Shown: one piece after another, positions 1-41,485 of the stretch
Layout: each line of letters begins with the position of its first letter
How positions within the stretch are numbered: position 1 is the stretch's first letter
From: a virus
Taxonomy: Duplodnaviria; Caudoviricetes
Length of the DNA: 41,485 nucleotides
IMG/VR virus record: IMGVR_UViG_3300005611_000065
Location: 1 to 41,485 of that record
Reading direction: 5' to 3' (one strand)
Position numbers and translations under genes: made by a program
The notes under the pieces: model-generated
The model's input: the letters and a program-made list of their open reading frames with translations, nothing else
Told to the model about the DNA's origin: nothing
The model's database searches: none

Positions 1-2
1 AA

Positions 3-194
3 TATGCAAATAAACTAGCGTATTTTTTTGACTTTGTGTTTGCATTAAGGTCGAGGGTAGACGAAGATGGAAAAACTGAGCGTAGATTCCAGACAGGGTT
101 ACACGGTGACTATCTGGCAAAAAGTAGGACGCAAAAGCTTGAATTATTTGAGGACGCTAACTGGACACATATATTTGCAAAAATAAAAGGATAG
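3..194 (+). CDS. C-terminal fragment of AAA_24/Sak4-like ATPase (5'-truncated)
   Basis: Manual translation YANKLAYFFDFVFALRSRVDEDGKTERRFQTGLHGDYLAKSRTQKLELFEDANWTHIFAKIKG*, homologous to the C-terminus of the ORF at 40820-41485. Confidence 0.85.
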   Translation, partial: YANKLAYFFDFVFALRSRVDEDGKTERRFQTGLHGDYLAKSRTQKLELFEDANWTHIFAKIKG

Positions 195-202
195 TGTATA
201 AT
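175..202 (+). promoter_or_regulatory. Sigma70-like promoter for the HNH gene
   Basis: TTGCAA (175-180), 16 bp spacer, TATAAT (197-202). Confidence 0.6.
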
Positions 203-214
203 ATGAAACAGGAC

Positions 215-320
215 GTGAGAATCCTTTTATGCAGTTACAATTTACCCGCTGTTAATTGCTGCAAGCCCCGGAAACTGCCCGGATTCTCACCTTGCTTCTG
301 TTGACAGCGGGTTTTTTGTT
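215..320 (+). ncRNA. Structured leader with interleaved stems and a U-tract (candidate attenuator or pseudoknot)
   Basis: GTGAGAATCC 215-224 pairs with GGATTCTCAC 281-290. ACCCGCTGTTAA 244-255 pairs with TTGACAGCGGGT 301-312. GCAAG 261-265 pairs with CTTGC 291-295. A T-run follows. Confidence 0.6.
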
Positions 321-323
321 TTA

Positions 324-950
324 ATGGAGTTTATAGTTATGGCTCACAAATCGCTAGTTGGAAATAAATATAATATGTTGACAGTTATAGAATATGCAGG
401 GTCAAGTAAAGCAAAAAAGAGGCGATGGCTATGCTCGTGTGAGTGTGGTGGAACTTCTATTGTCACTACCGGAGATTTAAATACAGGAAACGTGAGATCA
501 TGTGGGTGTTTGTTAAAGGTTGCAAACATAACACACGGGATGTCAAGGACAAAAATACACGGCCGATGGCTTGGGATGAGGACTAGATGTCACAACAAGA
601 AATCAATGTATTATAATAATTACGGCGGCAGGGGTATATTTGTTTGCAGTGAGTGGAGGCATGACTTCTCCGCATTTTACGAATGGTTTATATCTAACGG
701 TGGTGATGAAAGCCTTGAAATTGATAGGATCAATAACAACCTTGGATATTCGCCTGAAAACTGCAGGCTTGTGACAAGAGCTGTAAACAACAATAACAGA
801 AGGGAACGTTCTAGTGCTTCAGGAGTACAAGGTGTAAGGGAGAGGCCAAATGGAAGATGGCAAGCGTACAAGTATGTAGACGGGACACAAGTACATATTG
901 GAACATTTAGCAATAAAGAAGAGGCCATCAAGGCCAAACTAAACAAATAA
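324..950 (+). CDS. Free-standing HNH endonuclease with C-terminal AP2 DNA-binding domain
   Basis: WLCSCECG...SCGC zinc motif, YGGRGI, EIDRINNNLGYSPENCR HNH-like core, GV...GRWQAY...HIGTF..KEEA AP2 motif. Confidence 0.88.
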   Translation: MEFIVMAHKSLVGNKYNMLTVIEYAGSSKAKKRRWLCSCECGGTSIVTTGDLNTGNVRSCGCLLKVANITHGMSRTKIHGRWLGMRTRCHNKKSMYYNNYGGRGIFVCSEWRHDFSAFYEWFISNGGDESLEIDRINNNLGYSPENCRLVTRAVNNNNRRERSSASGVQGVRERPNGRWQAYKYVDGTQVHIGTFSNKEEAIKAKLNK

Positions 951-963
951 CAGGAGTAATAAA

Positions 964-1428
964 ATGGCAGATTTATCTGGATTGTGGGGAGAGAAAACCC
1001 AGCAGGAAATGGCAGAAGAGGCAAGAGGCGGCTTTGTATTACTTGCCCCAGGTTGGCATACAACGGTGATTAAAAAAGCAGAGCTGAAAGACACCCAGTC
1101 CGGCGGTAAAATGCTCGTCGTTGACTTTGAGAACGACGCCACCGCACGATTCAATATCAAGAACGCGAGTCAGAAAGCCGAGATGATTGGCCGTCAACAG
1201 CTTGCGAAGTGCGCCACCGAAGCAGGAGTTAAAAACCTGACAGATTCCGCGCAGCTTCACGGGATGCCTGTTGATATCAAAGTTACTGTTGAAAAATTCG
1301 TTAGCAACACGAACGGGAAGGAGCTTGAGTCAAACAATATTGTTGACTTCGCAAAGGCCGGAACCAAGGCAAACGCAAGCGCGGCAAAAGCAACTGGTGC
1401 AGCAACTACAAATAGCGCCCCGTGGTAA
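964..1428 (+). CDS. DUF669-like ssDNA-binding protein
   Basis: LAPGWH..IKKAELK.TQSGGKML OB-like N-terminus, Ala-rich tail ending APW, RBS AGGAG, located next to a Sak4-like gene. Confidence 0.75.
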   Translation: MADLSGLWGEKTQQEMAEEARGGFVLLAPGWHTTVIKKAELKDTQSGGKMLVVDFENDATARFNIKNASQKAEMIGRQQLAKCATEAGVKNLTDSAQLHGMPVDIKVTVEKFVSNTNGKELESNNIVDFAKAGTKANASAAKATGAATTNSAPW

Positions 1429-1451
1429 AGTAATAATCCACTGAATGGAGA

Positions 1452-1490
1452 AGGCCCGGATTAAGGCAACTTGACCGGGCCTGTTTTTTT
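1452..1490 (+). terminator. Intrinsic terminator
   Basis: AGGCCCGG/CCGGGCCT stem followed by T7. Confidence 0.7.
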
Positions 1491-2192
1491 ATGGGAAACC
1501 TTGAATTTATAAATAATGATCCGAACGATATCGGGCTTGCGGTCGACGAGCTAATTGCAGCAAGGCAAAAACAGCGCGGTTATATGGGGTTGTCTCAAGT
1601 CGGGATTGTTAACGAGTGTACCAGAAAAGCATGGTTCATCATGAACGGCAAAGAGTGTGAGCCATTTCCTGGAAGGATTTTAAGGCTATTCCGCACTGGT
1701 GACGATACCGAGCTTAATATTGTTACCGACCTGAAGGATATCGGGTTATCGGTTCACAGCGAGCAAAAAGAGGTCACTGCAACTCAAAACAAGTTAAAAC
1801 TGAAAGGACACATTGACGGGATAGTCGAAGGCCTCGGAGTGTTTGGTTTTGGAGACAAACCGCACCTACTGGAAATAAAAAGCTGCAACGATAAGCGATT
1901 CAAAGAATTAAAGAAAACAGGTGACTATTGCGAATGGGGTGGCGCGTCATATAAAGCGCAGGTCCACATTTACGCTACACTGTTAAAAATTGACAGGATA
2001 TTTACGGTTGTTGAAAACAAAAATACAAGTGAGCGCCATTTTTCAAGATTCCACCGCAACCGTGATTTTGCAATAGATACTTTACGCCTAGCCTTTGATA
2101 TAATGTCCATGCAAGCGCCACCAGAGCCACAACTTCCGGCTAATTGGTATTCGTGCAAGTGGTGCGGATATCGCGGAGTGTGTCGATCATGA
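1491..2192 (+). CDS. Cas4-like PD-(D/E)XK exonuclease
   Basis: GHIDGI...LLEIKS nuclease motifs, QVHIY, N-terminal Cys and C-terminal CKWCGYRGVC cluster. Confidence 0.85.
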   Translation: MGNLEFINNDPNDIGLAVDELIAARQKQRGYMGLSQVGIVNECTRKAWFIMNGKECEPFPGRILRLFRTGDDTELNIVTDLKDIGLSVHSEQKEVTATQNKLKLKGHIDGIVEGLGVFGFGDKPHLLEIKSCNDKRFKELKKTGDYCEWGGASYKAQVHIYATLLKIDRIFTVVENKNTSERHFSRFHRNRDFAIDTLRLAFDIMSMQAPPEPQLPANWYSCKWCGYRGVCRS

Positions 2193-3886
2193 TTTTACGA
2201 CCATACCAGGAAAGGGTGGTTGACCAACTGTGGACTGCGCTAATTTCCGGAAAAAATGCACTGCTTCAGGGGCCGTGTGCTTTTGGGAAATCTGTCACAC
2301 TTGCTACAATTGCAGGGAAGATGGATAGAAGCCATAGAGTATTGGTAATAGTTGATCGGCAGATCCTCGTAAAACAGCTTGTAGAAACTTTTAAAATGGT
2401 TGTTCCAGGTCGCACCGTTGGGATAGCATGTAGTGGTGTTCAGCGAAAAGTAGAGCTTGATTGCAACATAACAATAGCAACAAGGCAGACCCTCACAGGT
2501 AGACTGGGAACGTGTGAACCGTTCAACCTTGTAATGATTGACGAAGCACACCTGCTACCTTTAAAACCAGACGGTGAGCCAGCAGACGACCAATACGGGC
2601 AAATAATAGCGCAAATAATAGAATACAACCCGAGAGTACGCCTTCTTGGCTGCACTGCTACGCCATATTCTCTTACCGCTGGTTATATTTATGGGAATAA
2701 ACACCGTGTTGGACTTGTTCCATATTTTGATGAGCTTACCGCAAGCGTTACCGTTGAAGAATTGACCAAAGGCGGTTATTTGTCTCCTGCGGTCGGTCAT
2801 GTTGTTGAAACAGGAGTTGACCTATCGCAAGTTTCGTTGATTGCTGGTGAATATAATTTAGGCGAACTGTCAACGGAAATGGTTAAGCACTGCCAGACCG
2901 TAAACGACGCAATAGAAAAATATTGCGAAGAGCGAAAAAAGATACTCGTTTTTGCAGTTGATATAAAACACTGCGAGAGTATCCAAAAGGCCGTTCCAGG
3001 TTCAATTGTAATTCATAGCGGACTGTCAAAAAAACAACACCAGCGCAACATGGATGCAATAGAAAGCGGACTGGCAGGAGTCGCAATTTCTGTTGCACAG
3101 TTAAGTATCGGTTTTGATGTTCCAGATGTTGACGCGATAATTCTCGCCAGGCCGTCAAAGTCCACAGCACTAATAATGCAGCAGATCGGGAGAGCATTAC
3201 GGATTGCAGATGGTAAAAAAGATGCAATGATAATTGATCTCGTCGGAGCGACTGAACAGCACTTTGTAAAAAACGATCTCGACAAGCCGAAAGTAATAAT
3301 TCCACGACCGCCAAGTGGTGAGGGTGACGCGCCTTTTAAACTCTGCCCAGGGGAGCTTGACGATGGACTGCTTTGCATGGCAGAGGTTCACCCTAAAGTC
3401 ATCATCTGCCCTCATTGCGGGTATAAGTGGGAAACGCTATACGCTGAGTCATTACCTGGGATGAAAGAGGTTGCATTTGACGCAACGCCACCAGATCCAC
3501 CAGAATGGATTGACGTTATCGGGATAGAAGTTGACATCCACAATTCAAAAAAATCAGGAAAGAATCTCCTGAAAGTTAAAATTGAACTCAACTTACCACT
3601 TGATAGGCACCCATATGTCACAGATTGGATTTGTGGCTATGAGTATTCTGGATTTGCTCTCGAAAAAGGCAAAGAGAAATGGGAGCAGTACTCTGATACA
3701 GACATGCCAGAAGACACAACAAGTATGCTGTGGGATGCTTTGGAAAGCTTCTCGACACCTAAACGAGCGTCAGTATCAAGGCCGGGGCGATTTTGGGAGC
3801 TGCATGACCTTGACTTTGGATCAGAGGACAAAGAAGGCTATGAACACCAGCCAATAACTGCAAATAATGAGGAACTTCCATTTTGA
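2189..3886 (+). CDS. SF2 DEAH-type helicase (RadD/YejH-like) with zinc finger
   Basis: LRPYQ, CAFGKS, DEAH, TATP, IGFDVP, QQIGRALR, CP..C/CPHC. Start chosen at the ATG overlapping the upstream TGA. Confidence 0.92.
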   Translation: MILRPYQERVVDQLWTALISGKNALLQGPCAFGKSVTLATIAGKMDRSHRVLVIVDRQILVKQLVETFKMVVPGRTVGIACSGVQRKVELDCNITIATRQTLTGRLGTCEPFNLVMIDEAHLLPLKPDGEPADDQYGQIIAQIIEYNPRVRLLGCTATPYSLTAGYIYGNKHRVGLVPYFDELTASVTVEELTKGGYLSPAVGHVVETGVDLSQVSLIAGEYNLGELSTEMVKHCQTVNDAIEKYCEERKKILVFAVDIKHCESIQKAVPGSIVIHSGLSKKQHQRNMDAIESGLAGVAISVAQLSIGFDVPDVDAIILARPSKSTALIMQQIGRALRIADGKKDAMIIDLVGATEQHFVKNDLDKPKVIIPRPPSGEGDAPFKLCPGELDDGLLCMAEVHPKVIICPHCGYKWETLYAESLPGMKEVAFDATPPDPPEWIDVIGIEVDIHNSKKSGKNLLKVKIELNLPLDRHPYVTDWICGYEYSGFALEKGKEKWEQYSDTDMPEDTTSMLWDALESFSTPKRASVSRPGRFWELHDLDFGSEDKEGYEHQPITANNEELPF

Positions 3887-4245
3887 AAACAGAGCACAAA
3901 GAACAGGCTGAACTATGCAAATTTTTAAGAGCAAACAGAATTTTTCATGCAGCAATACCCAATGCACAGGCGCTTTCCGGTGCAAACAGGGGTGCAGCTG
4001 TCAGGAACATGGCAAAGCTAAAAGCTGAAGGTTTTCAGAAGGGATTCCCAGACATTCTTGTGATCCTGCCTGAAAAACTACTTGTTATAGAGATGAAAAG
4101 AGAAAAAGGCGGCACAGTATCAAAAGAACAAAAGCACTGGTTAGCGGTCTTCAACACAAAAACAGAATACGCGGAAGCTCACGTTTGCAATAGTGCTGAA
4201 GAGGCAATTTCACTGGTAAAATCCAAATATTCCGCACTGGAATAA
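3883..4245 (+). CDS. VRR-NUC domain nuclease
   Basis: EH.EQ, G...GFPDILV....IEMKREKGG.VS.EQK.W. Confidence 0.88.
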   Translation: MKTEHKEQAELCKFLRANRIFHAAIPNAQALSGANRGAAVRNMAKLKAEGFQKGFPDILVILPEKLLVIEMKREKGGTVSKEQKHWLAVFNTKTEYAEAHVCNSAEEAISLVKSKYSALE

Positions 4246-4249
4246 AATA

Positions 4250-4278
4250 TTGACATACCCTTTTCACGGTGGTATTGT
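4250..4278 (+). promoter_or_regulatory. Strong sigma70-like promoter heading the cassette block
   Basis: TTGACA 4250-4255, 17 bp spacer, TATTGT 4273-4278 with an extended TG. Confidence 0.75.
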
Positions 4279-4309
4279 TTGTTTATGAACTTAACTTTTG
4301 GAGGAATAA

Positions 4310-4441
4310 TTGAAGGCACTTGAGTTAGTAACAGGCGTGGCAATATTTGCACATGCCTGTGTAGCGGTTGTAGTTGGGGAGTACTCTTTTGCGCTTGGAT
4401 TGTTTAGTGGCTCTATAGCGTGGTTTTTGCTTGCGGCTTGA
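4310..4441 (+). CDS. Small hydrophobic protein (43 aa)
   Basis: GGAGG RBS and TTG start; MKALELVTGVAIFAHACVAVVVGEYSFALGLFSGSIAWFLLAA. Confidence 0.55.
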   Translation: MKALELVTGVAIFAHACVAVVVGEYSFALGLFSGSIAWFLLAA

Positions 4442-4507
4442 GCAGTACAACGCTAAGTTCAGCGGACTGCGCTTTTGCAGTTCCGCTGTAATGACTGGTT
4501 ATATTGC
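4442..4507 (-). repeat. attC-like recombination site 1
   Basis: + strand reads AAC-GCTAAG-TTCAGCGG ACTGC...GCAGT t CCGCTG t AA-TGACTG-GTT; about 60 bp imperfect palindrome with extrahelical bases. Confidence 0.8.
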
Positions 4508-4526
4508 GGAGTTTAGGAAAACAGAA

Positions 4527-5399
4527 ATGAGAATAGCCTTACACGATCACGAAAACAATGGCTACCCCAACGTAGCCCTGATGAAACTAAGCGCTTGGCA
4601 TAAGGCCAAGGGTGATTCTGTGGAGTGGTTTAACCAGATGTTTGGCAACTACGACCAGGTGTATTCCAGCAAGGTTTTTACCTGGACGAAGCCTGACCCG
4701 TATTTGCCAAAGGATACCGTTATTGGTGGAACTGGCCATGACATTACTGCAACCCTGCCAGAAGAAGTTGAAAGCATGATGCCTGATTATGGTCTTTATG
4801 ATTGTGACAAGTCATACGGATTTCTTACTCGTGGCTGTATTCGTAAATGCCCATGGTGTTTTGTCCCGAAAAAAGAGGGAAGGATCAGGGCGCACCAAGA
4901 CATTGACGATTTTCTCCAGCACAAAGAAGTGGTGTTGATGGATAACAATGTGCTGGCTCATAAACATGGTATTGAGCAGATAGAGAAAATGGCGAAAATG
5001 GGCTTGAAGGTAGATTTTAACCAAGGGCTTGATGCAAGGTTGATCGACAATTCTATGGCGAAACTGTTGGCATCTGTGACGTGGAAACCGTCGATACGGT
5101 TGGCCTGTGATTCTGTAGAAATGATTGAGCCAATCCGCAAGGCGGTTGAGTTGCTGAGGTGGCATAATGCTACGCCTACACGTTTTTTCTGTTATACGCT
5201 GGTGCAGGATATAGCGGATGCGCTGGAACGGGTAAGGTTTCTGAAAGGGATGAATGTTGACCCTTTTTGCCAGCCTTACAGAGACAAGAAAGGAACGCCA
5301 CCAACAGACATTCAGAGAAGGTTTGCAAGGTGGGTAAACCACAAGGCTATTTTTAAAACTACCCCGTGGGAAGAGTACGGGGTAGCAAAAGCAATATAA
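4527..5399 (+). CDS. Radical SAM-type protein with N-terminal cobalamin-binding-like region (cassette-borne)
   Basis: TRGCIRKCPWC is a CxxxCxxC motif; YPNVALMKLS..HK..GD.V, GGTG, DNN, DFNQGLDARL. True start is likely the ATG at 4527, since the upstream extension just translates attC-1. Confidence 0.85.
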   Translation: MRIALHDHENNGYPNVALMKLSAWHKAKGDSVEWFNQMFGNYDQVYSSKVFTWTKPDPYLPKDTVIGGTGHDITATLPEEVESMMPDYGLYDCDKSYGFLTRGCIRKCPWCFVPKKEGRIRAHQDIDDFLQHKEVVLMDNNVLAHKHGIEQIEKMAKMGLKVDFNQGLDARLIDNSMAKLLASVTWKPSIRLACDSVEMIEPIRKAVELLRWHNATPTRFFCYTLVQDIADALERVRFLKGMNVDPFCQPYRDKKGTPPTDIQRRFARWVNHKAIFKTTPWEEYGVAKAI

Positions 5400-5483
5400 C
5401 GCTAAACTAAGCTGCCGCCCTATGAAACTGACCCCGTAGGGCCGCAGACTATCTTGCGGTCAGCTTGAGTGATTTGTTATGCA
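5391..5483 (-). repeat. attC-like recombination site 2
   Basis: + strand reads TAAC-GCTAAA-CTAAGCTG CCGC...GCGG t CAGCTT g AG-TGATTT-GTTA, with extrahelical T and G. Confidence 0.85.
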
Positions 5484-5700
5484 AAATTATCTTTTTAAAG
5501 TTTCTCTAATGGCTGAAAACGCATGGAGCCGATATTGGGGCAAACGAGTACCGCCCCTGTATTTTGTAGGGAGAAATAAGGCAGAAGCGAAAGAGTGGGC
5601 TACCAACAACGTTAAAGAAGGCTTGTCTGTGAGGTCTGTTTCGTGCATGGCTAGGCAGCTTGCCCCCGCTATTTTTACTGGCGACATTAAATCTGCATAA
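5479..5700 (+). CDS. Hypothetical protein (cassette-borne, 73 aa)
   Basis: ATG lies inside GTTATGCA and the stop lies inside the complementary TGCATAAC. Confidence 0.65.
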   Translation: MQNYLFKVSLMAENAWSRYWGKRVPPLYFVGRNKAEAKEWATNNVKEGLSVRSVSCMARQLAPAIFTGDIKSA

Positions 5701-5716
5701 CAGTGTCAATAAGTGG
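5694..5716 (-). other. att half-site (attI/attG-like insertion point or truncated attC)
   Basis: - strand reads CCACTTATTGACACT-GTTATGCA. The core is complementary to the attC-2 end, but there is no second arm. Confidence 0.5.
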
Positions 5717-5743
5717 AAAAACACATCGAACATGGAGCAGACA

Positions 5744-5977
5744 ATGGAAGAGTTGAAAACATCTCCGGTTACTTTAAAGATAGAGCTAAACGTTGACTGT
5801 CCACACTGCGAAGAATGTTTTGACTTGCTTGAAGAGTGTAGCGTTGACGACGAAGCAGATATTTTTGGCATGGCATTGCCGGACGGCATATGGCACACAG
5901 CACATAAAAAGTTTGAGTTTGAGTTTGAGTGTCCAGAGTGTAAGAAAACTTTCTTGGCAAAAACTATTGAGTGGTAA
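5744..5977 (+). CDS. Small zinc-ribbon protein
   Basis: CPHC...CPEC; GGAG RBS before the ATG at 5744. Confidence 0.65.
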   Translation: MEELKTSPVTLKIELNVDCPHCEECFDLLEECSVDDEADIFGMALPDGIWHTAHKKFEFEFECPECKKTFLAKTIEW

Positions 5978-5983
5978 TAAAAC

Positions 5984-6235
5984 ATGAACCCACAATTCAA
6001 AATACACGGCCAAGAGAGGAAGGCGCTAAAGAAACAGGTTGGACTTTTGAGGCGCAGTATTTCTAATTTCTGGCACCACTGGCAGACAAACGACGATATG
6101 TATAACATTTTTGGACATGAAAATCCATGGCCTAAAGAAGAAGCTGAGAAGCACCACGCAATAATCGTTGCAGAGATAGAAGAGAAGGAGAAGTTGCTTG
6201 CTGTTGCGTATGAAAACTTTGATATGCAAATTTAA
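5984..6235 (+). CDS. Hypothetical protein
   Basis: 83-aa ORF tightly packed in the operon. Confidence 0.6.
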   Translation: MNPQFKIHGQERKALKKQVGLLRRSISNFWHHWQTNDDMYNIFGHENPWPKEEAEKHHAIIVAEIEEKEKLLAVAYENFDMQI

Positions 6236-6243
6236 TTATTTAG

Positions 6244-6525
6244 GTGATATCTGTGAAAATGAAAGTTTGGTGGATTCCGCAATTACCTGGAAAAGCGTTT
6301 GAGGTTAACGTTGAAACTGTGCAAGAGGGCGTGAAGATTATGAATACACTAGCTGAATACGATTTATTTCAGTTTGAAAACAATATCAAGCCGGACTACT
6401 GCAACGTCGGGGGAATAAATGTATTCGACCCCACTGACGATACTGACGGCCCTGATGGATCGTGGGTATCATGGTGGGACGAAGAGACAGGAGAAGATGA
6501 CCCGATGGCATTTGTTGAGGCTTAA
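6244..6525 (+). CDS. P22 gp17-like (superinfection-exclusion-related) protein
   Basis: KVWWIPQ.P.K.F.V.V...EG.....LA.YDLFQ.EN.IKPDY.N.GG pattern recalled from the gp17 family. Confidence 0.65.
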   Translation: MISVKMKVWWIPQLPGKAFEVNVETVQEGVKIMNTLAEYDLFQFENNIKPDYCNVGGINVFDPTDDTDGPDGSWVSWWDEETGEDDPMAFVEA

Positions 6526-6580
6526 GCGTAACATTTATATTACATGACATGTGCAATTAATCACGGAAGGAGATTAAAAT

Positions 6581-6877
6581 ATGAACAGTAAACAAAGAAT
6601 AGATAGTGAGCCTGAAAACGGAGATGCACGGGGTCATGGTGCATCGCCTTGTTGTTCTGATATCAAAGAGTATGTGATGCGGCGCAATGAGGCGTTTTTG
6701 TTACTCGACAAAGATAAGATTGTAAAAATGATGAAAGAGCATGAAATCGAAATCCCAGAAAATGAAACTGTTTTCTGGGCTTCAGTACACATAGCAAGAA
6801 CCAAAATGACCGACTTCAGTAAAGATGTGAAGGCTGAGAGTCAGATGTGGCTACGGGAAAATGGCTTTGCTGTATAG
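6581..6877 (+). CDS. Hypothetical protein
   Basis: AGGAG RBS. The N-terminus overlaps a degenerate attC-like hairpin and the stop lies in the attC-3 core. Confidence 0.65.
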   Translation: MNSKQRIDSEPENGDARGHGASPCCSDIKEYVMRRNEAFLLLDKDKIVKMMKEHEIEIPENETVFWASVHIARTKMTDFSKDVKAESQMWLRENGFAV

Positions 6878-6935
6878 CGCAAAGCTAAGTGACAAACGGC
6901 AGTATCGTTTGTCCAGCTTGAGCGTATTGTTATAT
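6872..6935 (-). repeat. attC-like site 3 (core AAC mutated to AGC)
   Basis: TAGC-GCAAA-GCTAAGTG ACAAACG...CGTTTGT c CAGCTT g AG-CGTATT-GTTA; shares CAGCTTGAG with attC-2. Confidence 0.75.
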
Positions 6936-6954
6936 TTTCAGCCATGGAGGAATT

Positions 6955-7146
6955 ATGAAAGACGACTACAGAAGTGATTATCCCAATGAGCCTATCGGTG
7001 ATGGCAATCAATACTATCGCTGTATATTTTGTAAAATTTCTGATCCACAAATCAACGGCAGACTTGATGGACACTCTACATCTTGCGAGTGGAGAATAAA
7101 AGAGGAAGCAAAACAACACACTAAGCGGAAGAGGAGAGGTATCTAA
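6955..7146 (+). CDS. Small putative zinc-finger protein
   Basis: GGAGG RBS; YYRCIFC...GHSTSC (CxxC..H..C). Confidence 0.65.
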   Translation: MKDDYRSDYPNEPIGDGNQYYRCIFCKISDPQINGRLDGHSTSCEWRIKEEAKQHTKRKRRGI

Positions 7147-7166
7147 AAAATACTTTGATATGAATT

Positions 7167-7424
7167 ATGAGGCTGTTGTATAAAACAAAAATGATAACCC
7201 AAACAGACCTTTCAGAAAAACTAGGAATAAAAAAATCCCAACTCAGCAAGATACTTTCCGGGAAACAGCGGTTGTCACGTAAAATGGCGATTGAAGTCGA
7301 GAAATTAACAGGTATAAATAGAATTGTCTTTATGGATGGCAGCCAAGCTGATATTATTGAAGCGATTGAAGAAATCTATGGTAAAATAAATTTCAATGTT
7401 GGCCGGATAAAGCACGAAAATTAA
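7167..7424 (+). CDS. XRE-family HTH transcriptional regulator
   Basis: TQTDLSEKLGIKKSQLSKILSGK. Confidence 0.8.
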   Translation: MRLLYKTKMITQTDLSEKLGIKKSQLSKILSGKQRLSRKMAIEVEKLTGINRIVFMDGSQADIIEAIEEIYGKINFNVGRIKHEN

Positions 7425-7569
7425 ACGCTGTAATTGTTAAGGCTCGATGCATTTGCGGCACCTACAAACAATCGGGTAGACCTCCAAACATCTCCTTCCC
7501 CGATCCAATCACCCTATGCGCCAGGGCATTTGGTGCTTGGTATTAATCGAGCCACCTGGTTTTTATCTC

Positions 7570-7854
7570 CTACCAAAAACCACCATAATCATTTGAGCGC
7601 TCAGGTAAAGCGTTTTCTATAGCCCTATTTATCCGCTTCATCACATCTTCATGAGCTTCAATATCAATTTCATCTCTGAAGTTGTCAAATATGTAATTCT
7701 GTAATGCTGAAACCAACTTTTCATCCTCTACCAGTTCTCCATCAATAAAGAATTCAAGTTCTTCTGCTACGGTCGTAGCATACGGAAAGCCGTTCTCCGG
7801 CTCAGCTGGGCAGTGGTCTAAAGTTTTGATTTTTATCTCAATTTCTTTTAGCAT
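7570..7854 (-). CDS. Hypothetical acidic protein
   Basis: GGAGG RBS before the ATG at 7854. Confidence 0.6.
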   Translation of the reverse strand: MLKEIEIKIKTLDHCPAEPENGFPYATTVAEELEFFIDGELVEDEKLVSALQNYIFDNFRDEIDIEAHEDVMKRINRAIENALPERSNDYGGFW

Positions 7855-7985
7855 CTTCAGCCTCCAATTTGCACAAACTAAGGGATTGCCCCAGACCCCT
7901 TTGTAAAGCCAGGGCAATCTCTCCTTATAGTAATATCGCAGCCCTATGCCGCTTGCCCGTCACCAGGTGGGCCAGACCCATCTCT

Positions 7986-8210
7986 TCAATGTTGCGTGTT
8001 CACAGCAACGCGATTAAAAAACCGTCTTATTATGTAGCTTCTCGCTATTGATATCACTGTAAACCATGCACCTATAGCTATATTGTCGCTCAGTGGGATG
8101 TGTATGTCAAACATTGGGAACACTGCCAGTTGACTAGCAAGAGCAACAGAGTACCCTATCGCTACATTTGACAGTGATTCTATCATTGAGTGTTTTTTAG
8201 ACTGGCTCAT
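7986..8210 (-). CDS. Small two-TM phage membrane protein
   Basis: QSKKHS.IES..NVAIGY...FT.ISIARSY..RRFFN pattern common in phages; two hydrophobic segments. Confidence 0.75.
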   Translation of the reverse strand: MSQSKKHSMIESLSNVAIGYSVALASQLAVFPMFDIHIPLSDNIAIGAWFTVISIARSYIIRRFFNRVAVNTQH

Positions 8211-8362
8211 TTCTCGGCCTTTTCCAATGCATCAACCAATATCCCACGGATCGTGGCAGAGGTCGAAGACTCACGACGCTTTGCGAGTGCTTCAATTCTT
8301 TCTTTAAGCTGTGGCGATGCTGCGAAGCATATCATTGCTTTTTCTTCATTCTTCTCTTCCAT
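8207..8362 (-). CDS. Ribbon-helix-helix (CopG-like) protein, 51 aa
   Basis: Manual translation MEEKNEEKAMICFAASPQLKERIEALAKRRESSTSATIRGILVDALEKAEK; AGGAG RBS; ATGA overlap with the next gene. Confidence 0.6.
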   Translation of the reverse strand: MEEKNEEKAMICFAASPQLKERIEALAKRRESSTSATIRGILVDALEKAEK

Positions 8363-8516
8363 TGCGTTCTCCTTTTGGCATGTGCCGCCTCAGTGACAGC
8401 CGGCTCTAATTCACTCTTGTCATTGCACTGATATTGCGTTATATTGTGGCTATCCTGCTTTTCTTTGTCTTTGGCCTCTGTCAGCTGCCCACTGTCAGAG
8501 GTTGTTTTGTTTTTAA

Positions 8517-8729
8517 TCATCGGCTGGTCACCTCCCCCGGCAAGGCTTCAACGCGGCCTTTCTCGATAAAAGCCAATACGTCTTCTTCGCGGTATCGGAC
8601 AAGCCTTGCACCTAACTTGTAATAAGCCGGGCCTCGGCCCTCGTGTCGCCATGCTTGCGCGGTCTTTGGGGAGATTCCCAAAACTTCGCATAATTGCTTT
8701 TCGTTCAGATTTGTTGGGATGTTCTGCAT
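8517..8729 (-). CDS. Excisionase/AlpA-like HTH (HTH_17) protein
   Basis: LNEKQLCEVLGISPKTAQAWR.EGRGPAYYKLG.RLVRYREEDV.AFI. Confidence 0.85.
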   Translation of the reverse strand: MQNIPTNLNEKQLCEVLGISPKTAQAWRHEGRGPAYYKLGARLVRYREEDVLAFIEKGRVEALPGEVTSR

Positions 8730-8770
8730 GATTTACTCCTTAAATGTATTTTTGTGGACAGCCGCTTAAT

Positions 8771-9151
8771 TCAAACATTATTCCTCATAGCGGTCAAATC
8801 ATCATTGCCGCGCCTCCCGCCTGTGAAGGCTTCGCCCTTGATTGCTAATGGAATTATTTGCTGATCTCTCCGGTCGTATGCCTCGCTGGTCACTGCCTGC
8901 CATGCTGCGCTCATGTGTTTGTTAAAACGCAGCCTGACCTTTCCTGATTCCCGCAAACGGTCGACAAGCTTTTCCGCTTCGGCCAGGTCTTCTTGGCCAG
9001 CGTTTAATTGTTCGACCAACGGTCGCAACCGTTCAAGTCTTGCCAGTGGTGTCTTGGCTAGCAGTGTTTCGCGGAAATCTGCCGGGCTGGTTGGGTCAGG
9101 GGTCGCAATCTCAACATTAAAAGGCCCATGTCTTTCTGTTCGTGTTTTCAT
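8771..9151 (-). CDS. Hypothetical protein
   Basis: GGAGG RBS; ATGA overlap with the upstream gene. Confidence 0.55.
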   Translation of the reverse strand: MKTRTERHGPFNVEIATPDPTSPADFRETLLAKTPLARLERLRPLVEQLNAGQEDLAEAEKLVDRLRESGKVRLRFNKHMSAAWQAVTSEAYDRRDQQIIPLAIKGEAFTGGRRGNDDLTAMRNNV

Positions 9152-9411
9152 CCCACGTCCTCCATAATTTGATCCATTACAATGGTATAATACTCCCATT
9201 TATTCAAAAATGTGTTGAAGCAATCAACCCTCATCCCGTAAAGGTTACTGATTGTTCCATTGTGGGGTAGATGTTCCCCATGGACATAAAACGAGACAGA
9301 ATCTCCACTCCAAACATCGTCACCATCCCGAGTTTTAAATAACGGATCGTTTAGAGGCCGTGAATTGTAGAGTAATTTCAGATCCTCAATTTTAAGTTTC
9401 CCCTTTTCCAT
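9148..9411 (-). CDS. Hypothetical protein (weakly YopX-like)
   Basis: AGGAG RBS; RDGDDVWSGD.V motif. Confidence 0.55.
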   Translation of the reverse strand: MEKGKLKIEDLKLLYNSRPLNDPLFKTRDGDDVWSGDSVSFYVHGEHLPHNGTISNLYGMRVDCFNTFLNKWEYYTIVMDQIMEDVG

Positions 9412-9512
9412 TTTGTTTCTCCTTTTGTTTAATTTTTAAATCCCATGCCTATACATACACCGCCAAACAAAAAACGGCAAGTGTTTTTATTTTGTTTTTA
9501 TTAAAAAAGGCG

Positions 9513-9543
9513 TTGACAGTTTTTTTTATCTGGGATATACATT
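9513..9543 (+). promoter_or_regulatory. Sigma70-like promoter in an AT-rich divergent control region
   Basis: TTGACA 9513-9518 with TATACA/TACATT downstream. Confidence 0.5.
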
Positions 9544-9593
9544 AGTCAGTTGTTGAGGAAAAATATTAAATTAAAAAAAGGAGGCCGAATAAA

Positions 9594-9686
9594 ATGTTGA
9601 ATTTTCTAATAGACGCAACTGATTTTGTCAATAACCCGCTGTTAGATGTTATTGTTGATATTATTCTCGACTTATTTGGAGGTTGA
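9594..9686 (+). CDS. Small protein (30 aa)
   Basis: AAGGAGG RBS; MLNFLIDATDFVNNPLLDVIVDIILDLFGG. Confidence 0.45.
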   Translation: MLNFLIDATDFVNNPLLDVIVDIILDLFGG

Positions 9687-9690
9687 GTAG

Positions 9691-9801
9691 ATGGCCGGAT
9701 TAATAGCGTATGCGCTCATTCAATACCATGTGTTTATGTGGGAGCCACCGCATATACAAGCGGAGCAGGTTAAGATAATTTACATAATGGAGAAACCATG
9801 A
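9691..9801 (+). CDS. Small protein (36 aa)
   Basis: GGAGG RBS; ATGA coupling to the next ORF. Confidence 0.45.
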   Translation: MAGLIAYALIQYHVFMWEPPHIQAEQVKIIYIMEKP

Positions 9802-9899
9802 AACAAAAAATAATAGCATCATTTATATGCTTCATAGCCGCAACGCTGGCAGCGTGGGCCACCCTTGTTACAGTTGCAGAATACGGGATAGGAGGTTGA
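9798..9899 (+). CDS. Small single-TM protein (33 aa)
   Basis: MKQKIIASFICFIAATLAAWATLVTVAEYGIGG. Confidence 0.5.
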   Translation: MKQKIIASFICFIAATLAAWATLVTVAEYGIGG

Positions 9900-9903
9900 C
9901 AGT

Positions 9904-10668
9904 ATGCACACCATACTATGGGATAATAGAGAGCTTACGCTGCGAGAAGTTGCCGTAAAACTTAATTTGACAGAGGGGAAAGTTTACGCCACGTGGAAGA
10001 AAGGATACCGGGACAAAGAATCATTTCTGGCGTTCCGGAGGAGTCTTGAAGCAGAAACAGAAATGAAGGTCTACAAAACGACAAAAGGAGATATGAACAT
10101 CCTTGAAGTCGAAAGCACCTTTAAGAATCTCGGTATAAAAATTTCAAGGCAAGGAATTTATATAAGGGTCAAAAGCTGGGGAGAAAGCAACCCTGATTTA
10201 TGGTTAAGGCCAGGAGAGAAACGAACGAACACCGAATACATCGGAACAAGTGAGCCGCCAAAGAAACGCGGAAAGCCTGTTGACATAACCCCAAAAAAGA
10301 AAATGAACCGGGGAAAATGCTGTTACCGGGAGGACTACACTGTAAGATGTGAGCACTATGATCTAAGGCTCGAAATTGACGACGGACACCCGGAGCAATG
10401 CTTAAAAGCAACTGGCGACTCTTGCCCTAATTTCAAAGGCAAACATCTCCATGATGGTCTTATTAAGCACATGGAGCCATACAGGCAACTTGCCGCTGAG
10501 GTTATAACAAGGGCCATAAAGGACACGGCTGACAGTGACAGGATAGAGGCGAGTAGGGCAAAGCGCTTTCTTTTGTCGAGCAAAGAAGATTTTGATTTCT
10601 GGTGCCAAGTTGCCGGGGTTGAGTCTGACAACATGAGAGACAGGCTCAAAAAACGATTGAGGTGTTAA
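9904..10668 (+). CDS. Hypothetical basic protein, possibly DNA-binding or late regulator
   Basis: N-terminal HTH-like LTLREVAVKLNLT, a Cys-rich middle, and a C-terminal PYRQLAAEVITRAIKD...FL.S.....WC segment. Confidence 0.7.
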   Translation: MHTILWDNRELTLREVAVKLNLTEGKVYATWKKGYRDKESFLAFRRSLEAETEMKVYKTTKGDMNILEVESTFKNLGIKISRQGIYIRVKSWGESNPDLWLRPGEKRTNTEYIGTSEPPKKRGKPVDITPKKKMNRGKCCYREDYTVRCEHYDLRLEIDDGHPEQCLKATGDSCPNFKGKHLHDGLIKHMEPYRQLAAEVITRAIKDTADSDRIEASRAKRFLLSSKEDFDFWCQVAGVESDNMRDRLKKRLRC

Positions 10669-10669
10669 G

Positions 10670-11050
10670 ATGATTAAACATTTAGCTCACGTACCAATAT
10701 TCAACCGTTCTGTGTTCTTTGTCGGTAACTGTTCAGCACAGGACGCTGAAGACGCTGTTTACAAACTGCAAAACAAAAAGACACAAATCAATTACACCTA
10801 TGACGCTGAGGGATGTGTCAGAGATATCAATGGAGACGTGTTCGTATGGATAAGAGACCTTAACAAAGCAAGCGTTGTGGCCCACGAATTAGCACACGCT
10901 GCGTGCTCAATAATGGAAATATGCGGTATCCCTTTGTGTAGCGATACTGAGGAGCTAATGTGCTACTTAATAGGCTGGTTAAAAATAAATGTTCAAGATG
11001 TAGTTTATGAAAAGTTTGAAAAGAAATTAAACAAAGGAGAGAAAAAATGA
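10670..11050 (+). CDS. HExxH-motif protein (zincin-like)
   Basis: VVAHELAHA...TEELMCYL. Confidence 0.7.
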   Translation: MIKHLAHVPIFNRSVFFVGNCSAQDAEDAVYKLQNKKTQINYTYDAEGCVRDINGDVFVWIRDLNKASVVAHELAHAACSIMEICGIPLCSDTEELMCYLIGWLKINVQDVVYEKFEKKLNKGEKK

Positions 11051-11140
11051 GTGCGCCTATGATGCTTAGTAGCGGTGAATATGTTGATTTGCATACCAAC
11101 GAAGGTGCATACAGGCACGTTGGGGAGTTTTTGAAAGACA

Positions 11141-11401
11141 ATGGTGTTTAAAATGAAATTCGATAAACCAAAAGGACAAAGGCTGCATAGATATTTCAGG
11201 CAAGTGAATGTTGATGGTATGTGGTGGTTGCCAGAATATCAAAAATGGGTTGAACCACATGAAGTTAAAGGAAACCATGCACAATCGTGGTGCAACTGTA
11301 GGACGATTAGAGCGTTTAAGAGGCATCTTCGGATACATCCATACATAAGAGGGAGAGCGTGCCTTGTGTCGCTTTACGAAGGTTACGATGTTTATGCGTA
11401 A
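11141..11401 (+). CDS. Hypothetical protein
   Basis: 86-aa ORF in the operon. Confidence 0.55.
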   Translation: MVFKMKFDKPKGQRLHRYFRQVNVDGMWWLPEYQKWVEPHEVKGNHAQSWCNCRTIRAFKRHLRIHPYIRGRACLVSLYEGYDVYA

Positions 11402-11434
11402 CGTAAAAAAAAAAAAAAAATTGGAGGAAGTAAG

Positions 11435-11695
11435 GTGAAGAAATACGTGTGTATATTAGGTAATTTCCTAGAAGTCAAAATCCATGAGATTGAATGTGAA
11501 AGAGAAACAGACTACTTTGTATGGATAAACGGGAGTAGAAGGGCAAAGGTGTCAGAGTGGGATAACTACTTTGACACATGGGAGGATGCTTACTCATCGT
11601 TACTTAAAGCTGCGGAGAGAAAGGTTGACGCTGCAAGTGTGTCACTTGACATTTCCAATAAGGTATTGGATAACATTAAAAAATTGTCTCGCTAG
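11435..11695 (+). CDS. Hypothetical protein
   Basis: GGAGG RBS and GTG start; ERETD.FVWING.R.AK pattern. Confidence 0.65.
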   Translation: MKKYVCILGNFLEVKIHEIECERETDYFVWINGSRRAKVSEWDNYFDTWEDAYSSLLKAAERKVDAASVSLDISNKVLDNIKKLSR

Positions 11696-11706
11696 AGGAA
11701 ATTGTT

Positions 11707-11958
11707 ATGGAAATCGAAGACGTAAAAAGTGCATGGAACGCACAGGCAGACGATGCTAATAACTGGGACAATTTAGACGCTGACGAGAGAGTGGAGTTTG
11801 CGTTGTTGTTTATTGAGGAGGCAATATGCAATCTAATTGCTGAATGGGAGGTAGATAACAGTGTTCTGGACAACGAACACGTCACGACTCACGATCGCAC
11901 CATTGGACAAACGCTTAAAAAGTGTGCAAGTGAACTGAGAAGTATTATTGGTGCCTAA
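11707..11958 (+). CDS. Hypothetical protein
   Basis: GAGG RBS; WNAQADDANNWDNLDADE.VEFA. Confidence 0.65.
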   Translation: MEIEDVKSAWNAQADDANNWDNLDADERVEFALLFIEEAICNLIAEWEVDNSVLDNEHVTTHDRTIGQTLKKCASELRSIIGA

Positions 11959-11972
11959 CAGCATAAACAAGA

Positions 11973-12173
11973 TCAACCAAACTCATCAAGAGAAAGTGCT
12001 TGAGTAGGACACTCATCAAGCATTAACCGTATTGTTTCGTCGTGTTCCTTTCGTGACCGTGGAGAGATAAGCAAACTCCCTCCATGGTCACTGATAAAGC
12101 CGGGTAATATTTCGTCGCAGCGGTGGCAAGATTTGCCGAGACAGGCATATTCATAGATTTTTAGTTCGTGCAT
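11973..12173 (-). CDS. Hypothetical protein
   Basis: Directly follows the endolysin stop; C..C..C...CP motif. Confidence 0.45.
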   Translation of the reverse strand: MHELKIYEYACLGKSCHRCDEILPGFISDHGGSLLISPRSRKEHDETIRLMLDECPTQALSLDEFG

Positions 12174-12638
12174 TTAGCCATTTCTCATTATCTCAGATAG
12201 TTCTAATGCTCGTTCAGGAGTCTGGACCGACCACAACGAATTTAACATCTCGTCCGCTGCCAAGTCGTACCAACAATTTTCAAGATTAATAAACATTTTT
12301 TTGAACTTTAACAGGCCAGAAACGCCGAGCTGATAAGCCATATTAATAAGAACATCCTGCCGCTTGTAGCTCAAACGCTGCCAACATCTTATGACCATCG
12401 GCAGCTTCAACCGAAGCTTTCTGACGCGTTCTTCAAGAATCATAGATGCCTCGCGCTCTGTTATTCCGGCTTTTAAATTTATCCCGTAGCCAATTGTGGG
12501 GACACCGAGCGAATCGTTGTACACAGTCCCAACAAAACCCTCATGTCTTTTCAACTGGCTGATAACGTCATTTATAGCATCCATGCTCCCGGCATGGTCG
12601 GCAAAACTATCAACATTCTTCATCTGCAGTCCATCCAC
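12174..12638 (-). CDS. Endolysin, T4-lysozyme/GH24-like muramidase
   Basis: HEG...VYNDSLGVPTIGYG (E-x8-D-x5-T), NMAYQLGV.GLLKFKKM, S.W..QTP.RA. Start uncertain. Confidence 0.92.
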   Translation of the reverse strand: MDGLQMKNVDSFADHAGSMDAINDVISQLKRHEGFVGTVYNDSLGVPTIGYGINLKAGITEREASMILEERVRKLRLKLPMVIRCWQRLSYKRQDVLINMAYQLGVSGLLKFKKMFINLENCWYDLAADEMLNSLWSVQTPERALELSEIMRNG

Positions 12639-12698
12639 ACGCTAAACAAATACTTGCTCCATCTTGGAGATTGCAGTTGCACTCAGGACATCTCATAT

Positions 12699-13034
12699 TT
12701 AATCCTCATATCCAACACAATGTCTATGCTCGTGCTGGTAAATCCACTCAGCATCAAAAGCCATATAGATTGTACAATTTTGTTTATTGTTTTCCCTGTT
12801 GTATTCAAGCTTAGCACAACCAAACAACGGAGCACCTAATACAACAAGGAGCGGATTAACACCGAGAGCAATACACCGGCTATACACATCGACAGGGCCG
12901 ACCACAAATACAGTTTCATTGAGATCCTCCAGTGGTATTTCTTCCGTCAGGAATGGGTAAAGTTTATCAAGAGGAGATAATATTGTACAGCTTGAAAACA
13001 ATATAGCTGCACATACTGTCAATCCCCTAATCAT
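12699..13034 (-). CDS. Putative lipoprotein with HExxH motif
   Basis: MIRGLTVCAAILFSS-C lipobox; C-terminal HEHRH. Confidence 0.6.
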   Translation of the reverse strand: MIRGLTVCAAILFSSCTILSPLDKLYPFLTEEIPLEDLNETVFVVGPVDVYSRCIALGVNPLLVVLGAPLFGCAKLEYNRENNKQNCTIYMAFDAEWIYQHEHRHCVGYED

Positions 13035-13380
13035 TATCAGGGATGTCACATACCGCCCTGACCATAACAAATACTGGCATAATGAGCAGATCATCCCACT
13101 GTGTATCAGTTGCCTGTATCCAGTTCTCCAGTGGATCAAGAATTTTGTCCCCCCACTTCTGGTAAAATTCCGGATCAGACATTTTCTCGATGATAGCATC
13201 AACAAGCTTATCATCCCATACAAAAGATGTTTTGCCAGTGATTTCTTTTACTGTGTCCACGAGTGCAAGTTTAACTTTCAGAAGATTTTTCTCTGTGATG
13301 ACAGATGCAAATATCTCGTTGGCTACTTTTGTTATGATGGGCTTTGCTAAAAACAGGGCCGTTGTAGCTGAAATGTTCAT
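13027..13380 (-). CDS. Hypothetical lysis-region protein with an internal duplication
   Basis: GAGG RBS; repeated T...WDD motif (TSFVWDDKLV and TDTQWDDLLI). Confidence 0.7.
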   Translation of the reverse strand: MNISATTALFLAKPIITKVANEIFASVITEKNLLKVKLALVDTVKEITGKTSFVWDDKLVDAIIEKMSDPEFYQKWGDKILDPLENWIQATDTQWDDLLIMPVFVMVRAVCDIPDND

Positions 13381-13422
13381 TTAAATAACCTCTTTATGAT
13401 TGTAATATAATTTTGTTAAAGA

Positions 13423-13944
13423 CTACTGTCTTGTTGGACAATTTGTACATCTCTTGATTCGATCAAAAACTTCATACATAGTATCAATTTGGTCATCTGT
13501 CAGTGATATCTTGTCTTTATTCGATTCGTAATACTGCTGAGCGGTGTCTCCGAACTTGTAACCCATTGCAGTCCAATCAATAATCATGTGTATTATATCA
13601 AGACGGTTTCTGACGGTCTCATGGTGATGTGGGTTTTTGTTTTTGTGATGTTCCCATGCTTCGACCATTCCGCTGTTATTTTTATCCTTATCGTTTACAG
13701 AAAAAAACGAATCACGATATTGTACAAACTCTTCCTTTGAAAACTTAGAGACGTCATGCCACTCAACTTCTTTTCTAAGAGTGTGCCACGCCATGTCATC
13801 ACAAACCCACCACATCCCATCACAAGCCACTGACAACTCACAAAAAGCTTTTTTTACATTATTCAGATGCTCTTCCAAGTAGTCTAGATATTCCCTTGTC
13901 TTGTCAATATAATCTTGTCCTTTCATTCTTTCTATAAACGCCAC
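13423..13944 (-). CDS. DUF5662-like HD-superfamily protein
   Basis: WHDVSKFSKEEF, AWEHHKNKNPHH.E, HMIIDW.AMG.KFG. Confidence 0.78.
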   Translation of the reverse strand: MAFIERMKGQDYIDKTREYLDYLEEHLNNVKKAFCELSVACDGMWWVCDDMAWHTLRKEVEWHDVSKFSKEEFVQYRDSFFSVNDKDKNNSGMVEAWEHHKNKNPHHHETVRNRLDIIHMIIDWTAMGYKFGDTAQQYYESNKDKISLTDDQIDTMYEVFDRIKRCTNCPTRQ

Positions 13945-14167
13945 TTAGATAACCTCCTTTTTTAAAGTTGTTTTTTTTTTTGGGGAAATACTTTTCCACG
14001 AACCCACTGTCTGTTAATAATATATTTCTGAGGTGAGCAAGGCTACTAACGTGCTGCCCATTTGCCACTAACACCTGTTGTTTTCCACAATAATTGCACG
14101 TCAAATTATGATTTCCCATGGCATGGAGAAGTGCGCTCAAAGTGCCTTCGTAGGTATGTTCTTTCAT
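13904..14167 (-). CDS. Hypothetical protein
   Basis: TAATG coupling; the 3' end crosses an 11-nt homopolymer, so it is uncertain. Confidence 0.4.
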   Translation of the reverse strand: MKEHTYEGTLSALLHAMGNHNLTCNYCGKQQVLVANGQHVSSLAHLRNILLTDSGFVEKYFPKKKNNFKKGGYLSGVYRKNERTRLY

Positions 14168-14316
14168 TATAGAGAAAAAATCTTTCTGAAAATTTTAATT
14201 ATTAGCGAAACAGGAATCAAAACCTTTTTCACTGTTGTCTTCTCTTTAGGGCCATACGGCTCCTTATGGATATCATCTAACCACTTATAGTCATGGTATC
14301 TTTCGTTGTCGTTCAC
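14167..14316 (-). CDS. Small hypothetical protein (49 aa)
   Basis: Manual ORF from GTG to TAA that fills the gap and is coupled to the next ATG. Confidence 0.4.
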   Translation of the reverse strand: MNDNERYHDYKWLDDIHKEPYGPKEKTTVKKVLIPVSLIIKIFRKIFSL

Positions 14317-14320
14317 GCCT

Positions 14321-14527
14321 TCACCAAAATATCCAACCGAAAGACCTTACTCCAACAAACATCACAACAGCAATTACCGGATGACCAGCGGCATAGACTC
14401 CTTTAAGTAGATCAACATCAGCAACCCACCGAGAAACTTGGTGAGTGTGGTAGTCCTCATCGTGCTGAGCGCAGACCATACCATAGTTGCAATCTGGCCA
14501 CAGTGTACAAAAATCTTTCTTTTTCAT
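14321..14527 (-). CDS. Small phospholipase A2-like protein
   Basis: D.CT.WPD.....C.QHD.DY......R..AD..L motif (CxxHDxxY) and a hydrophobic C-terminus. Confidence 0.6.
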   Translation of the reverse strand: MKKKDFCTLWPDCNYGMVCAQHDEDYHTHQVSRWVADVDLLKGVYAAGHPVIAVVMFVGVRSFGWIFW

Positions 14528-15057
14528 CAGTCTTCAATAGATGTTCCGGCACTGACAGTTTCTTGAGTGTTGTAGGACTCTCGTGTTTCTGACGCTGTGT
14601 TGTAGCTCTCGTTGTTAGCTGTGCTCGACATACTCGCACTCGCTGAATCGCTGGCCGTGACGGTATCACCCATGGCACTAAACGCAGCTTTTGCAACACT
14701 GCCTCCAACAATCCACTGACCGAGATTGAGGACGTTCCCTGAAGCATTGGTAAGAGCCTTGTTCTTGCTCTCAACCTCTGAAATCTGCACGTCAAAGGCA
14801 TTGGTTACTTTACAAGGATCATTGCCGGTAACAGCCAGTAGAGCGTCACCGAACTGTTTTGACATTAAAACATAACCAACTGCATCCTTCGGAACGCCGG
14901 TTAGGTCAATCTTTCGCGCATCATGACAAGCCTTTACTGCTTTTGCTTGATTGTCCATTGCCTCAATATCAAGCTGTGTCAGTGCTGTTTTGCTACATCC
15001 TGAGAACACTATCAAAACAAAGATTCCGCATCCTATTGACTTCCACATCTTCAGCAC
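14527..15057 (-). CDS. Putative lipoprotein
   Basis: IFVLIVFSG-C lipobox; Ser/Thr-rich tail with a repeated ESYNT.ET. Confidence 0.7.
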   Translation of the reverse strand: MLKMWKSIGCGIFVLIVFSGCSKTALTQLDIEAMDNQAKAVKACHDARKIDLTGVPKDAVGYVLMSKQFGDALLAVTGNDPCKVTNAFDVQISEVESKNKALTNASGNVLNLGQWIVGGSVAKAAFSAMGDTVTASDSASASMSSTANNESYNTASETRESYNTQETVSAGTSIED

Positions 15058-15449
15058 TCCTTATTGTTTTGCATTTTATGCAAACATTCTTGCATAGTGT
15101 CAACTTTCTCACAGAGTTTATCTAAAGACACTCTTGTTGCTGCTGCCTCTTTCCGGTACTGCTCGTCTACAATGTCGCGCCGTTCAATAGCATTTTCGAT
15201 GAAAGTGTGTAGTTCTTTGCTTGTGCCTTCGCACCTTGTTTTTGACACGAAATGATCGGAGCTGGACTTTCTTGTCGCGTCTATCCTTGCGTTTAAATCA
15301 GAAACGTCGGCCCTACTTTTATTTGCGAGTTTGTCAATGCTCACACAATTGTTGCCAACTTTTACCGTTAATTTCCCCAGCCAAAAAGAAAGCCCTGAAG
15401 TCTGTACCAGGATAGCAAGGGCAAGCCCTATTGTTTGCGCGTCGATCAC
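15051..15449 (-). CDS. N-terminal TM plus coiled-coil protein (holin/spanin-like candidate)
   Basis: IGLALAILVQTSGLSFWLG TM segment; first gene after the tail fibre module. Confidence 0.55.
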   Translation of the reverse strand: MIDAQTIGLALAILVQTSGLSFWLGKLTVKVGNNCVSIDKLANKSRADVSDLNARIDATRKSSSDHFVSKTRCEGTSKELHTFIENAIERRDIVDEQYRKEAAATRVSLDKLCEKVDTMQECLHKMQNNKEC

Positions 15450-15472
15450 TTTAATCCTCTTCGGTTTTGAGA

Positions 15473-16051
15473 TTAAAACCAGACAATAGCATCTATATCT
15501 ACTTCTTGGCCGTTTTCTATTGCTGCTTTTGTGGTATCATAGATGGTGAAATTCTTACTTGTTCTCAAGTATAACGCTTTCGCCATATCAATAAACTCGC
15601 TATTTGTCATTGAGAAATACTCTATCTCTCCTGACGCGTTCCCAACTTTCCAACACCCAGCGTTTTCGGTGTCGAAAAAAGTGTTTATGCTTGCCTCTGG
15701 TGCTTGCTGTGATAACGCTTCGTTTTGAGTGCCTTGTATGTCGTCCTTTCCACCGTCAGCTGTTTTAAAATACTTACCTGCATATAACAGCGGCACATCG
15801 TTAGCGGCCTTTTTTGCTACTTCAAGGTCTCTTAACTGAACTGAAATCCTTAACGCCTCTGCCTCTTGTGCCTTGATAGCATCAACTTCAGCCTGAGTTT
15901 TTGGGGTTAGCACTCCGTCGTCTGCGGTATAATACTCATTGACCATGCCCCACACAAGCTCTTGCGGCATACATGTCCCGGTAAGTTCTTCACCTTGCCC
16001 TACTCTGTTAAGTCCTGTTACTGTTCCGTCTACTTTATATGCGAATTTCAT
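15473..16051 (-). CDS. Tail fibre-associated protein (DUF4376-like)
   Basis: Position after the fibre gene; Y.GKYF.T.....D.Q, WK.......MT..EF, C-terminal IDAIVW. Confidence 0.6.
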   Translation of the reverse strand: MKFAYKVDGTVTGLNRVGQGEELTGTCMPQELVWGMVNEYYTADDGVLTPKTQAEVDAIKAQEAEALRISVQLRDLEVAKKAANDVPLLYAGKYFKTADGGKDDIQGTQNEALSQQAPEASINTFFDTENAGCWKVGNASGEIEYFSMTNSEFIDMAKALYLRTSKNFTIYDTTKAAIENGQEVDIDAIVWF

Positions 16052-16084
16052 GCGTACCTCTATTTTAGTAAGTTTATTATGTTC

Positions 16085-17056
16085 CTATCTTTGCAATAGT
16101 ACGCTAGTCACAACAACACCTCTTGATACCGTTGCGTACGCCCATATCTCACCGTTATTGTCAGGTACGACAGTCGCACTTATTCCCCCGTCATCAGATG
16201 ATCTATAATAAGATTCAAGAGATGAATGTGATGTACTATTAAGAATCATTCCCCAGTATGATGATATATTCATGGATACTGTACACGCTAAGCACCTCGA
16301 TACAGGTAGGAACGGGGCCAGAGAGAATCCCATGGCGACCGCACCTGTAGCATAACCTACAACTACGACATAATCATACATGTCGCCTCTAGCAGTGAAT
16401 TGAACTATATTTCCGCTCGCATCTGTGAGAACAAATCCAATCCACCTAAGCTGATTGACACTCCCTGCAAGCAGCGTAGTGCCATCAACATCGCTGTCGA
16501 ATTGAATATCCCCTGCATCAGTCACAAAGATATTATATGTCGTATTGATAGCTGGGCTAATTATTGTTGCTGTTGTATCTGCCGGAAGTGTTAAAACCGT
16601 TGATCCGGTACTGTCGTAACAATTTCCCTTTTCTATGTTTATCGTGTCTGTGCTGTTATATGAATATTCTAGCCCTTGGATATTTTCTGTAAGATATTCA
16701 GACACTCTCGGCAATTCTCCTGTTGTCCTTATTTCCTGCCAGTCAGCCGAGACACCAGGCTCTATAGAAGTTATGTCGAGAGTATCGCTTAACAACATCC
16801 AGTATTTGTCGTCATGAGACACTGACGTTGGAACGTCGTGCGCTCCTGTCTGGCTTGACCATGGCCCGATAAAGTGCGCAGATGCAAGAACAACTTCGGT
16901 ACTTGCAAGGCCGCTGACCGCTGAATTTAGTGCTGGAATGAAATCATCTTCCCCAGTGCCTCCTATGAAATCAAGCATGTCTTGAACATTTTCGTCAAAA
17001 TCTACTTGTGTTTGACTCCTGCTAGGTACTGTTCCAATATAAGTTGGCACGCTCAT
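16085..17056 (-). CDS. Tail fibre / receptor-binding protein
   Basis: PSRSQ...FD, F.G.WSSQTGA..VP.SVSH...YW.L....EPGVS..W module; TAATG coupling with the upstream gene. Confidence 0.7.
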   Translation of the reverse strand: MSVPTYIGTVPSRSQTQVDFDENVQDMLDFIGGTGEDDFIPALNSAVSGLASTEVVLASAHFIGPWSSQTGAHDVPTSVSHDDKYWMLLSDTLDITSIEPGVSADWQEIRTTGELPRVSEYLTENIQGLEYSYNSTDTINIEKGNCYDSTGSTVLTLPADTTATIISPAINTTYNIFVTDAGDIQFDSDVDGTTLLAGSVNQLRWIGFVLTDASGNIVQFTARGDMYDYVVVVGYATGAVAMGFSLAPFLPVSRCLACTVSMNISSYWGMILNSTSHSSLESYYRSSDDGGISATVVPDNNGEIWAYATVSRGVVVTSVLLQR

Positions 17057-17988
17057 TAGATAAGCTCCTCCGCTTGTAAGCTGCAATATGATGTGTTTTT
17101 ATTTTGCAATTCTATCGTAAAATCGTTTGTAAATCCATAGATTATCGTTTCTGGAAGTGTTTCTTCACCAACAAATACCATTGGTGTAGATGTGTATTCG
17201 TATAAAACTTTTCTCACGATGTTAACTCTTGAGGTCTCAAGCAGTATTCCATACTCAACTGTTTTATAATTCTTCCGCTTTTCGATTGTTACTTCTTCGG
17301 TCTCTTCGTCTTCAACTTTCCTTGAAAAATCAATTATACCGATGTTAGTACCGTATTCAGCAACACCAACCTCAAGAAATTTACCAACTATCAGCTCTCC
17401 GACCTCGCAAACGTCTGAACCGTTTGAAAATGTAACGGTCATCACTGCGCTTGCGTATGCTGGCAGGTCAGTATAAACAAACTGCTCTTTGTTTGAAAGA
17501 GGCTGAAAAAACCAGTCATAGTATCCGCCGATATCTGACAAGTCTTTCATATCAATATCACGATTATATACTTCAGTGGTTCCGTTAACAATATTTATAT
17601 TGACAGTATCGGCAACAAGTCCAAATCCGGCCACAGAGTTGTAAATCCTGCCCGGTGTTATCTCTGTTGTTATCGTTCCAGACTGTGATGTTTTGGACTT
17701 TGTTTTTTTATCAAACATCCGCCATCTGTTTGTTGCAGATACGAGCGACCAAAAACCACTTTCATCGTCACTGTTGTATATTGTGTCAGGTGGATAATTT
17801 CCTGTATTAGCAACGGTGCAAGAATAAATATTATGGACTCCATCGTCAGTGACCATCACAAGGTCATCAATGATATAGGCAGTGGCAATATTCCACTCCG
17901 CCTCATCATTTTCAGGAACGTCAGAACTGGTCAACCTTGCATCGGTCATCTCCATAGGCGGGATGATTTCCATTATTCCAGTTGGCAT
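17056..17988 (-). CDS. Tail tip / distal tail protein
   Basis: Follows the tape measure; LTSS.VPEND..EW, ATNRW.MFD, GIIDFSRK motifs. Confidence 0.75.
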   Translation of the reverse strand: MPTGIMEIIPPMEMTDARLTSSDVPENDEAEWNIATAYIIDDLVMVTDDGVHNIYSCTVANTGNYPPDTIYNSDDESGFWSLVSATNRWRMFDKKTKSKTSQSGTITTEITPGRIYNSVAGFGLVADTVNINIVNGTTEVYNRDIDMKDLSDIGGYYDWFFQPLSNKEQFVYTDLPAYASAVMTVTFSNGSDVCEVGELIVGKFLEVGVAEYGTNIGIIDFSRKVEDEETEEVTIEKRKNYKTVEYGILLETSRVNIVRKVLYEYTSTPMVFVGEETLPETIIYGFTNDFTIELQNKNTSYCSLQAEELI

Positions 17989-17989
17989 T

Positions 17990-20900
17990 TTATGCGGCCC
18001 TCGTCTCTATTCCATCGCCCTCAATTCTGCGAAGTATTTTCCTTGTTTCGTTTGTGTTCTTTGCTATCTGAAAGTTTCCTGTCATTATGTCAGCACGTAA
18101 TAACCGTATTTCCTCAATCAGTGCGCTGTTGTCTCCGTCGCGCCCGCCTTTTATCTCAACTGGAACGCTACCGTCTCGCAATGGTATAACGGCCTCAGTT
18201 CCGTGGAGTTCAATAGGGTAGCCTTGATCCGGCCCGGAGAAAATACCACCGTATCGAGCCGCCATATCACCAGGGTCATCACCGATATTACCCATGTCAC
18301 CGTCGAATGTGTCAAGTGCGCCAGATGTTTCTGCTTCTGTCCCTGACAGGTCTCCGCTGTAGCCGCCAGGTGTATTGTCAAATTCAGTTCCGTAATCAAT
18401 ATCGTAGCCTATAGGGTCAGCAAGATCCTCAACACCTTCAGGCCCACCGTGTGCTGCCTCAACCTGTGCTTCCATTGCCGCGAAGTCTACGTTTCCGGCA
18501 AAATGGCCGAAGACCTCAGCAACGACACTTGGGAATCCAAGCTCTTCGGCTTGTTTTGTTCGGTTTGTTTGGAACTGGTCACGAACGCTTTCCATGTCTC
18601 GCATATCGGCAAGATCCATCAAACCATCAACGCCAACGGCAACAGCTAGAGCCGCGATTGCTGCCGCTGGAGCGCTTAGTGCTCCAAGCAGCCCAGCCAA
18701 AGCACCACCGAGCTTTCCGGCTGTTTGCGCTGTCTGATCTAGCCCCATTGTGTCCATCGCTGTGTCTAGTGCAGCATTTGTTATATTCGAGGCAATGTTT
18801 GCAGGACTTGTTATCGCGTCTAGTGTGGCCTCTGCACTGATACCAGTAGCTATACCAATACCACCAAGCAACCCGTCTTTACCGAACTCGTCACCTAGAT
18901 TTCCAAAGAAATCACCAAGAAAACCACCAGTCTGGTCAATTCCCTCTTGTGTGCTCAGGTCAGCCCCTAGAGCATCGGCAACGCTATCAAAAGTAGATGA
19001 TACTGTTGACTGATCTATGGAAGTATCACCATTTAACGCGTCCCTGATCCTGTCGGACTGTTCCCGTGGGATTACAATCTCTCCCTTTTGCAGAACCGCT
19101 GGAATTTCATCATGTAAGAGCGCTTGGCCGTTGTAATCACCGCCAGCGTTCATGGTTCCGTCGTGGAAGATAAAAGAAGAGGCAACATCGGCAACTTCAG
19201 CGGCTGCCCAAGCAGCGGCCATCTCTGCGATTATCTCAATCATCTTTGATAACATCGTAGTCCACAAGCTATCCCACGCCTTGCCAACGTCGTCAAACTC
19301 ACCAATGAGGACATTTTGTAGCCAGTCGCTCAAAGTTGACTCCAGGCCATCACGAAGTTTCAGAGCTGCATCATATCCTCGCTCTGCCCAGGTCTCCATT
19401 TCGTCGCCTGACTTTTTGAGGGCAAGATTTATTCCATCGAAGAAGTCGCCTGTTGCAAGTATTCTCTCGTCTTGCAGGTCTTTATACTTTTTGTTGTACC
19501 ACTCATCCACGGCGGCTTTGTCGTCTATTAACTCGTAGTACTTTTCTCTCTCGAAGCCTAGCAAAGCAACTTGGGCTTTAAAATGGTTCTGTGCCTGCCC
19601 GTCAAGGTCAGCATACATATTGCGGGCAGCGTTTGCCTTATCCATTGCGAGCCGTTCTGCTGCTTCTAGCTCTTTCTGCAACGCCTCTTCTGCTTCCTTT
19701 GCGTGCTCCTTGACAATTTGCAGTGATTCATAACGCTCGTCAGTCGTAATCCTGATAGCCTTTGCCTGTTTTTCTTCTGCTTCGATTTGCTTGTTTGTGG
19801 ATGCAGTTGTCTTTTCGACAGCGGTGGTGTACTCACCCTGAAAACCAAGCAAATTGTCAATTTCAATGATGGTCTGATGGATTTCTGCGTTTATTCTTTC
19901 CGTCTCGTTCCGATACCCCTTGGCTGTAACGCCGCCACGGGCATAACTGTTGCCGATGTTATCAAGCTCAGTCCGTAGATCAGCAAGCTTGAATTGCAAC
20001 TTGTCCACACCGGTTGCGTTGATCTTTTCCCATTCTTCCTGCCAACTGTCGCCAAATTTCGCCGCAACCGCAAGCATATGTAGTCCTTCTATAGAGTTAC
20101 CTACAAGCCCAATGGCCTTGACAGATAGCCCGGCAGCGTCAACTATTCCAGAAAACAGGCTTATAATTCCTTCACGGTTCTCCTCTATAACTTTCGCAAG
20201 TTCAAGGATAGACTCTGCAATGTTGTTTGTGGCTCCGGTTGTCTCGTTTGCACCACTAACGACTGAAGCCCAAACGGTGGAAAGATCCGTCATAGCCTGC
20301 GATACTGTGGTTTGCATCTTGGAGAACTCTTCATCAATTGAAGATGCAGCACCGCTAAATGCTTCCATCATTATCTTGCTTGTGATTTTTCCTTCTGTTG
20401 CCATGTTGCGAAGTTCGCCAATATCTACTTTCAGGTGATCTGCTAAGATTTTGGCGATACGAGAAGAGTTTTCGGTGACAGAGTTAAACTCCTCACCCCT
20501 CAAAACACCGGAAGCCATACCTTGAGAAAGCTGGAGCAGGGAAGCCGCTGCTTCTGTCTGAGTTGAGCCTGAGATTACAGTGGCCTTGTTCAGAGTCTCT
20601 GTTATTCTCAAGAGTTCAGATTGAGACGTGCCCATACTCTCGGTTGCTCTTGCGAACCGAGAATAGAGGTCAACAGATGTTGAATAGGCGGCGTGTGATT
20701 TAAGGGAGACTTCATACAAGCCTTCCTGTACTCCCATTAATTCGCTGCCAGAATCAGTTACAAGCTTGAGTTTGTTGTTGAGGAGGGTGTAGTTGTCTGC
20801 GAGTGCAAGCGTTTCTTTTACCGCCCACGCCGCGCCAACGGCTGCAAGCGTGCTTGCGAGGACTTTTGAAGCCTTTGACAATCCATCTGTGGCCTTTTCT

Positions 20901-20995
20901 GCTTTCCTAGATTGCTTCTCAAGGCCATCAAGATTTCTAGACGCTGTGACAACGCCTTTAGAGTCTACTTTTAAAACAAGATTTGCAACATCCAT
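17990..20995 (-). CDS. Tape measure protein
   Basis: 1001 aa; N-terminal QLSQG.ASGVLRGEEFNSV tape-measure domain; Ala-rich helical sequence. Confidence 0.95.
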   Translation of the reverse strand: MDVANLVLKVDSKGVVTASRNLDGLEKQSRKAEKATDGLSKASKVLASTLAAVGAAWAVKETLALADNYTLLNNKLKLVTDSGSELMGVQEGLYEVSLKSHAAYSTSVDLYSRFARATESMGTSQSELLRITETLNKATVISGSTQTEAAASLLQLSQGMASGVLRGEEFNSVTENSSRIAKILADHLKVDIGELRNMATEGKITSKIMMEAFSGAASSIDEEFSKMQTTVSQAMTDLSTVWASVVSGANETTGATNNIAESILELAKVIEENREGIISLFSGIVDAAGLSVKAIGLVGNSIEGLHMLAVAAKFGDSWQEEWEKINATGVDKLQFKLADLRTELDNIGNSYARGGVTAKGYRNETERINAEIHQTIIEIDNLLGFQGEYTTAVEKTTASTNKQIEAEEKQAKAIRITTDERYESLQIVKEHAKEAEEALQKELEAAERLAMDKANAARNMYADLDGQAQNHFKAQVALLGFEREKYYELIDDKAAVDEWYNKKYKDLQDERILATGDFFDGINLALKKSGDEMETWAERGYDAALKLRDGLESTLSDWLQNVLIGEFDDVGKAWDSLWTTMLSKMIEIIAEMAAAWAAAEVADVASSFIFHDGTMNAGGDYNGQALLHDEIPAVLQKGEIVIPREQSDRIRDALNGDTSIDQSTVSSTFDSVADALGADLSTQEGIDQTGGFLGDFFGNLGDEFGKDGLLGGIGIATGISAEATLDAITSPANIASNITNAALDTAMDTMGLDQTAQTAGKLGGALAGLLGALSAPAAAIAALAVAVGVDGLMDLADMRDMESVRDQFQTNRTKQAEELGFPSVVAEVFGHFAGNVDFAAMEAQVEAAHGGPEGVEDLADPIGYDIDYGTEFDNTPGGYSGDLSGTEAETSGALDTFDGDMGNIGDDPGDMAARYGGIFSGPDQGYPIELHGTEAVIPLRDGSVPVEIKGGRDGDNSALIEEIRLLRADIMTGNFQIAKNTNETRKILRRIEGDGIETRAA

Positions 20996-20997
20996 TG

Positions 20998-21420
20998 TCA
21001 GCCCTTTCGTCGTTTGCGGATGGTCCTGAACACTTTAAGCGTTCCAGTTGCTACCTCGTCACGTTCCGGCAATTTTTCTATCCATGGTGACGGGCAATCT
21101 CTTTTTACAGAAATTGCAGCTTGCCTACAATATTCTTTTGACATTGCACGAAGTGTTGCACACTCCCACGGATTAAGTGCAACCCCTGTTGCAGTCATCC
21201 AGTTCACTATGTCAATGTATGTAAATGGTGTTAACCCCATCCCGGAGCTGACAGCCGGGCCGATATCGGTTAGAACATCGGCCAGGTATGGATATTTTAC
21301 TTCTGGTAACTTTAAACTTTCGCCAGCGATTTCCGCCCTTGAAACTGTTGTCTTCTCAGGGACAGCCCAAACCCAGGCAAGAAATTTAGCGTAAACGATT
21401 AGCTCGTCTACGCACTCGCT
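20998..21420 (-). CDS. Tail assembly chaperone T segment (expressed by -1 frameshift)
   Basis: The frame is open from 21420 to 20998 and is -1 relative to the upstream chaperone. Confidence 0.8.
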   Translation of the reverse strand, partial: SECVDELIVYAKFLAWVWAVPEKTTVSRAEIAGESLKLPEVKYPYLADVLTDIGPAVSSGMGLTPFTYIDIVNWMTATGVALNPWECATLRAMSKEYCRQAAISVKRDCPSPWIEKLPERDEVATGTLKVFRTIRKRRKG

Positions 21421-21800
21421 AAAAAATTTGATCTATCAGCGATGAAAGAATCAATTTGCTCTTTGGCCCAAGTATGTTTTTTCAGAAACTTCAACACGTT
21501 TTCTTTGTTACACTTTGGCACTTCGTCAAACAACTCGGAATCTTCTACATTTTCCCAGTCAAGCACGCACTCTGACAAGATTTCAAGGCCGTTTGCCTCA
21601 AGGCGTTCAGCGGTTATTTTGCCGCGCCCACGACTAAGCGACCTGTTTTGCACACGGTGGCTTGCGGCCTTGTACCGTTTTGAATCGCTACCAACGACGG
21701 TCACTTTTATGTCAAGTGGTTCATCTGTTACCGGATGCCGAAGAACTACTTCAACGCCCTTGTCTGAGTTTTCTGAAAAATTAAAGCCGCTAAGATCCAT
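21408..21800 (-). CDS. Tail assembly chaperone G
   Basis: Lies between the tube and tape measure genes; LRHPVT.EP, V.G.DS..Y, W.KEQ.D.FI.DR.NF. Confidence 0.88.
   Translation of the reverse strand: MDLSGFNFSENSDKGVEVVLRHPVTDEPLDIKVTVVGSDSKRYKAASHRVQNRSLSRGRGKITAERLEANGLEILSECVLDWENVEDSELFDEVPKCNKENVLKFLKKHTWAKEQIDSFIADRSNFLASA
21420..21429 (-). other. Programmed -1 frameshift slippery site
   Basis: In-phase A AAT TTT and T TTT TTA heptamers just before the G stop. Confidence 0.8.
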
Positions 21801-21829
21801 TTGTTATCCCCTAAATGATGTTATAAAGT

Positions 21830-21855
21830 AAGGGCCGCCATTCCAAACGGCCCTT
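21830..21855 (-). terminator. Hairpin after the major tail gene
   Basis: AAGGGCCG/CGGCCCTT stem. Confidence 0.5.
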
Positions 21856-21861
21856 TTTGTT

Positions 21862-22326
21862 TTATGTTGCAGGTACTTCGATGATGTCGCCATCAATTTC
21901 GATGGTTACTGAAGAAGTTCTGATCTGGTCAACTGTTCCGGTGTTGGTGGTGTATGACATAACCATTCCGGAAAAGTTTTGAAGGGTGTTCGTGGTGTCA
22001 CCGTCATTCAAATCAACTTTGAATGATACAGGGTCATCACTATCAAGGGCAGTGACAAGAATTGCCTGACCTGCTTCGTCTGGTACTCGTGCGACCTGGA
22101 GGGCAAGGTTTCCCTCGTTGTACGCGCCTTTGCGCTTGTAGGTTTTCCTGTCTGCGAGTGGATTGTGGGTGATTAAATTGTAACTCTTTCCAAACTCAGG
22201 GATGGATATAACCTCACCGACCTCAGTCCATGAAAGTGCGGCATAACCTGCCTCGTCGTAAGTTGCTGGCTGTGCTGCGGAAACATATAGCCGAGTTCCG
22301 GCACTTGTTTGTGCATTGCTACTCAT
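21862..22326 (-). CDS. Major tail tube protein
   Basis: TSAGT.LYVSA..PATYD.AGYAAL.WTEVGE....PEFG. Confidence 0.9.
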   Translation of the reverse strand: MSSNAQTSAGTRLYVSAAQPATYDEAGYAALSWTEVGEVISIPEFGKSYNLITHNPLADRKTYKRKGAYNEGNLALQVARVPDEAGQAILVTALDSDDPVSFKVDLNDGDTTNTLQNFSGMVMSYTTNTGTVDQIRTSSVTIEIDGDIIEVPAT

Positions 22327-22712
22327 TTTATTACCTCATATTCAATTGTAACCGGGATAAAAAGTTCATCCGGCTCTTGTTGGGAGGGGCCAGCCCACCC
22401 GGTTCTGTTTATTTCTATTGTAGTAGTTCCCTCTGTAATTCTCGTGAGGCGCGGAAAAGCTGCGATAACATCATCCGCTTTCTCGCTTGCTGATATGTCA
22501 CCGCCACCAGCGGCCACAACACAGTCAATCTGGATTATTCCAATCATCCTATCAATAGACGAAATCCCCACGCTCTCGGTCTGTGCTGGCAACACTGTGA
22601 CGCGGAGATACGGAGGTTTTCCACTATAAGGGATGTTCGGCCAAGCAACATCACCAAGCCCCGCCGATGAAATCGCTTTGAAAAATCCAGTTTTGATATC
22701 TGTTAGGCTCAT
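22323..22712 (-). CDS. Tail terminator protein
   Basis: VAWPN..Y....PYLRV..LPA, GI.QID, IPVTIEY; synteny. Confidence 0.8.
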   Translation of the reverse strand: MSLTDIKTGFFKAISSAGLGDVAWPNIPYSGKPPYLRVTVLPAQTESVGISSIDRMIGIIQIDCVVAAGGGDISASEKADDVIAAFPRLTRITEGTTTIEINRTGWAGPSQQEPDELFIPVTIEYEVIK

Positions 22713-23104
22713 AATTTATTCACAGCCTTTCTGACTGATGACTGAAACTCTCTTACAGTTACCCGCAACATTCCAGAAGGTGCCTGTTTTGATTTCCGGC
22801 CATACTCAAGCCCACCGATGTACTCAAGGTTATTTGTAAGGTACAGCGTCTCGTCACCTTTTACAGAGTCCACTACGGACTGCGCTTTTTTTTCAACAAT
22901 AGATCCGATTTTGTCGCGTAACGATATAGCCCCTGATTTTGGGCTTCCTGTGCTCGGCTGCCAATTTCCTTTAGCTCTTCCAGTGTCAACAGGAGTTCTT
23001 TTAACTATGCCCTTGGTCATGTCCATGAAGGCAGCCCTTCGAACCGTGTCAATATCTTGACCAGTGCTTTCAGCCCACTTTGCAATGTCTTTTGCAAAAC
23101 TCAT
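22709..23104 (-). CDS. HK97 gp10-like neck/tail completion protein
   Basis: TPVDTGRAKGNW, NNLEY...LEYG..SKQAP.GM. Confidence 0.88.
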   Translation of the reverse strand: MSFAKDIAKWAESTGQDIDTVRRAAFMDMTKGIVKRTPVDTGRAKGNWQPSTGSPKSGAISLRDKIGSIVEKKAQSVVDSVKGDETLYLTNNLEYIGGLEYGRKSKQAPSGMLRVTVREFQSSVRKAVNKL

Positions 23105-23445
23105 GCGCGCACCTGCAATTTGTGAAAAACCTTTGTTCCGCCTGGGTTTATAGTATTTACAGCGGCAATTGAGAAGACAACGCCATCAATTACGATTTTG
23201 TCCGCTTCGGTTGGGTTAACACTTGAATCTAGCAGCACATACTTGTCGTCTTTCTGTATCAGCGTTCCATCCATTAAACCATCATTGTAGTTCCCGAGAA
23301 CTCCGGTTACTGCTGTGTCGGTTTCTGTTAAAGACGGGTTCCACTCATCACCAGATGATGAGTAGCTACGGAGTGTCATTGATTGCCCGTACTTTGAAAT
23401 CATCTTAACAGCGAGTGCGGCCATTCCTGTATATATGTCAGCCAC
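23101..23445 (-). CDS. Head closure / head-tail joining protein
   Basis: DGTLIQ.DD, PGG.....KLQVR; synteny. Confidence 0.8.
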   Translation of the reverse strand: MADIYTGMAALAVKMISKYGQSMTLRSYSSSGDEWNPSLTETDTAVTGVLGNYNDGLMDGTLIQKDDKYVLLDSSVNPTEADKIVIDGVVFSIAAVNTINPGGTKVFHKLQVRA

Positions 23446-23863
23446 GGCTCACCATAAAGCTTAAAGTTCCGGTTAAAAACTCACGAAGCAACAGTGACAA
23501 CTCTGGATACCGCTTTGTCTCAGAGGCATTTTCCATGTACTCAACCTCAAGAACGTCAATTTTTTCTCGCTTTGTAGCCCTATCAATAACAGGGAAAAGA
23601 TCCTCTCCACTGTCAATGAGCATTGCTGCCACAAGTTGCGCCTTTTTAATCTTTGCTGGCACTTCAGACGACGGGTAGCGCGGAAATTCAAGGTCTTGTG
23701 TTGATACATACTTATCACCGATGAACGGCTGAAACTCTAGCCAATCCATGGACTTAATGAGCAATTGTTCGGTGTCGCCTGATATCGTCAAGCCTCTGGC
23801 CGCCGCATATTCAACAAGTTCGGCTTCTGTGTTGTACGAGTTTTCACCAACAACGATAGCCAT
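23438..23863 (-). CDS. Head-tail adaptor (DnaT-like family)
   Basis: NSY.T.AEL..YAAARG, Q.LEFPR, P..IK.AQ, REKIDVLEVEY. Confidence 0.82.
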   Translation of the reverse strand: MAIVVGENSYNTEAELVEYAAARGLTISGDTEQLLIKSMDWLEFQPFIGDKYVSTQDLEFPRYPSSEVPAKIKKAQLVAAMLIDSGEDLFPVIDRATKREKIDVLEVEYMENASETKRYPELSLLLREFLTGTLSFMVSRG

Positions 23864-23866
23864 GGC

Positions 23867-24004
23867 TTATTCCTTTTGCTCTGGCTTGGCCTTGGCCTTT
23901 GTCTTTTGTTCCGGCTTGGCCTTGGCCTTGTTGACTGCGGCCCAATATTCTTTTTCACTTACAAGCTGACCTGGAATCAGTCCATCTTTGTTCTTCTTTT
24001 CCAT
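23867..24004 (-). CDS. Small Lys-rich protein (45 aa) with a 30-bp tandem duplication
   Basis: MEKKNKDGLIPGQLVSEKEYWAAVNKAKAKPEQKTKAKAKPEQKE; GAGG RBS. Confidence 0.6.
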   Translation of the reverse strand: MEKKNKDGLIPGQLVSEKEYWAAVNKAKAKPEQKTKAKAKPEQKE

Positions 24005-24021
24005 CGTTTTTCCTCGCTGAA

Positions 24022-24057
24022 ATAATGGCTGGCACGATTAACCATACCAGCCATTAT
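24022..24057 (-). terminator. Hairpin after the major capsid gene
   Basis: ATAATGGCTGG/CCAGCCATTAT 11-bp stem. Confidence 0.6.
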
Positions 24058-24067
24058 GTTTTTGTTG

Positions 24068-25087
24068 TTAGTTGGTGATTAAGAAAGCAAGTGGGACATT
24101 CTTTCGATCAACAACACGATCCCAAAGGGCAGCGGTCGCAAGCTCTGCAAGGGTATAAGAGAAACCGTTTGCAGGGGCAGCGGTCAAGATCTGCTGGAAT
24201 CCGAACGGATGGAGAATCCAGGTTGCACGTCTCCACAGAGTTTCAATTCCACCACCGTCACCCTGTGCGGCTTCGCGCTCAACCTCAACGGGCATGGTTG
24301 GCATACCTGCGCCATAACCAAAAGCGCCGGGGCCAAAAAGAACGGATGTATATTTGAAACCGTCAGTGCTTCCAGCGACAACAGGGAGGCCATCGTCAAC
24401 GATGATTCTGCGTCCCATGTACGCCTGATACAGCAAGCGGCCGTCACTGTCCCGAACATCTTCAGCGTCGTTCAGCTTGGCAATTTGCTTTGCCACAGCG
24501 GAGTGTACAGCTATTGCAGTTACACCGTCAACAGCATCGCCGAGAGTGAAAGCGGCTTCGACGAAAGCATCCTGACTGAAACGTGAATCTGCGTCCTGAC
24601 TTGCGATAGCCTCGGCAGCCACATCATAAACCATGTCGCCGGAATCATTTGCTACGTTGTCAGCAAGTACGCCGTTGGTGGCAGCAATCAATCGTCTTTG
24701 CCATTGACGTTGTAGATAAACGTCAGTTCGTGCGCGGATATGCTCCATTGCCTTTGGCCCCATGGCAATCTCAGTTGCCAGGTCAGAGGCAGACCAGCCT
24801 TTGTTAATAAACGCTTTTCGTGCGATCTGCTCGCCCTGGGCAACATTTACCGGGGTTGCTGAGCTGGTTGGATCGTCGCTTGAGTAGTTTACCTCATCAC
24901 TCCCATCAAGATCGTTCCAGAATGGAAGTTCTGCGGTTTTCCCGTCAGCGTTTGCCAGGTTGTTTAAAAGCGGGCTTGATGTAACAATACCGGATTCAAA
25001 GAAAGCGGTTTTCTCGGGGCCATTTACTGCGGGGAGATCCTGAAAAACTGTTACGTCAATAATGTCTGATAGTTGTACGGTTGCCAT
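24068..25087 (-). CDS. Major capsid protein
   Basis: MAT.QLSDII, TAFFESG, PFWNDLD, LHPFGF, WDRV.DRKNVPLAFLITN. Confidence 0.93.
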   Translation of the reverse strand: MATVQLSDIIDVTVFQDLPAVNGPEKTAFFESGIVTSSPLLNNLANADGKTAELPFWNDLDGSDEVNYSSDDPTSSATPVNVAQGEQIARKAFINKGWSASDLATEIAMGPKAMEHIRARTDVYLQRQWQRRLIAATNGVLADNVANDSGDMVYDVAAEAIASQDADSRFSQDAFVEAAFTLGDAVDGVTAIAVHSAVAKQIAKLNDAEDVRDSDGRLLYQAYMGRRIIVDDGLPVVAGSTDGFKYTSVLFGPGAFGYGAGMPTMPVEVEREAAQGDGGGIETLWRRATWILHPFGFQQILTAAPANGFSYTLAELATAALWDRVVDRKNVPLAFLITN

Positions 25088-25095
25088 TTTTGCAC

Positions 25096-25800
25096 CTATT
25101 TGTTATAGAAATCATCTTTTAGGCGCTGATACTTTTCAGGCTCTTTTTGCCTGATTTCTGATAACTCAGCACCGGAATACTCATTGAATTTTTTCGTTGT
25201 GGCACCGCCACCCTTACCGCCAGTGGCCCCGCCGCCCGACGCTTGTGACCCGTCTGCCAAAAACGGATACTGTTCTGCAAGATATTCTTTGAGCTGTTCG
25301 GCTGTCCATGCGTCACCGTCTGGCCCGTTTATTTTAACACCATCATCAGTATGAACGATGTGGAGTAGTGCTTCCTTTTTTAGAAGCGCTGCGCGTTTCA
25401 TGTCTTTCGTTAATGTTCCGGCAACCTCAAGTGCTGCCTGTTCGCGCAAGCCGTTTGCAACCCTGTCCCGTAGTTTTTGTAATTCGCTGGTTGCTGTTGC
25501 GCTTTTTTCCTGCTCTTTTTTCCAAAGGGCTTCAAACTCGCCTTTCTCTTGCTGCCGTTTTGCTTCTGCTTCTCGCTGGGCCTCTTCAAGTTCTGCAAGT
25601 CTTTTCTTTGCAGAGGCTCTTTCCTCGCGCTCTTTCCTGAGTGCTTCCTTTAACTCTTTTCCGTCGTCCTCTCCATCAACGTCAAGCTTGTACCTATCCC
25701 CTACTTCTTTGTAGTGGATCTTGTCATTGTCTCCTAGTGCTTCAAATTCTTCTTTGCTTACAGTGCGTTTCAAACTCATTTCAGTGACCCTCCCGGCCAT
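25096..25800 (-). CDS. Capsid scaffolding protein
   Basis: Coiled-coil with an SGGGATGG linker, upstream of the capsid gene; start at 25800 or 25779. Confidence 0.88.
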   Translation of the reverse strand: MAGRVTEMSLKRTVSKEEFEALGDNDKIHYKEVGDRYKLDVDGEDDGKELKEALRKEREERASAKKRLAELEEAQREAEAKRQQEKGEFEALWKKEQEKSATATSELQKLRDRVANGLREQAALEVAGTLTKDMKRAALLKKEALLHIVHTDDGVKINGPDGDAWTAEQLKEYLAEQYPFLADGSQASGGGATGGKGGGATTKKFNEYSGAELSEIRQKEPEKYQRLKDDFYNK

Positions 25801-25831
25801 TTTTGTACAACCCTGTTGTACTTTTTTAATG

Positions 25832-25860
25832 ATAGTATCATACTATAACATTTTTGTAAA
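25832..25860 (-). promoter_or_regulatory. Sigma70-like promoter for scaffold and capsid genes
   Basis: TTTACA-17 bp-TACTAT with TG extension; palindrome GTACAAC-AGG-GTTGTAC just downstream (25805-25821). Confidence 0.55.
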
Positions 25861-25883
25861 ATTATTAAGATAGTTCCACTTTG

Positions 25884-26057
25884 TTACTTGATAAGCTGCA
25901 ATGCTTGCGCTGGCGTGAATCCTTCACCGATCAACGCGTCAAAATTTGCTTTCCTGATCTTTGCCATATCTCCGGCCATCGAAAGCAGTTTCTCAAGGTT
26001 TTCGTTCCGTTCAAACTCTTTTTTCTTTTTAACTTCTTCGAGATTGATCTTGCTCAT
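25884..26057 (-). CDS. Small hypothetical protein (57 aa)
   Basis: MSKINLEEVKKKK...FDALIGEGFTPAQALQLIK; ATGA overlap. Confidence 0.6.
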   Translation of the reverse strand: MSKINLEEVKKKKEFERNENLEKLLSMAGDMAKIRKANFDALIGEGFTPAQALQLIK

Positions 26058-27037
26058 TTCTTTTTCAATTCCTCAAGTGTGAGAAGCACCCATTTGTCGT
26101 TTATGAACTTGTCCAAATCTGCACCGTCCCGGAACAGGTCAGCGCGTTTTTTTCCAAGCACATCATTTTGAAAACTTTCAGGCTGCCGCTTGAGCCAAGT
26201 GTTATACGTATCCTTTCCGCTGACAGGCCCGTCAATTGAGGCCCGATCATAATCATCTTTCTCTGGCAACAGTCCCTTTTTAACAACTGGAACACGAGCG
26301 CACCTGCAATTCCACCCATATGGTGGTTGCGGCCCTTCACCTATTGGAAAAATCTTCCCATCAAGTGCCGCGTGTTCTGGCCTCGTTCGACCGTCTAGAG
26401 TTGCAACCCACTCCTCTCCTTCAAGAATATCTGAATTTTCCCGGTAAACTTCCTGCCTTGCAATATTGGCAATGTGAGCGACTGCTGTTCTCACGACGGC
26501 TTCCGCTTGACTCTGGCTTCGTGTCGTGACAAGGGCACCAACATCTTTTGCAATGTCTTGTGTGCTCGTCCCAGAAACAACGCCATACCTAACCATATGC
26601 GTCACATCTCCTGCCGTTGCCGCGTCAAACTCGTCAATCATTGACTCAATTGTATGGACCCTGATAACTTTCCCGGACACCAGTGTCATTTCTGCGTTTG
26701 TGACCGTTGTGATAACCTGCTCGATAGAAGGCGCTGAAAATGTAGCAAGTGCAACACCGTCAAGCATTTCAATAGTCTTCGCCGCTTCAATGGGGGCGAG
26801 AGCGTCGATGGTGTCTGCTATGTCGGCACGCAGCTTATCAACGGCTTTACTGACAGTTTTCGTTATCTCTGCTTCGAGCGCTGACAGTTGCGATATCTGA
26901 ATATCATTTGCTACGCCTTGCTTTACCAGTGCAGTAAGCTCTTTCGCAAGTTCAAGCACGTTCTCCGCACTTTTCCTTGCTTCGCCGTTGGCGAATTGTG
27001 TCAAATATATCTGCCTTCTTATGATTGGGTCAATCAT
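26054..27037 (-). CDS. Head morphogenesis protein (Mu gpF/SPP1 gp7-like)
   Basis: WVATLDGRTRPEHAALDG, PP.GWNCRC. Confidence 0.92.
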   Translation of the reverse strand: MIDPIIRRQIYLTQFANGEARKSAENVLELAKELTALVKQGVANDIQISQLSALEAEITKTVSKAVDKLRADIADTIDALAPIEAAKTIEMLDGVALATFSAPSIEQVITTVTNAEMTLVSGKVIRVHTIESMIDEFDAATAGDVTHMVRYGVVSGTSTQDIAKDVGALVTTRSQSQAEAVVRTAVAHIANIARQEVYRENSDILEGEEWVATLDGRTRPEHAALDGKIFPIGEGPQPPYGWNCRCARVPVVKKGLLPEKDDYDRASIDGPVSGKDTYNTWLKRQPESFQNDVLGKKRADLFRDGADLDKFINDKWVLLTLEELKKK

Positions 27038-27585
27038 TCACTCGGCACTTTAAGTGCAAGCCCTTGGGCCTTGACCATTGCAGTTACTCCTAGCTCAGTT
27101 TCAAACAGTCGTCTGTTCTCATCGGTCAATGGAACAGCGCCACCAGCAACGCCACCAGGAACATATTCATGATCGTATGGAAAATGAACAAGCTGAACCA
27201 AAGTCATACCTTCATTGACAGAAGGCTCATTGAACCGGAAGTATTCATTATACCTGCGCCTCTGCTCAACACCTTCTGCGTCAATGTACTTGCTATCCGG
27301 CAGGTCAACGTCAACCAGGTTATCCATGGTCGATGTTGGCAACTCAATGAAGAACATTCCTTTTTCGATTCTGACGTTCTTAGCGGTACACAGCGCATAG
27401 GCATCGGGACTGAAGAAACTCTCGCCATTTGCGTTGAACAGATAAGCAATATCACCACTACTATCAGGTGGCAAGCCATCACCATTAGACAGCTTAAACT
27501 GCATTGCCAATGCTTGAATTGCAGGATCGGCAAGTTGCTGAATATTTACTATTACTTTCATTGCTACTCTACTCATTATAGGCAC
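27034..27585 (-). CDS. Hypothetical protein in the head-module insert
   Basis: Overlap-coupled to both neighbours. Confidence 0.65.
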   Translation of the reverse strand: MPIMSRVAMKVIVNIQQLADPAIQALAMQFKLSNGDGLPPDSSGDIAYLFNANGESFFSPDAYALCTAKNVRIEKGMFFIELPTSTMDNLVDVDLPDSKYIDAEGVEQRRRYNEYFRFNEPSVNEGMTLVQLVHFPYDHEYVPGGVAGGAVPLTDENRRLFETELGVTAMVKAQGLALKVPSE

Positions 27586-28148
27586 CCATATGTTTTGATT
27601 TCAAGATCTTCGGCAATCGTTCTCTCTGTTTTGTAGTTAATCAACTGCTTCGGCTTGCCTGTGCAGTTTGTGAAATAGTATTGGTTGTTGTTGTTTATTA
27701 TCAAGCTGTCTTCAATATCTGCCTGAGTAAACGGAAAAGCATGGCCCAAACCATCAGTATAAACCGTTGATCCCTGATCCGCTTCCATTGCCATAACTTC
27801 AGGCGAAACCATTGGCTCACCTGACCAGAAGCCCTCAACATCGGATGAGGATAGAGTGCCGACCACGTTACCGTTTGAGTCGTGGATTGTTGTTCCTTCG
27901 CCTTCGTCAAGCCGAACAAGTGTACCATCACTAAACAGAATATTACGAAGAGTATCAGCGGTTGCCGTTAGTGTCGGATGCGTATAAGATGGTGTAGCTT
28001 CGCCTCCACTGCTTACGATTGTTCCGTGGTCAGCGGTGAAGGTTATTGAATCACTAACCCCATCAAAGGTTCCGACTGGTTTTGCTTCAAAAGTAAAAGT
28101 TGTCTCTGCGTTGTTCCAGGTGTTTGGCGGGTGAAAAATCAAAGCCAT
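27576..28148 (-). CDS. Hypothetical protein sharing a domain with the upstream repeat protein
   Basis: DGVS.S....HGTIVS..G.ATPSY....L...A.T..N..FSDGT.....EG.G occurs in both proteins. Confidence 0.7.
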   Translation of the reverse strand: MALIFHPPNTWNNAETTFTFEAKPVGTFDGVSDSITFTADHGTIVSSGGEATPSYTHPTLTATADTLRNILFSDGTLVRLDEGEGTTIHDSNGNVVGTLSSSDVEGFWSGEPMVSPEVMAMEADQGSTVYTDGLGHAFPFTQADIEDSLIINNNNQYYFTNCTGKPKQLINYKTERTIAEDLEIKTYGCL

Positions 28149-30118
28149 TATTCAGCACCTCCATCAGTGATTATCCAGTTGTTTGGCGCTCCTGTTAGCA
28201 CTGCTCTTGATGCTGCATCCGTGTACTTAGAATTTCCAAAATGAACAGGAACAGAAGGTTGTACTGTTTGCGCCGACCAACTGGCAAGAATTGCATTATA
28301 GCCCGCTGTTGACGTTGTTGAACCTGACAGCATGTTTACTGCTGTTGTGAGAGCATTGACATTAAATGACGATATGCCTATGTCACCAAGCGTTGTCGTT
28401 GAAGACCAACCGTACATCATAGTGTTCATATTTGTAACCTTAGAAGTATCAAAGTTACTAAGGTCAGGTGGCGTTATCATAGAACTCCAACCATACATCA
28501 TACCATCCATATTTGTAACATTAGAAGTATCAAAACTACTAATGTCAGGTGGACTTGTCATTGAAGACCAGCTAGCCATCATAGCACCCATATTTGTAAC
28601 CTTAGAAGTATCAAAGTTACTAAGGTCAGGTGGCGTTGTCATTGAACTCCAGCTACGCATCATAGCTGACATGTTTGTAGCATTAGAAGTATCAAAGTTA
28701 CTAAGGTCAGGTGGATTGGTCATTGAACTCCAACCAGACATCATATAATTCATATTTGTAACCTTAGAAGTATCAAGAGTACTGAGGTCAGGTGGATTGG
28801 TCATCGAAGACCAGCCATACATCATAGTGTTCATATTTGTAACCTTAGAAGTATCAAAGCCACTAAGGTCAGGTGGATTGGTCATAGAAGACCAGTCACG
28901 CATCATAGATGCCATATTTGTAACCTTAGAAGTATCAAAGTTACTAAGGTCAGGTGGATTGGTCATTGAACTCCAGCTACGCATCATAGCATCCATAGTT
29001 GTAACCTTAGAAGTATCAAAGCCACTAAGGTCAGGTGGCGTTGTCATAGAACTCCAACCAGCCATCATAGTGTTCATATTTGTAACATTAGAAGTATCAA
29101 AGTTACTAAGGTCAGGTGGCGTTATCATAGAAGACCAGTCACGCATCATAGTGTTCATATTTGTAACCTTAGAAGTATCAAAGCCACTAAGGTCAGGTGG
29201 CGTTGTCATAGAAGACCAACCGTACATCATATAGGCCGTATTAGTAACATTAGAAGTATCAGTTACCCCAGCAACAAAAGACTCCATGTTACTACATCCG
29301 TAAAATGCGCTAGCTAACTCAAGCCAGCCTACAATACCAAGGTTCTCAACCCTAATAATTTTAAGCTTATCACCAGCATTATTCTGATACCACTTCGTAC
29401 ATTTGCCTGAAATCGATATTCTGTAATCATCAGCAACGGCATATACATGACTTGGACTTGCTGTCGTGACACGCTCAAGGGCACTACCATCGCCCCAATC
29501 AATCCAGAAATCATTAACACCGGTCGCTGGTAGTGTTATTGTTTCAGATGCAGTTGTAGTCCTCCATACTGAAACGAACGGTGCAATATTGCCTGACGGA
29601 TATTTAACTTCTGAGCCTTCAAACTCATACCAGCCAAGAGTTGAGTTAGCAAAATAGGTGTCCTGCCGCTCACTCCACATCCCCACCAGATCACCAGACC
29701 ATGCGATCTGGTGGAGTCCGTCGTCTGAGTAGGAGTAGCCTCCGACACCTTCTGATATTCTGAAGTGAGTACCATCTGAGAATGTTACGTTGTAAAATGT
29801 CCCGGCAGTAAAAGATAGCGTAGAACCGTTGTATGATGGTGTGGCTGTTCCTTCATAAGAAACAATAGTGCCGTGGTTCGTTGCAGTTGCCCCTGATTCC
29901 GAAACCCCATCCAAAGAAATACAATGTCCCTGAGACATAACAAGGTTTTCGGCGTAAGGCTTTGCCCATGAATCAGTTTTTAGCGTGTCTGTGCCGTTGC
30001 CTTTGAACCAGGTTAGGATGTCTTCTGAGTATGGTGGAGTTAATTCTCCACCGAAAATTGGCAAGCCAAACGCTTTCCCGCTAGAAAGAGCCGTGAGCCT
30101 TGAAAATGAAGTGTTCAT
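28148..30118 (-). CDS. BspA/DUF285-like repeat protein with PKD-like domain
   Basis: F.SVW.TT, IDWGDGS, H.YA...Y.I.I.G; 27-aa DTS.VTNM..MM..WSS repeats; C-terminal YN.IL..W...FGNSKY...W.ITDGG cap. Confidence 0.85.
   Translation of the reverse strand: MNTSFSRLTALSSGKAFGLPIFGGELTPPYSEDILTWFKGNGTDTLKTDSWAKPYAENLVMSQGHCISLDGVSESGATATNHGTIVSYEGTATPSYNGSTLSFTAGTFYNVTFSDGTHFRISEGVGGYSYSDDGLHQIAWSGDLVGMWSERQDTYFANSTLGWYEFEGSEVKYPSGNIAPFVSVWRTTTASETITLPATGVNDFWIDWGDGSALERVTTASPSHVYAVADDYRISISGKCTKWYQNNAGDKLKIIRVENLGIVGWLELASAFYGCSNMESFVAGVTDTSNVTNTAYMMYGWSSMTTPPDLSGFDTSKVTNMNTMMRDWSSMITPPDLSNFDTSNVTNMNTMMAGWSSMTTPPDLSGFDTSKVTTMDAMMRSWSSMTNPPDLSNFDTSKVTNMASMMRDWSSMTNPPDLSGFDTSKVTNMNTMMYGWSSMTNPPDLSTLDTSKVTNMNYMMSGWSSMTNPPDLSNFDTSNATNMSAMMRSWSSMTTPPDLSNFDTSKVTNMGAMMASWSSMTSPPDISSFDTSNVTNMDGMMYGWSSMITPPDLSNFDTSKVTNMNTMMYGWSSTTTLGDIGISSFNVNALTTAVNMLSGSTTSTAGYNAILASWSAQTVQPSVPVHFGNSKYTDAASRAVLTGAPNNWIITDGGAE
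28370..29260 (-). repeat. 81-bp coding tandem repeat, 10 full units plus 1 degenerate
   Basis: TAGAAGTATC recurs every 81 bp, with ends from 28450 to 29260. Confidence 0.95.
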
Positions 30119-30119
30119 A

Positions 30120-30422
30120 TCACGCCTTTGATATTACAATGTTTAATCCTACGTCATTTGTGGTAATTGGCTTGTCAATCTGTATTTTTGCCGGGGCATA
30201 AAAAGCAATGTGCGGTTTTGTCTGGCTTAATACGAGCAAATTTCCATCTGAATCGTACGCGTCAGTTAGGCCAGTTCCGGCAAAATCAGAATACGAGATA
30301 GTAATCTCTTCAGACCCCAGATCACCGTCAACTTGTAACGAAACAGGCCGGAGCATATTTGCTTCAATTGTATATGCAGCTTTACTCTGTGCCAGTTTAT
30401 CTTTTGTAAAAATAGTTTCCAT
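30120..30422 (-). CDS. Hypothetical beta-rich protein
   Basis: GAGG RBS; first gene of the insert after the portal. Confidence 0.65.
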   Translation of the reverse strand: METIFTKDKLAQSKAAYTIEANMLRPVSLQVDGDLGSEEITISYSDFAGTGLTDAYDSDGNLLVLSQTKPHIAFYAPAKIQIDKPITTNDVGLNIVISKA

Positions 30423-30442
30423 TACGTTCCTCTTTTATGTTT

Positions 30443-31822
30443 TTATATACCAATATCTCTGTTTATGCTGTCATTGTCGAGATCTTCGTCTGTCCGTTCT
30501 TTTTTAATCCACCCGGACGAGCGCAACTTACTGCGGGTATCTTTCTTTGCTATCGTGCCTCTGTCCTCAAGAGTAATCATTGCCATAACGTCTTGCGCGG
30601 TCATTGTGTCGTCGAAGAATGATGTGTTGAGCGAAAACTTAACCTCTTCAGGATTTCCACCCATAAACTCACAGGCAAACTGTAGCGCTTTCTGAATTGC
30701 GTTTGAGCTGTTGCCTACGACGTTATTCAGTATCGAAGTTTCCGAGCTTGAATCTATTCTCGCGGCTTCTGCTGTTTGATTGCCGCCCTTTTGTGAAATC
30801 AGCCTGGCACCGAGCGCTCGCATAACGTCTTCTTTGTGTTCCATTGCTACGGCTGCCGCTGTATTTGCGTCAAGCTGTAGAAGGGTTGCGCTTCCGTTTG
30901 AGCCGAGAAAGTGTCCTGTCCTGGCCCCCACAAGTATTCCATTTGGGTTTGCCTCTCTCCACTGCTCAACTGATAACTCGGAACTGACGAACAGCGTTCC
31001 TTGACCATGTATGTGTAGCGATTCCTCATAGTCTGCACTGTTGCGATAATGCGAGATGTTAACTCTGGCAAGGTCATACATAGGCGGATTGTCAATCTCC
31101 GGCCTGTTGTCTTTTGATCCGGAAAAAACGAAAGGTATCTCGTCCCAGAATTGCCCGTCTTTTTTACGTGGGTATATTGGTTCTGTTACAGGGCCGGAGT
31201 CGTCATACATTTGTTGAAAGTATTTTCCTTCCTCATCAAGTTCTAAGACCCTATACCGATACTCTTCGAGAGAGTTAAACTTTGATGTTTTAACAATCTC
31301 TATCTCTCGCAAAACTATCATGGTCAAAACGAGTTTTCCACCGACTGCCGTTGATTCTACTCGAAGGATGTCTTCTGCAAGATAGTTTGCTACTGTTGCA
31401 CGTAAGTCAAGTAGCCGCGTTTGTTCCTCTGATAGCCCTTCTTCGGCCACCGGGTGGTCAATAAGCATCCCGTTTCTACCCATTGCTAGCGTTTCGCCTG
31501 CTACGAGTTTTCCGAGCTGTTTTAACGACTGGCCAGATCCGTCGTAGTCGTCTCGCATGTATTCAATTTCAGTCGGCAATTCTATCTCGGGATCGCGCCT
31601 GAAAATAGCACCTACAAGCCCTTCTTGCGTTCGCCCTGTCACATTCACAAAACTTGCCCGCTGAACATATTGCGCATAGCGGTCAGCGTCGTGTGGAATA
31701 AAGTGCGGGAGGTATCTAGTCGTCGCCGCCTTGACTGCCTGCTCACCGTCAAGACAATCACGAATATCTATCCATTTTTCTGCAGCGTCGTCATAAGCCT
31801 GGGTGGTTGTTGATACTGACAT
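30443..31822 (-). CDS. Portal protein (DUF4055-like)
   Basis: VK.A.TRYLP, RY.QY..RA.F.N.TGRT, LAR.NI.HYRNSADYEE. Confidence 0.92.
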   Translation of the reverse strand: MSVSTTTQAYDDAAEKWIDIRDCLDGEQAVKAATTRYLPHFIPHDADRYAQYVQRASFVNVTGRTQEGLVGAIFRRDPEIELPTEIEYMRDDYDGSGQSLKQLGKLVAGETLAMGRNGMLIDHPVAEEGLSEEQTRLLDLRATVANYLAEDILRVESTAVGGKLVLTMIVLREIEIVKTSKFNSLEEYRYRVLELDEEGKYFQQMYDDSGPVTEPIYPRKKDGQFWDEIPFVFSGSKDNRPEIDNPPMYDLARVNISHYRNSADYEESLHIHGQGTLFVSSELSVEQWREANPNGILVGARTGHFLGSNGSATLLQLDANTAAAVAMEHKEDVMRALGARLISQKGGNQTAEAARIDSSSETSILNNVVGNSSNAIQKALQFACEFMGGNPEEVKFSLNTSFFDDTMTAQDVMAMITLEDRGTIAKKDTRSKLRSSGWIKKERTDEDLDNDSINRDIGI

Positions 31823-31828
31823 ATTTTA

Positions 31829-33139
31829 TCACATTGTAAAGTTTATCTTGCAAGATGTTATTGGTTTGATAATCGGATAATCACGGTTTATGAAATAACC
31901 ACCAGCGTCAACATAATGGTCGTGGTCTGTTTTTTTATCAGGCTCACCATTCTTTCCCCATGGTTGATGCTCAATCGCGTCTGCGTATGTTGGGCAACGA
32001 TCAGTATTTACTTTGTATTTCCTCTCGCCTTTAGAGTTGCAAAACATCCCGTTCATTGAGTTTATTCGGTCTTTCACTGGTGGGTTTGCTTTTGGCGCAG
32101 AAACTATAAAACCAGCCTCGCGAAGCAGGGCAATATCTGTTTTTGAGGCATTTACTGATTTTCTTGAATCTCCGCTTGCATCTGGGTAAATCCTAATTTG
32201 CCTTGTTTTCACAAAGTCGCCGTTTTCATAGCGCCAATACCGCTCTTTTATCTTTTTTATCATGTCAGGAGTATCGTACCCGTTTACTATTTCATCAACA
32301 GCGCGCGGCTCTCCTTCACGTTTAACGTGAGCAATAGCTGCCATTTTCCCGACGTTGAAGTCCATTCCAATAAATAACGGCTCGCCGTCCTGTTCAACAT
32401 CATGACAACTATTTAATAGCCTGTCAAACGAAGAATATACAGTGCCAGTTAAAAGATTAATGAATTGGCCGTTTATATATGCTGCAATAAGATTTTCAGG
32501 GTAAGATTCAAGGAGTGTAGAAATGTAATCGTCTGGCAGGTTTGCCGCATTATCATAAGTACTTGCTTGCACAAGTCCATAATTCTCTGCGCGAGTTTTG
32601 TCTTTCATCGGCTTACTGTAAAACTCGTCGTAAACAAATCGAAAGCCCTCTGGGGTTGTTGTTACATCCACACCATTTCTAAGACCGTCGATCTTATAAC
32701 GCATCCTTGCAAGTATCTTGCGCCATGCATTCAGCGCCTTTTCTTTCTTTAAAACGTCTATTTCATCGGTCAGCGCGTGACCAATTTTAAACCCGATTAT
32801 GGAACCTGGATCTTCCATCGACCTGCAAAGGATTTTCCCCATCCTTTTCTTCCCGTGGAACACTTCGACCTCATGATCGCCAAGCTTTACCCTTGCTCTC
32901 AGTCCCATGAGGTAGAGCGCCTCTTCTATGGTGGGGTAAAAAATGTCGCGTATTTGTGTATATGTTGGAGCAAAATAACCAGCATTAACACCAGGGAACT
33001 CGTAAAAGTGTTTGCCAAGCCCAAAACATCCTACCATTGTTTTTCCGGTTCCGTACCCAGCAACGAATGCCTTGAACTTGTTCCTCATGTTCAAGAAGTT
33101 AAGTTGCGGTACGCTCAAGTCAACCGATACGCTGCTCAC
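31829..33139 (-). CDS. terL: Terminase large subunit
   Basis: AGYGTGKT Walker A, TDEID, TTTPEG, IGMDFNV, DH.VDA.GY. Confidence 0.95.
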   Translation of the reverse strand: MSSVSVDLSVPQLNFLNMRNKFKAFVAGYGTGKTMVGCFGLGKHFYEFPGVNAGYFAPTYTQIRDIFYPTIEEALYLMGLRARVKLGDHEVEVFHGKKRMGKILCRSMEDPGSIIGFKIGHALTDEIDVLKKEKALNAWRKILARMRYKIDGLRNGVDVTTTPEGFRFVYDEFYSKPMKDKTRAENYGLVQASTYDNAANLPDDYISTLLESYPENLIAAYINGQFINLLTGTVYSSFDRLLNSCHDVEQDGEPLFIGMDFNVGKMAAIAHVKREGEPRAVDEIVNGYDTPDMIKKIKERYWRYENGDFVKTRQIRIYPDASGDSRKSVNASKTDIALLREAGFIVSAPKANPPVKDRINSMNGMFCNSKGERKYKVNTDRCPTYADAIEHQPWGKNGEPDKKTDHDHYVDAGGYFINRDYPIIKPITSCKINFTM

Positions 33140-33645
33140 TTTTTGCTGAAATCCACTTGATTAAAGATAACCTTTGTCGGCATTGGTTGCTCGTCGTCTG
33201 CTGTTTCTTCGAGTCTGTATGTCTTGCGCTCCCCTGCTATAATCACGGCAACGGTATCAGCATTTAATTTTGCAGCCCTCTGCAATGCAGGGTTTGGTGC
33301 ATATGTTTTTCCATCAGGTGTTTTTCCAAGAGCTTGTTGCTGTAGTGCTGTTGCTTGCTCCCACAGCTTCTCATGGCGCTTGCTTACAACCACGCGCCGC
33401 TCGGCTTCCGCGTCTATTGCTGCGGCTTTTTGGGATGGGGTGCAGCCTGCCACCATTCCCGCCTCTTTTTCTGCCACCTTGCGCCTTACTGCTGCCTCAA
33501 GGTCTTGTGTCCAACCCTCTTTTATTATGTGTTTTTGGACAGATGAGCGGCTAACTCCAAACCTGTCTGCGGTTGCAATTTGGTTTGCTCCTGCTTCGTA
33601 ATAGGCCCTTGCCTCCATCCACTTATCTGCTGACATTCTTGGCAT
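33136..33645 (-). CDS. terS: Terminase small subunit
   Basis: N-terminal HTH (W...R..YEAG...A.RFGVS...QK....EGW); immediately upstream of and overlapping terL. Confidence 0.85.
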   Translation of the reverse strand: MPRMSADKWMEARAYYEAGANQIATADRFGVSRSSVQKHIIKEGWTQDLEAAVRRKVAEKEAGMVAGCTPSQKAAAIDAEAERRVVVSKRHEKLWEQATALQQQALGKTPDGKTYAPNPALQRAAKLNADTVAVIIAGERKTYRLEETADDEQPMPTKVIFNQVDFSKK

Positions 33646-34100
33646 TATATTTTAGCCCTGCTAGATATGAAAACAATATCTTCTTGCGTCAACTCGTACC
33701 ACTCGCCTCTGACGTTTTTTTTTATAAACTTTTTGTGTAGAAATGACTCTTCTGCCGCCATGTTTCTTGAGTAATAAACACAAGCAACTTCAATATTAAA
33801 TGGTGATGACACTTGGTGGTTCTTTAGCCTGTCAATAAAAGTTCTGGCTATCCCTATTTTGTAAAACTTTTTCCCTGCGCTATCTTCAATGAAAATTAAA
33901 TAAAGGAACCCTTCTCTATTTTTGTTTGACTCGCTTTTATAGATCGAAGACTGTCCGTCGTATGCCCAGCCTTCGCTTTCTATGTGTTTTTGGACTGCCG
34001 TTTTACTCACGCCGAACTTGTCAGCCGTTGCCTGTTGGCTGGCACCAGCCTCATAATAAAGCCTGGCCTCCATCCATTTTTCTGCTGATAGTCTTGGCAT
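33645..34100 (-). CDS. TerS-HTH fused to a GIY-YIG-like (T5orf172/MUG113) nuclease
   Basis: 34 of the first 45 aa are identical to TerS; then GFLYLI...YKIG.A....RL...Q.SSP...E..LH..F....VRGEWY.L. Confidence 0.82.
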   Translation of the reverse strand: MPRLSAEKWMEARLYYEAGASQQATADKFGVSKTAVQKHIESEGWAYDGQSSIYKSESNKNREGFLYLIFIEDSAGKKFYKIGIARTFIDRLKNHQVSSPFNIEVACVYYSRNMAAEESFLHKKFIKKNVRGEWYELTQEDIVFISSRAKI

Positions 34101-34196
34101 TATAGTCTTGTCTTGATTTTGTTTATTATTTCCATTCTCAAAACATATCACAAAAAGCACATCATTTCAAATCAATGTGCTTTTTGTTGTTGTTGG

Positions 34197-34421
34197 TTAT
34201 TTCATATACCAACGAGAATTTTCATTCCAGTTTGTTGTCGTTGGCTTATTCTTGTCACAATAAATCCAGTTTGGTTCGATATCTGCCCAGCTCCAAGGCT
34301 CTTTGCCGTCAACGTGTAACCTGAACTTTGGTTTTTCTTTTGGCATCTCAGGATGATCAATTTCAAGTAATAACTTTTCAACTGCCTCTGATATTTTTCT
34401 CTTTTCCTCAATGCTAAACAT
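34197..34421 (-). CDS. Hypothetical protein
   Basis: EKR.I..AVE.LL...HPEMP.EKP.F.LHVDGKE.WSWADI.PNW reads as real protein. Confidence 0.65.
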   Translation of the reverse strand: MFSIEEKRKISEAVEKLLLEIDHPEMPKEKPKFRLHVDGKEPWSWADIEPNWIYCDKNKPTTTNWNENSRWYMK

Positions 34422-34459
34422 AATAAGCCCCTCACATAAAAAATAGTTTCAAGTATGAG

Positions 34460-34657
34460 TTATATTTTACCAAGCTTACACAATGTATACTTCTTCAACA
34501 GTTTTAGTAAATCCTCACCATTAGTGTTTGGAAAGTATTCAGTTTTTACGGTCACTACTTCACCAACTGCAATGCGCAGTTCAAAGCAGCAAACCTCATC
34601 CGGCAATTCAAAAATATCTTTAATTTCTTGGAATAATTTGTCACCAACAATTGCCAT
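34460..34657 (-). CDS. Hypothetical protein
   Basis: AGGAGG RBS. Confidence 0.6.
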   Translation of the reverse strand: MAIVGDKLFQEIKDIFELPDEVCCFELRIAVGEVVTVKTEYFPNTNGEDLLKLLKKYTLCKLGKI

Positions 34658-34683
34658 TTTGTTTACCTCCTTTCTTTTTGGTT

Positions 34684-34905
34684 TTACTCTTCATACCCAA
34701 CCATAGCGCAAAATCTTTTAAATTCATGGTTTGATTCTTCTCTCACAAAGCAAGCTTGAATTTCAGCTTGATATGTAGTCCCACAAACCGAAACAAGCTC
34801 TTTTGCAAACGTGTTGAAAAAGAGGCTTTGTTTTTCATTGTCCATATGTGCCAGTTTAGCTGCCATTGACGGTAGTAATCCGGCCATGTCTATTGATATT
34901 TTCAT
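34684..34905 (-). CDS. Hypothetical protein
   Basis: GGAG RBS; ATGA coupling. Confidence 0.6.
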   Translation of the reverse strand: MKISIDMAGLLPSMAAKLAHMDNEKQSLFFNTFAKELVSVCGTTYQAEIQACFVREESNHEFKRFCAMVGYEE

Positions 34906-35078
34906 AGTTTTCTCCCTCCAATCCCATACTTCTCAACCATAGCCGCTTCAATTAATACAGGCCTGCTTTCCGGCCTAGAATCCATAAACTCAAGCAGCCA
35001 TGGTGGTAGTTTGATGTAGATTCCTTTTTTTTGTGTTCCGGGTGGTTTTCTTTTCGGTCCTCTCCTTTTTGGTTCCAT
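34902..35078 (-). CDS. Small RHH-like DNA-binding protein (58 aa)
   Basis: MEPKRRGPKRKPPGTQKKGIYIKLPPWLLEFMDSRPESRPVLIEAAM... Confidence 0.55.
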   Translation of the reverse strand: MEPKRRGPKRKPPGTQKKGIYIKLPPWLLEFMDSRPESRPVLIEAAMVEKYGIGGRKL

Positions 35079-35095
35079 GTTATCTCTCCATTTTT

Positions 35096-35335
35096 TTAAT
35101 ACATACTTTTGTTTTTTTGAATCATTTCTGCTATTATTTTTCCAGCTTCAATTTCAATTTTTATAGCAGGATGTGGTATTACTGATCCCTTCATATCCCT
35201 AACCACAATACCCTCCTCGTCTATCCTACGTTTCGCCTCTGCTGCCCTTTCCATTTGTGTGGCAATTATACTGATTACGGCTTCTGTAGTTGATTTATCA
35301 ACCTGCTTCCGCGCATTTTCCATCTCTGAGTTCAT
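35096..35335 (-). CDS. P27-family small-terminase-like protein
   Basis: A..RIDEEGIVV.D.KG....HPAI.IE..A.K pattern. Confidence 0.55.
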   Translation of the reverse strand: MNSEMENARKQVDKSTTEAVISIIATQMERAAEAKRRIDEEGIVVRDMKGSVIPHPAIKIEIEAGKIIAEMIQKNKSMY

Positions 35336-35999
35336 GTGTGTACCTCGGCTCTTTTAATGTTGATGCTTTAATATGTTTCCCACTAACAATTCTAAAATGT
35401 GGAGTTTCTGAAATGCTGTTAAGTTCTGGGGTTTTGCAAGACATTTTCCCAACAGGAACCTCATTGAAAACATCCGAGACTATTCTGCTAAAAAAATCTG
35501 CAAAATCTTTATTTTCAGATATTTCTATATTCTCAAGCCTTGGATTTTCGTTCAGATTCATTGACGTTCTTACCACAATATCCCATTTATCATTTCTGAT
35601 AACCATAAATTTTGCATGGGTATTTATAGCGCGAATACTATCGGCCCCAAATAATCCTGCCATGTGTTCGTAGTATTTTGGTTGCCGAGTTTTGAAAGAT
35701 CTGTCGACAATCATTTTAAATGATAGCACACTAGCGGCCTCCATTAACTCGGCAGACCTGTCTAAGTGGGCGTGTGCTGCTGTCCATGTGCTGATAGCAA
35801 CGTGTGCCGGGCCAGTTTGGTCTAGTATCGCGACAAGCGCATCAATTAGAGAAAATTGACCATATGTCAGGACAAAAGTATCAGTGTTTTTCTCTATATT
35901 TCCAATAGCTTGATTTGCCGATCCCAGTTTACAAGCTATTATTTTTTTGTTTTTATTGTTCTTTTTAAATGCTTTTTGTTCCATGTTGTTACACCTCAT
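35298..35999 (-). CDS. Phospholipase D-fold protein (putative nuclease)
   Basis: THAKFMVI (HxK) followed by TSMNLNENPRLE; canonical HKD spacing is imperfect. Confidence 0.65.
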   Translation of the reverse strand: MRCNNMEQKAFKKNNKNKKIIACKLGSANQAIGNIEKNTDTFVLTYGQFSLIDALVAILDQTGPAHVAISTWTAAHAHLDRSAELMEAASVLSFKMIVDRSFKTRQPKYYEHMAGLFGADSIRAINTHAKFMVIRNDKWDIVVRTSMNLNENPRLENIEISENKDFADFFSRIVSDVFNEVPVGKMSCKTPELNSISETPHFRIVSGKHIKASTLKEPRYTHELRDGKCAEAG

Positions 36000-36210
36000 T
36001 TTTTATTCCGATTTTTTCAGCATCTTCAACTGTCAGCACTATTCCTGCTGGATGCTCATATCTAGCTGACAGTGGAGATCCACCAACCGGGTATACATTT
36101 TCATCGAGCATGGTAACTGGTTCTCCATCACTCGCGTACAGGATCACCGCGTTACCGTCTCCGTTAAGACGGTAAAAAATCTTTCCAATTTCGTCACTGT
36201 ATTTTTTCAT
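35989..36210 (-). CDS. Hypothetical protein
   Basis: GGAG RBS before the ATG at 36210. Confidence 0.55.
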   Translation of the reverse strand: MKKYSDEIGKIFYRLNGDGNAVILYASDGEPVTMLDENVYPVGGSPLSARYEHPAGIVLTVEDAEKIGIKNEV

Positions 36211-36229
36211 TTTTTTTAATCTCCGTTTT

Positions 36230-36577
36230 TTATGAGTTCCAGCGGAGCCGGCGACATCCGAGGATACCACCACGGCTATCTCTTACCAGATCATCAGGCA
36301 CGAACAGGTCCTGACGATTTGATGCTCCTTGTACGAGTCCAGACACGATGAGAATAGTGTCTGGCCTTTGCTCGGGAAGTCCTTCAATCTCCCCGAAATT
36401 TGATTCCCATAATGGAATTTCTACATCATTTCCACTATCACTAGTGGCAGCAATTGAGGCGACGAATGCTGACCTGCTAGCAACTCTAGCAACTCCCTGT
36501 GATTCCCAAACAGCGAGTAAATCGTCATTTTCACCGATCAAATGTATCGGGTGAGGGGTTAAATTGATTACATTCAT
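36230..36577 (-). CDS. Conserved phage hypothetical protein (NLTPH motif)
   Basis: INLTPH.I, GLPE......IVS.LV, R.DL.VP..LVRD..G.I.GC. Confidence 0.8.
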   Translation of the reverse strand: MNVINLTPHPIHLIGENDDLLAVWESQGVARVASRSAFVASIAATSDSGNDVEIPLWESNFGEIEGLPEQRPDTILIVSGLVQGASNRQDLFVPDDLVRDSRGGILGCRRLRWNS

Positions 36578-36598
36578 TTTTTTCTCCTTTTTTTTAAT

Positions 36599-37018
36599 TT
36601 AAACAATCCATTCAAGTTCAAACCCCCATGGGTTCGAGCTCTGTCTAGTTACGTCGAATCCAAGTCTTTTCAGATACCTGGCATAACAGTCAAGCCTTCT
36701 TTTATCAGTTGGCGCGGCATCAGCTTTCCAACCACTAAACTCCTCTTTTATGAAAGAAAGTACTTCTTTCATAAATTTCTGGAATTCAGCAGCCGATGAG
36801 GCGCTGGTAAATTTGTTTCTACCAGCAAACCCATCTTTGTCTATTTTAGACATCTTGGCTTTTCCGTGTGGCATTGCCAAAATGTCAAGACCGAAGAGGT
36901 AACCGTTGCAAACGTTCATGCTTGCAACGTATTTATATCCTTTGACTTTCATGATGAAAGTCAGAGAGCATAGAGGCTCACCATAATTGTCCTCTACTCT
37001 TTCTATGATTCTCATCAT
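36599..37018 (-). CDS. Hypothetical protein
   Basis: First gene after a promoter. Confidence 0.6.
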   Translation of the reverse strand: MMRIIERVEDNYGEPLCSLTFIMKVKGYKYVASMNVCNGYLFGLDILAMPHGKAKMSKIDKDGFAGRNKFTSASSAAEFQKFMKEVLSFIKEEFSGWKADAAPTDKRRLDCYARYLKRLGFDVTRQSSNPWGFELEWIV

Positions 37019-37075
37019 TTTTTGTTTCCCCCTGTTTTTTTCAGTTTAGGCTTAATTGCCCCTCTCTATAATTAC

Positions 37076-37103
37076 AGTATACACTATACAGGTGTGTGGT
37101 CAA
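37076..37103 (-). promoter_or_regulatory. Sigma70-like promoter
   Basis: TTGACC-16 bp-TATACT on the - strand. Confidence 0.6.
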
Positions 37104-37241
37104 GAAAAAAACGCATATACTTTATTTTTTTTTACTAAGCTATATTTTGCGTTTTAAGCGCTTTTTTGGTTCTGCCTATACCGAACTATACCAATTGCCA
37201 TTTGCGTTAAGCCTTGGTGCCGTTTTGCGCGTTCTGTGCTG

Positions 37242-37451
37242 CTATAAGACTTTGCGCATGATTATGACTTTGTATCTGTATTTATGATCTTCAAGGTTGA
37301 TGGCAAATCCATCAGCCTTGTCAGTATTATTTACGCTATCAAGTTGAAAACCTCCTATTGTAGCCATTGTCGCAGCGATTTCACCTGTAAATTCATCTGG
37401 CGTCATTCCGTTGATGCTCGCCCATTCTTTGATACTCATTTTCAATTTCAT
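37242..37451 (-). CDS. Hypothetical protein
   Basis: GAGGG RBS. Confidence 0.55.
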   Translation of the reverse strand: MKLKMSIKEWASINGMTPDEFTGEIAATMATIGGFQLDSVNNTDKADGFAINLEDHKYRYKVIIMRKVL

Positions 37452-37485
37452 TTTTCCCTCACCCCTCTAAAATTAAAAAAAACAA

Positions 37486-37786
37486 ACTATACAAAAAAAA
37501 CAAAACCCCTCGCGTATATAACGAAAAACCATGTTTTTGGTAAATGGTAAAGAATCTCTTGTATATTTGTATAATGTATATATATACCCCTATATATACA
37601 TATAAAACCCTCTACTGACGCGGGATTCCAATTATACAAAAAAGTTTGTATATTTTCTTGTATATTGACTTTTTTTGTATAAATATACAATTATACAAAA
37701 TATACAAAGGTATCGTGGTATTTTATACAAAGTCAGTTTTTGTATAGTTTTTCTGCAAAATATACAAATATACAAATTATACAAAA
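37486..37786. repeat. Putative replication origin with TATACAA iterons
   Basis: About 15 copies of TATACAA/TTGTATA in both orientations in very AT-rich DNA directly after the primase-helicase stop. Confidence 0.75.
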
Positions 37787-39916
37787 TCACTTTACCAGCC
37801 TGTAAGCTGTCACTGATTTCGATTCATCGAGATAAATTTCACCTCTTTTCACCAAAATCTCGATGATACTTTTTGAGTATTTTCGTTGCCAGTTTTTGAG
37901 CGCTTTTTGCCTGTTTGCCATTAATCCAAAAGTTGGCCGCTGTCCGGTAAGTGTCGCCTGGGCGATTGCCTTTTTGAACAGCTCACAATCATGGTGAAAT
38001 TCACCAGTGGTGATGCTGTTTATCAGTGTCCTGACCTTCCACAACGACAACATCTTTGCGACTGAATAGCCCCACTGAAGATCAATAAATTCCATTGGCT
38101 CATATATTTTATTTGCTGGCCTGGTGCCGCCTATGTGAATTAAAGCATATTTAACGGCCATATCAAAAGCCCTGGATATAACACCTCCGGCACCGTCTCC
38201 CTCACTGTTGTCGTTTATTGCGTCGGTGGTCTCTCTTGACATCTGCTCGTAAAGGGAAAGGCAATGGCTCGTCATTCCTATATCTTTTGGCTGGTTGGTA
38301 ACATGGTGCAAATCACCAAGAACCGAGTTAGTAATCGCCTTTATCCCGAGCGCAAAAGAATCAAGAATAGCATTGCTATCTTCCCTAACTCCGCGATATG
38401 GCACTTTTCCGTCATAGACAAAGAAATCAATTCTTGGAATAAAACCTGTTGTGAAATCGCTTTGAGTTATCGCGTCAAAAATAACAGGCGTTGCGTTCCC
38501 GGTGAATGTTAAACATGGACTATCAACAACTATCGAGTTTTTAGCATTGCCGAACGATTTATTTATGTACCCACCAGACTTTGAGTAGATATCAAGAAGA
38601 GCATCCCTCTTGCTATCGGCTATTGGATCGTTGTTACTGTATTTTTTGAAAATAGAGGTCACTTCGTCGATCGCAAGGATTGTTATTGGCTTTTCAGAAA
38701 TCCCCCGGTAAAGCCCTGCGCCAGATGCGATATCTGTCATTCCGTAAAATCCAGAGATTCCCACGTTCTTGAGTGAGTTGTACATTTCCCGATCTGAAAC
38801 AGATTTGCCGCTCGACGTTGGGCCTACTTTTACCGCAAAGATATTTGGCCATGTTCCTTTGCAGGTGATCTTTCCGGCAAGCGCGTTGGCTATTACTGCG
38901 CAAACAACCGGGAAAGAATATTGTGGAATATTTGGCATTCCTGGCTGTGATAGCCCGTTCATCCCGTCGTTGAATATGCCACCAGGGTATAGCATTTCGT
39001 CGGTCAGAGGCGTGCTCATTTTGGTGTCGTTACAGCTCAAATCCTCAACAGTCATGAACCGCAATTTTCCAGGCTGTAACGCCGCGAGAGTTTTTTTCTC
39101 TCCAACCTCACAAAACATATCGTTAAAATCAGACCCTTCAATTCCTTCAGGATAAACGTGGTGACAACCAATGTTTTCAGAAATTCTTTTTCCTGTCTGT
39201 AATCCTACATTCTTCTCTTTTTTATGGTCGTTGTCTGATGCTATCACAATGTTTTTGTAGATAGTTGCGGCAAACTCGGCAACTGGTTGCATGTTTCCTG
39301 CGTCTATGGCAACGAGCACCTTACACCCGGTCAATTCATTTATCGTTGCACCAGTCGCGAATCCCTCACAGATATAAACGATATCATTATCACCATCTAT
39401 TATATGACAGCACCCTTTCTTTTTCCCTCCAAAATAGAGCTTTTTCTCTCCGCTTGGGAATATCCGTTGCAGCGTTGAAAATCTTCCCTCCTGATCGTAT
39501 ATAGGGATTAACAGCTCACCTCCTGACACCCTTGCAGCGTGTGGCCTTATCCGCTTGTTGTCCAGATAATCATGGCCGCATATTTCAGCGTTGTTATATA
39601 TGTACTCAGACATTACCGACGCAAGTAAGTTGCACTCCTCGCGCCTCTTTTTGGCCTCGTTCCTCATCAGAGCAAGGGCCGCAAGGTCAGCGCTTGACAA
39701 TCCTTTTTCAGCACCGTTTCCGGGGAATTTTATTTGATCCCCTGTTTCCCAATTGCCAATTGTAGCAAAAAGCCTATCTCCGATATTCACAGCATAGTAC
39801 CAGCCATTGCGCTCGCTAGGCTTGTTATCAGTTGGAACGCGCTGGCATGTTGAGTCTGCAATGATATCAGAGACAACAACACCTATTTCCGCGGCCCTGC
39901 TTATAAAGTCGTTCAT
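37787..39916 (-). CDS. Primase-helicase (TOPRIM plus P-loop NTPase)
   Basis: ICEGFATG, IASDND, DFND TOPRIM motifs; GPTSSGKS Walker A; IDE Walker B. Confidence 0.92.
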   Translation of the reverse strand: MNDFISRAAEIGVVVSDIIADSTCQRVPTDNKPSERNGWYYAVNIGDRLFATIGNWETGDQIKFPGNGAEKGLSSADLAALALMRNEAKKRREECNLLASVMSEYIYNNAEICGHDYLDNKRIRPHAARVSGGELLIPIYDQEGRFSTLQRIFPSGEKKLYFGGKKKGCCHIIDGDNDIVYICEGFATGATINELTGCKVLVAIDAGNMQPVAEFAATIYKNIVIASDNDHKKEKNVGLQTGKRISENIGCHHVYPEGIEGSDFNDMFCEVGEKKTLAALQPGKLRFMTVEDLSCNDTKMSTPLTDEMLYPGGIFNDGMNGLSQPGMPNIPQYSFPVVCAVIANALAGKITCKGTWPNIFAVKVGPTSSGKSVSDREMYNSLKNVGISGFYGMTDIASGAGLYRGISEKPITILAIDEVTSIFKKYSNNDPIADSKRDALLDIYSKSGGYINKSFGNAKNSIVVDSPCLTFTGNATPVIFDAITQSDFTTGFIPRIDFFVYDGKVPYRGVREDSNAILDSFALGIKAITNSVLGDLHHVTNQPKDIGMTSHCLSLYEQMSRETTDAINDNSEGDGAGGVISRAFDMAVKYALIHIGGTRPANKIYEPMEFIDLQWGYSVAKMLSLWKVRTLINSITTGEFHHDCELFKKAIAQATLTGQRPTFGLMANRQKALKNWQRKYSKSIIEILVKRGEIYLDESKSVTAYRLVK

Positions 39917-40170
39917 TGGCTACTGCCTCCAATCAGTTTACAGTTTTCTTTTTTGCACGTCTTGCGGTTCAACCACTCGTCAACAAGTCGGCTGCTCCGG
40001 TCAAGACACCAATCCTCGTCATAAATATGCTTTTCACAGTCATGGCAGTGCGGCTCGAAATGCTCGCACCTGTCGCATATCTTTTGTGGTGGTGATGCCT
40101 TATTGTAGTGCGTGCAAAAGTTGTTAATATTGTTTTTGCAGCGCATTTTTAACCCCCTTCTTTTCATCAA
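39913..40170 (-). CDS. Small Cys-rich protein
   Basis: Multiple CxxC motifs; ATGA overlap with the primase gene; start uncertain. Confidence 0.5.
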   Translation of the reverse strand: MMKRRGLKMRCKNNINNFCTHYNKASPPQKICDRCEHFEPHCHDCEKHIYDEDWCLDRSSRLVDEWLNRKTCKKENCKLIGGSSQ

Positions 40171-40300
40171 CTTGCAACTGCACCCACAATTTAAAAACAG
40201 CGCTTATCGTCTGGCCTGTCCGTTTTGCCTCCTTTTCTATCCACGAATATTGGTCTACGGTTAAATTCCTAATGGTAATGCTCAAATCCTTTCTACTCAT
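40124..40300 (-). CDS. Arc/RHH-like regulator (58 aa)
   Basis: MSRKDLSITIRNLTVDQYSWIEKEAKRTGQTISAVFK...; AGGAGG RBS. Confidence 0.6.
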   Translation of the reverse strand: MSRKDLSITIRNLTVDQYSWIEKEAKRTGQTISAVFKLWVQLQVDEKKGVKNALQKQY

Positions 40301-40342
40301 TTTTAAAGCCCTCCTATATTTTTATATTTTTTTTACACTTGC

Positions 40343-40386
40343 AATGTACTTTTTTTCTTGACAGTAGGCAAGAAAAAAATTAAAAC
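40343..40386. promoter_or_regulatory. Overlapping divergent promoters
   Basis: + strand TTGACA(40358)-17-TAAAAC; - strand TTGCCT(40371)-17-TACATT. Confidence 0.6.
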
Positions 40387-40446
40387 AGTAATCATCAAGA
40401 CACGGAAATGGTTCCATGTCGCACCTAAAAAAAAAGGAGATTTAAA

Positions 40447-40830
40447 ATGAAACTTGACGAACTCTGCAAGAAGGCCATTCTGCTGAAGCAATCCCTAGAC
40501 GCAACAAAAAGGGAACTCGATTCTGTTAACTTAGAAATTGAGTCTGGCTTCCATGAACAAAACATTGTGGAAGGTGTTTTACACGCCTCCGGTGATCTAT
40601 ACAAGGTCACTGTCACAAAGAAACTGAACAGGTCACTTGACATCGAAGCGTACCAGTCACTCGACCTGCCAGAAAATGCGCAGTTCGTCGACTTCAAACC
40701 GTCAATAAACCTCAAACGAATGAGGGCCGTTGAACAGCTTGAGCCTTCTATAATTGAGGCATGTGTCACCGTAAAACCTGCGAAGTCAACAATCAAAATT
40801 GAAGAGGAAGAGGTCAAAGATGGAAATTAA
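40447..40830 (+). CDS. Conserved phage recombination-module protein
   Basis: AGGAG RBS; coiled-coil then YKVTVTKKLNRSLD...TVKPAK; upstream of the Sak4-like gene. Confidence 0.7.
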   Translation: MKLDELCKKAILLKQSLDATKRELDSVNLEIESGFHEQNIVEGVLHASGDLYKVTVTKKLNRSLDIEAYQSLDLPENAQFVDFKPSINLKRMRAVEQLEPSIIEACVTVKPAKSTIKIEEEEVKDGN

Positions 40831-41485
40831 AAAATTAAGCGAAACCACGCGCGGGGCGGGTACCTTCCTGATATACTCAGGTTCAGGCTCAGGAAAAACT
40901 TACTCACTGTCAACCCTGCCAACGAGCGAAACGCTAATCATAAACATTGAGCATGGACTTCGCACGCTTGATGCAATATGCCCGGATATGGACGTTGCCA
41001 ACATTGAAACCATGCAGGATATGCGAGATGTTGTCAAGTATATTCCAGACTACAAATATATAGCGCTTGATTCTGTGTCAGCGCTTGCGAGTTTATCTCT
41101 TAAAGAAGCAAAGGCAAACACAAAGGACGGGAGACAGGCCTATATGGCTATGGCGGATCAAGTTGAAAATATTGTAAACTACTTTGTCAAACTACCGCAG
41201 GCGGTAATACTCATAGCGCAAGAGGGACGAGTAAACGCTGAAGAGGCTGGACTGTTCGATTATACCTACTGTCCTGAGCTACCCGGTAAAAAATTTGCTG
41301 CGTCGCTTCCGTTCCTTGTTGATTTCGTCTGGGCCTTGCGTGTAAAACAGGCAGAAACAGAAAACGGGAACGTGACAGAGCGAAGATTCCAAACCGGGAT
41401 GGATGGATCAGGCGACTATCTGGCCAAGAGCCGGTCACAGGCTTTTAACATTTTCGAGGAACCAAACTGGAAAAATATCTTTTCC
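40820..41485 (+). CDS. AAA_24/Sak4-like ATPase (3'-truncated, missing from the ORF track)
   Basis: 222 open codons: LIYSGSGSGKT Walker A, IINIEHG, ALDSVS Walker B, DGRQAY, P.LPG, YLAKSR. Confidence 0.9.
   Translation, partial: MEIKKLSETTRGAGTFLIYSGSGSGKTYSLSTLPTSETLIINIEHGLRTLDAICPDMDVANIETMQDMRDVVKYIPDYKYIALDSVSALASLSLKEAKANTKDGRQAYMAMADQVENIVNYFVKLPQAVILIAQEGRVNAEEAGLFDYTYCPELPGKKFAASLPFLVDFVWALRVKQAETENGNVTERRFQTGMDGSGDYLAKSRSQAFNIFEEPNWKNIFS

Follow-up and report, generated by a model that had tools for sequence, protein, structure and literature searches.

A cassette array with mirror-image genes on a host-type attI core in a tailed phage

The 41,485 nucleotides analyzed here (the window, which is the whole of IMG/VR record IMGVR_UViG_3300005611_000065) carry a real CALIN that has a host-type attI core and mirror-image cassettes. 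Two attC-bounded gene cassettes are stacked on a 21-bp bacterial attI core with their genes opposite in direction to those of bacterial cassettes and, judging from the sequence, an integron integrase (IntI) of the host probably inserts and excises them in trans. The sites, their polarity, the cassette borders, and the identity of the core to the chromosomal attI of one phylum are established below, as is the presence of different cassettes next to that core in other phages.

The record is that of a tailed phage, with terminase, portal, capsid, tail, helicase, and primase genes; it is linear and, by CheckV, 61% complete. The array sits 3' of a VRR-NUC nuclease gene in a rightward-reading series of small genes, and the coordinates of its parts are collected in Table 1. 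Elsewhere in the record, a DUF285 repeat protein of 656 aa (28151-30118) is encoded between the portal and head morphogenesis genes, and a run of about 14 A's (11406-11419), possibly an assembly or slippage tract, follows the ORF at 11141-11401.

Table 1. The array and its surroundings, in window positions
Feature	Position	Strand	Description
Candidate sigma-70 promoter	4250..4278	+	TTGACA-17-TG-TATTGT; reads into the array
Hydrophobic ORF, 43 aa	4310..4441	+	Between candidate promoter and attC site 1; no PHROGs or NCBIfam family
attC site 1	4445..4504	- (top strand = minus)	Model score 22 bits, E 0.0014; predicted crossover 4450|4451
Cassette A	4451..5399	+	949 bp; body of attC site 1, then radical SAM gene; ends 10/10 complementary
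Radical SAM protein gene	4527..5399	+	290 aa; CxxxCxxC; phrog_9298; stop TAA on the crossover
attC site 2	5394..5482	- (top strand = minus)	Model score 44 bits; predicted crossover 5399|5400
Cassette B	5400..5700	+	301 bp; body of attC site 2 and 73-aa ORF; ends 8/8 complementary
ORF of cassette B	5479..5700	+	73 aa; ATG within the R box, stop TAA on the crossover
attI core, stripped	5699..5719	-	AACAGTGTCAATAAGTGGAAA on the + strand; predicted crossover 5700|5701; no intI behind it
attC site 3, probably damaged	6872..6935	-	Model score 28 bits; core TAG|C, not TAA|C
Tentative second half-site	7112..7131	.	By eye: AAC, 5 nt, ACTAAGC, GGAAG; upstream of HTH gene

A preliminary description of this DNA had reported two full attC-like hairpins, and both are confirmed, with coordinates and sequences correct. 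Sites 1 and 2 show the R''-L''...L'-R' inverted repeats of attC, with AAC/GTT cores and spacers of 5-6 nt. Each has an extrahelical base in an 8-nt L box (GCTGTAAT versus GTTCAGC in site 1; GCTTGAGT versus ACTAAGC in site 2, with the extra G on the + strand), which makes + the bottom strand, and on that strand both hairpins fold better than shuffled sequences (z -2.6 and -2.3). The form of site 2 is that of the aadA7 bottom strand as given in Table S3 of Qi 2023. A covariance model of our own, trained on 28 attC sites taken from bacterial genomes, gave three matches at E < 0.01 in the 41.5-kb window, all on the minus strand, the next best reaching 13 bits. They comprise both hairpins and a third site that the preliminary description had missed. 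Because site 2 served as the template for the pattern that collected the 28 sites, the independent matches are sites 1 and 3 only. Site 3 also folds (z -3.1 versus shuffles) and lacks the AAC/GTT core of attC; its TAG is the stop codon of the ORF at 6581-6877. Together with the tentative half-site that follows it, which has no attC-model match, it may form a second, decaying mini-array beyond the attI core. The stretch at 6520-6580 was rejected as an attC, as it does not fold. Site 2 found no blastn match among 50,697 phage records, and Rfam held nothing relevant. A site very similar to site 1 is present in L004, a locus with a relative of the radical SAM gene. There, at 2690-5260, at least six inverted attC sites form a chain whose end is a different half-site, AACCACTGATTAACACG, which may represent another attI family.

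Could such hairpins be mere look-alikes of attC, that is, regulatory or homologous-recombination linkers such as terminators or RNase sites? We consider this very improbable. They do sit between co-transcribed genes, and attC sites may contain weak terminators according to Qi 2023 (PMC9892861), but a terminator scan listed neither site 1 nor site 2. Moreover, linkers would leave unexplained the complementarity across each gene, its covariation between phages, and the identity of the end site to an attI linked to IntI, all described below.

The extra G in the right arm of the + strand predicts crossover at AA|C in the left arm of each site and therefore the cassette borders given in Table 1. 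The AA|C borders drawn in the preliminary description are the same, and its claim that the ends around each gene match each other better than the other arm of their own site was borne out: 4498-4507 pairs with 5391-5400 at 10/10 positions and with its own arm at 8/10, and 5476-5483 pairs with 5694-5701 at 8/8 and with its own arm at 5/8. With AAC/GTT held fixed, the chance of the 12 further matches is about 1e-7. Two relatives of the radical SAM gene, in L001 and L004, are boxed alike, with ends that have changed yet are still complementary. Of 21 rows compared along arrays, 15 show a 4/4 fit between the GTT arm and the next site, and 2 show such a fit with the own arm; likely false and skipped sites are among the misses. 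Empty junctions or cassette losses in relatives had also been proposed as evidence. The two close relatives examined show neither: L307 (99.7%, 4110-6088) keeps both cassettes, and L308 (99.98%, 1008-5534) keeps the array up to its contig end at 5534. For the upstream VRR-NUC gene, none of 28 candidates among viral contigs proved to be a relative, which precluded an empty-site comparison at the locus, and no relative with an empty site was found among viral contigs by this route. To the right of the array, directly downstream of the attI core, lies a GP17-like superinfection-exclusion gene (6259-6525; PF17420, E 5e-28). Its status as a cassette was not upheld, six of eight related loci scanned having no attC-model match. 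A likeness seen by eye between the ORF at 5744-5977 and a cassette gene of L225 was dropped, as tblastn gave it no support.

What do the cassettes carry? The protein of cassette A has the invariant cysteines C104, C108, and C111. Its predicted structure (pLDDT 87) matches MiaB, RimO, and cobalamin-dependent radical SAM enzymes (E ~3e-7, TM 0.6-0.65), so that the modeled fold resembles theirs; its profile had no sequence match in the PDB, and the protein had none in Pfam or NCBIfam. The family numbers 4115 proteins, and named homologues include Desulfomarina and a Porphyromonadaceae bacterium at 70%. Among 36 related loci inspected of 95 fetched, attC sites flank the gene on both sides only in L001 and L004, where the sites differ, and the other 34 are without attC. 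In a 24-row tree (stops in the matched range led to the removal of two rows), the three cassette-borne alleles fail to group as one clade (AU p 0.0026). Either a phage gene was captured repeatedly or the sites were lost repeatedly, and the tree is compatible with both. The 73-aa protein of cassette B has one relative besides itself, 87% identical.

The preliminary description also overlooked the polarity of these genes. Those of A and B are antisense to the attC top strand and have their stop codons on the crossover; on the bottom strand, each lies 3' of its own attC and runs to the next crossover. This is the mirror image of a canonical cassette, in which the gene is on the attC top strand, upstream of its own attC. 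How common is this layout? One attC pattern found 80 viral and 129 bacterial-genome loci before filtering; duplicates and sites with less than 400 nt of flank were then removed, and ORFs of at least 180 nt ending at the site were scored. Viral loci were inverted only in 26 cases and canonical only in 8 (n=63); bacterial-genome loci, in 5 and 33 (n=65). The contrast is strong (Fisher p 5.6e-8), for loci that are not phylogenetically independent and with orientation calls that rest on ORF length. This symmetric test replaced a first, noisy count (44 versus 31 of 76). PHROG matches were found for 13 of 46 inverted viral ORFs versus 1 of 32 canonical ones, and the named cargo at viral attC loci includes DNA methyltransferases. 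At the first cassette next to an attI core (described below), the inverted ORF was the longer in seven of eight phage arrays; at host loci the canonical ORF was the longer in 25 of 30, the inverted in 4, with 1 tie. The inverted layout is typical of phages in this comparison. Host-oriented cassettes, one of them ClpP-like, are also present in L001 and L222, which suggests exchange of cassettes between phages and the host pool. Phage arrays would then follow a polarity rule opposite to that of bacterial integrons and yet apparently exchange some cassettes with them. A literature search, mostly outside subscription journals, turned up no paper on the inverted layout.

From where might backwards genes be transcribed? 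No stretch of 3900-7600 fits the promoter consensus better than the one proposed earlier at 4250-4278 (10/12, with an extended -10). It stands as a candidate only, because the number of sites in the scan is at chance level (9 versus 7.0 +/- 3.0 in shuffles). Right of the core there is one minus-strand consensus site (6257-6229, 9/12), likewise at chance level, and the cassette genes are antisense to it. In class 1 integrons, the choice of strand makes a captured gene sense to the integron promoter, as described in PMC2727003. The phage genes differ, being antisense to the integron side and sense to the candidate promoter at the far end.

The array ends on a stripped attI core. It occurs once in the window, and does not fold in a test against shuffles. 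Like an attI site, it is an R box at the array end, has no hairpin, and is conserved upstream of intI in hosts; an accessory region beyond the core (DR1/DR2 in attI1) was not found. Three pattern scans located 14 distinct viral sites besides that of the window. Seven of them, on six contigs, end attC arrays (L220, L221, L222, L224, L225, L226, and L344; the last attC of L221, L222, and L226 was located by eye), and the other seven are not at arrays and look like chance. A more degenerate pattern among the three contributed four viral loci, and these are not at arrays. L001 has an array that ends in almost the same 18 bases as that of the window. In each of the eight phage arrays, AAC is preceded by four variable bases, and these pair with the GTT arm of the last attC, at 32/32 positions overall, a score reached by 4 of 40,320 permutations. 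The earlier proposal that the cassettes were stacked at a half-site near 5701 is therefore supported: the half-site is a host-type attI core that also ends other phage arrays. L220 and L226 belong to one 40-kb contig with two separate arrays, each ending in the same core; one of the two lies, by eye, between terminase-type genes. The likeness of the window to host attI ends after about 21 bp. L220, L221, and L224 keep more, and because this longer conserved region of theirs and of hosts is missing, the phage core may recombine poorly; cores of similarly short length end different arrays in L222, L225, and L226.

In bacterial chromosomes the same core stands next to integrases. One Thermodesulfobacteriota genome (L367/L403) has, 160 nt ahead of an intact IntI (404 bits, cut-off 265), a site identical to it at 21/21 positions. 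Among 401 genomes of that phylum, 9 match the core with at most one mismatch (control, 2), and one of these matches lies 159 nt before an IntI of 331 aa (414 bits, cut-off 265). Within one order, 7 of 11 IntI loci have a 16-20/21 core match 155-161 nt upstream; of the other four, three are cut by contig ends and one is a more distant IntI. In the class of genome G261, the core is found in 28 of 301 genomes (control, 0). Of 30 loci fetched, 12 show IntI homology behind the core: in three it is near full length, and the other nine have only fragments. The remaining 18 (among L359-L388) carry the core without such homology, and decay of the integrase seems common in that host class. The L403 integron (430-6320, genome G547) has the exact core, the intact IntI, and canonical cassettes, and its array contains two identical group II intron reverse transcriptase genes, likely of attC-targeting introns.

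The phage locus resembles these sedentary chromosomal integrons (L339, L348-L357, L367/L403; TIGR02249) in its core and its AA|C crossover, and resembles L403 in that the junction is complementary to the first attC (GTTCTCTC/GAGAGAAC). It differs in lacking both the intI 155-161 nt behind the core and the longer attI region, and in its antisense genes, host cassettes being mostly canonical (25/30 loci). Our attC model found no site in three host integron regions; a looser script found long-stem host attCs in 8 of 21 loci. These likenesses would make the host of the phage a member of Thermodesulfobacteriota. Against this, neither a CRISPR spacer nor a prophage tying the phage to the proposed host class turned up in its 301 genomes, searched with the window except 12001-21999, and the named radical SAM homologues include a Porphyromonadaceae bacterium as well as Desulfomarina. 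DNA searches of the 301 genomes gave short, weak matches in 6 and 7 genomes; among those inspected, the match in L389 is a ribosome-binding region and that in L390/L395 is a radical SAM gene without attC. A scan of seven loci for repeats revealed no CRISPR array.

Is the array still in use? It might be a fossil, assembled by IntI formerly and now frozen, with its attI cut to 21 bp and neighboring sites decaying. The truncation itself, the TAG|C core of site 3, the absence of cassette loss in L307/L308, and the 34 of 36 inspected radical SAM relatives without attC are what such a relic would leave. Nevertheless, the ends of both cassettes are perfectly complementary, including bases outside the core, and the core matches a host attI at 21/21 positions, while the flanking phage genes share nothing. 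Cores just as short end different arrays in other phages, and truncated attI sites of class 1 and 2 integrons, to which the shortened phage site is comparable, still work and can recombine with IntI1, according to PMC12901181. We regard the frozen array as unlikely.

Which recombinase could act here? The locus is a CALIN (at least two attC within a few kilobases, no nearby intI) and not a complete integron, there being no intI beside the attI. The phage-integrase family PF00589 had no match in the 61% complete record, tblastn with IntI had none either, and no tyrosine recombinase gene was seen in it. The earlier statement that the phage genome has no integron integrase accordingly holds for this record and not for the whole genome, of which about 39% is missing. 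An IntI or other tyrosine recombinase of the phage's own might be encoded in the part of the genome missing from the linear record, and one of 50 viral records, G017, does contain an IntI-like N-terminal fragment (E 1.7e-25). Against this, the place where hosts have intI, 155-161 nt behind the core, is taken in the phage by an unrelated 77-aa ORF; none of the 50 records scanned, of 79 with such an attC type, passes the IntI cut-off; and IntI was found in none of six other attI-bearing phage records (28-82% complete). A phage-borne enzyme is, on balance, quite improbable. The record also contains an HTH regulator (7167-7424) and an excisionase-like gene (8517-8729) with no integrase, so that a temperate lifestyle is possible and its integrase may be in the missing part of the genome.

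The use of a host IntI in trans, as first proposed, has gained support, as far as comparison of sequences goes, from a core that is of host type and ends other phage arrays with covarying junctions. In this scheme, the host IntI would fold the + (bottom) strand of each attC, cut it at AA|C, and recombine it with the core, new cassettes entering at 5700|5701. Cassette B, furthest from the candidate promoter, would then be newer than A, because entry is at that point. Because transcription from 4250 would read through the array, backwards cassettes would be expressed and host-oriented ones would be antisense in the phage.

How does this compare with known systems? Qi 2023 (PMC9892861) reports 17 phage CALINs, recombination by IntI1 of five of six phage attC sites tested, and a cryptic prophage whose CALIN begins with a Shewanella-type attI. 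Like those CALINs, the window has single-gene cassettes and no nearby intI, with two or more attC sites inside 3 kb. It is like prophage M16-3 in having a host-type attI at the CALIN start and unlike it in that M16-3 is a cryptic prophage with a complete integron of its own. Compared with the cases described in Qi 2023, here a bare 21-bp core recurs next to unlike neighbor genes, without IntI, and mostly with inverted cassettes. The array of phage TJE1 is canonical, unlike that of the window. Phage PH101 has attC sites of the form seen in the window, and these recombine with IntI1 (Qi 2023, PMC9892861). By our own check PH101 also has the same inverted layout; the main text and part 1 of the supplement of Qi 2023 make no remark on gene versus attC polarity in it. 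In PH101 (KR534323 76200-78000, L328), a pair of identical attC sites stands before near-duplicate gene starts, and another two sites alternate with genes apparently on the opposite strand. We found no other paper on phage attC arrays, again in a search mostly outside subscription journals. The phage sites share with class 1 attC and attI1, as described in Bouvier 2009 (PMC2727003), the R and L boxes, the 5-nt spacers, and the extrahelical G, a base that picks the recombining strand.

What might such arrays mean for the phages that carry them? Tentatively, phages of sulfate-reducer-type bacteria might parasitize the integron of their host. They would keep only a 21-bp dock, set against their own transcription, and repeatedly build a mirror-image cassette pool from ordinary phage genes. 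Reversed polarity could then act as a filter, host cassettes being silent in the phage and phage cassettes silent in the host. Phage use of host IntI has been suspected and not shown, and the L403 IntI and the identical phage core name an enzyme-site pair for it. The 21-bp signature would also tie these phages to a host phylum. The origin of gene cassettes is, to our knowledge, an open question, and matched cassette and non-cassette alleles of one gene bear on it. If the proposal is true, the making of new cassettes could be followed in these arrays, because phage relatives of their cargo outside cassettes are numerous and the three cassette-borne radical SAM alleles do not group together.

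Follow-up and report, generated by a model that had tools for sequence, protein, structure and literature searches.

The phage record examined here carries integron cassettes with reversed gene polarity, a layout previously undescribed in the literature searched. Where a canonical cassette has a top-strand gene with attC downstream, the genes here lie on the attC bottom strand with attC upstream. We put the probability at about 0.8 that these are back-to-front integron cassettes, each consisting of a hairpin and then a same-strand gene, which an integron integrase (probably that of the host) likely moves by cutting at AA|C as usual. A phage-associated class of such reversed cassettes, widespread in phage contigs, is well supported by the comparisons below. 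The locus is itself a modest, partly decayed example, with two clean cassettes and no integrase in the record.

The window is the whole viral record, 41,485 bases in length, linear and 61% complete by CheckV. It encodes terminase, lysozyme, primase, and helicase, and the attC region lies directly 3' of the helicase and a VRR-NUC nuclease gene. Two metagenome contigs represent this phage and have its arrangement, matching at 99.7% over 4110-6088 and at 99.97% over 2027-5534. As these near-identical contigs span sites 1 and 2, the two sites are not assembly artefacts; both contigs stop short of site 3. Terminase homologs (62-71%) indicate no single host, and a 70% homolog of the radical SAM protein carries the name Desulfomarina. 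Close relatives carrying other arrays were sought with the helicase, which gave a single 33% match and no such relative.

A strict attC-layout scanner, designed with the three window sites already known, found exactly three sites in the whole window, all on the + strand and zero on the - strand. The same scanner found a mean of 0.015 sites (maximum 1) in 200 Markov-resampled 3-kb sequences. Site 1 (4445..4504), site 2 (5394..5482), and site 3 (6872..6935) are 60, 89, and 64 nt long, within the attC range of 57-141 nt, and have paired L'/L'' arms with the 5-6 nt unpaired spacer. All three are in bottom-strand layout on +, at spacings of 949 and 1478 nt. Together with the absence of an integrase from the record, this makes the locus a CALIN (at least two attC on one strand within 4 kb, without intI). 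Rfam gave zero matches in the array region.

In Nivina 2016 (PMC5027507), the bottom strand is recognized by a 5'-terminal R' box, RYYYAAC, together with a base left unpaired at 16, usually a G, and an unpaired T at 23 or 24. Numbered likewise from the R'' end, the unpaired bases are T4489 at 16 and T4482 at 23 in site 1, and G5467 at 16 and T5460 at 23 in site 2, a textbook match. In site 3 they are G6920 at 16 and C6913 at 23, of which the latter deviates. The extrahelical bases thus sit in one arm, on the + strand of the sites, and a sequence-only reading made beforehand had correctly placed them in the 3' arm of + at all three. The conserved boxes (RYYYAAC/GTTRRRY) with AAC and GTT are present in sites 1 and 2; site 3 has AG|C for AA|C and an irregular stem, and we call it decayed. 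Folding z-scores of the + strands were -3.8, -2.2, and -4.4 for sites 1, 2, and 3. The - strands fold about equally well, and polarity was therefore read from the bulges rather than from folding energy. In alignments, moreover, the + strands correspond to the bottom strands of tested PH101 sites (Qi 2023 Table S3) and of a class 1 attC.

The boxes define what belongs to a unit. For both window units, complementarity is 7/7 across the gene, compared with 5/7 within each site. Since R'' complements R' across the gene and not within the site, 4451-5399 and 5400-5700 are units made of a hairpin plus the following gene. Cassette A (4451..5399, +) joins the site 1 hairpin, with a predicted crossover at 4450|4451, to the gene for a 290-aa radical SAM-domain protein (4527..5399, +; phrog_9298, E 1.6e-86), and its R'' GTTATAT exactly complements R' ATATAAC. 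Cassette B (5400..5700, +) joins the site 2 hairpin to a 73-aa ORF with no assigned function (5479..5700, +), whose ATG lies inside the R'' box; here R'' GTTATGC exactly complements GCATAAC (5695-5701). Both clean units end in TAA|C. The second complementary box belongs to a terminal half-site (5695..5712, +), an R' box without a hairpin recognized by its position and complementarity, which is likely an attI-like entry site or a truncated attC. It stands where attI would. As the commoner TAG second-box motif is absent there, the attI-like label is drawn from position.

The stop codons had been predicted to fall on the crossover at every site. That is the case at site 2 (TAA|C, 5399|5400), and also at the terminal half-site, missing from the sequence-only reading (TAA|C, 5700|5701). 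Site 1 has its stop 9 nt upstream, and at site 3 the stop reads TAG|C. Cleanly bounded cassettes are limited to the two units above; in 5701-6877, four genes (81, 83, 93, and 98 aa; 5732..6877, +) have no full attC between them. The 93-aa gene is P22 gp17-like (PF17420, E 8.8e-29). A second half-site at 6526-6532 was not counted, having no partner box and being possibly due to chance. The 63-aa ORF after site 3 (6955..7146, +) ends in a sequence matching the expected box at 5/7, and this unit is likely a decayed cassette, judging from the sequence. A 43-aa hydrophobic ORF before site 1 (4310..4441, +) has no Pfam or PHROG match and is not a cassette.

As the sequence-only reading had it, the genes lie on the attC bottom strand: all eight ORFs called by a codon-model caller in 4310-7146 are on +. 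Two of the eight have family matches (radical SAM and P22 gp17-like) and two further ones have homologs in other phages; none of the nine - strand ORFs of the region has a PHROG match. A sigma-70 promoter is predicted upstream of the array (4250..4278, +; TTGACA-17-TATTGT with an extended TG). It matches 10/12 consensus positions plus the TG, in a region where 11 such sites are found against 7.8 expected. The promoter that the sequence-only reading placed at the distal end of the array is a consensus match.

We then compared gene polarity between two collections scanned with the same motif: viral contigs, represented by 128 of roughly 180 loci, and bacterial genomes, represented by 158 loci from 3/64 parts of the collection, rich in Xanthomonadales. 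A longest-ORF caller was rejected, because long antisense frames in GC-rich loci gave mixed strands, and the codon-model caller was used. Duplicates and sites with <250 nt of flank were removed; the sites counted are not independent. The gene downstream of viral sites was on the bottom strand in 99/115 cases, on the top strand in 9, and uncalled in 7, whereas bacterial sites gave 19/253 bottom, 220 top, and 14 uncalled. Counted by locus, bottom-strand genes made up 91/99 of the viral and 10/122 of the bacterial loci. A second motif, scanned in viral contigs, gave 87 bottom, 24 top, and 7 uncalled (n = 118). A caller-independent check was made with PHROGs, using the best ORF per strand at 73 sites in loci L001-L080: 28/70 bottom-strand ORFs matched (one, in L024, is a portal gene overlapping a spurious hit of the motif) versus 1/70 top-strand ORFs (QacE), and as PHROGs are biased to phage genes, this check undercounts top-strand bacterial cassettes. 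Phage arrays are not uniformly reversed, with TJE1 and several phage contigs being canonical.

To locate the cut, box pairing and flanks were examined across the wider set. Among 55 single-gene viral units, R'' is exactly complementary to the R' of the next site in 52 and to its own R' in 15; bacterial units behave similarly (132/148 and 61/148, respectively). Viral pairs for a unit-level comparison of shared genes were too few, and a flank test over 364 viral sites was used instead. It yielded 54 pairs sharing the right flank only, with a median hairpin identity of 0.73, and 9 pairs sharing the left flank only, with a hairpin identity of 0.58, equal to the background of 0.58; zero pairs shared both. 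The pairs L071/L417, L338/L390, and L009/L117 are identical rightwards from AA|C and unrelated a few bases leftwards, and L086/L338 is identical up to AA|C and differs within a few bases beyond it. The hairpin thus travels with the gene after it, not with the gene before. Some right-sharing pairs, such as L314/L391, have a common right flank and unlike hairpins, so hairpins are sometimes replaced. With the exchange points at or beside AA|C, the cut is where bottom-strand IntI recombination puts it, and the gene alone is flipped. From these comparisons of sequence, the recombination is likely ordinary bottom-strand IntI chemistry.

The same data bear on the reading that the - strand is the recombinogenic one, with the crossover at the G|TT end, so that the cassettes would be canonical gene-then-attC units with bulges on an unusual arm. 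Both strands fold equally well, and a low level of top-strand recombination is documented in the accessible part of Nivina 2016 (PMC5027507). Against this, the hairpin is shared with the downstream and not the upstream gene, and divergence occurs at AA|C, which makes a recombining - strand extremely improbable.

The hairpins might instead be gene-less attC elements or RNA signals sitting at TAA-C stops between phage genes, in which case the genes would not be cargo. The stop falls exactly on AA|C in 47/99 viral cases, and each of the three window cassette genes has homologs in phages or contigs that lack attC. For instance, the 73-aa ORF has a 44% identical homolog, aligned from residue 1, in another phage without attC, and a homolog of the 63-aa ORF in L477 has no attC in front. 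At the mirror position, with the stop in R'', 80/220 bacterial cases are found; since a stop in TAAC is common in phage and bacterial pools alike, it need not mean that the stop was the target. Moreover, the boxes are complementary across the gene, and identical hairpin-plus-gene units stand behind unrelated left neighbours. Box complementarity and flank comparisons largely refute the notion of gene-less hairpins, which we regard as highly improbable.

The radical SAM gene occurs in both states. In L287 and L290 it has the same reversed layout with exactly complementary boxes, and in the partial locus L465 it is preceded by a similar hairpin; among 14 other homologs examined, no such attC site was found. 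A tree of 18 rows, one of half length, is poorly resolved. The AU test weakly rejects a common clade of the 4 cassette-borne copies (p-AU 0.029), and clustering by cassette label is no better than in shuffles. These results are at most suggestive of repeated gain or loss.

The phage and bacterial cassettes form separate pools. The viral cassette proteins encoded on the bottom strand number 321; of these, 95 have a match within the set and 20 match bottom-strand proteins in bacterial genomes, whereas 0/321 match any of the 238 canonical bacterial cassette proteins. Homologous cassettes in canonical bacterial integrons, for which the sequence-only reading had suggested a search, were thus absent from this comparison. 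As for its proposal of a phage-adapted reversed class, a phage-associated one is well supported by the strand counts (99/115 versus 19/253), the AA|C exchange points, and the lack of overlap between the pools. Bacterial loci with strong calls comprised 63 all-top, 6 all-bottom, and 3 mixed, and the reversed arrays of L161, L182, and L209 in bacterial genomes lie in regions that appear prophage-like by inspection. A parked phage cassette had also been proposed to be antisense to Pc, and so silent. The antisense position would follow from the geometry; a phage-type cassette inside a canonical bacterial array was not found in the bacterial loci scanned. Traffic from host to phage is seen in two top-strand cassettes within reversed phage arrays (one gene each in L395 and L019, with exactly complementary boxes). 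Taken as a whole, the initial interpretation is partly supported.

We next asked which enzyme could move the units. The 61%-complete record has no tyrosine recombinase match to PF00589 at E<=10, and none was found in 36/48 other viral records, including 7/10 near-complete ones. Phage-borne IntI above the TIGR02249 cut-off was found in 2/48 of these records and in 2/50 more (50 of the 69 records of a second batch were searched), that is, in 4/98. A further IntI match, in G040, was rejected as a class 1 integron in a bacterial-looking contig. In all four phage records intI is on the bottom strand and begins a short distance past an AA|C half-site at the end of the last unit; in one of them, G076, the strand of the last unit's gene is ambiguous. 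This placement is the usual attI-intI geometry, here in line with the cargo genes. A recombinase other than IntI, such as a small Xer-type or another phage enzyme, might move the units instead, IntI being present in as few as 4/98 records searched. Against this, the bulges specific to IntI are retained at 16 and 23, some of the sites hardly differ from class 1 attC, the recombinase beside the terminal site is IntI in the four records, and 7/10 near-complete records lack any PF00589 match. We therefore judge another enzyme to be very unlikely.

Viral sites whose downstream gene is complete numbered 222. They were followed by a full matching site in 125 cases and by a half-site in 36, some of which are full sites missed by the scanner. 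The remaining 61/222 have no exact complementary box after the gene, which counts against back-to-front cassettes. A TAG at +7/+8 was found in 16/36 half-sites versus 45/1200 background TAAC.

The array could also be a fossil: the phage would have acquired its cassettes in the past, and in the present host the sites would have ceased to recombine. Site 3 has lost its AAC, four window genes have no attC sites, three assemblies agree in arrangement over the stretches covered, and the record has no integrase. Sites 1 and 2, in contrast, are anatomically complete and their boxes pair perfectly, features that would drift in sites long unused. We consider a fossil array rather unlikely; as to origin, it is compatible with back-to-front integron cassettes.

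If the window does hold such cassettes, the host or a co-infecting phage would most likely provide IntI in trans, and this enzyme would excise and insert hairpin-plus-gene units by recombination of the folded bottom strand, here presumably the + strand. Folding of attC is favoured on the lagging-strand template, according to the accessible text of PMC8946536; GC skew here tracks transcription direction and gives no reading of the replication strand. New cassettes would mainly be gained at the attI-like site, distal to the promoter (5695-5712 in the window), and the genes would be read as one phage operon from the predicted promoter at 4250, toward the entry site. An older insertion, since decayed, is the likely origin of site 3 and its gene. 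With the gene alone flipped, a phage cassette in a host integron would run antisense to Pc, and so would a host cassette to the phage operon. Reversal would keep the array and intI in one operon, with captured host cassettes antisense. Host integrons hold anti-phage systems, as described in the available portions of bioRxiv 2024.07.02.601686 and 601719. Tentatively, and with more doubt than confidence, one may envisage a mirror-image phage integron, in which cassettes, an attI-like site, and in a few helper phages intI share one operon, TAA-C stops lead to repeated cassette birth, and reversed polarity serves as a firewall that permits integrases to be shared between phage and host while silencing the partner's cassettes, including anti-phage ones of the host.

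Phage attC arrays are known. The accessible text of Qi 2023 (PMC9892861) describes attC clusters without integrase (CALINs) in phage genomes, and shows that IntI1 and attI1 recombine PH101 sites, the bottom strand better than the top. The window attC sites resemble these in lying in a phage without intI, and methyltransferase-rich cargo is common to those CALINs and the wider set here; gene strand versus attC polarity is not reported in that text. Of the examples given there, TJE1 is the canonical one noted above, whereas the annotated PH101 genes lie on the attC bottom strand, as do those of MW202573; PH101 is not a clean case, as the caller finds short opposite-strand ORFs in two intervals. 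By our analysis of gene strands, the PH101 assay is a partial, unintended test of reversed-gene sites. The P12002L sites were left out, their polarity being unreadable by the scanner.

Reversed polarity was not found described in the literature searched, from which subscription journals mostly fell outside coverage, and the accessible portions of PMC4889954, PMC3607928, PMC8946536, PMC13323075, PMC8876359, PMC8618304, and bioRxiv 2022.09.11.507474 contain no description of a reversed phage pool. With classical cassettes, as presented in the available part of Nivina 2016 (PMC5027507), the phage units share R'/L'/L''/R'', bulges at 16 and 23, AA|C, and complementarity across the cassette. They differ in having the gene on the bottom strand with the hairpin before it, the stop at R', the start near or in R'', and the promoter far from the entry site. 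In Treponema integrons, according to the accessible parts of PMC3607928 and PMC4889954, the integrase is flipped relative to attC and points toward attI, whereas in the four phage integrons intI has its usual place and strand relative to attC, facing away from the array, and it is the cargo that is flipped. Loot et al. (bioRxiv 10.1101/2022.09.11.507474, available portion) reported that IntI inserts cassettes at short GWT sites (attG), giving SALINs. The TAA-C at a phage gene end is likewise GTT on the other strand; the SALINs described there consist of canonical cassettes in bacterial chromosomes, whereas the phage terminal sites have a second conserved box in 16/36 and are more attI-like.

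The integron model couples bottom-strand recombination to correct gene expression. A large natural phage pool of opposite polarity shows that this coupling belongs to the bacterial pool and is not dictated by the chemistry. Tools that take the upstream top-strand ORF as the cassette gene would mis-assign reversed ones, and the occurrence of one gene family in both forms, as an ordinary phage gene and within a cassette, offers a handle on cassette birth. Phages likely swap a cassette pool of their own with an integrase probably borrowed from the host, and this points to an overlooked, precise route by which phages exchange methyltransferases and other small genes.

True integron integrases were found to be encoded in four of the viral records searched, G020, G029, G076 and G088, which carry the attC loci L296, L295, L475 and L476, respectively. 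In each record, intI lies on the bottom strand (the attC strand with the unpaired bases in its 3' arm), immediately 3' of the terminal half-site, an R' box without a hairpin that carries AA|C and closes the last unit of the array. These four loci are candidate complete phage integrons. The gene next after intI in G029 is terminase-like.

Polarity is not uniform among the published phage CALINs (attC clusters without an integrase) compared. The genes are on the bottom strand in PH101 (NC_029094, 75536-77987) and MW202573 (2069-3738), whereas TJE1 (NC_019930, 77-1519) has canonical polarity. Reversed arrays, with genes on the bottom strand, also occur within prophage-like regions of three bacterial genomes: the cultured strain Rhodanobacter caeni (L161), a Roseateles MAG (L182) and a Propionivibrio MAG (L209). 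Two reversed phage arrays contain a top-strand, host-type cassette in antisense (L395:821-1495 and L019:1110-1487), and a Pfam search of both cassettes returned no match.

Among the array region's non-cassette genes in the window is a P22 gp17-like gene (6244-6525; PF17420; PHROG category superinfection exclusion). Between the portal and head genes, 28148-30118 on the minus strand encodes a protein of 656 aa in which DUF285 is repeated many times in tandem (PF03382, E 3.7e-73). An AAA_24 ATPase gene is represented by its C-terminal part at both contig ends (3-194 and 40799-41485), in two versions that have diverged (67% over 110 nt), possibly reflecting a strain mosaic or a near-complete circle.

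A second conserved box, with TAG at +7/+8 and frequently reading TAGAC, follows the AAC in 16 of 36 phage terminal half-sites; those listed for the motif belong to L001, L007, L023, L070, L072, L080, L314, L315, L320 and L327. This box is a candidate phage attI consensus.
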